Source: Octopus bimaculoides
Lineage: Eukaryota
Direction: 5' to 3'
Assembly: GCF_001194135.2 (NCBI RefSeq)
Contig: NC_068981.1
Location: forward strand, 100,540,346-100,604,345
Length of the DNA: 64,000 nucleotides
The position numbers and the translations under genes are program-made. The notes under the pieces are model-generated. The model worked only from the letters and a program-made list of their open reading frames with translations, made no database searches and was not told the origin of the DNA. This document shows, one piece after another, positions 1 through 64,000 of the stretch (position 1 is the first letter of the stretch; the number at the start of each line of letters is the position of its first letter).

Positions 1-2
1 AT

Positions 3-523
3 ATCATCATCATCATCATCGTTTAACGTCTACTTTCCATGCTAGCATGGGTTGGACGATTTGACTGAGGACTGGTGAACCAGATGGCTACACCAGGCTC
101 CAATCTGATTTGGCAGAATTTCTACAGCTGGATGCCCTTCCTAACGCCAACCACTCCAAGAGTGTAGTGGGTGCTTTTACATGCCACCAGCACGAAGGCC
201 AGCCAGGCGGTACTGGCAACGGCCACACTCAAAATGGTGTATTTTACGTGCCACCTACAACAGGAGCCAGTCCAGCGGCACTGGCAACAATCTCACTCGA
301 ATGTCTTTACATGTGCCACCAGCACAAGTGCCAGGAATGCGACGCTGGGCACAGGTGCCATCACGACTTCACTTTCGCTTGCCCCAACAGGTCTTCGCAA
401 GCCGAGTTTAGTGTCCAATGAAGGAGATGACATTGGCATGGGTGCCAGTCATTGAATTTAGTTCGATTTCGATTTCACTTGCCTCAACAGGTCTTCGCAA
501 GCGGAGTTTAGTGTCCAATGAAG
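3..523 (-). mobile_element. RTE LINE 3'UTR/tail copy
   Basis: (CAT)n start, then the reverse complement of 54604-54960; internal 43-bp repeat at 381-423 and 481-523. Confidence 0.88.
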
Positions 524-869
524 GGCTGGCTACACCCCTGGCAGAGGCCTTGGATATATGTGTGTGTGTGTGTGTATTTAGAAGGTTGATTGTTACGGCC
601 AGCCACACATCTATGTGTGGCTTTGTGTTTACCCCTACACAGGAGACCAATACTAGACTTAAAGACTTAAAAGTAAGTTCTGGGGTCATTTTGATGACTA
701 ACCCAGAGGTTCTCAATTGCTGTCCATATGGCCCCTCAGGATCCATATAAGATTTTAGGGGTCCATGCAACAAAATAGTTAATTTTCTAAGGGCCCCTGA
801 AAAAATTTTGCTTTAGATGTGTGTATTTGTACATATTGCAACCTAAGACCATTCAAATGGTTCTGTAGT

Positions 870-1700
870 CCCTGAAACAAGTGCTAATCAGAAGGAGCAA
901 AGTCTGGAGAACTTGCAGGATGAAGCAGTATTTCCCAACCAAGCTGTGTGAGGACAAGCATTATCGTGGTGGAAGATGACACCCTTTCTATTGACTAAGC
1001 AAGATCGCTTTCTGTTCAAAGCAGTTTTCAAATGATGAAGTTGATTACAGTAGAGATTAGCAGTAATTGTTTGATTGTTGTCTAACAGTTCATAATGGAC
1101 AATTCTTTCAATATCCTACCATACACTCAACATGATCCTCTTTGGATGAAGTCCTCCTCTTGGTTGTTGAACAGGTCTTCCTCCTCGACTGATCCACGAT
1201 CAATGGCATTTAACATTATGGTAAAGGATCCACTTCTCATCACCTATAACAAGCCTTCCTAAAAATGGTTCCTTATGGTGTTGTGAAAGCAATGACTGAC
1301 AACAAACAACATGCTGTTGCAGATTCTCTGGAGACAGTTCGTGCAGGACCCATTTTCCAACCACTGAAACCTTTCTGATACTCTTCAGTTGAAGGAGAAC
1401 AGTTGTATGGGCTACGTTAAACTATTTTGCAAGTTCTCTACAAGTAGTCGTTGGATTTTCTGTGAAAACAGCTTCCAACTGTTCAGAATCAAGTTGTTTT
1501 GAACAACCTTCTTTTGGCTTATCTTTCAAACTCAAATCTCCACTTCTGAAGTGACAAAACTATCTCCTGCAACTTCTTTCACTCACTACATCATCCCCAT
1601 AAACTCTCTGAAGATACTTTACTGCTGTGCTTGCATTAACACATTTATGAAACTCATAGAGTAAGACATATCTGATGTGAACTTTAGATGGGACGAACAT
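870..1700 (-). mobile_element. Decayed mariner transposase relic
   Basis: Minus-strand peptide fragments FRSGDLSLKDKP, LVIGDEKWI and KGVIFHHDNA with stops and frameshifts; TIRs not found. Confidence 0.8.
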
Positions 1701-2554
1701 GAGTTCGAATATAGCAGAAGATTATGGCCAATACAATCAGAATCTGAAAGAAAAATGTATAAATTACTCATTGTGACATTCTTAAAACATTGCAAGAGGC
1801 ACAATTTTAAAAAATACTATCTAAAACTGTTTTCTAAAACATCAGCCGTTACCTTTGCACCAACCTGATATATATATATTTAATGTAGTTGTGGTTATGG
1901 CTGGTCAGAAAGTTACCATTGGTTGTATGTATGTATATATATGTGTGTGTGTACATATGTATGCATGCAGGTATGTATGTATGCATTAGTTTCGATGAAC
2001 CACCAAGCAGTGGACCTCTACCAATCTAAGTGCTACAATAATTCAATGCAGTTCAATAGCTCATGCTTACTTTCAAAAGTTCGAGAAGTAAAAGTTTGAA
2101 TGGGACAATAATAGACACAGAGAAAAGTAACAATTTTCAAGTACAGCATTCATAAAATACAAAAACTTAGTTAAATGTGCTGAAGTAGTGTAATGAGTAT
2201 GTTCTTAAAATTGAGTCTTTTTGGGTCCAATGCTGAGATAAAAGAATGGAAATCAACATATATAGGTGGTGACACAGTAAATTTATGTCATGTTTAACTG
2301 AAGCAAATTTTCTATCAAGACTAACTGAAACAAGCATTGGCAATAAGCATCTCTGTCATTTTGGTGTGGCTCCATCTGCTGAAGGAGAGAGCATGAGTAC
2401 TTGGAGTTCCACTTATATAACCATGCATGAAGTGCTAGACTGACCATTAAGCAAAATAAGCATGGCATTAGGGTATAAAGTGGGATGAAGCACAGAAATG
2501 GTAAATATTTTACAGCACAAAAGAAATTACTTTAAACTTGCTAAAATAATATTC

Positions 2555-2757
2555 TTTTCTACTCTAGGCACAAGGCCCAAAATTTTGAGGGAGGGAGCCA
2601 ATCAATTAGATCAACTCCAGTACACAGCTGGTACTTAATTCCTCAACCATGAAAGGATAAGTTGACCTTGGCAGAATTTGAACTCAGAACGTAAAGACAG
2701 ACAAAATACCACTAAGCATTTCGGCCAGCATGCTAACGTTTCTGCCAGCTCACTGAT
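2555..2757 (-). mobile_element. tRNA-derived SINE family B with 17-bp TSD
   Basis: TTGCTAAAATAATATTC duplicated at 2538-2554 and 2758-2774; GTTCTGAGTTCAAATTC B-box on the minus strand. Confidence 0.88.
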
Positions 2758-3489
2758 TTGCTAAAATAATATTCAAAGTAGTTTATATGATCAGAAATAT
2801 AATTTTGATGTGTTCATATGTCATAGTGAGGATTAAAGACTTAGCAAAAAAAGTAGGAGAAAACTTTCCAAATATAAATAAAGTGGAATTATACAAAAAT
2901 AAACATTATTTTCCATCTTACTGTTAGTTTTTTTTTTTCATTTTGAAAAATAAAAATTTATTTCATGCTTTAATATTTTATATTTTGAATTACATATATA
3001 TGGGGGCAGCAAAATCTTTAAGTGTTTAGGACCTCTGTGGATCTTAATCCAGCCTTAGGTGCATGATTAAGAAGTACTGTTCTTTCAGCCATCCAGTAAA
3101 CCTGCGAGAAATGGTTCCATAAGGTTACTGCACAGACCTCTTCTAGATTACTTGGAATCAGCAACTGATAATCATGAAAGCAAAACAAAAAGTAATGAAA
3201 ACTGAATGATGTTAAAAATACCTCAAATGATGTGAATATTACTAATGTGGTTTCAAATAAAAGTAAGGCTACATTATTCCCAATATTTGCAAAATACTTT
3301 CAAGATTAGTGATGTGTGGAAGACACATATATAGTAATAATGATGAATTTATTGTATTCAGTGCTCAGGTACACTACAACTCAATAGAAAAAGTAACTAA
3401 AATTGCATGAACAGTACATGGAGTAGACACAGTAAGTGATCAGAGACTAAGTCATTAAAGTCATTAATAAAAAAAAAAACAGGAAATGG

Positions 3490-3640
3490 GGACATTGCTG
3501 GCGAATTTCAGGAAACATGGAAGTTTTGAAGAATATAGTGTCCTGACAGCTAACAACTGATGAGGATAGTTTATTCCATGCTTCAGCAATTGCAAGTGTG
3601 AAAAGATGTTTCCAAACGTCATGGATGCTGTGTTGTTTCT
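3490..3640 (-). mobile_element. CR1/L2-type LINE 3' fragment
   Basis: Minus ORF contains HLFTLAIAEAWNKLSSSVVSCQDTIFFKTSM, the typical CR1-group ORF2 C-terminus. Confidence 0.65.
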
Positions 3641-4400
3641 TAATTTTGTAAATATTTCCACAAGGGTTAAACATGAGAATTTGCAAGTAAATGGGTATAT
3701 TCAACTGACTGAACTATATTTTGTATATCTAATAACTGTAACAACCACAAATCATGTGTTAAAAGCCAAATTAAAAGAAGTTTAAATGTTTGAGACTCAG
3801 CAAACTATGTTTCATGAATATTTTGGAACATACATGTTCCATGTATAGGTGGTAACACAGTAAATTTATGTCTTCTTCAACTGAAACAAATTTTTTATCA
3901 AGAAACAAGCTGAAACAAGCATTGGCAATAACCATCTCTGTCATGAAACAGTTTCATGAATATTTTGGAACATACATGAGAAAAATAAACCATAGAAATG
4001 TGTCTATTTTGCATTGTATTAATTCTATTTGTTCATTATATAAACAATAATACACTCTGCCTATTCTGCTCTAAACACCTTGTCATATTTCTAACAGTAA
4101 TACACACTGCCTTTCTTATTGTCTATAACATAAACCTTTTTGTAACAATAAAACATTCTACTTTAGTGTTTTAATAATTTTGTAGCATTTTACTGTTTGC
4201 ATTCTTATATTTGCAGCCTATACTAATACTTATTCCAAAAATTAATACCTTCAATTATATGAAATCTTTATTAATAGTTCTGGTAAAAGATAAACATGTT
4301 AGTGATGTAGAAGTTTTTCCCTTTGATAGGAAGTACTTTTAATAAGTTTTTACATTGAAATGGGATGGATAAGTCCATTTGATTGGTCTACAGTATTTAA

Positions 4401-4613
4401 CCCTTTAGCATTCAGATTACTCTGTCAAATGTACTACTTATTTATTCACATTATTTTGAGTTAATCATGCATTATCTTGTACCTTTGAGATTTTGATGAT
4501 ATAATTTATTTGTAGAATGATATTATTGAGTGTGAGAGGCCATATATGGCTAGTTTGAACATAAAACAGATAAAACATTTGGGTTGGATATGGCCAGTTT
4601 AAATGCCAAAGGG
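4401..4613. mobile_element. piggyBac-like MITE
   Basis: TTAA on both sides; TIR CCCTTTAGCATT / AATGCCAAAGGG (1 mismatch). Confidence 0.85.
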
Positions 4614-4920
4614 TTAATACAACCTTATTTATGTTTGATATTATTGCAAAATAAACCTGCAAGAGTGTATTGTTGTTAAAAAACCTCTAAGAAACAACAT
4701 TCTCTTGGCAATTTAGAAAACTAGATGTTTATGTTTGTACAAAATATGCTTCTAAAACAATTTTAATAACAATAGAACATATTTGAGGTAACAAAACCCA
4801 GGAATGTTAAGAAAAAATGATAAGGATGATATGAAATAACTTCATCAAAATTTCACTTATAAATTTAGATCTTTTTTGCCAAATTACCTATTTCTTAACC
4901 CAGAATTCTCCTATTTCTTA

Positions 4921-5215
4921 ACCATGCCAAAGCACACCTCGCTGGTGCTGGTGCCACATAAAAAGCACCCAGGATACTCTGTAAAGTGGCTGGCATTAGG
5001 GAAGGCATCAAGCCATAAAAACCATGCCCAAACAGGTCTCACCAGTGCTGGTGCCACATACAAAGCACTCAATCTACTCTGTGAGGTAGTTGGTGTTAGG
5101 AAGGGCATCCAGCCATAAAAAACAGGCCAAAGCAGACAGTGAAGCCTGGTGCAGTCTTCTGCCTAGCCAGCTCCTGTCTAACCATCCAGTCTATGCCAGC
5201 ATTAAATGATGATGA
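4921..5215 (+). mobile_element. RTE-tail-related repeat (diverged subfamily)
   Basis: GGTGCCACATAAAAAGCAC modules, TTAGGAAGGGCATCCAGC core, GATGATGA tail. Confidence 0.75.
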
Positions 5216-5684
5216 AGTAGTATCCTCAAGTCAATCCATATTTGGCTTTCACTTCATTTTACACAAATAGGAAATTCTTGCTCATTTGCCCTTCTTTTAT
5301 CCCATTGTCATAGCACAATAACAAGCATGCCCATCGTTTACCTAAAACAGACAGTTACTGAAATGAACTTTGATTTCATTGCTTTTTAAACTCTCTCTCT
5401 TTAACAATACTCTCTTTCAGTAGAAAACTCACTGAAGTAAAACTGTTGTCCTAACATGCTAAAAGCTTTCAATCATGTTTCCTATGTCCAGCCTTGACTA
5501 GACACTTCTCATTGGCTCTCCTCTTCTAAGCAAGTATATTTACAAGCAACTTATCTAACCCATCCTATCAACTTGTGCCTAATAAGCTCAACAAACTTCC
5601 TTCTTTCTACACTAATGAACTTCATGCTATTATCACCAACTACATTTCTGCATTTGTATGCTACCTCAAAATAGCTTTCATTTA

Positions 5685-5883
5685 TGAGGAGGTACTGAAA
5701 AGTTCCTGACTTTGGCTAAAAGAAAATACAGGAGGATCAGTTAGTTATGATTTTATTGAACATATTCCCCTTTCAAATTCACATATGTATTGCAGTAGTC
5801 CTTCCGTTTTTCTAAACCCTGCAAAAGAACTTGGAAGGTTGAGCCCCCAACCTTAAAGCCAGGAACTTTTCAGCACTCCCTCA
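5685..5883. mobile_element. mariner-type MITE
   Basis: TA on both sides; 29-bp TIRs TGAGGAGGTACTGAAAAGTTCCTGACTTT with 4 mismatches. Confidence 0.85.
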
Positions 5884-6439
5884 TATATCATTTGGCATTG
5901 GGGTTAGACAACTTGAGCTCAAAATATACTAATCGTTTCAAGAGAGCAAATCCCAAATACTTATGAGCCAAACATGCACCAAAATATTCCTCAGACAGCA
6001 AACATTGCTCATAAGGACTGAAAATATTGTAGGGCCTGAAAATACTTCAGTTTTGAATTTCTTTTAATCTTCTAGAAACCCATATTACTTTATGCCAATA
6101 TTGTTTGAATTTTTGGTCAGGGGTCCCACTACACACACATACACACACTTTTACTCCATCCAAGAAAAAGCAGTCCAACTTTTAAGTAAATTACTAACAC
6201 CTCTATTAGCACATGAGTTGTGTCTTTGATTTTTCTCTTCTACCACTACTAGAGCCACATTTGATTCCACTAAGGTGTCCTGTATCAAATTGTAAAAACT
6301 GAAGAGTACATACATTCCCAATCTATCTTATCCCAAACTATATCCTTCTGAAATTTTCTTTTCACATTTTGTCTTCAACTACTTGTTGGTAACAGTTGGC
6401 TCTCATACTATATCATCACCCTGTTACTTCTGTATGAAA

Positions 6440-6651
6440 GGCAATAAGATGGCAGAAATATTAGCACACGAGGCAAAATGTTTAGTGGCATTTCATCTGT
6501 CTTTACATTCTGAGTTCAAATTCCACCGAGGTCGACTTTACCTTTCATCTTTTCAGAATCAATAAAATAAGTACCAGTTGAGTACTTGGATCGATATAAT
6601 TGACTTAACCCCTCCTCTAAAATTGCTAACCTTGTGCCAAAAATTTGAAAC
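6440..6651 (+). mobile_element. SINE family B
   Basis: TTCTGAGTTCAAATTCCACCGAGGTCGAC head; 13-bp TSD TGTT(A/G)CTTCTGTA. Confidence 0.85.
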
Positions 6652-6780
6652 TTGTTGCTTCTGTAACTTCATTTCTGACTAATGATTTGTAAAGGAAAAA
6701 AAAATTATATTTTAAGTTTTAAACATTTTCAAATCACCAAATTTCTTTTTGTTTTATTTCAGATTGGTTTTAAAAAAAAA

Positions 6781-6968
6781 ATGACATTAGATTTGGACCA
6801 TGACAAACGGCTGTCTCATGGTGCGGTCACTGGAAGTATCTCTCCCAAAACAAAAATACTACTCCAACCTTTAAATGTACCACTCAGCAAACAAGAAAGA
6901 CAATTACTTATGGAGCAACTAAACCTGCGGGAACAATTACCTTTGATGTCAAGAAAAGAAACAGCCAA
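6781..6968 (+). CDS. TTC29: TTC29-like TPR protein, coding exon 1 (MTLDLDHDKR...LPLMSRKETA)
   Basis: Acceptor TTTATTTCAG ends at 6762, ATG at 6781, donor AA|GTATTA at 6969. The phase-2 junction joins exon 2 in frame (AA|C=Asn). LSRKETAN-FWKT resembles TTC29 LSKEEVAA-YRNS (recalled family sequence). Confidence 0.85.
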
Positions 6969-8558
6969 GTATTATATTTCTGTATTTTGATATGATTTAT
7001 TTCATTAGGTTGGTGAGTTGGTTGAAAATAGGAACATTAGACTAAATATGTTACATTATTTAAATTTATCCTGGTATATTCTGATTTCCCATATTGCTTA
7101 GATCAAATTTTTGCTTTTTTAAAGATTAATTCTCTCTCTTCGGTTGTGTTGCTCTTGTGGATTCCCATGACAATGTCGCCATCCAATTCCATTATTATGA
7201 ATTTGAACTGAGAGCTTGAGTCATAGTGAATTAGCTTATTACACAACCATGGACACCACTCCTATGGATGCATTGCAGTTACTCTCATGATAGAGTTTGG
7301 GTTAGGGTTGTTGATTGTTGATTTTCTAGGATTCCTCTGCTCAGCTTCAATGTAAGAAGCACCGTTGGCTCAGTTGAGCTCTTCCACTACCTCTTCACAA
7401 TCCACCATGCTACAATTCCATGACTTTGCCATATCCCTAGCAGGGTGGCTGAATGGGTGCTATGCCTTGCCAAAGGGCAACCTGTAACTATGCAACACAC
7501 AGTCATCACTCCATGCGGTGTTTTCAAAATACCCACATACCCACAAAGATTAAATCAGTCAACTATAACTCATTCAGTTTCAAAAATTGACTTTCATGCC
7601 TAGTCAATGGAAATCAATAGGCTTTAATCCTAGCATATAGGAATTCAACACTGTGTTGTCAGTGCTAACTAAGAATACACTAGGTGTTGAAGCATCTATG
7701 ACAGATTGACTGGGAACTAACACTTAGAATATATTTGAGGTACAAGAATATTCAGCTGTAGTGACACCCATGAAATAATGTCAAAGAACTGTTTTTATAG
7801 CTTGCTAGAAATAGCCTATGGTGCCTGTTACCTTGATCAGTGTGCCCTACAAGGGATGTCCTGTGAAGACATAATATTGGGGAAGACAAAGAGGGGTAAA
7901 CAACTATTAAAATTTATCCAACACCTTGTCAAAGGGAGAAGAATTATATAGTTGCAAACTTTATTTTGTCTTCTTATTAATAAGCAGAGTGGAAAACAAA
8001 AGTTTTCATATATTTGGGCAGGTGCTATTATTTGTCAGTTTGAGAAGCATTGATCAAGGTTACAAAGTTGGTGTTAGTGGTAGTTGTCATATTATGATAG
8101 CTAGAGTAAAAAAGGAATAGAAGAAATTTAGAAAGCTGTTGCTTCTGTTTGTAAAAATCATTTATAGACCTCCATCTTTTCACAGTAAATTACAAAGAAT
8201 ACAAAATAGTTCACTTTCCATAATCATAGGCTACACACAGATCACTTACAAAATGAAACAAATACAAAAAAAAACATTTAGAAATAGTATAACTCCAATT
8301 CACACAGACCCTGTTACTACATGTTAAATCACCCTCAAATCCCGGACACATCTACAAAGCTCCAAATACTAACATAATACTATACAGGCCAAAATAGATG
8401 CAAAAAAATCACTAACAACAATGCTAACATGTGCTTATGTTGCCTATCCATTCAGACACAGTGCCTTGATAAGCGTATATCAGTGCTTCTCAATATTTTT
8501 AAATAGCACCCTTTTCTTTTGCTAACACTCTTTCAATGTCTCAACTCACCATCTATAA

Positions 8559-10408
8559 CACTGGACAACAAAGATTTTGCTACTGGGGTAAAAGCATGTA
8601 TTTTAGACTACATCAAGGATGCTGATTCTGAATCTACACTCAGAATTCTTCTAGCACGTCAAGACTTTGAGTTATATACAATGTTATAACTATATTTTCT
8701 GCTAGATATAGGCCGTATTATAAAATTTGCTAAGATGAAAGCAGTCTTAATTCAAAATTAAAGAAATAACAACAATAAAACAAATGATGAGAAAGTTCAT
8801 TATTTAGTTTAACACATGCCAAATATGTCAGTTTATTCTTGGTCACTCTCAGTCTTGTTTGCACTGCCGTCATGTTTGGTATGTGTATCTCTCACTCTCC
8901 TGTTTTAACTGTGTTCATTGTGTTAGATAATGAATAGGAGAGGCTGCATGAATCACCCAGACAACTGTTGTTATGTCTGTGGAAAATTTGCTCCATGTGA
9001 CCAGCAGAAGAACATTGCCACCAAATTAAAAACTACCTATCAATATTATTTCGGGTGTAAAAACTGCCTATAAATATTATTTCTGGTGTAAAGGGGTGAG
9101 CACTTCATATATGCTGCACCATGCAGGACTTACACAGTAGCTGAATGGAAAACAGAAGGGAATGCCTTTTGCTGTACCAATGGTATGGCTTGAGCCAACG
9201 AATCATATCTCTGGTTGTTACTTTTGCATGACTACTATTAGAGGTTTCTCAAAGTAAACCAATGCAAAAATTGTGTATGTAGATTGTAAATTGGCTCTAA
9301 AGCCAGTCCCACATAACTTCGAGAACCCTGTCCCAGTTCCCTTCTCACATGATTCACTTGAAGACCTCAACATGTCGAATGATGAACCCCCTGATTCTCC
9401 CATCGACGATTCTAAAAAAATGGCCCACACTTGTTTAATCAAGAAGATTTGAACGATTTAGTAAGCGACCTAGCATTGTCAAAGGAAAAAGGCAAAGTTT
9501 TGAGATCCAGACTACAGCAATGGAATCTCCTACAGAAAGGTACAAAAATTTCCATTTTCCATTTTCCATTCTTGCCATGAAGGCTTATCTTTTTCAAGCA
9601 AGAAAATAATGCTTGTTTCTGTACTCATGTTAATGCACTCATGCAAAAACTAGGACACGTGCATGTGGCTATCAACTGGAGATTGTTTATAGACTTGAGT
9701 AAGGTTAGCCTCAAAGCTGTGTTGTTAGGTAATGGTAATGAAAAACCTTCCATTCCTGTGGGTCAAGTTGTTGGTATGGAAAAAACTTATGAATCGATGG
9801 AACTCATTCTGAAAGGTGTTAATTACTCAGTTCATAAGTGGAATATTTGTGGTGATTTAAAGGTGATTTCCCTTCTCCTAGGACTGCAGCTGGGATATAC
9901 CAAAAATATGTGCTTCTTGTATATTTGGAACAGCCGTGATGACAGCAATCATTAGACTGTAAAAGATTGGCCTAAAAGAGATGAGCGCATAGTCAATCGG
10001 TACAATGTACAGCACATACCACTGTTAAACCCGCAAAAGATCTTCTTTTTACCCCTTCACATCAAACTTGGCCTCATGATAAACTTTGTAAAAGTGTTGA
10101 CACATGATGGTTGTGGCTTTCGGTACCTAAAAGTAAAATTTGGTGCAGAGAAAAGTGACCCAAAACTGAAAGCAGGCATTTTCATTGAACCTGAGATCAG
10201 AGAATTGATGTCTGATAGCAAATTCAGAGGTAAACTGAATCCAGTTGAGCTGACGACATAGGATTCATTCGTGTTAGTTGTACAGAACTTTCTTGGAAAT
10301 CGTATAGCTGAAAACTATGCTTATTTAATAAACAACATGCTAACAGCGTATGAAAAAATGGGATGCTGAATGTCCCTTAAAATGCACTTCTTGCATTCTC
10401 ATCTAGAG
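8559..10408 (+). mobile_element. Chapaev3-like (CMC) DNA transposon relic, 3' truncated, transposase pseudogene from ATG 8930
   Basis: TAA|CACTGGACAAC 5' end. Peptide fragments CMNHPDNCCYVCG, PFAVPMVWLEP.NH..GCYFC, WRLFIDLSKVSLKAVLL, WNICGDLKVI, LPLHIKLGLMINFVK, MSLKMHFLHSHL. Family name from recalled motifs. Confidence 0.75.
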
Positions 10409-11060
10409 ACAGGTTATAATTAACATGTATAAGTTATATATTAGAACACATATATGTACATATATCAGGACATATATGTACTATGATTAACAACAATTAA
10501 GTCAGTGTCAATGTTAATATTTAATGCAGGGTTTGCAGAAGAAAAATAAAAAGAATGTGGTGGGGGGAAAAAACTACATTAATATTGACTCGTATTTTAA
10601 TTATTTCACTGGAGGATCTAAAAAGGCTATGAGCAGAGACCCTATCTCCAGACCAATACAATGAAATAAAAAGCAAGGGAGAAAATTTTGAGCATGTTTT
10701 GGTTTTATTATAATTGCAGCAAAGGCAACAAGCTGGCAGAGTTGATAGTGCCAGAAAAAAAAGCCTTGCAGTATTTCTTCCATTTCTTTACATTCTGAGT
10801 TCAAATCCTGCCAAGACCAACTTTATTTTACATTCCTCTAGACTCAATAAATTAAGGTATTTGGGTTGATGGTATCTTACAGTGTTAGTACCAAGTTCAC
10901 TCACAAGGCTTTCAACTCAGGGATATAGTAGAAGACCCTTGCCCAAAGTGCTGTGCAGTGGTACTGAACCCATGACCACATGGTTAGGAAGCTTCTTTAC
11001 CGCTCATCAACACCTACACCTGTATTTCATTTTCTTTTTCATATTTAATTATTTTTGTAG

Positions 11061-11275
11061 CTTTTGGAAAACATCCAAGCACTTGATGTGTGTCGAGTTA
11101 CTGTCTCAAGGTTTTCATCAGTCATTTGATGAAATTTTCAATCTCATACAAAAACAGAAGAGATTAAACACTGAGAACTTAGAGACAGCTAATCAGATTT
11201 TTCTGGAAGATGAAATGGAAAAACTTGAAGTAATTAGAACTTATTTAACTGAAGCTGAAGCAGCAACAAGGAAAG
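11061..11275 (+). CDS. TTC29: TTC29-like exon 2 (FWKTSKHLMCVELLSQGFHQSFDEIF...YLTEAEAATRK)
   Basis: TTTTTGTAG acceptor at 11060, G|GTTAG donor at 11276. The peptide matches TTC29 motifs CVDMLRDGYHKSFTELF and YLTRAEDAERK. Confidence 0.93.
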
Positions 11276-11766
11276 GTTAGATATAATTATATATATATAT
11301 ATTATTATCATTCTTAAAATAGTTACATTGGATAATAATAGAATTAATAACACCTTCATAAATTAATTATATATATGTATATATATATATATATTTGTTA
11401 TTAGCAATGGAAGCAGTATTAGTTCAAAATAGCATTCTGTATATCATACATAATGGTGATATACTGTTGAAGTCCAGGAAACTGTTGTATTCATCTTAAG
11501 GAAGCAAATATCACACTTTAGCAAATGGTTATTAAGTGGACGCTTGTTATTGAGGACACTCAATGAAGCAGAAATATGTATTTTGCAGTTCAAACACTAC
11601 TGCTACTGAACACTTTTTACTTGCTACTCATATATTTCTGTGTTTTTTTAACACAATACAGATATATGAGATGCTTTCTCAAGATAAATACTGCAATTTC
11701 CAAACTTTCGATGGTATATATACATTAAGTATGATATACAGAATTTTATATACACATATATATGTA

Positions 11767-11797
<31 letters not shown>

Positions 11798-11826
11798 TTG
11801 TCTAAATATCTGTGATGAGGAATTCT

Positions 11827-11963
11827 GAGTGGTTGGCGTTAGGAAGGGCATCCAGCTGTAGAAACTCTGCCAAATCAGACTGGAGCCTGGTGTTGCCATC
11901 CAGTTTCACCAGTCCTCAGTCAAATCATCCAACCCATGCTAGCATGGAAAGCGGGCGTTAAAC

Positions 11964-11994
<31 letters not shown>
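11827..11994 (+). mobile_element. Short RTE LINE 3' tail copy
   Basis: GAGTGGTTGGCGTTAGGAAGGGCATCCAGCTG...GTTAAAC(GAT)n. Confidence 0.9.
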
Positions 11995-11996
<2 letters not shown>

Positions 11997-12501
11997 ATGC
12001 ATATATTTGAACTAATGTCCTCACCTTAGTTGTTTTAGTCACAATGTTTCAGTCATTCTACCCTCTGGCCTTCTTCAGATGCATGTTACCTTTCACTGAG
12101 GTTTGAATCAAACTCTTTATTGAAATCATGTAGTTAGATGTTTTCACTCCATTGCTCATGCCAGGGAGATTCTCATATTAGTTATTCTCATACTTGAAAT
12201 GTCACTAATTTTACTTTAACCAGAATATATAGATTTACTAATCCAGAGATTGAACTCACACCCATCAGGTAAACAACACTTAAACATTGTATACCAGTAT
12301 CATACTTGCTGGTTCACTTAAACCCTTCGCTAATGAAACAAAGGCCTTCGATAAATTATTTTTCCACCGTTCTTGACTCTGGGGCTGTCTTTATTGCTAT
12401 TTCCTTGTTAGATCCCTGCCTTTTCAGCTTTTCCTCAGAATCCCTCCTATTTTGCTGCACTGCATTATATGTTTCCCTAAGAGAAGGCCTTTCTCTTCCA
12501 G

Positions 12502-12603
12502 GTCCTGTTTTTGAATCAGTGCAGTAGGCAGTATGTCAGTCTCATAATCAAGCATGAAATCACAGGAATCTGAAGGTTGTGAGTTCGATCCACACCTGGG
12601 ACA
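12502..12603 (+). pseudogene. Degenerate elongator tRNA-Met(CAT) gene with a 21-nt intron-like insert at 37/38
   Basis: GCAGTAGGCAG...GTCAGTCTCATA|ATCAAGCATGAAATCACAGGA|ATCTGAAGG..GTGAGTTCGATC matches eukaryotic tRNA-Met-e. Anticodon CAT at 12543-12545, TTTT at 12610-12613. An 8-nt insertion near position 8, stem mismatches and CpG decay indicate a pseudogene. Confidence 0.75.
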
Positions 12604-12616
12604 CATTTATTTTATA

Positions 12617-13023
12617 GGCACAGGCATGGCTGTGTGGTAAGAAGCTTGCTTTCCAACCACATGGTTCTGGGTTCAGTCCCACTGTGTGGCACCTTAGGCA
12701 AATATCTTCTACTATAGCCTTGGGCCAACCAAAGCCTTGTGAGTGGTTGGTTTGGCAGACGGAAACTGAAAGAAACCCATCATATATATGTATATGTATC
12801 TGTCTGTGTTTGTCTCCTCCCCCATCACCACCATCACTTGACAACCAATGTTGGTGTGTTTACATCCCTAAAACTTGCAGTTCGGCTAAAGAAACCAAAA
12901 GAATAAGAACTGGGCTTACAAAGAATAAGTCCTGGGGTTAATTTCTTTGATTAAAACCCTTTAAGGTGGTGCTCCAGCATGGCTGCAGACAAATGACTGA
13001 AACATGTAAAAGAATAAAAGAAT
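12617..13023 (+). mobile_element. tRNA-derived SINE family A (CORE-like GGCACCTTGGGCAAG motif)
   Basis: TGGCTGTGTGGTAAG A-box-like and GGTTCAGTCCC B-box-like head; ACTGAAACATGTAAAAGA tail. Confidence 0.85.
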
Positions 13024-13261
13024 GATTCAGTAACTTTATTTTTGTTTTGTTAGATAACAGAGTTGGCCCTACACAAACCCATTTTTACCTCTGGAAAGAG
13101 ATGGTCCATGTTAATTTGGTCTCTGTCCTTTGATCTGTTGAGCATTTGCTGGTATAGCTCTCAGGGTCATTAAGGCATGCAAGCCACCACGCTACAACCA
13201 GTGTGGGACCTTATGGTGAAGTATAATGCTTAGTGTACCAGTGTACACTAAGCATTAGTGA

Positions 13262-13582
13262 AGGCACGTGGTTCAGTTGTTAGAGCATTAGACTCACAAT
13301 CATGGGATAGTGAGTTCGATTCCCAGACTGGGCTGTGTGTTGTGTCCTTGAGCAAGACATTTTATTTTACTCAGCTGTAGAAATGAGTTGTGATGTCACT
13401 GCTGCTAAGCTGTATTGGCCTTTGCCTTTCCCTTGGATAAAATTGGTGACATGGAGAGGAGGGGCTGGTGTGCATGGGTGACTGCTGGTCTTCTATAAAC
13501 AACCTTGCCCAAACTTGTGCCTTGGAGGCTAACTTTCTCAGTGCAATCCTATAGTCATTCATGACCAAAAGGGGTCTTTACC
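13262..13582 (+). mobile_element. tRNA-derived SINE family C (GTGTCCTTGAGCAAGAC CORE-like motif)
   Basis: GTGGTTCAGTTGTTAGAGC A-box-like, GAGTTCGATTCC B-box; body shared with 29699 and 47936. Confidence 0.85.
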
Positions 13583-15083
13583 AGTGTATCAGTATAATCA
13601 ACATTTAGACTTACTATGTCAATGCCCTGTAAAACAATCAGGGTGAAAATTAGAAGTTTTAATTAGAAGTTTTAATCATTTTTTTAAAAACATTAGGCTT
13701 CATTTTCTTTTCTTAATTAAAGGCTTTCATATGTTGTTGGCCTTTATGGTAGACCAACTGAGGAAGTTACCAAAGCCTAGTATATGGGTTTATTCTTTCA
13801 GTTCCAGTGCTGATTCCTATCTATTATCTTGACTTTGCTTCACAAGAGCTAGTGGTTTCCCACTTCCCTTTCCCTTCCATAAATTATCAGTCATACCTCA
13901 TTTTTCTGTCTCCTCATTGATTGTGGTTTTATCATGTTCCTCTAGTCCTACTTTTAGGGAGAAGCTGGTCTCATCTTTAAATTTCTTGTCACAACTTTTC
14001 AAAAGAAAGGTGAGTGAGTAAGGGATGATATCATGAGGTTAGATGAGATAAAGATCAGATATATCTAGCCAGGAGATGAGAACGTTTTGTGTTATGCAAG
14101 ACAGTATGTCGTTATGGATGAGAATATAGTTTAGGAGAAATGTTTCTGAAACAATATTGATGTACTTATGCTCAGCAGTAGTGAACGGAAACACACATGG
14201 AAGTGTTATTGTTTTGGAATAAAGAGTATGATTTGAAGGAGATTTGGCTGCTATTTCTAACAGATCAAAGGACTACATTGGCCATTTGTTGGCTCATGAA
14301 AGAGTAAATAGTTCATTAATGTATAGGTTGTAACAGAAATAAGAATGCATGCTCACACATCTGGGATGGTGTAGCTTCTACAGCACATATGCATTATTTA
14401 CGACTTCTAATACTACTTTATTTTATTGACTCTGAAAGAATGAAAGGAATTGTTGATCCTTGTGTGATGTGATCTGATAGGTGTGAAGTATTGAACTAGA
14501 TACTACTGTAAAATCTGCTGAACTTGGGCTTTTACAAAACTTCAATTAGAAATAGGTGATTAGTTCATCATTTCAAAATATTTAATGATGTCAGAAAAGT
14601 ATCTAATGAGTAAAAAAAGGTGTATCTAATGAGCAAATTACTGTTGNNNNNNNNNNNNNNNNNNNNNNNNNNNNNNNNNNNNNNNNNNNNNNNNNNNNNN
14701 NNNNNNNNNNNNNNNNNNNNNNNNNNNNNNNNNNNNNNNNNNNNNNNNNNNNNNNNNNNNNNNNNNNNNNNNNNNNNNNNNNNNNNNNNNNNNNNNNNNN
14801 NNNNNNNNNNNNNNNNNNNNNNNNNNNNNNNNNNNNNNNNNNNNNGAAGTATGTTACAGAGAGATTGCAACAACTGCAGAAAAATAGTAGGTTTGATCAG
14901 TTTGATATACATCATCATCATCATGCTTTTTTTTGCTATGCAATTTTGCAGAACGTTTAACCTCACTAGAAGATAATTAAAAAAAAAACAGGTGCTATTA
15001 CAAAAATGAAAATAATGATTCAGATTAAAATAATCATAATGATTTGCTGCTCTTTTCACTTTTTTTTTTTTTTCTCTCACCAG

Positions 15084-15269
15084 AGGATTACCGCAAAGCT
15101 TATGATGCTCGCCTGTGGCTTGCCAATTATTTCACTTGTAAAGATGACAAGTGGCTCTCAGACCATTTCCACCAAACTTGTCTGGAAGTCAGTCGACTCG
15201 TACGAACAGATGGAGGCAAAACATATGCTGAAGGATTTTGTAATATTGCACTTTCTTTGAAAGACAGTG
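15084..15269 (+). CDS. TTC29: TTC29-like exon 3 (DYRKAYDARLWLANYFTCKDDKWLSDHFHQTCL...SLKDS)
   Basis: Long poly-T plus CACCAG acceptor at 15083, G|GTATGT donor at 15270, phase 1-1. Matches TTC29 LACYFNNSEDKWVRNHFYERC. Confidence 0.95.
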
Positions 15270-15290
15270 GTATGTACTGATAGATTGTTT

Positions 15291-15711
15291 TCGTCATCAT
15301 CATCATCGTTTAACAGTTGTTTTCCATACTGCCATGGGTTGGATGGTTTGACAAAAGTTGGCCAGCTGAAAAACTGCTTCGGTTCCATGTGTTTTGGCAT
15401 GATTTCTATGGCTGGATGCCAACCACTGTACAGAGTGTACAGAGTGCCAACCACTTCACAGGTACTTTTACAAAGTACCAGCATGGGTGCACTTACATAG
15501 CACTGGCTCGGGTGCTTTTTATGTGGCATCTCTCAGCTGAAGAGGGGTGTAGGAGACTTGCCAGTATGCAAGGAGAACCACGATTCTATTTGGCTTGGCG
15601 TGTCTTCTCAAGTACAGCATCCCCTCTGTGAGACCCAACGTTTGAAGATCCTTTCTCACCACTTTGTCCCATGTCTTCTTGGGTCTACCCCTTCCACACG
15701 TTCCCTCCACA
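15291..15711 (-). mobile_element. RTE LINE 3' end (ORF2 C-terminus plus tail)
   Basis: Minus ORF EGTCGRGRPKKTWDKVVRKDLQTLGLTE and a (CAT)n tail on +. Confidence 0.8.
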
Positions 15712-15879
15712 TAAATTACATTTTGATGTTAGTATAAACTGTCAAAGTGGATGAGGTATTGTTGAACCAACAGCTAAAAAATCTTGTGTCCAAATTTAAT
15801 CCTTTATCTTTTACTTGTTTCTGTTGCTGGAAGGGTTTAGTTGAACAAATTTCCCCCAATACCTATTTTTTTAATATCT

Positions 15880-15997
15880 GGTACTTATTCTTTTGGTCTC
15901 TTTTGTCAAAACCACTAAGTTATGGGGATGTAAACAAACCAACAATTGTCAAGCAGTGGCAGTGGAGACATACAGAAGCACAAAGACCTGCACACAT

Positions 15998-16044
<47 letters not shown>

Positions 16045-16203
16045 TATATACAGATGTGTGTGCATGTGTGTGTGTGTAGTGGACTTCGATACAGTTTCCA
16101 TCTACCAAATTTTCTCACAAGGTATTAGTTGACCCAGGACTATAGCATAAGTCACTTGTTTGAGGTACCATGCTGTGGGACTTAACCCGAAACCATGTGG
16201 TTG
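15880..16203 (-). mobile_element. SINE family A
   Basis: Reverse complement of 12617-13023 with an internal (CA)n. Confidence 0.75.
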
Positions 16204-16544
16204 GCCTAGACTTAATACAAACATTTTGTTGTTTATTTGGAGAGTACACTTAATACTAACCTTATTTTTATATGCTTCAACTCTTCAAACCATCAAGATT
16301 AAGTGCCAGAACTCATAAGAATGTTTAACTGTGGTATCCTGGCATACTATATTGGGGAAAATTTATCTTTCATCCAGTGCTGGTTATTATGAACTCCATA
16401 GTGTTACTGAAATTTTTTAATGTCTTATATTTTTATATATAGTTTTATATATTCCCTGAGTAAGTGACTCAACCCACCCGGCAGATATTATTTTATCAAT
16501 CTCAAGGGAATTAAAAGCAAAGTTGGCTCCAGTGTGATTTTAAC

Positions 16545-17759
16545 ATAATAATAGTAATTAAAATCAGTCATTAACAAATATTGTTTTATTTTCTTAACCA
16601 CACTCTTTTGTTTTTAGTTTTGGTTTATTTTTAATGCGCCATGCATTGAATATGTTAGTGTTAACTTAACTATTATTTTTATATGGGTGCCATCTTTGAA
16701 TTCTTTAGTATAAAGTTTGGGAAGTGAACTAGATTAAAGATGATGTGTGCAAAGGTGACTCGAAACATACACTCAGTTTATGGGAAAGAATGTTTGAATA
16801 TAAGAACTTGCAGAAGATGGTTTGCAAAATTCAGAAGTGGAGATTTTAGCCTTGAAGGTGAAGATCGAACAGGACGTCCAGTTGAGTTTGATGATAAGTT
16901 CCTTGAGGCATTACTTGAAGAAAATCCTGCATTCTCAGTTGAAGAATTGGCAATAAAGCTTAGTTCAAACCATACAACTGTTCATCATCATCTTCAACAA
17001 CTTGGAAAGGTTCCTAAACTTGGAAAATGGGTGCCTCATGAATTGTCCGAAAACAACTGCAAATCCTGAGTTTACATCTACTCTTCTCTCCATTCTCGCA
17101 AACTCATTTCACCCTTTTTGGATAGACTTGTGACGAAAAATGGATCTNNNNNNNNNNTGGTAAAAGGGAAAACGCTCATCCACAACCGAGAAGGGAACTT
17201 CATGGGAAAGAGGTTCTTCTCTCTATCTGGTGGGATTGCAAAGGAGTAATTCACTTGGAATTGTTACCACCTAATGCAACAATCAATGCTCAAGTCTACT
17301 GTCAGCAATTAGAGTATTTGAATGAAGCTTTGCAGAAAAAAGACTCGCTTTAGTGAATCGAAAAGGAGTGATGTTTCATCAGGACAATGCGCAACTCCAC
17401 ACTGCAAAGATCACATCACAGAAGATCAAAGAGCTCGGTTGGGAAAAAATTCCTCATCCACCTTATTCTCCCGACCTTGCTCCTTTAGACTACCATTTGT
17501 TTCATAGTTTACAGAATCATTTGTGGGGACATAATTTTCGCAAGCCAGGAGGAGGTCGAAACTGACATTTCAGAGTTGTTTGCTTTGAAACCAAAAGAGT
17601 TTTATACATTGATGGGATTAAAAAGCTTGTAAATAGATGGAAGGAAGTCAGGGATAATCAGAGAAAGTACATTGATGATTAAATTTCAATTAAATATAAC
17701 ATTTGATTACTCATTTTCTTTATTCAAAATTCGGAGAGAACTTATAGGATGACATGATA
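16545..17759 (+). mobile_element. mariner (DD34D) element, transposase pseudogene, left TIR lost
   Basis: WFAKFRSGDFSLE, WVPHEL, DEKWI, HQDNA...HPPYSPDLAPLDY with 34 residues between the Ds. Right TIR-like end GAACTTATAGGATGACATGA-TA. Confidence 0.9.
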
Positions 17760-17920
17760 GTAGAGTGGAAATGTGAGTAGGATGGGAAACTTTGGAAAGA
17801 TACAGTCCTATAGAACTGGACAAAGTGCTTAGAATAAGATATAAGCTATAAAATAGGAGGGAGCCATGGGTGAATTTAGAAGCAGTTAGTCAAGCACAGT
17901 GTTGATATTGTTCTAATATT

Positions 17921-18130
17921 GGTTTAAAATTTTGGCACAAAGCCAGCAATTTCAGGGAAAGGGTAAGTTGATTACATAAACCCCAGTACTCAACTGGTAC
18001 TTATTTTATTGACCCCAAAAGAATGAAAGGCAAAGTTGACTTCAACAAAATTTGAATTCGGAACATAAAGACAGACAAAATGCCACTAAGTATTTTGCCC
18101 AGCCTGCTTACGATTCTGCCAGTTCACCAC
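17921..18130 (-). mobile_element. SINE family B
   Basis: Reverse complement of 6440-6651. Other copies at about 10725-10880, 30514-30663, 30860-31040, 36665-36835, 45651-45858 and 56787-56926. Confidence 0.82.
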
Positions 18131-18632
18131 CCTATGCTGTTGATCTAATATTCTCATATCATCATGCGACACATAAATATCTTATAATACTTACTGTATT
18201 TGATAACACATACGACACACTTATATGCCATCTTAATGTCTCAAAAAAAATCACCCCAGGTCCTATATGTGGAGTTGCTTTAAATATTACATGCTTTAAT
18301 GCACTAAAAACTATTTTTCCTGAATATATACTGCTGAAATTGGAGTGCATAATCTAATATACCCATGTGTCTTTTATGTCACTAAATACAGTAGCTTCAT
18401 CCTTCTACATTTCAAAATCAAATCTGTAATCAAAGGTCAACTTTGCCTTTCACCTTTCTAGAAAATTTAGTTCCAGTGAAATACTAGAGAGAAAGAAGCA
18501 TCTAAATCAACTGCTTTCTTTCAATCTGTAGCTTTGTACCAATGTTAGAAGCCTTCAGCATATGAGAAATTAGAATATTCTGTTGCTGTGAGAAATCTTT
18601 TGAAAGTGACATTTTATTTTTTATCATTACAG

Positions 18633-18845
18633 GTGAATATTTCAAAGCTATGGAAAATATGGAGAAGTACTATCATTTAACCACTGATAAAGACTGGGTG
18701 TCTAACAATAACGTTAATTTGAATACCCAAGCAACTCTTCATTTGTGTGATATTTATACCATTATTGCAAATAACATGGAAAAGAATCTACGCTCTGACA
18801 GTTCTTTACAATATTTACTGAAGGCTCATGAAAAAGCAGTGGAAA
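18633..18845 (+). CDS. TTC29: TTC29-like exon 4 (EYFKAMENMEKYYHLTTDKDW...LLKAHEKAVE)
   Basis: TTACAG acceptor at 18632, A|GTAAAT donor at 18846, phase 1-1, in frame with both neighbours. Confidence 0.92.
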
Positions 18846-19105
18846 GTAAATATTATTATTTATTTTTTTTTCCTTTACATGTTTTTCTATGTGTTATAAC
18901 TAACTGAGTCAAAAGCAACCCATCAAAGAGAGTCACTAGCACAACATTATATCCATAGCTGGGACACTTAACTCCTTCTGACTCTGTTTACCTAACTGTA
19001 TGTGTGTGTATGGATGTATATATAAAGAAACATGTATACATATAAAGAGACATCATGATGATGATGATGATATGTATGTATGTAATATATATATATATAT
19101 ATATA

Positions 19106-19416
19106 TCATCATATCATTGTTTAACATCTGTCTTCCATGCAGGCATGGGTTGGACAGTTTGACAGGAGTCAACCAGGTAGAAGATTACCGTATCTGTTTT
19201 GGCAAGGTTTTTGCGGCTGGATGCCCTTCCTTACACCAACCACTCTACAGAATGGACTGAGTGCTTTCTATGTGGCACCAGCACATGTGAGGTCAGTTCT
19301 GGCATGGTTTTTACAGCTGGATGCCCTTCCAAATGCCAACCACTTTACAGTGTAGACTGGATGCTTTTTCTGTGGCACCAACACTGGCAGGGTCACCAAG
19401 TAACTTGTAAGACAAG
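19106..19416 (-). mobile_element. RTE-tail-related repeat with duplicated core
   Basis: Two GCTGGATGCCCTTCC..CCAACCAC modules; CAT-rich tail. Confidence 0.75.
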
Positions 19417-20482
19417 GAGTATAGCTTGGTAACATGTACCATGCTTTCACTAATTGTTTTAGGTGTCTGTGTAGCTGAGAGCAGACATAAACAACCTCTT
19501 TGTCATCACATTCTTGATCTAGCACATTGAGGATATGATAGCTGGAGGAAGTGAAGGCTGCAAGACCTTGGTTAGTACTCATTTACAGCTGAGTAAACTG
19601 GAGTAATGTGAAAGAAGTACCTTCCTCAATGACAAATATTCTACTTAGTCCAGTAATCAAACCCACAATCTTACAATCATGAGTCCAATACTCCAACCAC
19701 TAGGCCAGATTCCTTCACAATATTTGTGTGTATGTATGTGTGCTTGTATATTATTGTAGTGGATCATGCAAGCATGACATGGATTCGATCCTCAATTGCC
19801 CAATTTCACTTAACTGTACAATGGACTTTTCCGATAGAGAAACATTAAGTTGATAAGAGTGACATTCAACAGATAGCTTCCCTAAGCCGATTTATGTCTT
19901 TACCACTTGACCCCTGCTAACCTTTTGTATGCAGGGGGTGGTTTTAAATTGACAGAACAATAGGCTTCCCAAAATACCCATTGTTTAGATAACGGTATGT
20001 CTCTCTTTCTAACGATCTTGCGATAATTATATACAGAAGATTCCCAAGCAAAAGTTAATTGGCAAAAAGGAGATGACAGGGAGGCAACCACAAACAAAAT
20101 CCAGTTAGTGAGATAATTCAACTGAGAGAAGGCTGACCAGTGAGAATATCAACTATGATACAGTGTCTGATCACAACACCACTGCTGTTTAAGTGTCAGG
20201 CACTATGAAGGTATCATTTTATCGACTCCCTACATTTAACATTCATTCTATCTTCCTCTAATTCCTAGTTGGGCAGCTAGCAGTTGATCAAACATAACCA
20301 GCAACAACATATAAGATAACTCTATGGTTTTTATATGATACACACACTTGTCCATCGAGGCAAGACATTATACTAAGTAACAGTAAATAAATATTTCCTT
20401 AAAAGTATGAATGCTGTTCTTCTTCCATCTTGCATACTGGCAGCCAACACCTTAACAACCATTGTTACATTATGTACATATA

Positions 20483-20850
20483 TCATCATCGTCATCATCA
20501 TCATCATTTAATGTCCGCCTTCCATGCTAGCATGGGTTGGACAATTTGACTGGGGACTGGCGAACCAGATGGCTACACCAGACTCCAATCTGATCTGGCA
20601 GAGTTTCTAAAGCTGGATGCCCTTCCTAACGCCAACCACTCCGAGAGTGTAGTGGGTACTTTTTATGTGCCACCAGCACGAGGGCCAGTCCGGCGGTACT
20701 GGCAATGGCCATGCTCAAATGGTTTTATTTTTATGTGCCACCTGCATAAGAGTCAGTCCAATGTTTTGTTCACATGCGACTGGCACAAGTGCCAGTAAGG
20801 CGAAACTGGAAACGATCGCGCTCAAATGTTGCTTTTTATGTGCCACTGGC
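20483..20850 (-). mobile_element. RTE LINE 3'UTR/tail copy
   Basis: Reverse complement of the 11827 and 54604 copies; ends abruptly at (CCCTAA)n. Confidence 0.88.
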
Positions 20851-20879
20851 ACCCTAACCCTAACCCTAACCCTAACCCT
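20851..20879. repeat. Interstitial telomere-type repeat (CCCTAA)x4-5
   Basis: ACCCTAACCCTAACCCTAACCCTAACCCT read directly. Confidence 0.9.
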
Positions 20880-20880
20880 G

Positions 20881-21274
20881 CTACTGACTTGATCACCTAG
20901 GTAACGGAAGCTCTGTCAACTACTTCTAGTTTTTCTCCCTGGAATGTGGCAGAAGTTGTTCTCTGCACATTTTCAGTGTTTATTGCTCCTGAGCATCTGC
21001 CACATACAAAACTATCTTCCTAGTTAGCCTTCCTTTGATATTGCTGCACCTCTTATGTGTCCATAGCTTACACTGGGTACATCTTATAGAGTTTCTACCT
21101 ACGCCTTTTCTACAGATCAAGCAGGGCCATCTACCTGAAGAGGTTTGTGTGTTTTCTACCTTCCTACTTATTAGGACTTTGGTTTTAGCTAGGTTGACTC
21201 TAAGGCCCTTCGATTCTAATCCTTGCTTCCACACCTGAAACTTCTCCTCTAGTTCTGATAGTGACTCAGCAATT
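20881..21274 (-). mobile_element. RTE LINE RT fragment (same family) including the PHD-like insert
   Basis: IAESLSELEEKFQVWKQGLESKGLRVNLAKTK...WPCLICRKGVGRNSIRCTQCKLWTHKRC, nearly identical to 53520-53800. Confidence 0.9.
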
Positions 21275-21976
21275 NNNNNNNNNNNNNNNNNNNNNNNNNN
21301 NNNNNNNNNNNNNNNNNNNNNNNNNNNNNNNNNNNNNNNNNNNNNNNNNNNNNNNNNNNNNNNNNNNNNNNNNNNNNNNNNNNNNNNNNNNNNNNNNNNN
21401 NNNNNNNNNNNNNNNNNNNNNNNNNNNNNNNNNNNNNNNNNNNNNNNNNNNNNNNNNNNNNNNNNNNNNNNNNNNNNNNNNNNNNNNNNNNNNNNNNNNN
21501 NNNNNNNNNNNNNNNNNNNNNNNNNNNNNNNNNNNNNNNNNNNNNNNNNNNNNNNNNNNNNNNNNNNNNNNNNNNNNNNNNNNNNNNNNNNNNNNNNNNN
21601 NNNNNNNNNNNNNNNNNNNNNNNNNNNNNNNNNNNNNNNNNNNNNNNNNNNNNNNNNNNNNNNNNNNNNNNNNNNNNNNNNNNNNNNNNNNNNNNNNNNN
21701 NNNNNNNNNNNNNNNNNNNNNNNNNNNNNNNNNNNNNNNNNNNNNNNNNNNNNNNNNNNNNNNNNNNNNNNNNNNNNNNNNNNNNNNNNNNNNNNNGCCA
21801 GTGCAGTTTGCCAGCAGTGACATTGCAACTCATTTCTACAGCTGAATAAACTGGAACAACATGAAATAAAGTGTCTTGCTCAAGAACACAACACAAGCCC
21901 AGTTCAGGTATCGAGCTCACTACCTCGTTATGGTGAGCCCAATGCTCTAACCACTGAGCCATGCTTCATTTTGTGT

Positions 21977-22018
<42 letters not shown>

Positions 22019-22020
<2 letters not shown>

Positions 22021-22860
22021 TTATTTAATATCCATATTTCATGCTGGGATGGGTCAGCTGGTTTGACAGGATCTGTCAGGTCTGAGGACCACATCTTACA
22101 CTAATACCTGCTTTGAGATGGCTTCTATGGCTGGTTACTATTCCTAACGCCAACCACTTCACAGCATGTCCTGAGTGCTTCTTTTCATGACACCAGCAGT
22201 TGTGAGATTGCCATGCAACTTGCAAGACTAAGAAACCTCTTTCACTGAGTGGGGCTACGGTAGAGAGGGAGGTGGTGTTGGTGTAACACTAGGTGAGGAG
22301 GGGCTAAAGTGTTGGAGAAGGAACTCGAACAGAATAGGTCTCTTGCTGTGGAGGTGCTACTTAGCTACTCACATTGTAGAGAAGAGGGTGATAATGATCA
22401 TAGTGGGCTAGAAAGAGGTAAAAACAGTGGTGATAAGGTGTCACGGTGGACCCTCGTGGTACAAGGCTATGGTGAATGAGAACAGGAGAACTGGGAATGC
22501 TGGTGGGCAGAAGTTGCAAGAATGTGTGGGAGAGCGAGAAGTGGTTAGAGATGGGAATGGGGGCTGGGACGAATATAATGAACGAAGACCAAGTGTTGAT
22601 TGAGGGATGATAAATAAGGAAAGCAAGGAAGAGTAGGGTTAAGGGGTGGGTGTGGTAACTGGTGTACAAGGAGTGGAGGGCAACCCTTGATATATGAAGG
22701 ACAGGGGAAATTAGGTGACCGACAGTGCAGAAAAAGAGCAACAGAACAGTAGAATTATTCAGCAGACAGGAGAAAGATGAGAGATGATAAGAGAAAGTGT
22801 GTGAGAGAGAGCATGGGTTAACTTCCATGTCTGCAATTCCCTCTCCGATTCCACCATAGA
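22019..22860 (-). mobile_element. Diverged RTE-tail-related repeat with a long purine-rich (+ strand) extension
   Basis: TTCCTAACGCCAACCAC core at about 22141; G/A-rich block at 22240-22830. Whether the block belongs to the element is inferred. Confidence 0.5.
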
Positions 22861-24422
22861 TTTAGCTATGAGAACTAGATCATCATCATCATCTCATGTA
22901 CATATACGTATGTGTACCATGCATCATAACAGAAAAGAAACAGTATAGTTGTAATTTAACCCAAGCTCAATGCGATGGAGCAAATCTATTTAAAAGAGTT
23001 TTCCATCTGTGACCATCCTGTTTTTAAAATATATTGAAATGTATGTTATCTAACGTGTTTCCTTTTTAAAAGGGGGAAGCTGTGATTTGAGGAGAATTTG
23101 GTTGCTATTTCTAACAGATTGAATAACCATGTAAATGCTGTATGTTACAACAGTTTGTGCTGCTGATTTCAAGTACTCTAATGGAGAAAAAACAATGAAT
23201 CCATTATATTGGCTTCAAATGATACTGAAACTAGAAGGATAACCAAAAGTTTAATCTCTCTGTACTATTATAACTGTGGTTGATAGGTATCTGGATATTG
23301 CTTAGGCTGCATGCTGTTCTAATATAAAACCAAGTTTACAGAAAATTCCTTGTAATAATTTCACAACACAGCATAAACATTTGAACATAATTTATTGTGT
23401 TGCATTAGTATGAAAGGATATTCATGCATTACAATTAATAGAAACAGTAAAGTGGAAATAGCATAATATGATATGCAAGAAAAATGTCTGTTCAAAGTTT
23501 CATGGGCTGGTTTTGACATACTAAGCAAATATACAGGTGCCATGTCATGTCTTCTTCTTTAATATCTTCAATTGAATGTGCAGCTGTTAGAATAGCTATA
23601 GAGAGTGTGTAATTCAAAGCTCAACCCAAGACACTCTAAAATTGGTGAGAGTGGAGAACGTCATAGCAGCTCTGATGTCTGTGGCATTCTGTGATATTGG
23701 CACTTAAATTGACTGTACTTATAGGCTTTGTTCATGGAAAGTTCCAGACAGGCTAAAAAACAATTCCATAAACAACAACCATTGATTGGATAAAATCTTG
23801 GTTGTTCACATGATCAAACCATGATTGAATTGTGATTTGAAATTCGTATGTGGCAAAATGCAGCTTCAAATCCAATGTTACACTCTCAACAGTGTATAGA
23901 TTTAGGCAGCAATCTTATATTTTGTATTTGCTGTTTGACAAAAATGGTTGAAAATATGAATATGTTATTTCATTTGTTTATAATTTACATTCATTTCCTC
24001 ACAAGCATAAAATAATTTTTGGTAGAATATCTGGTTTTACAGTTGGCCATCTGCTAATGCCTCAACTATGAAATGGAAATATAACCAGTTTGTCACTCAG
24101 ACAAACTAAGATAAATTTTCTAAAGAGAGAAAATTCCATGAGAAACAAATGTTTAGAAAATTAATGTTTGACTGCGACAAAGAGATCATCATTCCATCTT
24201 GTAATGATGTATCTGTCTTGCTAATGTAACAACTTGCTCCTCAATAACATTCAGAAAATTTGTTCTAATTAATTTCTTTCAGCTTCAATATGTGATATGA
24301 ACAATTTCAGTGTGATCCTTCATAATGACTGATATTGAAGAAGTGATTGTAATTTTATCTTCTGATCTGAAATTAATCATTACTAATTTTAAATAATTTT
24401 CTTTCAAAGTGTTGATCATTAA

Positions 24423-24636
24423 CCCTTTAGTATTTAAACCAGCCATATCCAACCCAAAATGTTCTACTTGATTATGTTCAAACTGGTCAGATGTGGTCCC
24501 TCACACCTACCCTACAATATCATTCTAAAAATGAACATCATCAAAATCTTGAAGCTATGAGATAATGCAAGATTAAATCAAAACAACATGAATGAATAAG
24601 TATTGCATTTGACAGAGTAATTTGAATGTCAAAGGG
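24423..24636. mobile_element. piggyBac-like MITE, same family as 4401-4613, opposite orientation
   Basis: TTAA|CCCTTTAG ... CAAAGGG|TTTA; the internal sequence is the reverse complement of 4401-4613. Confidence 0.8.
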
Positions 24637-25132
24637 TTTATAGAGAGAATGTTGGTAAAGGGTCACCACTTCAGTGAAAGTTACTGGACTGTTGTCTTTT
24701 TGCTAACTGACTGAAACGTGTGCTTAACTCTTCTTGGGCAGAGAACTGCTTTTGGTATCAATACATGCCCAGCCCTGATTGGCTGGAGTTGCCATAGCTC
24801 AACTGTGCTCCAATGTGATAGCAAAAATAACTTTTCTTACTCACTACAGGTTAATTGAATTTCATTGTCAAATTGTTTATAATTTATTTGAAAGTAACTC
24901 AGTGAAAAATTTGAAAGTTCATATCACCAGTACCAACTCATAGTACAGCAGTACCTCTACTATTTTTTGCTTATAACAACATTCTGTGACCTATCATATA
25001 GCTATCCACTACCATCAAAGAACAGACTATCATTTCTATAGAACTCACTATCACCACTGTACAACATATGAACACTGTAATATATCACAGCAACATAACA
25101 TCATATTAAAGAGATTATCCTCTGTTTTTCAG

Positions 25133-25218
25133 GTAAAGATAATAAAATTATTGGTGAAGCTGTATATAAATTGGGTTTGGCTTATTTAAAAGCAGAGGAA
25201 CCAGATGTAGCTCTTCCT
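25133..25218 (+). CDS. TTC29: TTC29-like exon 5 (KDNKIIGEAVYKLGLAYLKAEEPDVALP), TPR helix
   Basis: TTTTTCAG acceptor at 25132, CCT|GTAAGT donor at 25219, phase 1-0. Matches TTC29 EAEASYYLGLAHLAAEE. Confidence 0.93.
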
Positions 25219-26224
25219 GTAAGTAATCTGTATAATTTTTTCCCTTCAATCATGTATATCATACTTTTTTATTAATAGTTGTATTTACATTAAGAGCAAT
25301 TTTAATAAAGGTGGTTGGATGGATTTTATTTTAATCCAGGACCTTTATACTTTCCTCAGCTGCTTGAAAAGCAGGCCGATGCAAATAGAGACATTTATCT
25401 TCTAAAATTATTTATTATAGAGAAGTTTCAAGTGGTTGCACTAATACTGGATTCTTTATAGTATATATGGCTTCAGGCTTGACAGTTCTGAATCCGAATA
25501 ACACCTCACTTGATTTTTGTTTCCAATCCTCTGAACTCGTTAAAACAAGTACTTTAATGAAGAGCAAAGTATGAAGTTTAGGAAGCAAAACGTTAATTGG
25601 TATGAGTGTATCAGATGGTTTTAGGTGGAAACAGTTCAAAGTAAACTTAATACTACCAATTTTGCTTAGAGGCTTTGAATGAATATTTTATATCTCTTCT
25701 TATACATTAACCTTGAACTTATAGAAAGGTGTCACTGTGTGCTGGAATTTATCCCAAGGATGGATGAATGACACTCCTTGTTCTAAACAGGACCCAAGTT
25801 TGTAGCAGATTTATTGAAACATTTGAGTGTAATTCCACAAGCTAACAAACTTGTCAGTTTTACAGTGTCTTTGCTACTTATAGTAGTAAATTTAACTTCA
25901 TTTTACTTCTTTAGGTAGACTGTACCATTAAACCACTGTTTGACAAAGGCATAGTATAATGTCAGTGACAGAATATGAACTGTTGATTCCTTGGCATTCT
26001 AACAATCCATCCCTCTGGAGTACAATTGACTCATTATTTTAAGAACTTCTAGTGTTTCTTTTATCAGTCCTGAAAAGAGTGATAAAAACAACCACTAGGC
26101 ACATACTAGGATCCACTTAACTTATGTTAATGTGAGAAATCATTATTACAGAGAAAGAAAAAAATCAAATTTAGTTTAAACAAAACTTGGTAAATATAAT
26201 TCCACTGTTAAAATAACTTTTGGT

Positions 26225-26440
26225 GGCTGACGTCTGGGATAGGTCACCCACATGAATTGGAATTTCTCTATTTTGACAGGAACTTTTCACAGTGCTCTTG
26301 TAAATAATCTGGAGCATCTTTTTAACAAAAGGATTTTTTTGAGAAATGGTTTCTTTTAAACTCCACCCCTCTCCAGAAAAAAACCCCGTCAAAATGAAGA
26401 AATTTTAATTTACGTGGGCAGCCTATCCCAGATGTCTGCC
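26225..26440. repeat. Inverted repeat (about 60-bp arms, about 90-bp spacer), fold-back element fragment
   Basis: GGCTGACGTCTGGGATAGG..TTTTGACAGG vs CCCCGTCAAAA..CCTATCCCAGATGTCTGCC; a related arm occurs at 46445-46496. Confidence 0.75.
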
Positions 26441-26550
26441 CTTTTATTCCATCAGGTATAAAATTGTTAATCATTAGTATAATTAGGTCAAATAAATGTA
26501 TCTATTTATTTGATAGATATCTTTTTGTATATTTTCTTTTTTCTTCATAG

Positions 26551-26642
26551 CGCTTGAAAGAATTCTTAGATGTAACTGAGCGTTATGAGGACATTGAAGG
26601 AATGGGACGAGCTGCAGAGGCTATTGCACGGGCTTATCAATT
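26551..26642 (+). CDS. TTC29: TTC29-like exon 6 (RLKEFLDVTERYEDIEGMGRAAEAIARAYQ)
   Basis: TTCTTCATAG acceptor at 26550, TT|GTAAGA donor at 26643, phase 0-2. Matches TTC29 LGRGYEAIAK. Confidence 0.93.
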
Positions 26643-27449
26643 GTAAGAATTCATTGCTTTATATGCTATTGATAATGATAAATGTTTCTATAAGCAAAGA
26701 TATTCATAAAGTTGGAGTTTAGTTGTGGATCCAATAATGTTAAGCAGGGAAAACTGAATTGCCTCAGAATAGGACACCAGTTTATTACTGGTAACATTCT
26801 CTGGAGTTATAGTGTCAATTAACAACAGTTAGATGAAGTTCATTAAAATAAAGCCCAGAAAAAAAGCAAATAAAATAAAGAACAAGAAAATAGGGAGGAA
26901 TAAAGAATAGGATTAGGCATAAAATAATAGTACAAACAATGAAATACAATGGAATGAAGAATAGACTAAGGAATAAATTCTATGACATCAAGATTCATGT
27001 AGCAAGCTTGAACTGGAGATTTCTGTGTTGCTGGTTCAATATCTTATTTATTCTAATTGACTCTTGAGACTAACAAATATTTTTTTCATTGAAATAATTG
27101 TCTTGAGTAGAACATGAATAACTAATTATTCTAGCAGCAAATTTGGGAAAACTATTTTTCTGACAAGAATATATTGGAGTAAACAAGTGAGAGACATGTG
27201 AAGAAGCCATACAAGAAATTTATATACTTTAACATATACACATATGTCATTAGATATCTAATGAAATATCTAATAAATATTGTCCAAATATCCTTGAGGC
27301 ATAACTTAGGCTCTTAATTGATTGTTATAATATTAGTTAGCTCTTTACAAAGAAATGATCATAAAGGATTGTAACTATAAGCTAATAAGAAATAAGCTGA
27401 TGCTAAAGTCACATTCTAAAGTACATTTTAAATTTATCAGTTTATTAAT

Positions 27450-28006
27450 AAATATTTGGGATCTTTTTTAAAACGGGGGCCACATTTTTCATTAACGAAA
27501 CACTTTGAAACTTGGAACACTGGTAGAATGTGTTATATAAAACATCTTTTTCTCTTAGTCTTCTTAAAAAAAAAAGAAATCCATAAGTTATTCCATGTTA
27601 AAGTTGTCGTATTTCTGTAATTTCAACCAATCACTGACGTCCATTCAGCCGATATACATTAAGTGCCGACTACATAAACAAACGATTCTGAAACAATTAA
27701 CCCTAACCCTAACTCTAACCCTAACNNNNNNNNNNTAAAACGAAGGTATGGAGATTAAATACGCTTTACATCGCTTAATCAGCCAAAGGAGTAAATGTAA
27801 ACAACTGAATACTTGTCAGTGATTGGTTGAAATTATCGAAATAAGACAATTTTTTACATGAAATAAATTCGAATACAAAAATATTTTTCTGTTCTATAAC
27901 ACAAAATAGATAAGTATACGAAGTTTGAAAGTCTTTCCGTACCAAAAACACTACATAAAACATTAATGAAAAATGTGGCCCCCGTTTTAAAATAGATCCA
28001 ATATTT
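27450..28006. mobile_element. Fold-back MITE with nested inverted repeats and a central (TAACCC)n tract
   Basis: Outer TIRs of about 45 bp (27450-27495 / 27962-28006), inner 33-bp IR (27606-27638 / 27815-27847), TAACCC x4-5 at 27698-27725 next to a 10-N gap. Confidence 0.85.
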
Positions 28007-28008
28007 GT

Positions 28009-28225
28009 TATCATCATCACCATTTAACGTCCATTGCCCCTGCTGGCATGGGTCAGATGGTTTGACCAGGGCTGGTAAGTTGAGGGGCTGCACCAGACTC
28101 CAGTCTGATTTGGTTTCTGTGGCTGGATGTGCCCTTCCTAACGCCAACCATTCCAAGAGTGATATGAGTGCTTTTACATGCCACCAGCACATATGCCAGT
28201 TGCATGACACCAGTATCTGCCACGA
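28009..28225 (-). mobile_element. RTE-tail copy
   Basis: CATCATCACCATTTAACGTCC...CCCTTCCTAACGCCAACC. A similar copy lies at about 28930-29130. Confidence 0.8.
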
Positions 28226-29443
28226 CTACAATGTTAAATATAGCAATTTATATGAATGAAAAAGAAAATGCAGAGTATCAAGCTAACAGAAAAAAGAAGC
28301 AACTTCGGAGGACCATTAATGATGTTAGCTGTGTTCCCATGCAAATGGACAACACTTATTGGGTAAAAAATTGATGTATCTCCATTTGGTGAGATACTTG
28401 TAGCAGAGAAAAGCTTAGAAAATGTAATGAAGAGGATAAAGTCTCAGGATATTGAGCTTCATTGAATGACACAGGGGCAGCATTCTTTACTACACACTAT
28501 CTAATCTGTGCCAGCTTGAGAAAATGCATGTTAAACAACAGAGATGATAGTTTGTTACATCTTCATTAGTTTCTGTACAGCACTAGACACATTAGCTGTT
28601 CAAATACTGCTGTAATTATAACTCTGTTCATTGGTTAAAAAAAAATCATCTAAGATTTTGGTTGAAATTATTGATCATCAAATTATATTTCATTGTCTAC
28701 ATACACAAAATGTACTGAATTAAGAATATACTTCTAAATTAGCAGATTGGCATTAGCATATTTTCTTATCATATTTCCCAGCATAGAAGTCTAATTTTTC
28801 AGACCACAATTTATAGCCAAAAAAGGTAGTTCACCTTATATACCAAGACAATTTTGGATGACCAAAATTTCTTTGTGAAATGCAGCCAGATTTAGAAAGA
28901 CAATGATGATGTTTGAATCCTTACACTACATCGTCGTCGTCATCATCATCATCATCATTGTCATCATTTAGTATCTGCTTTCTATGCTGGCATGAGTTAG
29001 ACAGATTGACTGGAGCTGGAAAGCTCCACAGAGTTCCAGTATGGTTTGGTTTGACTTCTACAGCTGGATGCCCTTCCTAATGCCAACCATTCCAAGAGTG
29101 TAATGGATGCTTTTTACATTCTACCAGTACATTTACATTGCTACATTGCTTTGTATACTTTAAAATATGGTAATTCATTTCTGATTAATGATTATCCTTG
29201 ATTTATCTGAAACAAGAGTTACTCTTTTGTCATTGTCTTCATTTTGTCCAAATGTTATGTTGTTTTCTTTTTTTACTACTATGTTTAATCTACTTGAGTG
29301 TTTTTTTAACTGTAAATCTGGTTCTAACTTTATATAAATCTTAAAATGGTTTCAAATACCCTTCAAAAATCACCTGATTTAAGTGACATTTAAAGTTATT
29401 TTATGAGTGTAATTATGTTTAAAATGATATCATGTTATTTCAG

Positions 29444-29567
29444 AAAAGGCAATACTGAAGCATGCATCAATTATTTAAAATTTGCTGTTGACACGGCTGA
29501 AAAAAGTGGTCAACAAAAAGCTTACAGTAATGCTTGTCACCATTTGGGTTGTATATACAACTCTTTG
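29444..29567 (+). CDS. TTC29: TTC29-like exon 7 (KGNTEACINYLKFAVDTAEKSGQQKAYSNACHHLGCIYNSL)
   Basis: TATTTCAG acceptor at 29443, TTG|GTAAGC donor at 29568, phase 2-0. TPR signature A..LG.IY. Confidence 0.93.
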
Positions 29568-29698
29568 GTAAGCTATATTTCATTATATAATCTACTTAAT
29601 GACGTTTGCATGTATTTCTGATTTCTGTGTACATCTGTCTTTATGCATAAATTATAACTGAAGATTCTCTAATAATAATAATGTACAATAACAGTGAC

Positions 29699-30033
29699 AG
29701 TGCATGACTCAGTGGTTAGAGCATCAGGCTCACAATCATGTGGTAGTGAGTTCAATTCCTGGGCCAGGCTGTGTTGTATTCTTGAGCAAGACACTTTATT
29801 TCACAATGTTCCAGTTCACTCACCTGTAGAAATGAGTTGCAACATCACCAATGCCAAGCTATATCAGCCTTTGCTTTTCCCTTGGATAACATCAGTGGTG
29901 TGGAGAGGGGAGACTGGTATGCATGGGCAACTGCTGGTTTTCCATAAGACAACCTTGCCCAAACTTGTGCCTTGGAGAGGAACTTTCTAGGTGCAATTCC
30001 ATGGTCATTCATGACCGAAGGGCGTCTTTACCC
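29699..30033 (+). mobile_element. SINE family C
   Basis: Same head and body as 13262-13582. A partial minus copy lies at 21798-21967. Confidence 0.85.
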
Positions 30034-31746
30034 TTATGATAACTGACAGGTCTGTTGGTCATGTCACAAGTTATTTTGTTATAGCTTTACATTGTATACT
30101 TCTTATACTAATTACCTAAGATAGATATTTTCTTTTGCTTCTCCTGTTTAACCACTTACTTCATTAGCAATAGCTNNNNNNNNNNCTTTACCCTTATGAT
30201 AACTGACAGGTCTGTTGGTCATGTCACAAGTTATTATTTTGTTATAGCTTTACATTGTATACTTCTTATACTAATTACCAAAGATAGGTATTTTCTTTTG
30301 CTTCTCCTGTTTAACCACTTACTTCATTAGCAATAGCTATGGTATATTGTGACAACAATAAGTATTTATATATACTTTATGATAGTTATTTCCAAAAAAA
30401 TAATCCATCCATTCTAACATAGAAAAAAGAAATATTAAGCATTTAAATAAACTTTATTGTCTTATATCAGTTAACACTTAAATGCTATATTATCAATATT
30501 AGGTTGGGCTTTAAGGCGATGAGCTGGTAGAATTGCTAGCAGGCTTAACAGCATTTCATTCATCTTTACATTCTAAGTTCAAATGCAGTTGAGTACTGGA
30601 GTCAATGTAATCGACTTATCCTCTCCCCCCAAATCACTGGCCTTGTGCCAAAATCTGAAACCAATATAATGTTGGGTTTTACTGTGTAGTCTACTGACAG
30701 CAACATACCAAGCTAAATACATGACCATGCTTTATTTCTCAGTGTTTTTAATTTCAAATCTTTCAGTGTTACATTTTTTTCTTTCATTCTTCCAAAATTG
30801 ACAAAATAAATACTATGCATATATTAGATTGATTAAATAAATTCCTGTAAAATAATGTTTTCTGATTTCGGCACACAGCCAGCAGTTTTGTGGGGAGGCG
30901 AAGGGAGAAGTCTGTACCATCAACCCCAACACTTTTTATTTTATTGACCCCAGTGGGATGAAAGGTAAATTTGACGTCAGTGGGATTTGAACTCAGAACA
31001 TAAACAGTCAGAATGGTATTTTATCTAGCACTTTAACAATTCTACTAATCCACTACCCTAAAGTCCTGCAAAATAACAGGCACAGTTCAATTGACTACAC
31101 ACTTCCCCTACAAATTCATGGCTTTGTACCCATGGGAGAAATCTGTACTTAGTATTTGTAAGGGGTAAGTATCATGGCTTGATTTCCATTCTTTGCTAAA
31201 AATCTTTCATTCTACATACTTCAAAAGGATTTTATATATATATTATATATCAGGCTTTGTTATGATTGTGTAGAATGTCATTAATAGGTATGTGAAAAGT
31301 GTAGGTGTATTGTGGAGTTGAATTAGCTTACTTTGTTGAGCATTGAATAGTCAGTGTTCATGAACAATACTCACTACATTACTTCTGACAAATTGTAATT
31401 TTGTTTGTTCACATACTTAGACGAGATGTGAGAAAATCAATGAGTAGTTTTCTCAACAAAGCCATCTATTTACATACACGGGTAATAGATGTTGGATAAT
31501 ATCCATAGTCTCAGTTGATCACTCTTGGGAATCCAACCAGAAAAACCTAATGATAGTTGCTTCTAATAGGACCCTATGGAGGAGGTGCCTGAGGACCTTC
31601 CCAGGAATGGTTTGGTGAAGATTGATGGAGATGGTAGATGATGAGTGCTTAGTACTTACAACAATTTTTTCAACAACTTATAAGTTTTGTCCATTCTCAT
31701 ACATTAACTGGATAATATGATTTGATTGATTTTTTTTCCTTTTCAG

Positions 31747-32022
31747 TGTATGCATTCTCATGCTGTTGAGTACTTCAACAAGGCATACAACATATCTCGA
31801 GCTTTGAATGACACTTCATCCTTAAATGCTAACCGTGTGCATTTTGGTATCTCATTGGCTCATAAGATGAATGAAGCATATATATGCCACTTATATGCTC
31901 CACTATTGAAACCTGATAATTCTTTGCTCAAATGGAAATGTTTTAGAACAGAAGAGTTTGCTGTTGAAGAGTTTAGCAAAACAGCTCTATTTGGAAATGG
32001 AAGCACTGATGGACCCAACTAA
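31747..32022 (+). CDS. TTC29: TTC29-like last coding exon 8 (CMHSHAVEYFNKAY...RVHFGISLAHKM...LLKWK...GPN*)
   Basis: TTTTCAG acceptor at 31746, stop TAA at 32020-32022. Matches TTC29 KVHYGIAKAHQM and LLSWK. The eight exons sum to 1380 nt = 459 aa + stop. Confidence 0.93.
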   Translation, partial: CMHSHAVEYFNKAYNISRALNDTSSLNANRVHFGISLAHKMNEAYICHLYAPLLKPDNSLLKWKCFRTEEFAVEEFSKTALFGNGSTDGPN

Positions 32023-32489
32023 ATCATCTTAATTATCAAATAATAAGGTAGTTTTATGTTTCTATTTATGCATAGATTTTCCTTGTAAGAAAACACTCAC
32101 TGATTTCTGATACATTATAAAAATGCTAATTCACTTTATGAAATTCAATGCGTATTTCAGGAAATGATTAATAGTTCCACTGTTTTTGTGCCTTTTAACC
32201 TTAATATATATATACATATGTGATAGATATGCAGTCACAATTGTGCTGGATTGGTCACATCATCAGAATGAGGGACGAAAGAATACCTAAAGTCTTCATG
32301 TACAGTCAGCTTGATAGTGGGTACAGGAATGTTGACTAACCATCTGCAGGTTTCTTTGCAAATCATTAGCAGGACTCAAATATCATATTCTACATAAGCA
32401 TTCAAAGAAGGTGTAGGTATTCAGAGCCTTATATGTCAAAACTAATGGGAGAGTCCACCATTGTGTGTGTGTATAGTATATGTATATAC

Positions 32490-32703
32490 TACATCTAACA
32501 GTTGAGGGAACCCGTGGAAGAGGTAGGCCCAGGAAGACCTGGCCTGAGGTGGTGAGGCAAGACCTTCGTACATTGGGCCTCACCGAGGCGATGACTACGG
32601 ACCGAGACCTTTGGAAATGGGCTGTGCGTGAGAAGACCCGGCAAGCCAAGTAAGATCGTTGCCAGTGCCCCTGGACTGGTTCTTGTGCGGGTGGCACATG
32701 AGA
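32490..32703 (+). mobile_element. RTE LINE ORF2 C-terminus running directly into the 3'UTR repeat
   Basis: TVEGTRGRGRPRKTW...REKTRQAK* followed by GATCGTTGCCAGTGCC, linking the dispersed tail repeat to the LINE. Confidence 0.85.
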
Positions 32704-32905
32704 NNNNNNNNNNNNNNNNNNNNNNNNNNNNNNNNNNNNNNNNNNNNNNNNNNNNNNNNNNNNNNNNNNNNNNNNNNNNNNNNNNNNNNNNNNNNNNNNN
32801 NNNNNNNNNNNNNNNNNNNNNNNNNNNNNNNNNNNNNNNNNNNNNNNNNNNNNNNNNNNNNNNNNNNNNNNNNNNNNNNNNNNNNNNNNNNNNNNNNNNN
32901 NNNNN

Positions 32906-32948
<43 letters not shown>

Positions 32949-33503
32949 CAGGCTTCTTTATTTTTTTGGCGGACTCTGTATGTATAATGGGCTTCTTTGA
33001 GTTTCTATCTACCAAATCCACTTACAAGGCTAGGTTCTACACAGTGGGGCTGAACTTAGAACCACGTGGTTGGGAAGCAAACTTCTTACCACACTGCCAC
33101 ACCTGCACCTATATATCTATGAGAAATAAAAACTTTTTTATATCATGCTGCCCATACCTACACTTATTCACTGAATCAGCTTTATATCTTTCTCTCACCT
33201 CCAGTACTTGTACTTTCCTCATCTTATACTAAATAACTCACTCTATCGTTCTTCTGTATATTTCTCTTACACACAAAATATGAATATTCTTCATCTAATA
33301 ATTTATTTGTGAAAATTTAAGCTAAACATTATCCATTCTAACCTCACTAAGTTATCCTTACACAACCTCTAAAGAAGCCTACATAGAATAATAGCTATGA
33401 CACTTTTCCCCCCTCTGTGTGTGAAAATGAGAAACTAATCAGTCTCACTCCAGATATCTTAAACATTTGTTTATACTTCTTACAATATTTTACTTCTTCA
33501 CAG

Positions 33504-33650
33504 ATTCTGGAGCAAGGCATCCAAAGTTGACCATAGAGAAATTATTATCAAACAGAGAAACTTCTTGGCAAAAAAAAAAAGAAGAAATGTTTGCAAAGTC
33601 AATGTGTTCGTGTTAAATACTTCAATAATAAAGCTATTAACATATTTTAA
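33504..33650 (+). other. Candidate non-coding terminal (3'UTR) exon of TTC29 with poly(A) signal
   Basis: TTTACTTCTTCACAG acceptor at 33503, AATAAA at 33627-33632 followed by a T/GT-rich tract. Candidate donor AAG|GTAGTT at 32048. Confidence 0.4.
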
Positions 33651-33710
33651 TATATTTGCTATTTTATTTTGTTTGTATTACTTTTGTGCTTTGTTTTTCA
33701 TTTATTTCTA

Positions 33711-33790
33711 AAATGTCTCTCTTTTTACAAATTGTCTCTCTTTTTACAAATTGTCTCTCTTTTTACAAATTGTCTCTCTTTTACAATTAC
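33711..33790. repeat. Minisatellite, about 19-20-bp unit TTTTACAAATTGTCTCTC x4
   Basis: Direct tandem copies visible. Confidence 0.85.
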
Positions 33791-34109
33791 CTTATGTTTT
33801 ACAGTTGCTACAAAAATATCATATTGGTCAGATTATTACATGTTACTGTTGTCAACTCATCTTTATAACCAACAACAACCACCGTTATCATTTTTTCATC
33901 ATCATCATCATCATCATCATCACCACCACCACCACCATTTCCCTCATCATCACAAACATTGGCTACCACCATCATCCTCATCAGCTTCATAACCACAGGC
34001 CAACAAAAGATCCTCTACACAGTAGCTCAACTCATTAAAAATAGTAGCCAAGTCTTCCTTACTGTCATACTCAACTGTCATAGATAAAGAAGAATACATT
34101 AAACAATGG

Positions 34110-34373
34110 TGCTAGTGGTACATAAAAAGCACTGGTGACGGTACCACATAAAAAGCACTGGTGATGGTACCACATAAAATGCACTGGTGCTGGTGCCACA
34201 TAAAAATTACAGGTGACGGTGTCACATAAAAAGCACCCAGTACACTCTGTAAAGTGGTTGGCATTAGAAAGGGCATCCAGCCAAAACAGACTGGAACCTG
34301 CTGCAGATTCTGGCCTTGCCAGCTCTTGTCAAACCACCCAACCCATGCCAGTATGTTAAATGATGATGATGAA
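34110..34373 (+). mobile_element. RTE-tail copy with a tandem array of about 26-bp modules
   Basis: GGTGA(C/T)GGTACCACATAAAAAGCACT-like unit x4-5 at about 34115-34240, then the common core and (GAT)n. Confidence 0.8.
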
Positions 34374-34804
34374 TCCTTGACATACAAGAAGACATGATGG
34401 TCATAACTGGATTGGTTTTAATCATAAATTTGTTTGATTAGGGCTGTTTTGTGGCTAAATCATAATCAGAAAGTCATAATTGGATTGTTATATGATTACT
34501 TGACCAGCTAAGGATAGCAACCAAGTTCCATCAAATCGTGCCTAACCATCTTAAAAAAAAAAAAAGGAAGGTCACATTAGATAATGTAGTCCAAAATACA
34601 CAACATCTGAGAAAAAAATGGGATGATCATGGTTGGAACATCAAAGATGTTTCATAACCAAGGTATTTTGGGTAGTTTTTAGATCTAGCTGAGCCCATTC
34701 CTCTCCAGGTTTGATGACAGCTAAATTCTTCCAGAAAGAGAAGAATCAACTTCAGTGCAAGACGGGTATTTCATTTATTGATTTCAGTAGTAAATGAATT
34801 CAGT

Positions 34805-35126
34805 GAAGGCATGTGGCTTAGTGGTTAGGGGTATTCGGCTCACGACCAAATGGTCATGAGTTCAAAAACCATCAGCACATTGTATTCCAAAGCAAGACAC
34901 TTTATTTCACATTACTCCAGTTCATTCAGCTGGTAAAATTGAGCTGTACCTGTAATTCAAAGGGCCAGCTTTGTCACATTTTGTGTCATGCTGAATCTCC
35001 CTGAGAACTACGTTAAGGGTACACATGTCTATGGAATGCTCAGCTACTTGCATGTTAATTTCATGAGCAGGCTGTTCCATTGATTGGATCAACTGGAAGC
35101 TTTATCATTGTAAACAATGGAGTGCC
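34805..35126 (+). mobile_element. SINE family C variant (same head and core, different 3' body)
   Basis: GTGGCTTAGTGGTTAGGGTATTCGGCTCACG head and AGCAAGACACTTTATTTCAC core. Confidence 0.78.
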
Positions 35127-36032
35127 AGTTTTTTTTTATATGATCTCAGAGTGCAAACAACCAGGACGATTATCTCAAAGTAACCTATCCAACATTCTTA
35201 CAACTCTATCAGTTTCCCCACCTTGTTTGTATGTGTGTGTGCAAGCATATGTACATGTGTGTGTGTGTGCAAACATATGTACGTGTGTGTGTGTGTGTGT
35301 GTGTGCATGATTATATACATCAGCAGGTAAACTGAAACACCAATGCTTTTGAATAAAAATGCGCTGTGAGGTATTTGCTCTGAGTTGCATCAACACTCCC
35401 TTGTCAGTCTTACTGTCAGAAATGTGGACAAATAATTGATCATTAGAAACCTATGATCAATAACACTATTGTATTCTAAATGTAACATAAGATAAATAAG
35501 TAAATATGTTTGAACTATAAACAATATGAGGTTAATAAATATTCAGAATTTGTGCCGATTTTGAGAAATTAAGAATAGTGAAGTATGACTGTAATAATTT
35601 TTTAAAAAAGAAGAGAATAACAGTGTTTAAATACATCAACAGGAAAGAATGAAATAATTTTTTAAATGATGGGATAAAAATACCCTTCAAAGATTCTTCT
35701 TGATTGTGACATCACATTTACCACCTTCTGGAATTCCCACCTGCTCATGTTTTTACCTTTATCTATTCAGTTACAAAGGCTGAAATGATGCAAAATGTAT
35801 TGTGACCAGCAATGTGTAACAACATCTGATAATCTGGTTGGTCATGTGATATTCACTTACAGAAATTAAAACTAGATATCACTTTCATTGATATGCCATA
35901 TAGGAAGGGCTACAAAAAACTATGATCACTGATGTTTCTCTTTTAATTTATGAAACAAAACTTATTTTACCAGCACAAAAGCTGTATATTCCAGAGAATA
36001 AGAAATAAGCAGTGACATAACATTGCTTAAAC

Positions 36033-36333
36033 CAGTGGTTCTCAACCATTTTTTTTTTAATCTATAGACCCCTTTGATGACTATTTTACTCTGGTGGACC
36101 TCCATAACCTCTCAATGTTTACAAATTAGTTTCATAAAATCTTCTTTCAAAATTTTGTAGGTTGAACTTTGTAAAATATTTGAGAAAGAAACCTAGCTGT
36201 TTCTCCCGATAAACACATCTAAATCGAAATTTTTTTTCATGGAATTGTAATATACTACTGTGTGTATCCAGCTTATTGTTTTGCTTGCAAGGACCCTCAA
36301 AAATCTAATATGGACCCTGGTTGAAGACCACTG
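36033..36333. mobile_element. hAT-Charlie-type MITE
   Basis: TIR CAGTGGTTCTCAACC / GGTTGAAGACCACTG; diverged 8-bp TSD GCTTAAAC/GCTTTAAT. Confidence 0.8.
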
Positions 36334-37426
36334 GCTTTAATGAAAGGAAATTATTTCAGATGAAGATTGACAAGTGGGGATTGAAAGTATACTGGGAATG
36401 GTGTTTCTTGTTTTATGGCACTTGCTACAAAACAAATCTTGAGGCTGAGGAATCAGAAATAAGAATGGTATCTTTTAGTAAAAGACATACTCCAATAGTT
36501 AGTGTAATACACTGAAAAAATCTCCAGCTTTAAAAAAAATTTTTTCTTGATGTCTAGAACTTTTAAGGCTTGTTACTCAGTTTTCTTGGTGTATATGTGA
36601 CTGATATTACAACATTCCCTTGAATGGGATGCTCATCTGTTACAGAGTTCAAGCTAACAATTTTTAAGGGGAAGAGCAAGTAGCTTATATGAACCCCAGT
36701 ACTTGACTGGTACTTTATTTATCGATGGTGAAAACATGAGATTGGTGGGATTTGAAATTAGAACATAAAGAACTGGAAGAAGTGTCACAAAGTATTTTGT
36801 CTTATGTGTTACTGATTCTGCAAGCTTACTGCCTTCTCTCTGACCTATAATAACATTAAAATATAAGTAAACTGTGACATGTTCAAACATTGTTACAGTT
36901 ATTGTTGCAGTTTTCAACTAGAATCATTAGGAATATCATTTGCTTTGGTTTAATAGATATATCTCTTACTCTTCCTACAGAGAATTTATTATCTTAACTC
37001 CACACTCTTTTATGTAGTTTTGTGCATATTTTTGTGTTATTTCTCAAATCATTTCAATGAAAAGGGGAACCTAATGATGGATGAAACAGCGGGTGACTCA
37101 TTGATAAGGCTGATCCACAGTCACAGAAAAGGGATTCAACATTATTTTACCATTTCACTTTGGTGTCTCTTGTAAGGTTAAATCCAGCATGCAGATGATT
37201 AAGACATTTTGACTCACTCCTGGTGAAGACTGAACTAATAGAGATAAAAAAGACACAAAGATTCAAATTTACAAATGGATGTCACTTCTACACTACCAGT
37301 ATGGGAAAATTATATAAAACATAACAAACAAAATGTCTATTTTCCAACAAATCTGTCATAGATCCACAGAATGTTTTTCCATTTTATTCCAGAAAGAATT
37401 TGTTTCTAATCAAAATGTTTTTAAAA

Positions 37427-37840
37427 GGAGTGGCTGTGTGGTAAGTTGTTTGCTTACCAACCACATGGTTCCGGGTTCATTCCCACTGCGTGGCACCTTG
37501 GGTAAGTGTCTTCTACTATAGCCTCGGGCCGACCAAAGCCTTGTGAGTGGATTTGGTAGACGGAAACTGAAAGAAGCCGGTCGTATATATGTATATATAT
37601 ATATGTATATGTGTGTATATGTTTGTGTGTCTGTGTTTGTCCCCCCAACATCACTTGACAACTGATGGTGGTGTGTTTAGGTCCCCTTAACTTAGCGGTT
37701 CGGCAAAAGAGACCGATAGAATAAGTACTAGGCATCCAAAGAATAAGTCCTGGGGTCGATTTGCTCAACTAAAGGCAGTGCTCCAGCATGGCCGCTGTCA
37801 AATGACTGAAACAAGTAAAAGAGTAAATAGTAAGAGTAAA
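37427..37840 (+). mobile_element. SINE family A, full length, CpG-rich
   Basis: Same head, core and tail; tail AAGTAAAAGAGTAA repeats. Confidence 0.88.
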
Positions 37841-39279
37841 TGTATCAGGCAAATAAATTACTATTGTTTAACGTTAGTACAGTTCTTTGAAAATATCTTG
37901 CTTCAATTTTCTTCATTGCAGTTAATGGCAAGCTGCCACTGCTAATTACATCAAAGCAGGGTTGAATGGTTGAAAGTCTAAGTTAGTCTTTAATGCTTCA
38001 TTTCCCAAGTTATTGTCACCAATTTTCTTGGTAGTTTTATGTTCCTTTGTCAAATAAAGAAACTAAATGTCTATTGGTAGACAGGGTTTTTTGTCACTAA
38101 ATGTCACAAATAGCAAATTCAGGTAATTTTCTTTGGAATTAAATGGGTATATTAGGCTTTCTTTTATTTTTACAAGTCTAACAAAATAGGATTCCAGTTG
38201 TTATTTCAGCTTGTTTTTTGTTTTGTTTTTTTCAGCCTTTCTCAGATATATTATGTACCAATATTTAACTTTCAGAATGTTCATTTTTGTAAATTAATTG
38301 CAAAATATTTATCAGCATTGAACATTCTTTCATTCATGTGTGCCATCTTAAGCAAATGTCTTTTACCATAGCCTCAAATCATCCCTGTCATCCTGTCAGT
38401 GAAATCAGGCAGATGTAAACTATTTGGAAACCTGTCAGTAGGATTGTGTCTCTAATTCAAAAGTTCAACCATGTTACATTGTGTCATGTTGATTTAGTCT
38501 GAGAGTTATGTGAAGAGTAAACATCTGTGAGAAACTCAGCCAATTACTCATTAATTTAACAAACCAGATGAGCATTCAGATCTGAACTACTGAATGCTCA
38601 TCATGAAAACTGATGAAACACCCAACACAATAGAGTTAAATTTGATTAACATTTAATCTATAGTTTATCAATTTAGTTAAATGTCATTAAATCGCTTTAG
38701 AATAGATTTGAATAGGAAATAGCTAATGAACAAAATAATTCCATATTAGAACACCCTTAAAGAAGCAAAAAATAGACTTTTATAGTGAGCTGCAGTGGTT
38801 CAGTGGGTCACAGTTCAACTACCTGACTAACAAATCACAATTTTGAATCTGCTGAGAAAAGTACTGAATATCTTGCTTGTTTGCCTAAGAGATAAAAGCA
38901 AGAGATGAAAAAAAAAACAGAAAGAGAGTAAAAAGAAGAATATCTAATTGAACTTTGACATGCAGTACTTTATCCCTCTTTATTCATCACTCACTACATT
39001 CACCCCAATCACCATCTCTAACTATCTGTTATTCTCCTCACACTCATATGAAACTACTCCCCTCCCCCTCTCTGATCCACTGCCCACAAGAAAAAAAAAG
39101 GACGCTGTTACCTCTGCTGGCAACAAAGGTCTTCTCCTTTGCAACAGGATCATCTTTGCTTATTGGCATTATAGGCCCATGGGCAAAGCAATGCACTGGT
39201 CCTTCTAGTATTTATTTACAGACAGCAAGACAGAGCAGACTAGTATTGGGTCCTTTGACACTTGGATCCCCAGACAACT

Positions 39280-39610
39280 TTCCAGTGTATCAGAATTGCC
39301 TCAGAATGAAGGGCAGACTGTATGATGTCTGTGTATGAACTAAAATGCTGCATGGTAATGAGATGGGAAGCTTAAATGCAGAAGACTTACAAAGACTAGA
39401 AAGAAATTAAACAGGCAAGCTTTGCTGGATGTGTGATTTGCATCTATAAAAGAGTACAAATGAGCTGGAAGAAAACTTGGTACATAGAGAACCAGAAGTA
39501 GTGAGCAAGAGAGAAGACTGTGCTGGTGTTGGTATGTGATACAGATGGAGGATAACAGCAACATAAGGAAGTATCAAGTGCTTAAAGTTTAATGGAGTAT
39601 GTGAGACCTG
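39280..39610 (+). mobile_element. Old RTE ORF2 fragment
   Basis: LRMKGRLYDVCV..KMLHG...AEDLQRLERN, homologous to LRVKGRLYDACVRTVMLHG at 54010. Confidence 0.7.
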
Positions 39611-39808
39611 AGAAGATTTGAAACAAGGTGGTGAAAATTGATCTCAAGATGTTGCATCTCATTAAGAAAATGATAAAAGGCCAAGAGAACATGTTGATTG
39701 GTGATACACAGTGCCAAAGAAAATTTGACCATTGCACAAGCTTGGTAAATGTACCTTAATGATAGAGCCAAGTGATGTATGTATGCATGCATGTATATAT
39801 ACAATCAT

Positions 39809-40214
39809 GACACGAAACTCGGCTTGCGAAGACCTGTTGGGGTAAGCAAAAGCGAAATCGAGATGGCACCTGTGCCCAGCGGCGCCTTCCTGACACTTGT
39901 GCCGGTGGCACGCGTAAAGACATTCGAGCGAGATCGTTGCCAGTGCCGCTGGACTGGCTCCTGTGCAGGTGGCACGTAAAATACACCATTTTGAGCGTGG
40001 CCGTTGCCAGTACCGCCTGACTGGCCTTTGTGCCGGTGGCACGTAAAAGCACCCACTACACTCTCGGAGTGGTTGGCGTTAGGAAGGGCATCCAGCTGTA
40101 GAAACTCTGCCAAATCAGATTGGAGCCTGGTGTAGCCATCTGGTTCACCAGTCCTCGGTGAAATCGTCCAACCCATGCTAGCATGGAAAGCAGACGTTAA
40201 ACGATGATGATGAT
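39809..40214 (+). mobile_element. Young RTE LINE 3'UTR/tail copy (CpG-intact)
   Basis: Near-identical to 54604-54960, with a (GAT)n tail. Confidence 0.9.
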
Positions 40215-40699
40215 GTATGTATGCACATATATATGCATACATGTATGTATGTATGTATTCTTTCTAATTCTTCTCTGGCCAGCCTCATCAACTCAAACAA
40301 CCATTTTTATACAAATGATAAGAAAAACATAGATTTTTAAGTTGGTGTCAAAATATTTAATGCAGGGAGAAATAAAAATCTAACTAGAAATAATTATGCA
40401 ATGAGAAAAATAACAATATTAATCAATCACTACAGTTATTTTTATTCTTCAACAAATACAGGAGATAACTTTCATGTGGATGCCATCTTTGAATTATGCA
40501 ATCATTCAACAATTCCATTTTCTAATGCTAACTGATGTACAACTTTGTACTTTTACTTTTTGATTCTATCATCATTACTTTGACAATTATGGTGAAGGCA
40601 CTATGCTATGATGATAAAGTCTGAATGGTATCAAAAAGTACCCAGAGTTGTTACCCCTACTTTCCGAATAGAAGATGAAAATAATATCCATATTATCAT

Positions 40700-43150
40700 T
40701 TCCAGTTATTAATTTAACTTAAATATTATTTTTAACGCAGATGGCGTCTCTGATGATGATGGAGAATGACTGGCTCTGGGGAAGTTCATTTTGGTTAATG
40801 TATTTGGTCAACGCTAAAATGACTTCTGGAAAAAAAAATAAAATAAAGCAAGAAAAAATTCTTTGCGAATATAAGATGATTGATTTAGATTTAAATCAAG
40901 AGAAATCTGAAATTTCTCTTAGAACTTTATTTCTACAACTGATTTACCTTTCCGAAAGGCGGTTGAGGTTCAGAAACTTAACCAAGAGCAGATAACTCCT
41001 TTTTTTTCTAAAATCAGTTATGCCAGCTTTCTCAAGAAAAGTGCATGTAATTGTCATCGCTGAAGATTAACTTTCTAAGTTACTGCAATATTACAAGTGT
41101 TGGCTATGCTCCAAATGTATATTGCAGGATATTGTTCATTCAGCATGACTGTCAATAGATTTTCTTGATTTAACAACTTTTTCGTCGTCTTATTTATCTT
41201 TTTTTTTTTGTATATACCAATGAAGAAAATAAGATGTCTATTTGTTTCTACCTCTACCTGTTCAGTGTCTCATTACTAACAAGTAATGACCAAAACTACT
41301 GATTTCTGCACTTTTTTTACACTTTCACTATTGTGTGAAACCAGATTAGTTTCGCTGCTGGATCTCTTTAATTCCATTTCGTCCTTTTACCATTTCAATC
41401 GTCCTGGTAAGTCGCACCAAACTATAGTATTTACTTTTTTCAAGGAAATTGTTTAGATAAGAGAACATAATTGTTTTCTCACGGAGAATCGGTTTCATAC
41501 ACGCACACACGCACACACTTACATACATACATACATACATACATACACACACATACATACATCGTTTATTGTTGATACTAATATTTCATTAAACACATAT
41601 ATATTTACCTTTGAATAACTAACCTTACACCTATATTTTCCAGATTAAACACCACTCAAGTTTGTAGCTATAGGAGAAATTATCAACGAAAAATTGAAAC
41701 AGCTTTAGTCTTGGAATTATCTAGTGTCGAGTTTGCTATAATAGACTACACTAATGTCCTATCAGATTTATTTTCCTTATTGAATACTTTCGTTCTTTAA
41801 ATATTGTAATATGGAGACACCCTTTTCTAGATTACATTTCTTTTTATTTAGTATTTAATCAAGATTGTTTTTGTGAAGTTGCATAACTAAACACATCATC
41901 TCGTACGACGCTATGTAGATTCCCAAAATGCATCCTAAATGTCTAACAGAATTAAAATAGAAAAGACGTTTATCTCGAATTGTCTAAACTGAGCGTATTC
42001 CTATGGCACATAGTCATTCGAACGGTTAGATGCAATCCTCTGTTCTATTGTTTTGAATTTAACGTACTGTACACTCAAACATGCAGCAGTTTATGATATG
42101 ATGTGCAGTGATACAGTTTGGACATGTTGCACTCAAACTACTGCATGTTCTTGTGTTATTGTTGTTTAGATCCATTCTTTCTTCATGGAAGGGTTTAAGT
42201 ATATCCAGAGCTACTTTATCCAATATGACCTTCTTTTCTAAAACGGCAAATCGTGATTTTATAGGAATTTGGCTGCTATTTCCAGTCGATCCAACGACTA
42301 CGCAGAGGCTACTTTCAATGGTTCACTTCTCTTGCTGTTCGTTAGCTTCAAATCAGCTCTGAACGAGCAAAGCTATTCCAGCCATGACGATCACAATTTT
42401 TATCTTCCTTTGTATATCTTGGATAACACTCTCCAATGTCCCCTTTGTTATGACTGTAGGGTGTTACAGGGCATGAGTATCAAATTATGATGGATTTAGC
42501 TGCCATTTCTAGAAAATAGAATCTTCGTTCTCTATATCTGTAGGTTTTGGTGGGACCGGGGCCCCACAGCGGAGCTAAACTTTATCTGAGAGTAATCTGG
42601 GACACTGACGTACAAAAGCATACATGCATTTTGTTGTTTTGGAAACAACATCCTCTCTTTTCCGTCTTTCACTAATCACCCTTATCCTAATACCTAACAT
42701 TTTAAACTGCATACCTTACGGTTTCATGCAAGGGCACCCCGAAGGGCTACACGTAGTGCATTTTAGGACACGATATATATATATNNNNNNNNNNNNNNNN
42801 NNNNNNNNNNNNNNNNNNNNNNNNNNNNNNNNNNNNNNNNNNNNNNNNNNNNNNNNNNNNNNNNNNNNNNNNNNNNNNNNNNNACACACACACACACATC
42901 ATTTTGGGCTTGGCTTAAGAATCGAAACCGTAACTTAAATTTTACTCCAATATCCCCCCCCCCCCTTTGTCTAACGTCTAGTGCATCAAAATTAATGAGA
43001 TCGGCTGTTATTTTTATCACATTTCCTTAGTTTAAGTAGTTTCCATAGGTCACCGGGAGTTGAAGAGATACCAAAAACGTCTTAAATCCGTTTGGATGTT
43101 ACAGGGCATGAAGTTCACATTCGGCCTCACTATGTCCACTTGCTATCCGC
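40700..43150. promoter_or_regulatory. CpG-retaining region, candidate promoter/first-exon zone
   Basis: Frequent CpG in non-repeat DNA; strong donors facing outward (minus AAG|GTAAAT at 40947, plus CTG|GTAAGT at 41407). Confidence 0.35.
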
Positions 43151-44548
43151 CATCCCCGTCCACTCCTCTCTCTCTCTCTTTCTCTCTTTCTTCCTCCCTC
43201 TCTCATTTATTGTTCTTTCAGTTAGTAGCAACTGTTGACCTTGATAAAGATTGACATTGAAAGTATTTATGCAATAGCTTTTAACAAATTTGTTTTGAAA
43301 ATATAAGACATCATCCACTTTAATTCGTTATTGATACTCAAATTACTTCATAATGTTTCTTATTTCTTTAGCCAAGTTATGATTGAAGTATTAAAGAACA
43401 GAAAACAGTTCACTAATTATTAGATGGGACATACATTTTAAGATAAAAACAAGATTCGTTGTTAATATTCAACAGTATAAAGAGATGAGAGTTAAAAACC
43501 CAGTGTTCAATGCAGTCACACAACCTGCTAGAAATAACAGCTAAGTTTTTCTCCAATCACACCCTGTTGAGGAAACGTTGGATAATGGGACAAAATTTCA
43601 AATTAGTGGCTTCATACTTTTATTTATTTATTTATTTATTGGTGTTTCTTACGAAAATTACAATTTTGAAAAAGATTTTTGTCTAAAAGAATAAAAGTTT
43701 CAGGTTTTTACATTTTTGCACCTCACCCTCCCTGCCTTCCATAACCATTTCCTCTCCTATGAAGAAAAACACTACTTCTAATATAGCCGAAGATGTACCC
43801 TTAAAAAGACAAGATGGTCAAGGTTGGAATGCCTTTGGTCATTGGTCTGCTCAGTCAGGGCCAACTTGGCCCAAAATTACATGAGGAGTATTGACTAACA
43901 GAGGAATATTGGTTTCTTGAGTATATACATACACACACACACATGATGGGCTTCTTTCAGTTTCCACCTTTCACATCCATTCAAAGCCTAAGGTGACACA
44001 GTGCTATAGTGGAAGACACTTGCCCAAGGTACCATGCAGTGGGAAATCTGAAAGCATGTGGGTGAGAAGCAAGCTTCTTACCACACACCCAAGCCTATAC
44101 TTATATAAAACTTACTTTGCAGTGTGAAAGACACATTAGCCATTCAAAAACACATGAAGACTGTTAACTTCCTTTAAACATTTAGTATTTGTTATATGGT
44201 TTCAAAATGTTCATCACTTGAAACTGTGACCCAGTCAACAGTCTTTGTGTAATTTGAATGGCTAACGTGTCTTCCACATTGCAATTGGTCCCAGATCAAA
44301 TCACTTGCCTGCTACTTACTTTATTAATACCAAAGGGATAGAAGGCAAAGCTGATTCTAGTAGGATTCAAACATATAACAAGGTATAGCAAACTCCTAAC
44401 AGTAGAACAGTTCAACTAACCATTTCATGTGCCTTATCAGATTTGGTAAAATTAGTTGTTTTGACTGATACTTGTTGCACAAACTGGGTAGGGTTTGGAG
44501 TATACCATTTAACAAAAATAAATAAATACACTCCTTTTATCTCTACAC

Positions 44549-44760
44549 CAGTGATTCTCAACCAGGGTCCATATAGGCTCTTATGAGTCCATATAAGAAT
44601 TCATTGTTAAAATTTATGTGCAATAAACTGGTTATATTTCTGCAATACAAATATTTAAACATTTTTTTTTTATAGACACCAAATGGCTGTGAGGGCCCCA
44701 CCCCCTGAGTAAAATAGGAATCAAAGGGGTCCATGAGCAAAAACTGGATGAGCACCACTG
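44549..44760. mobile_element. hAT-Charlie-type MITE
   Basis: CAGTGATTCTCAACC ... GCACCACTG; 8-bp TSD CTCTACAC/CTGTACAC (7/8). Partial relatives at about 704-870 and 63844-63890. Confidence 0.85.
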
Positions 44761-45046
44761 CTGTACACTATAGTCAGTGGCATAGTTAGAGTGTGTGGAG
44801 TCCATGTCTTCCCCCCATCCCACTCCCACCGTCTTCTTTACAGATTTATACAACAAACTCAAAGTGCTACCCACATATAAATATCATCCAAGGCAGACTG
44901 CCCCTATCAACCCTCACCCCCACTAGCCATGCCACTAACTGTGTAACTCATTCCTCTAATGTGCAAAATGTCTGTAACTTTTATTATCTATGCCAGTCAT
45001 AGACAACTTGTGATTTGCAAGATTTTCTGAATGACATGCCCAACAA

Positions 45047-45050
<4 letters not shown>

Positions 45051-45123
<73 letters not shown>
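45051..45123. repeat. (TA)n microsatellite
   Basis: One of many (TA)n, (CA)n and (CAT)n tracts, e.g. 11765-11790, 15999-16040, 21980-22018, 33896-33936, 58864-58897, 60394-60575. Confidence 0.95.
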
Positions 45124-45125
<2 letters not shown>

Positions 45126-45562
45126 TTTTTATCTTTTTGTAATGTGGTCTGCCAATGATGTGCCTTGTTTCATGCAGCCTACTTCTTGAAAAAAAGTTGT
45201 TCATGTCTTATCTATGCAGGGAAAAAAAATTTTTTATGAAACATTCTAAGTAAACAGTGAATTAATTCACCAACTGTATATAGTATCATTTCAGCAGATG
45301 CCTAATATAATATAAATGGTTATCATTAAGAGAATATCTACTTGTATAATTTCTATTCACATATCATTTTTTTCATCATCATCATTTTAATGTCCACTTT
45401 TCCATTCTTTCATGGGTCAAACAGAATTTGTTGAGGTGGATTTTCTGTGGCCAGATGCCCTTCCTGCCACTAACCTTCACTTGCTTCCAAGTAAGATAAT
45501 ATCGGTTTCAAATTCTATTGCAGTGAAAAACAGTTAATAATATAATAGTTCATTGTGCCATG

Positions 45563-45637
45563 GGTTGCTTAGCTTAATGGTACAAAGCACTTAACTGGAG
45601 TTTCAGAGATACAGGGTTCAATCCCCAATAGTGGCCT
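45563..45637 (+). pseudogene. Degenerate tRNA-like sequence (loop CT-GGA-GT, short variable arm; isotype uncertain)
   Basis: Acceptor GGTTGCT/AGTGGCC pairs, D-stem GCTT/AAGC with TGG loop, GGTTCAATCC B-box. Anticodon and T stems are imperfect. Confidence 0.5.
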
Positions 45638-46019
45638 GCTAGCCACTTAAAGGTGGCAAGATGTCAGAATCATTAGCATACTGAGCAAAACGCTTAGCAA
45701 CATTTTGTCCATCTTTACATTCTCAGTTCAAATTCTGTTGAGATCGACTTCATCTTTCATCCTTTTGGGGTTGATAAAATAAGTACCATTTGAGCACTGG
45801 AGTCGATGTAATTGACCAACCCCTTCTAGACTTGCTGGCCTACTGCCAAAAATTTGAAGTCAATATATTATAGTTTATTATTGTTACTAGTAATGTTTTA
45901 TTAAACACCTCCATATTTACTTCATCTCCACTCTCTTCTGCTCTCCTCGTATCATCACTATTTTTTATCTTTCCAGCTCTTCCCTGAGCCTCTCTTACAC
46001 ACACACATACACACACACA

Positions 46020-47896
46020 CAGAGGTGGGCACCGTTAATTGAAAAGTTAACTTCGTTAATCCGTTAGTTCTTTGAAAATGCAACGGAACGTCAATGCGTT
46101 AACGTTTATTGAAAAAAGGCATAACTACAGTTTAGTACCCCACCAATTTTGTTGCCTCATAACTTTCAGAAGTATTTGATATTTTTTAACGAAACTTTCA
46201 CCAAATAATTGCTTATATCCTGTAGATTGAGTGTATGCAATGATTTGTTGGAAAAAATTTATGAGGGGTTGGGGGGAGGAGTTTCGGAAAATTCACAGGA
46301 CCCGACATTTTCCCCCTCGTAACTTTCTGGAAAACAGGTATTTCTTAATAAGATTTTATGCTAATACCTTTCAAACGGTGTAGATTAGGATTACAAAGAA
46401 ATTTGTGGGTAAAATTTTTGGAAGGGGGCGGGGTAGGAGTTTCAGAGCAGACGGCCCACGTAAGTTGGAATTTCTCCGTTTTGACGGGGATTTTTTCCAA
46501 TGTTTTTCACCAAANNNNNNNNNNNNNNNNNNNNNNNNNNNNNNNNNNNNNNNNNNNNNNNNNNNNNNNNNNNNNNNNNNNNNNNNNNNNNNNNNNNNNN
46601 NNNNNNNNNNNNNNNNNNNNNNNCAATAGATGTGTGAGTGAGAAAGAAACGAGGAGGGAGGTTTTGGGATGTGCTAGAAACAACAGCCAGCTCTTTAAAT
46701 CATACATTTTCCTCTTAAATTGTTAACAATTTAAGAGGAAAATGTATGATTTAAAGAGCTGGCTGTTGTTTCTAGCACATCCCAAAACCTCCCTCCTCGT
46801 TTCTTTCTCACTCACACATCTATTGATATTTTTCTCCCCATAAACAAATTTTATGGAATATTGATGTCAAAGTAACACACATGTAGTCCCAACTGAACGA
46901 ATCCGTGTTATGTGTGTGTGTGTGTAAGAAAAAAAAATCACTTAAAAACACCTTTAGTGTTCATATTAATCTGTCAAATGTAATACTTATTTGTCCACGT
47001 TATTTTGAATTATTCAGGTTCAAAAGGTGTGTCCACAATATTTGCTTGTAACTTTGTAAATTTTTTATATACAGATTTGTAATTTTAACAGTGTGTGCTT
47101 TATATAGTTAGGTAACTTTATATAGTTATGTAACATTGGTTTATAGTTACGTAACTTTAGTTGATCTTGCTCAGTAAATTTGACTTTTATGGGCAGGTAA
47201 ATTTAATTAACAGGTGTAAAAGCAATAACATTATGGATAAGCACTAAAATTGAAATTCTTAATGTATCTTACCTGTTTGATTTGTTACTAAAATTATCCC
47301 AAATGGCAACTGACAAAAATTTTGCCACTTTTCAAGATGAAGTACATTAATTTGAATTAATTAAAATACAGGTATAATCGGTACAAGATTTTATTCTTTC
47401 GGTAAATATTTCGTACTTCAGTGTGGAATAATTTTTATTCACAGTTTTTTGGGGTGTATTCAACGTATCTGACCTCCAAACCTGCTGCAAGCCACTTTTT
47501 TCTGGAAAGGAAAGGTAAGAGGGGCAGTGGAGACTGTTCCCTCTTGACAGGACAAAGAAATTTCCCACTGTTTTTGCAAGCAACAAGCAGGTGGATTTGG
47601 TTTCAAATCCAGGCAAGGCCAAACAAGATCCCACAAGTTATTTATAATAATAAGTAGTGTTATATCGGGGTTGAAAGAATGACACATACAATATTAAATA
47701 TGCTAAGACAATCTGAAAACAATAGATATTTTTAAACGTTTACTAGTTTTTATGAGCTTTTGGGGTTAACAGACTCGAGTTAATGGAAGTTAACTAGTCT
47801 GATAATGATTTTCAAAGTTAACTTAAAAGTTAAATCGTTAATGAAAATGTTAACTTCATTAATTAACAATTAACGGATTAACGGACTTAGCCCAGC

Positions 47897-47900
<4 letters not shown>
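46020..47900. mobile_element. hAT-like non-autonomous element inserted between microsatellites, with nested inserts
   Basis: Termini CAGAGGTGGGC / GCCCAGCTCTG; subterminal GTTAAC/TAACG repeats at both ends. TSD obscured by (CA)n and (TA)n. Confidence 0.65.
46624..46825. repeat. Perfect 202-bp palindrome (101-bp arms, no spacer) abutting a gap
   Basis: Centre GTT|AAC at 46724/46725; arms are exactly reverse-complementary. Confidence 0.9.
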
Positions 47901-47932
<32 letters not shown>

Positions 47933-47935
47933 AGG

Positions 47936-48256
47936 AGACCCCCTTCAGTCATGAATGACCATGGGATTGTACCTAGAAAGTTACCCTCTGAGGCACAAGT
48001 CCAGGCAAGGTTGTTTTATGGAAGGCTAGCAATCACCCATGCATACCACCCTTTCCTCTCCACACCACTGATGTTATCTAATGGGAAGACAAAGGCCGAT
48101 AGAGCTTGACACCAGTGATGTCGCAACTCATTTCTACAGCTGAATTAGCTGGGGCAATATGAAATAAAGTGCCTTGCTCAAGAACACAACTCAAACCCGG
48201 TCCAGGAATCGAACTCACAACCTCACGATCGTAAGCTCGACACTCTAACTACTGAG
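47936..48256 (-). mobile_element. SINE family C
   Basis: Reverse complement of 13262-13582. Confidence 0.85.
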
Positions 48257-48327
48257 TGTGTGTGTGTCATCTGAGAGTTCATAAGTCAGAAAAAAATGCA
48301 CCCATATATCTGTCAATAGAGAGGGTA

Positions 48328-48573
48328 TATTATCTGAAGTGTACAGTATTATATATCCACTATGGCTGATCTTACCAATCAGTTTCGTGTTAGGGAATTA
48401 TGTAACTTTGTGCTCATCAGAAGTAGCTGATGTCGCCATGTTTCATTCCATATCTGATGAATGCAGAGTTACATAATCGGATTGTTACCTAAGACTCCAT
48501 TGAATCCTTAGCACAAAACTGATTGGTAAGATCGGCCGAAATAGACATACAATATTATACACTTCAGATAATG
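48328..48573. mobile_element. Tc1/mariner-type fold-back MITE
   Basis: TA on both sides; about 70-bp outer IR (ATTATCTGAAGTGTA...GATCTTACCAATCAGTT) plus an inner IR ATTATGTAACT..TCATCAGA. Confidence 0.8.
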
Positions 48574-48575
48574 TA

Positions 48576-49762
48576 CAGGGGTTCGACAAAATAATGGAAA
48601 CACCTTAAAATTTCAAACAAATTTATTTTAATATGGGGTAGGACCACCTTTGGCAGTAATTACAGCTTGAATTCTACGAGGTATGGACTCGTACAAAGTT
48701 TGAATTGTTTCCAAAGGAATTTTTGTCCATTCTTCAACTAAAACAGTCTCCAGTTCTTGTAGTGATGATGGTGGAGGATATCGACTCCTTACTTGTTTTT
48801 CTAAAATACACCATAAATGTTCAATAATATTGAGATTTGGAGACTGTGGTGGCCAGATAAGATGTTCAACTTCACTAGAANNNNNNNNNNNNNNNNNNNN
48901 NNNNNNNNNNNNNNNNNNNNNNNNNNNNNNNNNNNNNNNNNNNNNNNNNNNNNNNNNNNNNNNNNNNNNNNNNNNNNNNNNNNNNNNNNNNNNNNNNNNN
49001 NNNNNNNNNNNNNNNNNNNNNNNNNNNNNNNNNNNNNNNNNNNNNNNNNNNNNNNNNNNNNNNNNNNNNNNNNNNNNNNNNNNNNNNNNNNNNNNNNNNN
49101 NNNNNNNNNNNNNNNNNNNNNNNNNNNNNNNNNNNNNNNNNNNNNNNNNNNNNNNNNNNNNNNNNNNNNNNNNNNNNNNNNNNNNNNNNNNNNNNNNNNN
49201 NNNNNNNNNNNNNNNNNNNNNNNNNNNNNNNNNNNNNNNNNNNNNNNNNNNNNNNNNNNNNNNNNNNNNNNNNNNNNNNNNNNNNNNNNNNNNNNNNNNN
49301 NNNNNNNNNNNNNNNNNNNNNNNNNNNNNNNNNNNNNNNNNNNNNNNNNNNNNNNNNNNNNNNNNNNNNNNNNNNNNNNNNNNNNNNNNNNNNNNNNNNN
49401 NNNNNNNNNNNNNNNNNNNNNNNNNNNNNNNNNNNNNNNNNNNNNNNNNNNNNNNNNNNNNNNNNNNNNNNNNNNNNNNNNNNNNNNNNNNNNNNNNNNN
49501 NNNNNNNNNNNNNNNNNNNNNNNNNNNNNNNNNNNNNNNNNNNNNNNNNTGACCTCTTTGAAAGTCTGATAGATCTGTCATTTTAATGAATTTTAATTAC
49601 CTTTTTCTGATGATATCTGAAAAGAAACAGCAATTTTAGCAAAACATATTAAGTAACACTAATAATAAATCAAAAAACATAAAAATAAACAAGCTTTTGA
49701 TGGTTTTATAGATATTTCAAAATTATGATGCTAGGTATTTCCATTATTTTGTCCAACCCCTG
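48576..49762 (-). mobile_element. Tc1-family transposon (transposase 49581-48628, mostly in an N gap)
   Basis: TA TSD; 29-bp TIRs CAGGGGTTCGACAAAATAATGGAAACACC (2 mismatches). MTDLSDFQRG start and WPPQSPNLNIIEHLW...GGPTPY end. Confidence 0.92.
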
Positions 49763-49770
49763 TATATATG

Positions 49771-51044
49771 CAGGGTGCGTAAGATATTTGAGGACAGATT
49801 TATGTTTATAAAAAAACAAATATATAGTAACAGATAATAACTTAATTTATCAAAGAATGCTATGAGGATAAAAATAAACCTTTTTTTCTATAATGTTATT
49901 TAATAAAACCACCTTCAGCTTCAAAAACTGCTTCTATATGAGATTAAATCATCTACATGCTCGAATCAAGTGGTCCTGGTTCATTTTGGACATTACTCTG
50001 ACTATGGCAGCTTTCATAGAATCTTTAGTGTTACGGCTGTGTTCATTTATCTCTCTCTCTCAACAACGCTCCACATGTAATAGTCCAATGGATTGAGATC
50101 TGGGGAATTAGGAGGCTAAATGTTAGGGGTTATATGATCATGAAAATTTTCAGCCATCCTTTCCTGTGTTACTAGAACCATGTGTAATAGTACAGAGTCT
50201 TACTGAAACACATATGGCCTTCCATTGCATACTCTGTCTATCCAGAACTTAACAATTATTTCCAGGACCTCAATGTAGGCAGCAGAGTTAACTCTAAGGC
50301 CTTGTGAAAAGAAGTAAGGAGGCATCACATGTCCTTCATTGCTGACAATCCTTAAAATCATGACAGTTGCAGGAAATCTTGTATGCATAACACTTGGAAC
50401 TTCCAAAGGGTCTACACATAACCATCTGTCATTTCTTCTGTTAACTTTTTGATCTTGGTCAAAGTTTTTCTCTCGTTTGAGAAAAACCAAATCAAATCTT
50501 CTGCTGGATTTTTCAGTTTGTGTAAGAGCCTTTTAGATCCGATGTAGTGATTTTCTTTTGCTTTTTTGGACAAATTGACCTTTCCTCATCATATAAGACT
50601 TATATCTGATGTCTTCATGGACAACATTTCTGACTGTTCCTTCTGACACATGGAGATCTTTTGCAATTGACCTCATGGACTTTTTTGGATTGTAATCAAT
50701 GGTCTGTTGAACTTGCTGGATAAATTCATGTGTTCTGATGATTTCAGGGCATTTAGAATGCCTTTTATGCTTTGATACTGGTGATACATTTCCATCTTCA
50801 GTCTCTAGCTCCTTACAAACTTTGTAGACAAAAGATCTGGCAACTTTTAAAACTCAAGATATTTCTAAATCACTATGCTCAGCCTTTATAACCACAATAA
50901 CAGCATACCTCTTTGTTTCTTGAGTAAGCTGAGTATCATTCTTGAGTACCATTATTATTTTCTGAAACAAAGATTATACAGAGTTAGCAAAAAATGCAGC
51001 AATGATCCAAAAAAGGTATATCCTCAAATACCTAACGCACCCTG
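49771..51044 (-). mobile_element. maT-family (DD37D) transposon, transposase pseudogene
   Basis: 24-bp TIRs CAGGGTGCGTAAGATATTTGAGGA (2 mismatches). EKNF, GHVMPP, YVFQ*DS...PPNSPDLNPLDYY with 37 residues between the Ds; internal stops. Confidence 0.88.
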
Positions 51045-52210
51045 TATATATAGTAAGTGACTATGTAGCTCCTCTACAGCAAGAGGCCTTTCCGTTCTGG
51101 TTCCCTTCTCTCTCACTTTAACCACCTCATCTCCTTGGGTAAAGCCACCTCCTTCTCTAATCTGCTCAATTGATGGGATTCTTAGTTTTGCAAGCTTCAT
51201 GGTGACCTCACTGGTGTTGGTGCTATGAAAAAGACACTCAGTATGTTCAGTGCAATACTGAATACTTCATGCCTCTGATCCTTTCTGTATATCATCATCA
51301 TCATAACATCCACTTTTCCATGCTCGTATGGGTCAGATGGAATTTATTGTGGTAGATTTCCTATAGCCTGATGCCCTTCCTGTCATCACTAACCCTCATG
51401 TGTTTTTCAAGTGAGGTAATATTTCCCTGTGACCAGACATGTTTTCACAATAGTGGAAACGAACAACACTGTTTGCATTACAGTGAGATTCATTTACAAC
51501 AGTCTTGTGATGTGAAGACCATGAAGCAGTAATACATAAACACACGTACATGTCTATTTATGTACCTAAATTTTCCCACGTATAATTTTAGTAACCCTTT
51601 CCTGGTTATCAAACTAAAAGGATTCTTATTATGGCAAATGTTTTGCCACTTTATGATTAGTTGTTAAAGGGCTTACATGCACTTAAAACCTATTCACTGT
51701 TTTTGTTAAAAACTGCTCAACTACTAAAAGTGACATACAACATACTATAAGAAGGATAGTACAAGTCATTTCTTTAGTAAATTTGGTTATGTCTACACTT
51801 CTCCATATTTACCAAAATAAGGAAAACAACACTTGTCATTGATTAATTTTTTTTTCTTTACTGAGAAATTATTTCTAGTTAGCTTTTTAATGCTCCCTGC
51901 ATTAAGTATGTTAACACTAATATAACAATCATTATTATGAATCTGACACAAGTAAATCCAATGACAATATATTTGTAATAATAAATATAATAATTTTAAA
52001 ATAAACTGGTTATTATGAAGAAGTTTCATCAGCTTAGTTTGAAACAATCCTTTATTCTTCCAGTTCAACTTAACTTGTAAGTTTTTCATTTAATATCGAT
52101 TTTCATTGACTTTGTAATTTTCAGTTGAAATTTATAGGTGCTTTCTGTCCTGGATCAATAAAAGAAAGTATAACCACTTATGTTTTCTGTTGTGATTCAT
52201 TGGACATATA

Positions 52211-52447
52211 CAGGGTTGGCCAAAAGTCACCTGACAGTAACTCAAAACCATGTAATTTCAACTTTTATTTATGTTTAACAACCGAATGAAATTTCGATAA
52301 TAAACAGACAAATGTTGAAAAAAAACCATGATTTTAACTCATAGCATTCAATTATTGAACATTCATAATTGGAATGAATAAATAAAATTGAATATTAAGT
52401 ATTTATGGAATTTTGATTTACTGTTGGGTGACTTTTGGCCTACCCTG
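52211..52447. mobile_element. Tc1/mariner-type MITE, near-palindromic
   Basis: TA on both sides; TIR CAGGGTTGGCCAAAAGTCACC (1 mismatch in 21), with weaker inverted similarity extending inward. Confidence 0.88.
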
Positions 52448-52469
52448 TATATATATACAGGGGGATGTA

Positions 52470-54960
52470 CCTTATGACAAAATGGAGGGGGATGTAGCTT
52501 CACACAATGTATAGGACAACTGGATGTTTCTACGGGACAACCTGCTGAGGGCCACCGACCAGATCTGTGGATGGTGCAAGGTCCCCTCTCGACCTAAAAT
52601 AACATGGTGGTGGAACAATGTTGTTGACAGGGCTATTAGACAAAAGAAACAGGCTTGGAAAGACGGGAAGAAGGATGGTAGCAGGGAATTGTATCAGACT
52701 GCCAGAAGGGAAGCTTGGCGACAGGTTTATTTAGCCAGAGGGGAGGCAGATAAGAAAAAGTTTGCCAATGTTCAGCGCCATGAGGACCAAAGACTTGAGG
52801 TATTTCGTGTTGCAAGACAGTGTGTGAGAGAGAATCGTGATGTCGTGGGAGAGAAATGTGTTCGCATGGATGATGGTACGCTTGCACTAAACGAGGCTGC
52901 AAAGAAAGAGGTTTGGAGACGCCACTATGAAAGATTGCTCAATAAAGAGAATGAATGGGAGAGAGAGAGAGTCTGCCGAATGTCGACCCAACAGAGGGAC
53001 CAGCTATCCGAGTTGAAAGTACCATGGTAGATAAAGCAATTAAGAGTATGAAGACAGGGAAGGCCCCCGGCCCATCTGGAATCACTGCAGAGATGCTCAA
53101 AATATCTGGCAGTGTCGGCTATAGCCTAGTCACCCGTATTGTTAACCAGGCGATACACAAAGGAGTCATACCCAATGACTGGTGTAGCAACACCATAGTC
53201 AACTGCTACAAAGGTAAAGGTGACGCTTTAGATNNNNNNNNNNNNNNNNNNNNNNNNNNNNNNNNNNNNNNNNNNNNNNNNNNNNNNNNNNNNNNNNNNN
53301 NNNNNNNNNNNNNNNNNNNNNNNNNNNNNNNNNNNNNNNNNNNNNNNNNNNNNNNNNNNNNNNNNNNNNNNNNNNNNNNNNNNNNNNNNNNNNNNNNNNN
53401 NNNNNNNNNNNNNNNNNNNNNNNNNNNNNNNNNNNATTTATCATAGTCCTCCAGGCTATAACAGAGGAATTCAAGACAGGATGCCCCTGGGAGCTCCTCT
53501 ATGCTGACGACGTTGCACTAATTGCTGAGTCACTATCAGAACTAGAGGAGAAGTTTCAGGTGTGGAAGCAAGGACTAGAATCGAAGGGCCTTAGAGTGAA
53601 CCTAGCTAAAACCAAAGTCCTAATAAGTAGGAAGGTAGACAAAACACAAACCCCCTTCAGGTAGATGGCCCTGCTCGATCTGTAGAAAAGGCGTGGGTAG
53701 GAAGTTTATAAGATGTACCCAGTGCAAGCTATGGACACATAAGAGGTGCAGCAATATCAAAGGAAAGTTAACTAGGAAGTTAGTTTTCATTTACAGCAGA
53801 TGTTCAGGAGCTATAAATACTGTAAATGTGCAGAAAACAACATCTACTACATTCCAGGGAGTAAATCTAGAAGTGGTTGATAACTTCTGCTATCTTGGTG
53901 ACCAAGTTAGTAAGTGGGGAGGGTGTGCTGAATGTGTAGCTGCTAGAATAAGAATAGCTTGGGCAAAGTTCAGAGAGCTCTTACCTCTGCTGGTGACAAA
54001 GGGCCTCTCACTCAGAGTAAAAGGCAGACTCTATGACGCATGTGTACGAACTGTCATGCTTCATGGCAGTGAAACATGGGCTGTAACTGCTGAGGACATG
54101 CGTAAGCTCGCAAGGAATGAAGCCAGTATGCTCTGATGGATGTGTAATGTCAGTGTGCATGCTAGACAGAGTGTAAGTACCTTGAGAGAAAAGTTGAACC
54201 TAAGAAGCATCAGCTGTGGTGTGCAAGAGAGACGTTTGCGCTGGTATGGGCATGTGGCGAGAATGGATGAGGATAGCTGTGTGAAAAAGTGCCACACCCT
54301 AGCAGTTGAGGGAACCTGTGGAAGAGGTAGGCCCAGGAAGACCTGGGATGAGGTGGTGAGGCACGATCTTCGAACATTGGGCCTCACCGAGGCAATNNNN
54401 NNNNNNNNNNNNNNNNNNNNNNNNNNNNNNNNNNNNNNNNNNNNNNNNNNNNNNNNNNNNNNNNNNNNNNNNNNNNNNNNNNNNNNNNNNNNNNNNNNNN
54501 NNNNNNNNNNNNNNNNNNNNNNNNNNNNNNNNNNNNNNNNNNNNNNNNNNNNNNNNNNNNNNNNNNNNNNNNNNNNNNNNNNNNNNNNNNNNNNNNNNNN
54601 NNNCCTATTGAAGCAAGCGAAAGCAAAATCGTGATGGCACCGGTGCCCTGGCACGTGTAAGGACATTCGAGCGAGATCGTTGCCAGTGCCGCTGGACTGG
54701 CTCCCGTGCAGGTGGCATGTAAAAGACACCATTTTGAGCGTGGCCGTTGCCAGTACCGCCTGACTGGCCTTCATGCCGGTGGCACGTAAAAGTATCCACT
54801 ACACTCTCGGAGTGGTTGGCGTTAGGAAGGGCATCCAGCTGTAGAAACTCTGCCAAATCAGATTGGAGCCTGGTGTAACCATCTGGTTCACCAGTCCTCA
54901 TTCAAATCGTCCAACCCATGCTAGCATGGAAAGCGGACGTTAAACGATGATGATGATGAT
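52470..54960 (+). mobile_element. 5'-truncated RTE-clade LINE: disrupted RT ORF with PHD-like insert, 3'UTR and (GAT)n tail
   Basis: TWWWN, KTGKAPGPSGITAEMLK, LLYADDVAL, LRVNLAKTK, FCYLG, RGRPRKTW motifs; frameshifts near 52960 and 53655, TGA at 54134; tail GATGATGAT at 54946-54960; two gaps. Confidence 0.92.
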
Positions 54961-55278
54961 ATATAGTATTTTATTACATCAAGCATATACTGCATAAAAC
55001 TTTTTAATCTGATATAAAGCTACATTACATGTTAATAATTTGAATCTCTCTATAAACCCTTTGAATCTAATTTTTTTTCTTTTGTATAGTCTTTTTTTTT
55101 AACCTGAGAGATGATTGTGTTTTCACTATCTACAAAAAGAAAGCACATAGGGCAGATAGTGGCGACTATAGAGAAATCTCTGTGCTATTAGTCACTGGAA
55201 ATATTGTAGGCAGCATCCCTAATCATTGGCTTAAACTACTAACAGAGAAGTTTCTAATAAGACTCAATTAGCTTTTAC

Positions 55279-56577
55279 CTATCAAGAGAAGATATGGATA
55301 TAATCTTTAAAACCTGTCAGATCTAAGAGAAGTGTTAAGAACAGAATCAAATCCTCTACATAATCTTTAAAAACCTCTTCATGCCCTTCAGCAGTGTCTC
55401 CTATGATTTTCTTCAGAAGATCCTTGATATTTTTTGATATTCTGCTAAGTTCATCATGATCCTAAGACTTCTTCATAGCAACATGGTTGCTGCTGTTCTG
55501 GTCTGTCATAGAGTCAAACAGAGTTGTTGCATTATCCCAGTGTTTTTGTTTCACTATATTTATCACAGCCATCTTCAGAACTTCAGCAACTTTGGTGACA
55601 TGGAGAGTCATCCCTTGGTCATTGTTAACAATGATTGAAAACCCCAACATCATTTGAAATATGCAAGAACTGCTTTTAGGCACCTTTGGACATGGACTTT
55701 TCACAACCAAGACATTCAGATTGCTATGAAGTCCTTGTATTCTCAAAGTCTTCCTGTGTAAAATAGTTGTTATCCCCATCTACCATTGACATCTGACTTT
55801 ATTGAGGGACTTTCACAAGCACTATCTTCATAGCATTCTCATGATCATCTAGGAAAGCTTTTGAACCAATATTAACATCTTTCAAAGAGGAAATACTACC
55901 AGTACTGAAGCAGCTAGCATTAAGAACTGCTTTCAGTAGGCAGGACACATTCTTCAAAGGGAGAACAACTGCTTCCGCTAGAAAATTTGTAGCTAGCTGA
56001 GGGAATATAAATGAACAAGGCAAAAACAGCTGAACAACATCTTGAATGCAACATTCAAAAGCTGTAGCATGAACATGAACAACTGAAAAGTTCTGGTTCA
56101 TGATGGGGCAGCCTAAAGTTTCTTCATTCATCAAAGAGTAGACTGCTATGTATGATCTCATCAAAAAGATTGTTGGGGCAAGAGGGAGACAAATAAAATC
56201 AAAACTCACTACCAAAACCCATTCAGCCTTCTGTACTTATCTATTCTCACTGTCAGAAGATCCATACCATTAGGATAGGACTTACTCACTTGCACACACA
56301 TCAATAATCTCTGACCTAGAAAACCATCTCTTGAATTACCAAGAGTTAACCAATATATCTTCATGAAGGGGATAATTTTCGATGCTGGCAAACTTACAAA
56401 GAGATATAAGGCTAATTATGAGTTGTTCTACATATGATATTTCTGCCAGTTAACAAAAGTACTTGGCTTGACTTTCTAGTATGAATTTCCTTGACTCTTT
56501 TCATGACAATAGGGAATAATTTGATGGAGATTTGTTTGCTAGTTCTAACAGGTCAAGTTCTTTCTTTATTGGTTCCC
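55279..56577 (-). pseudogene. Unidentified decayed coding-like relic
   Basis: Back-to-back 138-aa and 105-aa ORFs, further in-frame extensions across single stops, a TTTTTTTCAG acceptor-like start and a G|GTAAAA donor-like end. No family recognised. Confidence 0.3.
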
Positions 56578-57349
56578 CTGAAAAAAATAGTTGTACGAGA
56601 AAAGCAATTTATTAAAGCTGAGGGACTTAAAGTCACAACAAAAGAAAGTCAATGTCTTTCACATCTATTCTACCTTAAATGAAGCTCTGACCTACTTCTT
56701 GTATAATAGATGTGTCTTTTCATAACATATCTGTGGCAGCATAAGGCATATGGTTATGCAATTATCAAATTGTTACACACTCATGCAACTGGTACTTAAT
56801 TTATTGACTCTGAAAGGATGAAAGGCAAAGTGACCTCAGCAGAATTTGAACTCAGAACATAAAGACAGACAAAATACCACTGAGCATTTTTCCCAGCATG
56901 CTAACGTTTCTGCCAGCTTGCCACCTTCCACATATATAATATTAATTATAGTTTGGGCTTTGGCAGTCATGGACACAGCAGAGGACTTGATCAGATGCAT
57001 TGGCATATTTAATTTTGTTTTTTGAGTTATAAGTTCAAATCCCATCAGGGTTGGCTTTATCTTTCATCCTGTGGGGATGAATAAAATATATAATAATTAT
57101 ACTTTCTTCTATCATGTTACACTCAGTGTTGCACTTTAAAAAGTTTGTTGTTTTTAAAACTTCTGTGCCTTTTATTTATTTATTTATTTTTGCATATACT
57201 AAAAAATTATTTTTCTTTTATTTTTGGCTGAAATATCTTAAACCTTCAAGAAGAATCAACTTTCAAACGCTAAAATTATATATTAGAAAACAATAACTGG
57301 GACTTCAGCATTTATTATACCCATTACTCTGTAAATCAAAGAATTTTCA

Positions 57350-57432
57350 ATGGGTGACGAATTCTTTGGGCCCTACCTCTCTGAACGCCAGTGGGGGACT
57401 GTCCGTGAAGACTACTCATTTTCTGGAGACTG
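57350..57432 (+). CDS. YMR196W-like / GH63-related glycoside hydrolase, first recognisable coding exon ([27 protein letters not shown])
   Basis: Contains the family motif [17 protein letters not shown]. Donor TG|GTTAGT at 57433 (phase 2). An in-frame TAA at 57332 lies upstream of the ATG; a weak acceptor at 57341 could instead add an upstream coding exon. Confidence 0.85.
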
Positions 57433-57440
57433 GTTAGTAT

Positions 57441-57820
57441 CTTTTATCTTTTACTTGTTTCAGTTATTAGACTGTGGCCATGTTGGGGCACCACCTTGAA
57501 GAATTTTTAGTTGAATGAATTGACCTCTGTACTTGTTCTTTTTTAAGCCTGTTACTTATTCTATCAGTCTGTTTTGGCAAACTGTTAAGTTACTGGGATG
57601 TAAACACGCCAACACTGGTTGTCAAGCAGTGCTGGGGGGACAAACACAGGCACATACACTCACACATGTATATAACAGGCTTCTTTCAGTTTCCATTTAC
57701 CAAATCCACTTACAAGGCTTTGGTCAGCTTGAGGCTTAGTAGAAGACATTCGCCCAAGGTGTCATGTAGTGGGACTGAACCTGGAACCATGTGGTTAGGA
57801 AGCAAACTTCTTACCACACA
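57441..57820 (-). mobile_element. SINE family A starting 8 nt after the hydrolase exon donor
   Basis: Reverse-complement copy. Partial copies also at about 10880-11000, 32947-33110, 43943-44090 and 61605-61945. Confidence 0.82.
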
Positions 57821-58859
57821 ATTCTTATCAGCTTGAAATAGAAGTATGTGTTCAGTTATTTTATAATGAACTGTCCTAAGTCTGTTTAAAAGCTTCATAA
57901 ATCAATTTTCCATTAATGCTTCATTAATAATGGGCTAACCTTAATTCTGTTGAGAATCTTCAGATTAATTTTTCATAATTAAATCTTACTTCAAGAAAAT
58001 AATTTTTGAATCTTATTTTCTTTATTTGTAAAATGACATTGCTACTTAGGTTATTACTAGACCACTGGGCAGCAACTGTTGATCCCATGTTCCATAAGTA
58101 AAATTAACAGACAAATAGGACCACTTTTATATGACTATTGAGAACACCCTCATCATTATGAGATTATTGCAATACAATCTCATATGGTCAATCACTACAG
58201 TTAGTACACAGTTATACAGAGACTAAGGTCTTGATATAATTAAAGAAAATAAGTGTAAAGTCCTTTCAGTTCAGTGATATAAATCATTTTACTGTCCATG
58301 GCTGAAGCTTTGGATAGCCAGTCAAGCAACTGCTCACTTATTGGTCAAGTGAGCTTCAAATTTCTGACCCAAATACCTCACAGGTTAAAATGGGTAATAG
58401 CACTGAATCAGTCCTGTATACTGAGGTTCATTTTGGTTTAAAAGCAATAAGGTTAAAAGAGCTGAAACCTGCAATAGGATTGGGATTTGAACAAAACTAA
58501 TGGTAGTATAGCATAGTACATATGCAACAAGTGATAAAACAGGTTTATAAAATGGGGGTTTATAAAATCTATGGCTAAGAGAAAAATCTAAGTTCAATAG
58601 TGAGAGAGAGTGTTTAAATTAAACTGTGCTGAATTTGAAACCGGTTGTATAGCCACTAGTTAGCTTTGAATGAGCAGATCTATGATCAAAGGTGTTCTAG
58701 CTATGACTATCCCATCTTTTTTATACAGCAAGGACTACATTATCCACTGTATCCCTTATTGGGCTGCAGTTTGCCCATGACTGTCATAGAGATTCTCTTG
58801 TATCATCAAGCTAATCAAAAAAAAAGATGTCCATGTATAAAGGTGCAATTTGAATATGA

Positions 58860-58900
<41 letters not shown>

Positions 58901-58994
58901 CGAAAAATTGAGATTCAGATGAAATAGGTACCAAAATTGAGGCACCAAAAATTAGTGCGGTATTATCTGTACAATTTCAAAATAAGGCAAATAA

Positions 58995-60391
58995 AATCAA
59001 AATAAGCAACAGGATATCCAGAGGTGATGCAGTACGACCGTTTCAAGTGGCTCCATTTAATTGAACAATGCAATCATTACATCAGTTTAAATGCAGAGCT
59101 ATCCTCAGCTGCATAAATAAATAAATAGAATTAATTTAATCAGTCGGACACAGTTGTATAATTTTACTTAAATCCTCCAAGAGAGTAAGAAAACAGACAA
59201 AGTCCATGCTGTTTTCACTTCAGCTTAGAAGCTACTAAGACATCAAGACAAAAAAGAAACTTGTTTGGGTTCTAGCTTGTCACTGATTTTTGGGTGGTTT
59301 TGATTTATAGTCTTGTTTATCAAATCTTTATATTATATCAAAATCTAAGACTATAGGAAAGGGCATGAGGAAGTTGACAGAATCATAGTGGATATAGTCA
59401 TAAAACTTGTCAAAGTTTATTTTGAAGTAGTATAATGTAACTAGCTATAATGAGGTTTGGTAAAGGAAGATCTTAAATCAAGATGTTAATTATCACTTAA
59501 AGGGGCAAGACTCTAATAAAACCAATGATGATAATACAGGGGAAATTTTTTATCATGGGGGGACTATAGTTGAATGATTTAAACAATATCGTTATATTAT
59601 ATAAAGATAAAATTTAGGGTTATCAAGAAAAAATATTAAGAAAATATTATAACCAAAAAGATACATTTTTGAATAATTTTGAGTAATTTACAAAAATAGA
59701 GAGAGAGAAAAAAATTACATAGAATTAGTTTAATATTTTTTCATATACTTAAATATTTACTTATTAGGTGGTATCTGTGAAGATTGATCACTGGCATTTA
59801 ATAAAGGAATACTGGGGCGATAGAACATGCTAACTATATAATAAATATAATCTAAGAGGTATATTATAAGTTGTGAAGTTACATGTGCTGTTATATATAA
59901 GCTGATATAAATTTCTAGAGATACAAAAATTAGGTTTACTTACATAAAGGCTATTATAAATATGGGTCAGTAGGGTAGAACACCACAGAAAGAAAGAAAT
60001 AGTTTAATAACTAAAAACCATGATGAAGTGTATATACCTTATTATCATCAATAGAAAAGAGATTATTATATAGAATTTCATTAATAATTCAAACATTTAA
60101 ACTAAATTATTTATTTATTAGGTGGTATCTATAAAGACTGATACCTGGTATTTACTAGAGGAATATTGAGGCTATAAAACATACTAATTTTGTCTGTCTT
60201 CTTACCCTCTTAAAGGATTTAAGTAAAATTATACAAATGTGTCCCACTGGTTAAATCAATTCTATTTATTTATGCAGCTGAGGATAGCTCTGCATTTAAA
60301 TTGATGTAATGATTACATTGTTCAATTAAATAGAGTCACTTGAAACGGTCATACTGCATCACCTCTGGATATCCTGTTGCTTATTTTGATT
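58995..60391. mobile_element. Element bounded by about 205-bp inverted repeats (MULE/fold-back-like)
   Basis: Arms at 58995-59201 and 60188-60391 differ by about 13 substitutions and one 4-nt indel. Internal direct repeat at about 59710-59835 / 60060-60190. No ORF or TSD found. Confidence 0.75.
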
Positions 60392-60392
60392 G

Positions 60393-60439
<47 letters not shown>

Positions 60440-60518
60440 CATATATGTATANNNNNNNNNNNNNNNNNNNNNNNNNNNNNNNNNNNNNNNNNNNNNNNNN
60501 NNNNNNNNNNNNNNNNNN

Positions 60519-60581
<63 letters not shown>

Positions 60582-60907
60582 TACATACTTACACACAAAC
60601 AAAAATACTCTGTTGATGTTGAAATTCCAATGAAGGAGTCTTGAATCTAGGTTAGAAACCGGCTCTTCCTCTATTAGCAAGAAATCTTGAAATAAAACTG
60701 AACAATGACATACATACATACATATGTGTATATGCATATTTATGCATGTGTGTGTGTGTGTATGTAGCAGTTCTTGAAAATATTTAACTTCAATTATCTT
60801 TAAAGAAAAGGAGATTGTGAAAAGCATTTAAAACATGAAAAGTGTTAACATGTTTAATTATTTTTCTTTTTCATTTCTTTTCATCTTCCTCTATATAATT
60901 TCAACAG

Positions 60908-61076
60908 TTGGAAATATTGTACACATCATGACTCTCTCAACACAGTTTACCTTCATGGAGAAGATGGCTTGTTTGGCTGGTCTGATTATAAAGCCAAATT
61001 ATGTGCATCTGTAGCATTATGGAATGGAAAAGATACTATACTTAAAGAGAGGTTATTTGGGCTTACTGGGCCTCAG
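60908..61076 (+). CDS. YMR196W-like / GH63-related glycoside hydrolase, next exon (WKYCTHHDSLNTVYLHGEDGLFGWSD...ALWNGKDTILKERLFGLTGPQ)
   Basis: Long pyrimidine tract and CAACAG acceptor at 60907, CAG|GTAATT donor at 61077. TG|T joins the previous exon in frame (GDCW). Motifs GEDG and LWNGKD.ILKERLFGLTG are characteristic of the family as I recall it. Confidence 0.9.
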
Positions 61077-62716
61077 GTAATTCATTTGAAGTATTTTTAA
61101 TCTCTGTTCTTTGACAAGTTTATGTTTGAAACAATTATTTATGCAGTAAATGGCGGTGCCCCAGCATGGCCACAGCTCATGAGCTGAAACTAGATAAAAT
61201 GATAAAATGAAATGAGTACTAAAATGTACAATATTTCAATACTTTCCCTTGTAAACATTTTTAGTGGCATGTTTGTTTATATACTTTTTACACGCTGAAT
61301 GTCATTAACTGTTTGACATGATTGTGAGTTTGTTTTTTTTTTACACCTGAGTGCACTCCCTATTCTCAATCACTCATGCATGAACTAAGAAAAATACTTG
61401 TTATTTGTCAAGATTACATAATTGTACCAAATTTTGCTCATTGAATTTATTGTGTTCATTGTATCTTTCCCTGTTTATCTTGCTGAAAATGTATTGCTGA
61501 ATGTTTAATGGTAAGAATAGCATTCATCCAATTGTTAATATTCTCACTCAACAATTCACAATTAAGTATCTGAATTTGCAAAAGAGATATATATGGACCC
61601 GAGCCTGGCCATATGGTTAAAAACTTTGCTTTGCGATCATAACAGGTTCTAGGTTCAAGTTCAGTACACCACACCTTTAGCCAAATGTTTTCTACTATAC
61701 CCTTTTTGGTTAACTATGATTGAAATGTTAGTGACAAGAACTGTGTAAAAGCATGTTTGTTGTTTGGTTAAGAACTTTGCTTCTTAACCACATAGTTTCA
61801 GGTTCAATCCCAGTACATGGCACCTTGGGCAAGTGTCTTCTATTATTGCCCTGGGTCAATCAAAACTTTGTGAGTGGATTTGCTTGATGGAAACTGAAAG
61901 AAGCTTATTGTACATATGTGTATATATATACGTGTGTGTGTGTATCTTGTTCGTCTTGATGTCACATGATTGTTATACAAGGATGTTATTCATTTACGAT
62001 ATTCTGTGAAAACATGTCTGGCCACAGGGAAATATTACCTTGCTTGGAAACAGGTAAGGGTTGGCGACAGGAAGGGCATCTAGTCATGGAAAAGTGGATG
62101 TTACCGAGAAATTTATAGAGAGCAAAAAAAAAGCTTCTTCTAAAAAAAAAAAAGCTTCTTCACTATAGAAACCATGCCACAACAGACAGTTGAGTAAGAT
62201 TTGATTACTTCTTCTAGTAGGTCTAAAAACCATTTAGAAGCTCCCCCATGTTGTTTTAGAAGTAGTAACTGCAGGAGCAGCAATGAAATGAAGTCTGTGA
62301 ACTGGAATCTTTCAGATGGCTCACAAAATGGAGTGAATAGTTTCTTTTTCTTGTAAATAAGCACAGTAGTTCATGTAAGTTTATAACATGTTTATTCTTA
62401 TATAATATACATACATACATATANNNNNNNNNNNNNNNNNNNNNNNNNNNNNNNNNNNNNNNNNNNNNNNNNNNNNNNNNNNNNNNNNNNNNNNNNNNNN
62501 NNNNNNNNNNNNNNNNNNNNNNNNNNNNNNNAAATTCAAATTACAACAAAAGTAAATAAACAAACGCAAATAAACAAATGAAGTTTGCTTTTCGAAGCGT
62601 TGAGATGTCTTTTAGAAAGTTAAAGAAGTGATTTTAAATTCTCAATCGCAGAATAATGCTAATAATATAGCCTGAACAGGATAAACTACCCCTATTTTGC
62701 AGAGAAAACTGTAGGT

Positions 62717-62790
62717 GGCTAGCTGTGGACACGAACTCACATCCCCATGATTACATGTCACGATGCTTTGATCGATTAAGCTAAACTACC
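62717..62790 (-). pseudogene. Degenerate tRNA-like gene, anticodon TGT (Thr-like)
   Basis: Minus strand: GGTAGTT/AGCTAGC acceptor (6/7), GCTT/AAGC D-stem, CGTGA/TCATG anticodon stem with loop CATGTAA (A33), GAGTTCG T-loop, TTTT just downstream. Confidence 0.5.
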
Positions 62791-64000
62791 CACTACAAAT
62801 TCCTCTGCAAATTAAGATATATAAATCTCGCTTTATGAGATGCTCTCATATGTTAAATTCAAATTACGACAAACGTAAATAAACAAACGAAGTTTGCTTT
62901 TAGAAGCGTTGAGATGTCTTTTAGAAAGTTAAAGAAGTGATTTTAATATATATATATATAGTTGGAAGTCAAGAAGAGTTCAGATTTTGAAAAGTTCATA
63001 ATAGTTCAGGTGCAGATAGGTACTTTCCAGGATATGAAATCCATAGTGTTGCTGAGATATAGTTTGGTGTGTAAATCAGTGGTGTCAGAGGTGAAAACCT
63101 TGGAATTGATAGAAAAGTCATGTGCAGCTAGTCGTTTAAGGCTGTTTCTAGAATAGTTGTGCAGTTGGTTTAGATCTTTGCATGTTGTCCACACTAAGTT
63201 CAGGAAGTATATGGTGTAAAGTATGTGTGGCTACATGGTAATGGGACATAGGACATAGACTCATTTCTCTCTCACCTCTGTAGAACAGAAGCTAGAGTGA
63301 AATGAGTTGAGAACAATTTTTTGGATATGTTGCATTGACTTGCATGAAAGGAATGGTAATATATTGTGTGACAGACGTTGCAAACCCATACCTTAGAATG
63401 ACAAACAGATGTTAAAACAAAGACAATAAGGGTTTCTTACAAAACAATAACGAAATCAAAATTGGGTTGCAGTTTGCTCACTATTTAGGTTGCATTTTTA
63501 ATAAATTGCCTACAAATATCCATTTCAAAAACGAAAAAAAAGAAATTTGAAATTTAAATAAAATGATTCTTCACATGAAAAAAAAAAGATAAGTAAATTT
63601 TCATCTTAAAATTAAAACAAAGTAGTTTCTTGTTAATCGTTTGTTTATATTGTCTTTTCAGTTAATTATCATTATGATACTGACTCCAATGATAATATGC
63701 TTTGCACTTAATATTTTTATTTCATTGTTTCATTTTTTTCAACGTGTACATAATATTTAACTTCCTTGTTAAAACTAAATTCCAGTATATTTTCTCCATT
63801 AATCATTGCCATAAGGTATCATGCAATTTTACAGCATGTAGATCAGTGGTTCTCAACCAGGGTCCATACAAGATTTTGTTGTTAAAATTAATATGCAATG
63901 TGGTGAGAAGAGGTGAGAAAAGGTTTACAAACTTTGAGATTCACAGAGGGGATGACAGGGAACTGACACTCCTGGCAGTTTGCTGTGCTTGAAAAGACAC

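Follow-up and report, generated by a model that had tools for sequence, protein, structure and literature searches.

The probable 5' coding end of a vertically inherited YMR196W-like glycoside hydrolase gene in Octopus bimaculoides

We report that two exons near the 3' end of a 64,000-nucleotide stretch of the Octopus bimaculoides genome (hereafter the window; assembly GCF_001194135.2, contig NC_068981.1, positions 100,540,346 to 100,604,345 of the forward strand) very probably, at roughly 85%, constitute the 5' coding end of a vertically inherited host gene for a YMR196W-like (MGH1-like, GH63-fold) glycoside hydrolase. This family is very strongly conserved, animal and bacterial members being ~60% identical across ~900 residues, and to our knowledge no substrate or physiological role has been assigned to it in any organism. 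Of some 900 codons, 84 are visible; the catalytic domain with its acids, and likewise the stop codon, would lie beyond the window. The gene appears to be without annotation in the Octopus bimaculoides genome, which would give the locus some annotation value.

An earlier note, made from the sequence alone, had proposed that two exons are joined in phase over a GT-AG intron of ~3.5 kb, and splicing at the sites in Table 1 gave a translation identical to the 84-residue peptide claimed there (83 + 169 = 252 nt = 84 codons, with no stop or frameshift). All three splice sites are canonical. The exon junction divides a Cys codon (TG/T) in phase 2 (GAC TG/gttagt...aacag/T TGG), and direct reading shows a long pyrimidine tract before the ttcaacAG acceptor of exon 2. 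Neither exon is present in the list of open reading frames, as had been remarked, and exon 2 sits inside an 80-codon stop-to-stop frame.

Table 1. Features of the gene at the 3' end of the window (positions are those of the window).
Feature	Position	Strand	Details
In-frame TAA stop	57332..57334	+	Direct reading; shuts the exon-1 frame
Coding exon 1, 83 nt	57350..57432	+	27 residues plus TG of the Cys28 codon; donor GTTAGT
Intron 1, phase 2, 3475 nt as assembled	57433..60907	+	SINE-like repeat 57678-57820, microsatellites, gap 60452-60518
Coding exon 2, 169 nt	60908..61076	+	Final base of the Cys28 codon, then WKYCTHHDSLNTVYLHGEDGLFGWSDYKAKLCASVALWNGKDTILKERLFGLTGPQ; acceptor ttcaacAG, donor GTAATT
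Intron 2 (start), phase 0, after ...LTGPQ	61077..64000	+	SINE-like repeat 61761-61904 (minus strand), gap 62424-62531

The ATG at 57350 lies 15 nt downstream of an in-frame TAA. Because this stop closes the exon-1 frame, a longer N-terminus would require an upstream exon. The sole AG between the stop and the conserved block, at 57340-57341, seems to have a weak pyrimidine tract, and no upstream exon was found within the window by tblastn of family proteins. When full-length proteins, 12 from bacteria and 21 from animals, were compared with both strands of the window by tblastn, just the two exons were matched. Weak tblastn matches at 43.8 kb and 22.1 kb, considered as further exons, were rejected as translations of SINE-like repeats containing stops. 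Downstream exons had been placed outside the window, and indeed neither tblastn nor direct reading of the three-frame translation revealed an exon 3, with its expected start GNHGEDVKE, between 61077 and 64000; about 14 further exons would be expected past the window end.

The run of Ns in intron 1 is flanked by (TA)n and (CA)n tracts and lies ~390 nt 5' of the acceptor. It is wholly intronic and therefore leaves the coding frame unaffected; what it does bear on is the length of intron 1 and the scaffold join. The join itself is supported by the exons, which share a strand, follow each other in the correct order and, relative to homologues, meet with no residue lost or gained; the hhalign alignment of the peptide to the family profile is gap-free across residues 6-84.

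Assignment of the peptide to the YMR196W-like, GH63-related family, as first suggested from its motifs, was borne out by database searches. HMMER returned 1581 matches, bearing glucosidase or MGH1-like names, in a collection of 5.8 billion sequences (best E 5e-29), and hhalign against a profile of 58 family sequences gave a probability of 99.94% (E 5e-37); animal relatives carry the NCBI name "YMR196W-like". On these sequence comparisons, the peptide is best described as the N-terminus of a member of the ~900-residue glucosidase / MGH1-like / YMR196W-like family. The tblastn matches show 86-95% identity to bacterial and animal homologues over exon 1 (57365-57430) and 52-61% over exon 2 (E down to 2e-17). 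The N-terminal signature blocks are all present: the 17-residue block of exon 1 is identical to the family consensus at 17/17 positions, GEDG at 4/4, and the LWNGKDxILKERLFGLTG block, read as ALWNGKDTILKERLFGLTGPQ in exon 2, at 20/21.

The 84 residues alone yielded nothing meaningful against Pfam, NCBIfam or PDB sequences. For Pfam this follows from the models, whose coverage of the family is confined to the C-terminal domains: bacterial homologues of full length (874-944 aa for complete ORFs) carry PF22422 (MGH1-like_GH) and PF03200 (Glyco_hydro_63, the GH63 C-terminal domain), with a PF03200 match of E 7e-10 in full-length relatives. These domains occur in bacterial and animal homologues alike, and in the octopus copy they would lie beyond the window end. 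One could suppose that two chance open frames merely resemble the family, given the empty Pfam, NCBIfam and PDB searches and the failure of a mechanical ORF list to capture either exon, but E values of 5e-29 among 5.8 billion sequences and 5e-37 against the family profile refute this reading and leave it practically no probability.

Intron positions identify the gene as the host animal's own. Intron 1 interrupts the same Cys codon (G-x-C/W) in the same phase 2 in six of six other animals (Trichoplax, Ciona, Branchiostoma, Asterias, Hypsibius and Halocaridina). Intron 2 lies in phase 0 after Gln (LTGPQ/GNHGED) in the octopus copy, Hypsibius and Halocaridina; in Ciona, Asterias and Branchiostoma it is in phase 1 within a Gly codon 8 nt upstream, and Trichoplax has no intron 2. 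As judged from these sequences, the position in octopus is of the protostome type, matching both protostomes examined (tardigrade and shrimp) and differing from the three deuterostomes. Since its intron positions and phases are shared with other animals examined, the gene is a vertically inherited animal gene. The 21 named animal sequences group together without exception in a neighbour-joining tree, in a cluster whose internal topology follows taxonomy, and the columns that separate animals from bacteria favour the animal type (C28, S62, T71 and Q84; summed log-odds +27 bits).

A rival to this ancestry would be that the animal acquired the gene recently from a bacterium by horizontal transfer, or that bacterial DNA contaminates the assembly. 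Many bacteria possess the family, and the peptide is about equally similar to bacterial (58-70%) and animal (59-70%) proteins. However, the coding sequence is split by a 3.5-kb GT-AG intron carrying the host's SINE-like repeat and microsatellites, both introns share position and phase with other animals, the discriminating columns hold animal-type residues, and the G+C content (35.6%) matches the host, as do the transposons nearby. The intron evidence refutes contamination and recent transfer, which we consider highly improbable; the gene is neither, but has been inherited vertically. The repeat and microsatellites in the intron and the transposon remnants around the locus likewise agree with the earlier description of the gene as spliced and as belonging to an animal genome.

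That note had left open whether the family reached animals by an old horizontal acquisition or is an ancestral enzyme lost differentially. Our evidence favours the second: the shared introns and the animal cluster place the gene, already split, in the common ancestor of Placozoa and Bilateria. With introns shared from Placozoa to Bilateria, the patchy occurrence in animals is attributable to loss, not repeated transfer. The family does appear patchy: the named animal matches are all invertebrate, with no vertebrate, insect or nematode among the 120 matches listed. Orthologues named "YMR196W-like" among the matches listed come from decapods, a stomatopod, a barnacle, a tardigrade, echinoderms, hemichordates, amphioxus, tunicates and Trichoplax. 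The novelty of the family in animals had therefore been overstated, since it is annotated in many phyla and appears in the literature, with a mention in a coral (PMC10584924). The octopus locus adds little on distribution, orthologues being already annotated across invertebrate phyla. Literature searches on YMR196W-like proteins and on metazoan GH63 horizontal transfer turned up nothing relevant.

Judged by its residues, the octopus copy is a strongly divergent member of the family. No relative more than 70% identical was found in a collection of 5.8 billion clusters (including transcriptome-derived assemblies), in prokaryote genomes or in metagenomes. Nine columns that do not vary among 58 full-length members are changed (N16, W17, R19, W20, R54, R57, W58, R69 and R72 in Ciona numbering), as are seven more with at least 90% conservation. 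NWKRW, before GPYL, has become GDEFF by five consecutive changes. RSRAYRW, before GEDG, reads LNTVYLH, and D-R-x-x-R reads DYKAK with R55 and R58 changed; the departures from invariant columns in exon 2 fall at residues 35-44 and 55-61. The invariant basic and aromatic residues replaced are thus those of NWKRW together with R38, R40, R43, W44, R55 and R58. The substitution of YLHGEDG for YRWGEDG, which had been singled out as a hint of functional divergence, is real and is one part of this wider loss of invariant Arg and Trp. A compensated frameshift at residues 35-44 was rejected by inspection: the other two frames do not contain the canonical RSRAYRW peptide, and the changes there are therefore real substitutions.

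The N-terminus is also unusual. As had been observed, it is short, beginning 15-40 residues later than in each homologue examined. The amphipathic helix (AExxRLxE) normally found 10-20 residues before the GPYL block is missing, the ATG being six residues before GPYL. The remark that no signal peptide is present at the start holds as well, direct reading of the sequence showing no hydrophobic N-terminal stretch.

The changes are not spread evenly. At columns with at least 90% conservation 46/58 are kept, against 5/21 at variable columns (Fisher p = 1e-5), and changes at conserved columns are clustered (runs test p < 5e-6), leaving the 17-residue and 21-residue blocks essentially untouched; the octopus copy retains the latter as the LWNGKD-ILKERLFGLTGPQ block. 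Between 57% and 67% of the identical residues are encoded by codons other than those in Ciona, Asterias or Hypsibius. On balance, we lean towards a gene that is still, or was until recently, under constraint, with a changed role of its N-terminal segment.

Alternatively, the two exons could be a relic: the remains of a YMR196W-like gene, or a duplicated 5' fragment, non-functional in this lineage and losing invariant residues. Changes at so many invariant and near-invariant columns, five of them consecutive, would fit such a history, as would the truncated N-terminus with its in-frame stop upstream, the lack of an exon 3 in the 2.9 kb downstream, the lack of a matching protein or transcript-derived sequence in the collections searched, and the setting amid transposon-rich DNA; inactivation may be recent. 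Set against these points are 84 codons without stop or frameshift, three canonical splice sites with a strong pyrimidine tract, and a pattern of change that is strongly non-uniform, unlike the uniform spread of neutral decay. With long introns being usual at this locus, the next exon would be expected past the window. We regard the relic as possible but doubtful.

Within the preferred reading of a gene under constraint, the clustering of changes might have a more specific cause. The protein may have been remodelled in this lineage, losing the invariant Arg/Lys/Trp cluster and the N-terminal helix while neighbouring blocks stayed under strict constraint, which would point to a new ligand, partner or oligomeric interface for the N-terminal segment; it would then be either an orthologue that has neofunctionalised or a paralogue confined to this lineage. 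We offer this as a speculative and rather improbable proposal. If true, the octopus copy would be a natural variant from which the role of an unusually conserved N-terminal segment could be learned; and should the gene prove expressed and intact, the replaced basic and aromatic residues would be candidates for functional dissection.

Comparison with other animals underlines how the copy departs from its relatives. Animal YMR196W-like genes, including those of Ciona intestinalis, Homarus americanus, Portunus trituberculatus, Pollicipes pollicipes and Anneissia japonica, share the N-terminal blocks and Cys28 with the octopus copy. Their proteins are 59-70% identical to its peptide and nearly identical among themselves in this segment. 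They possess the N-terminal helix that the octopus copy lacks, and NWKRW, RSRAYRW, R55 and R58, all replaced in octopus, are invariant in 22/22 animals examined. Bacterial glucosidase/MGH1-like proteins of ~900 residues (from Planctomycetota, Acidobacteriota, Bacteroidota, Streptomyces, cyanobacteria and others) are 58-70% identical over the 84 residues and hold the same conserved blocks; they retain the invariant basic residues that the octopus copy has lost and, in a broader sample, mostly have Ala where animals have Cys28. Unlike the octopus gene, the bacterial genes are intronless. Saccharomyces cerevisiae YMR196W is the namesake in the NCBI naming of animal orthologues, and its link to the octopus gene is through database names. 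The yeast protein was still termed uncharacterised in 2024, in a preprint that ties it to iron and mitochondrial metabolism via omics profiles, not enzymology (bioRxiv 10.1101/2024.02.29.582718).

Structural modelling suggests what the remainder of the protein may look like. Modelled with AlphaFold (pLDDT 79.6, pTM 0.86), the Ciona orthologue comprises a beta-sandwich and a helical barrel, and its best PDB fold matches were GH63 glucosidase I of Chaetomium (7T6W), yeast (Cwh41, 4J5T) and mouse (5MHF), with TM 0.51-0.63, followed by E. coli YgjK (3W7S; TM 0.35-0.43). As modelled, the Ciona orthologue would thus have the two-domain fold of GH63 glucosidase I. Further GH63 enzymes of solved structure include the Thermus mannosylglycerate hydrolase (4WVA) and a mycobacterial glucosylglycerate hydrolase (PMC6608630). 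Sequence identity between solved GH63 structures and the Ciona model is as low as 11-13%, phmmer of family relatives against PDB gave marginal matches (E 6e-4 to 3e-3), and the N-terminal segment seen in the window had no counterpart detectable by sequence search in solved GH63 enzymes.

Full-length relatives are proteins of ~900 residues without a signal peptide. In their predicted layout a short helix opens the N-terminus and is followed by the conserved N-terminal segment, then by a beta-sandwich domain and lastly by an (alpha/alpha)6 barrel. The 84 octopus residues would correspond to the conserved N-terminal segment and the first beta-sandwich strands, with the barrel past the window end. 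By analogy with GH63, the barrel may act on a small sugar or glycoside, cleaving its alpha-glucosidic or mannosidic bond with inversion by means of two carboxylates. We infer this enzymatic mechanism, as well as a cytosolic location and any present-day function.

The surroundings of the gene were also surveyed. Scans with Rfam and for tRNAs revealed no RNA genes in the window. A TPR-like ORF at 29394-29618 was considered as an upstream tandem copy on account of a weak GtaA six-hairpin match (E 0.006, below the cutoff), and was rejected when hhalign showed it to be unrelated to the family. One SINE-like repeat lies in intron 1 and another, on the minus strand, in the visible part of intron 2; as a lead only, the repeat may resemble the abundant Octopus SINE. 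Transposon remnants flank the gene, and the window includes a LINE reverse transcriptase whose best named matches (Hydractinia, Branchiostoma and Mercenaria) are 43-53% identical; its best full-length match has 68% identity, and one 209-aa fragment reaches 80% over 57% of the query.

A gene of the YMR196W-like glycoside hydrolase family begins in the window; this 5' end is unannotated and belongs to a new member of a known family, one that is unusually divergent. Joining the two exons (Table) reproduces exactly the 84-residue peptide proposed in the earlier note, which had described a spliced, GH63-related gene in an animal genome. Together the exons amount to 252 nt (84 codons), a long pyrimidine tract precedes the exon 2 acceptor, and the junction splits a Cys codon (TG/T), making intron 1 a phase-2 intron. 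As assembled this intron is 3475 nt long and contains an assembly gap (60452-60518) ~390 nt 5' of the acceptor, flanked by (TA)n and (CA)n tracts. Because the gap is intronic the reading frame is independent of it; only the intron length and the scaffold join depend on it, and the join is supported by both exons lying on the same strand in the correct order. The join is further supported by a gap-free hhalign alignment over residues 6-84, in which no residue is missing or extra at the junction relative to homologues.

Searched alone, the 84 residues matched nothing in Pfam, NCBIfam or PDB sequences. A large protein search returned 1581 matches (best E 5e-29, 60-69% identity), with source names such as "glucosidase" and "MGH1-like glycoside hydrolase domain-containing protein", and hundreds of bacterial loci, 58-70% identical, turned up when prokaryote genomes and metagenomes were scanned. 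Complete bacterial open reading frames span 874-944 residues, with the matched segment beginning ~20-25 residues from the N-terminus. In one full-length bacterial homologue, PF22422 (MGH1-like_GH) and PF03200 (GH63 C-terminal domain) occupy the C-terminal two thirds, which explains the blank Pfam result for the N-terminal 84 residues. The nearest solved structures by sequence, Thermus TTHA0978 (mannosylglycerate hydrolase) and yeast glucosidase I, matched only marginally. Taken with the fold predicted for a Ciona orthologue, the protein and domain matches indicate that the YMR196W-type, GH63-related, six-hairpin assignment is correct, which for the window copy concerns the N-terminal segment.

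Among the matches was a protein of the shrimp Halocaridina rubra, whose deposited annotation is fragmented: three gene models from the submitters belong to one YMR196W-like gene (Table). The stitched shrimp protein was used as a query for full-length orthologues. Many of the animal orthologues among the matches listed carry the NCBI name "uncharacterized protein YMR196W-like"; the orthologues as a whole come from crustaceans (the decapods Macrobrachium, Panulirus, Portunus, Penaeus, Homarus, Petrolisthes and Cherax, a stomatopod and a barnacle), a tardigrade, echinoderms (Asterias, Amphiura, Antedon, Anneissia), hemichordates, amphioxus, four tunicates including Ciona, and Trichoplax. No vertebrate, insect or nematode protein appeared among the 120 matches listed, which were mostly bacterial proteins at ~60% identity. 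A coral orthologue has been discussed (PMC10584924), and the yeast namesake was still called uncharacterised in 2024 (bioRxiv 10.1101/2024.02.29.582718). The listed orthologues and that description bear out the suggestion that the enzyme is patchy in animals and uncharacterised; the presence of the family across invertebrates is already annotated.

Exon junctions were mapped exactly in six other animal genes. Intron 1 lies in phase 2 inside the Cys codon of G-x-C/W in all seven (Trichoplax, Ciona, Branchiostoma, Asterias, Hypsibius, Halocaridina and the window copy). Intron 2 is in phase 0 after G-[PS]-Q in Hypsibius, Halocaridina and the window copy (protostome type), in phase 1, 8 nt upstream within a Gly codon, in Ciona, Asterias and Branchiostoma (deuterostome type), and absent from Trichoplax. 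A neighbour-joining tree of 58 full-length sequences, computed with no support values, grouped the 21 named animals together in a single cluster whose internal topology tracks taxonomy (crustaceans; tunicates; echinoderms with hemichordates). At columns that discriminate animal from bacterial proteins, the window copy has the animal residues C28, S62, T71 and Q84 (summed log-odds +27 bits). Taken together, the shared introns, animal cluster and animal-type residues show that placozoans and bilaterians inherited the gene, first intron included, from their common ancestor and that the window copy descends from that gene; the host is most likely a protostome. They exclude contamination and recent bacterial transfer and, of the two origins previously envisaged, old horizontal acquisition or differential loss, favour the latter. 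A transfer older than animals may nonetheless have taken place, a question kept alive by the ~60% identity between animal and bacterial members over ~900 residues.

Divergence of the window copy was assessed over positions 6-84 against 22 animal and 88 bacterial-type sequences. Of the 58 columns conserved at 90% or more it keeps 46, and of the 21 variable ones only 5 (Fisher p = 1e-5). The conserved exon 1 block is identical at 17/17 positions, GEDG is intact, and ALWNGKDTILKERLFGLTGPQ matches at 20/21. Where conserved columns have changed, the changes fall in tight clusters (runs test p < 5e-6): NWKRW has become GDEFF, D35H, R55Y, R58K and F61A are found, and ahead of GEDG the stretch A-R-S-R-A-Y-R-W reads S-L-N-T-V-Y-L-H, confirming the unusual YLHGEDG. 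Nine of the changed columns are invariant across 58 full-length members, and the canonical residues at changed columns are kept in 22/22 animals examined, the shrimp included. The other two frames of the changed stretch hide no canonical peptide, indicating true substitutions rather than a compensated frameshift. The short N-terminus also proved real: the N-terminal helix AExxRLxE, present in every homologue, is missing. An upstream exon spliced at the sole available AG (57340-57341) could lengthen the N-terminus, yet would not restore NWKRW.

Loss of invariant residues and the short N-terminus could mean that the gene is a relic, no longer functional. In the same direction, tblastn did not find exon 3 in the remaining 2.9 kb of the window (61077-64000), and no protein >70% identical was found in the protein collection (transcriptome-derived assemblies included) or in the prokaryote and metagenome scans. 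Against a relic, the 84 codons contain no stop or frameshift, the three splice sites are canonical, and the substitutions are strongly non-uniform. Moreover, where a residue is identical to that of Ciona, Asterias or Hypsibius, the codon differs in 57-67% of cases, which implies that purifying selection has preserved the conserved blocks for most of the history of the lineage. We favour a divergent gene that is functional, or recently was (probability roughly 0.6), and regard a relic as the rather unlikely reading.

The AlphaFold2 model of the Ciona orthologue (m0fb534ec8392; pLDDT 79.6, pTM 0.86) comprises an N-terminal helix, a beta-sandwich (~60-325) and a helical barrel (335-885). Structurally it comes closest to the GH63 processing alpha-glucosidase I of Chaetomium, yeast and mouse (TM 0.51-0.63), with E. 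coli YgjK next. The 84 window residues correspond to the N-terminal segment and first beta-sandwich strands, not the active site. Their counterpart in the model has low confidence (pLDDT 54-64 for Ciona residues 21-60) though nearly invariant in sequence, which is unusual for a stretch so conserved across the family alignment (A1); a conformation dependent on a partner, ligand or oligomerisation would fit. GH63 comprises inverting alpha-glycosidases whose (alpha/alpha)6 barrel holds two carboxylates; these enzymes act on Glc-alpha-1,2-Glc in the precursors of N-glycans (glucosidase I) or on small alpha-glucosides (YgjK). Glucosylglycerate and mannosylglycerate are also GH63 substrates (PMC6608630). 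Full-length relatives have the GH63 two-domain architecture and no signal peptide, and by homology the family would most likely hydrolyse a small alpha-glucoside or compatible solute in the cytosol.

Table. Features of the window and of the shrimp locus
Feature	Position	Strand	Remarks
In-frame TAA stop, 5' of ATG	57332-57334	+	direct sequence reading
ATG start	57350	+	direct sequence reading
Exon 1, 83 nt	57350-57432	+	donor GTTAGT; direct sequence reading
Exon 2, 169 nt	60908-61076	+	acceptor ttcaacAG, donor GTAATT; direct sequence reading
SINE-like ~150-bp repeat, seven copies	12622-12783, 16127-16203, 33060-33094, 37431-37578, 43936-44100, 57678-57820, 61761-61904
Mos1-type mariner transposase remnants	16728-17562, 891-1421	+, -	HTH_48 E 5.5e-11
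LINE	52524-54634, 20980-21250	+, -	RVT_1 then PHD/C1-like zinc finger
Tc1/IS630-like transposase fragment	48631-48879	-	C-terminal DDE part; adjoins gap 48881-49549
Second Tc1/IS630-like element	50203-50853	-	weak HTH_Tnp_Tc3_2 matches
Two adjacent open frames, 124 and 101 aa	9581-10258	+	motif CGDLKVISLLLGLQLGYTK; no Pfam match
Two open frames, 105 and 145 aa stop to stop	55465-56236	-	no Pfam match
Two helical, TPR-like open frames	29394-29618, 31726-32019	+
Halocaridina rubra YMR196W-like gene, at least 16 exons	JAXCGZ010009464.1 10001-23488		submitters' models of 105, 467 and 161 aa

The window has 35.6% G+C, 13 assembly gaps, abundant microsatellites and remnants of several mobile elements. 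Copies of the SINE-like repeat share 74-86% identity and often lie beside microsatellites, and introns 1 and 2 contain one copy each. The repeat presumably resembles the abundant SINE of Octopus genomes, which would agree with an intron 2 of protostome type. ARAGORN and Rfam detected nothing tRNA-like in them, and their translations gave spurious weak tblastn matches. The DDE-region motifs of the mariner remnants are scattered over frames and gaps. The LINE is interrupted by two assembly gaps and frame changes; its best full-length relatives are 68% identical (ENA contigs), and the best named ones, from Hydractinia, Branchiostoma and Mercenaria, 43-53%. The frames at 9581-10258 may be part of an unclassified transposon-derived protein found in many animal genomes. 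One TPR-like frame has a sub-threshold Pfam match to GtaA_6_Hairpin (E 0.006), and hhalign found it unrelated to the YMR196W-like family; both TPR-like frames are possible exons of a host gene nearby. The frames at 55465-56236, on the strand opposite to exon 1 and 1.1-1.9 kb upstream of it, are unusually long for 35% G+C DNA.
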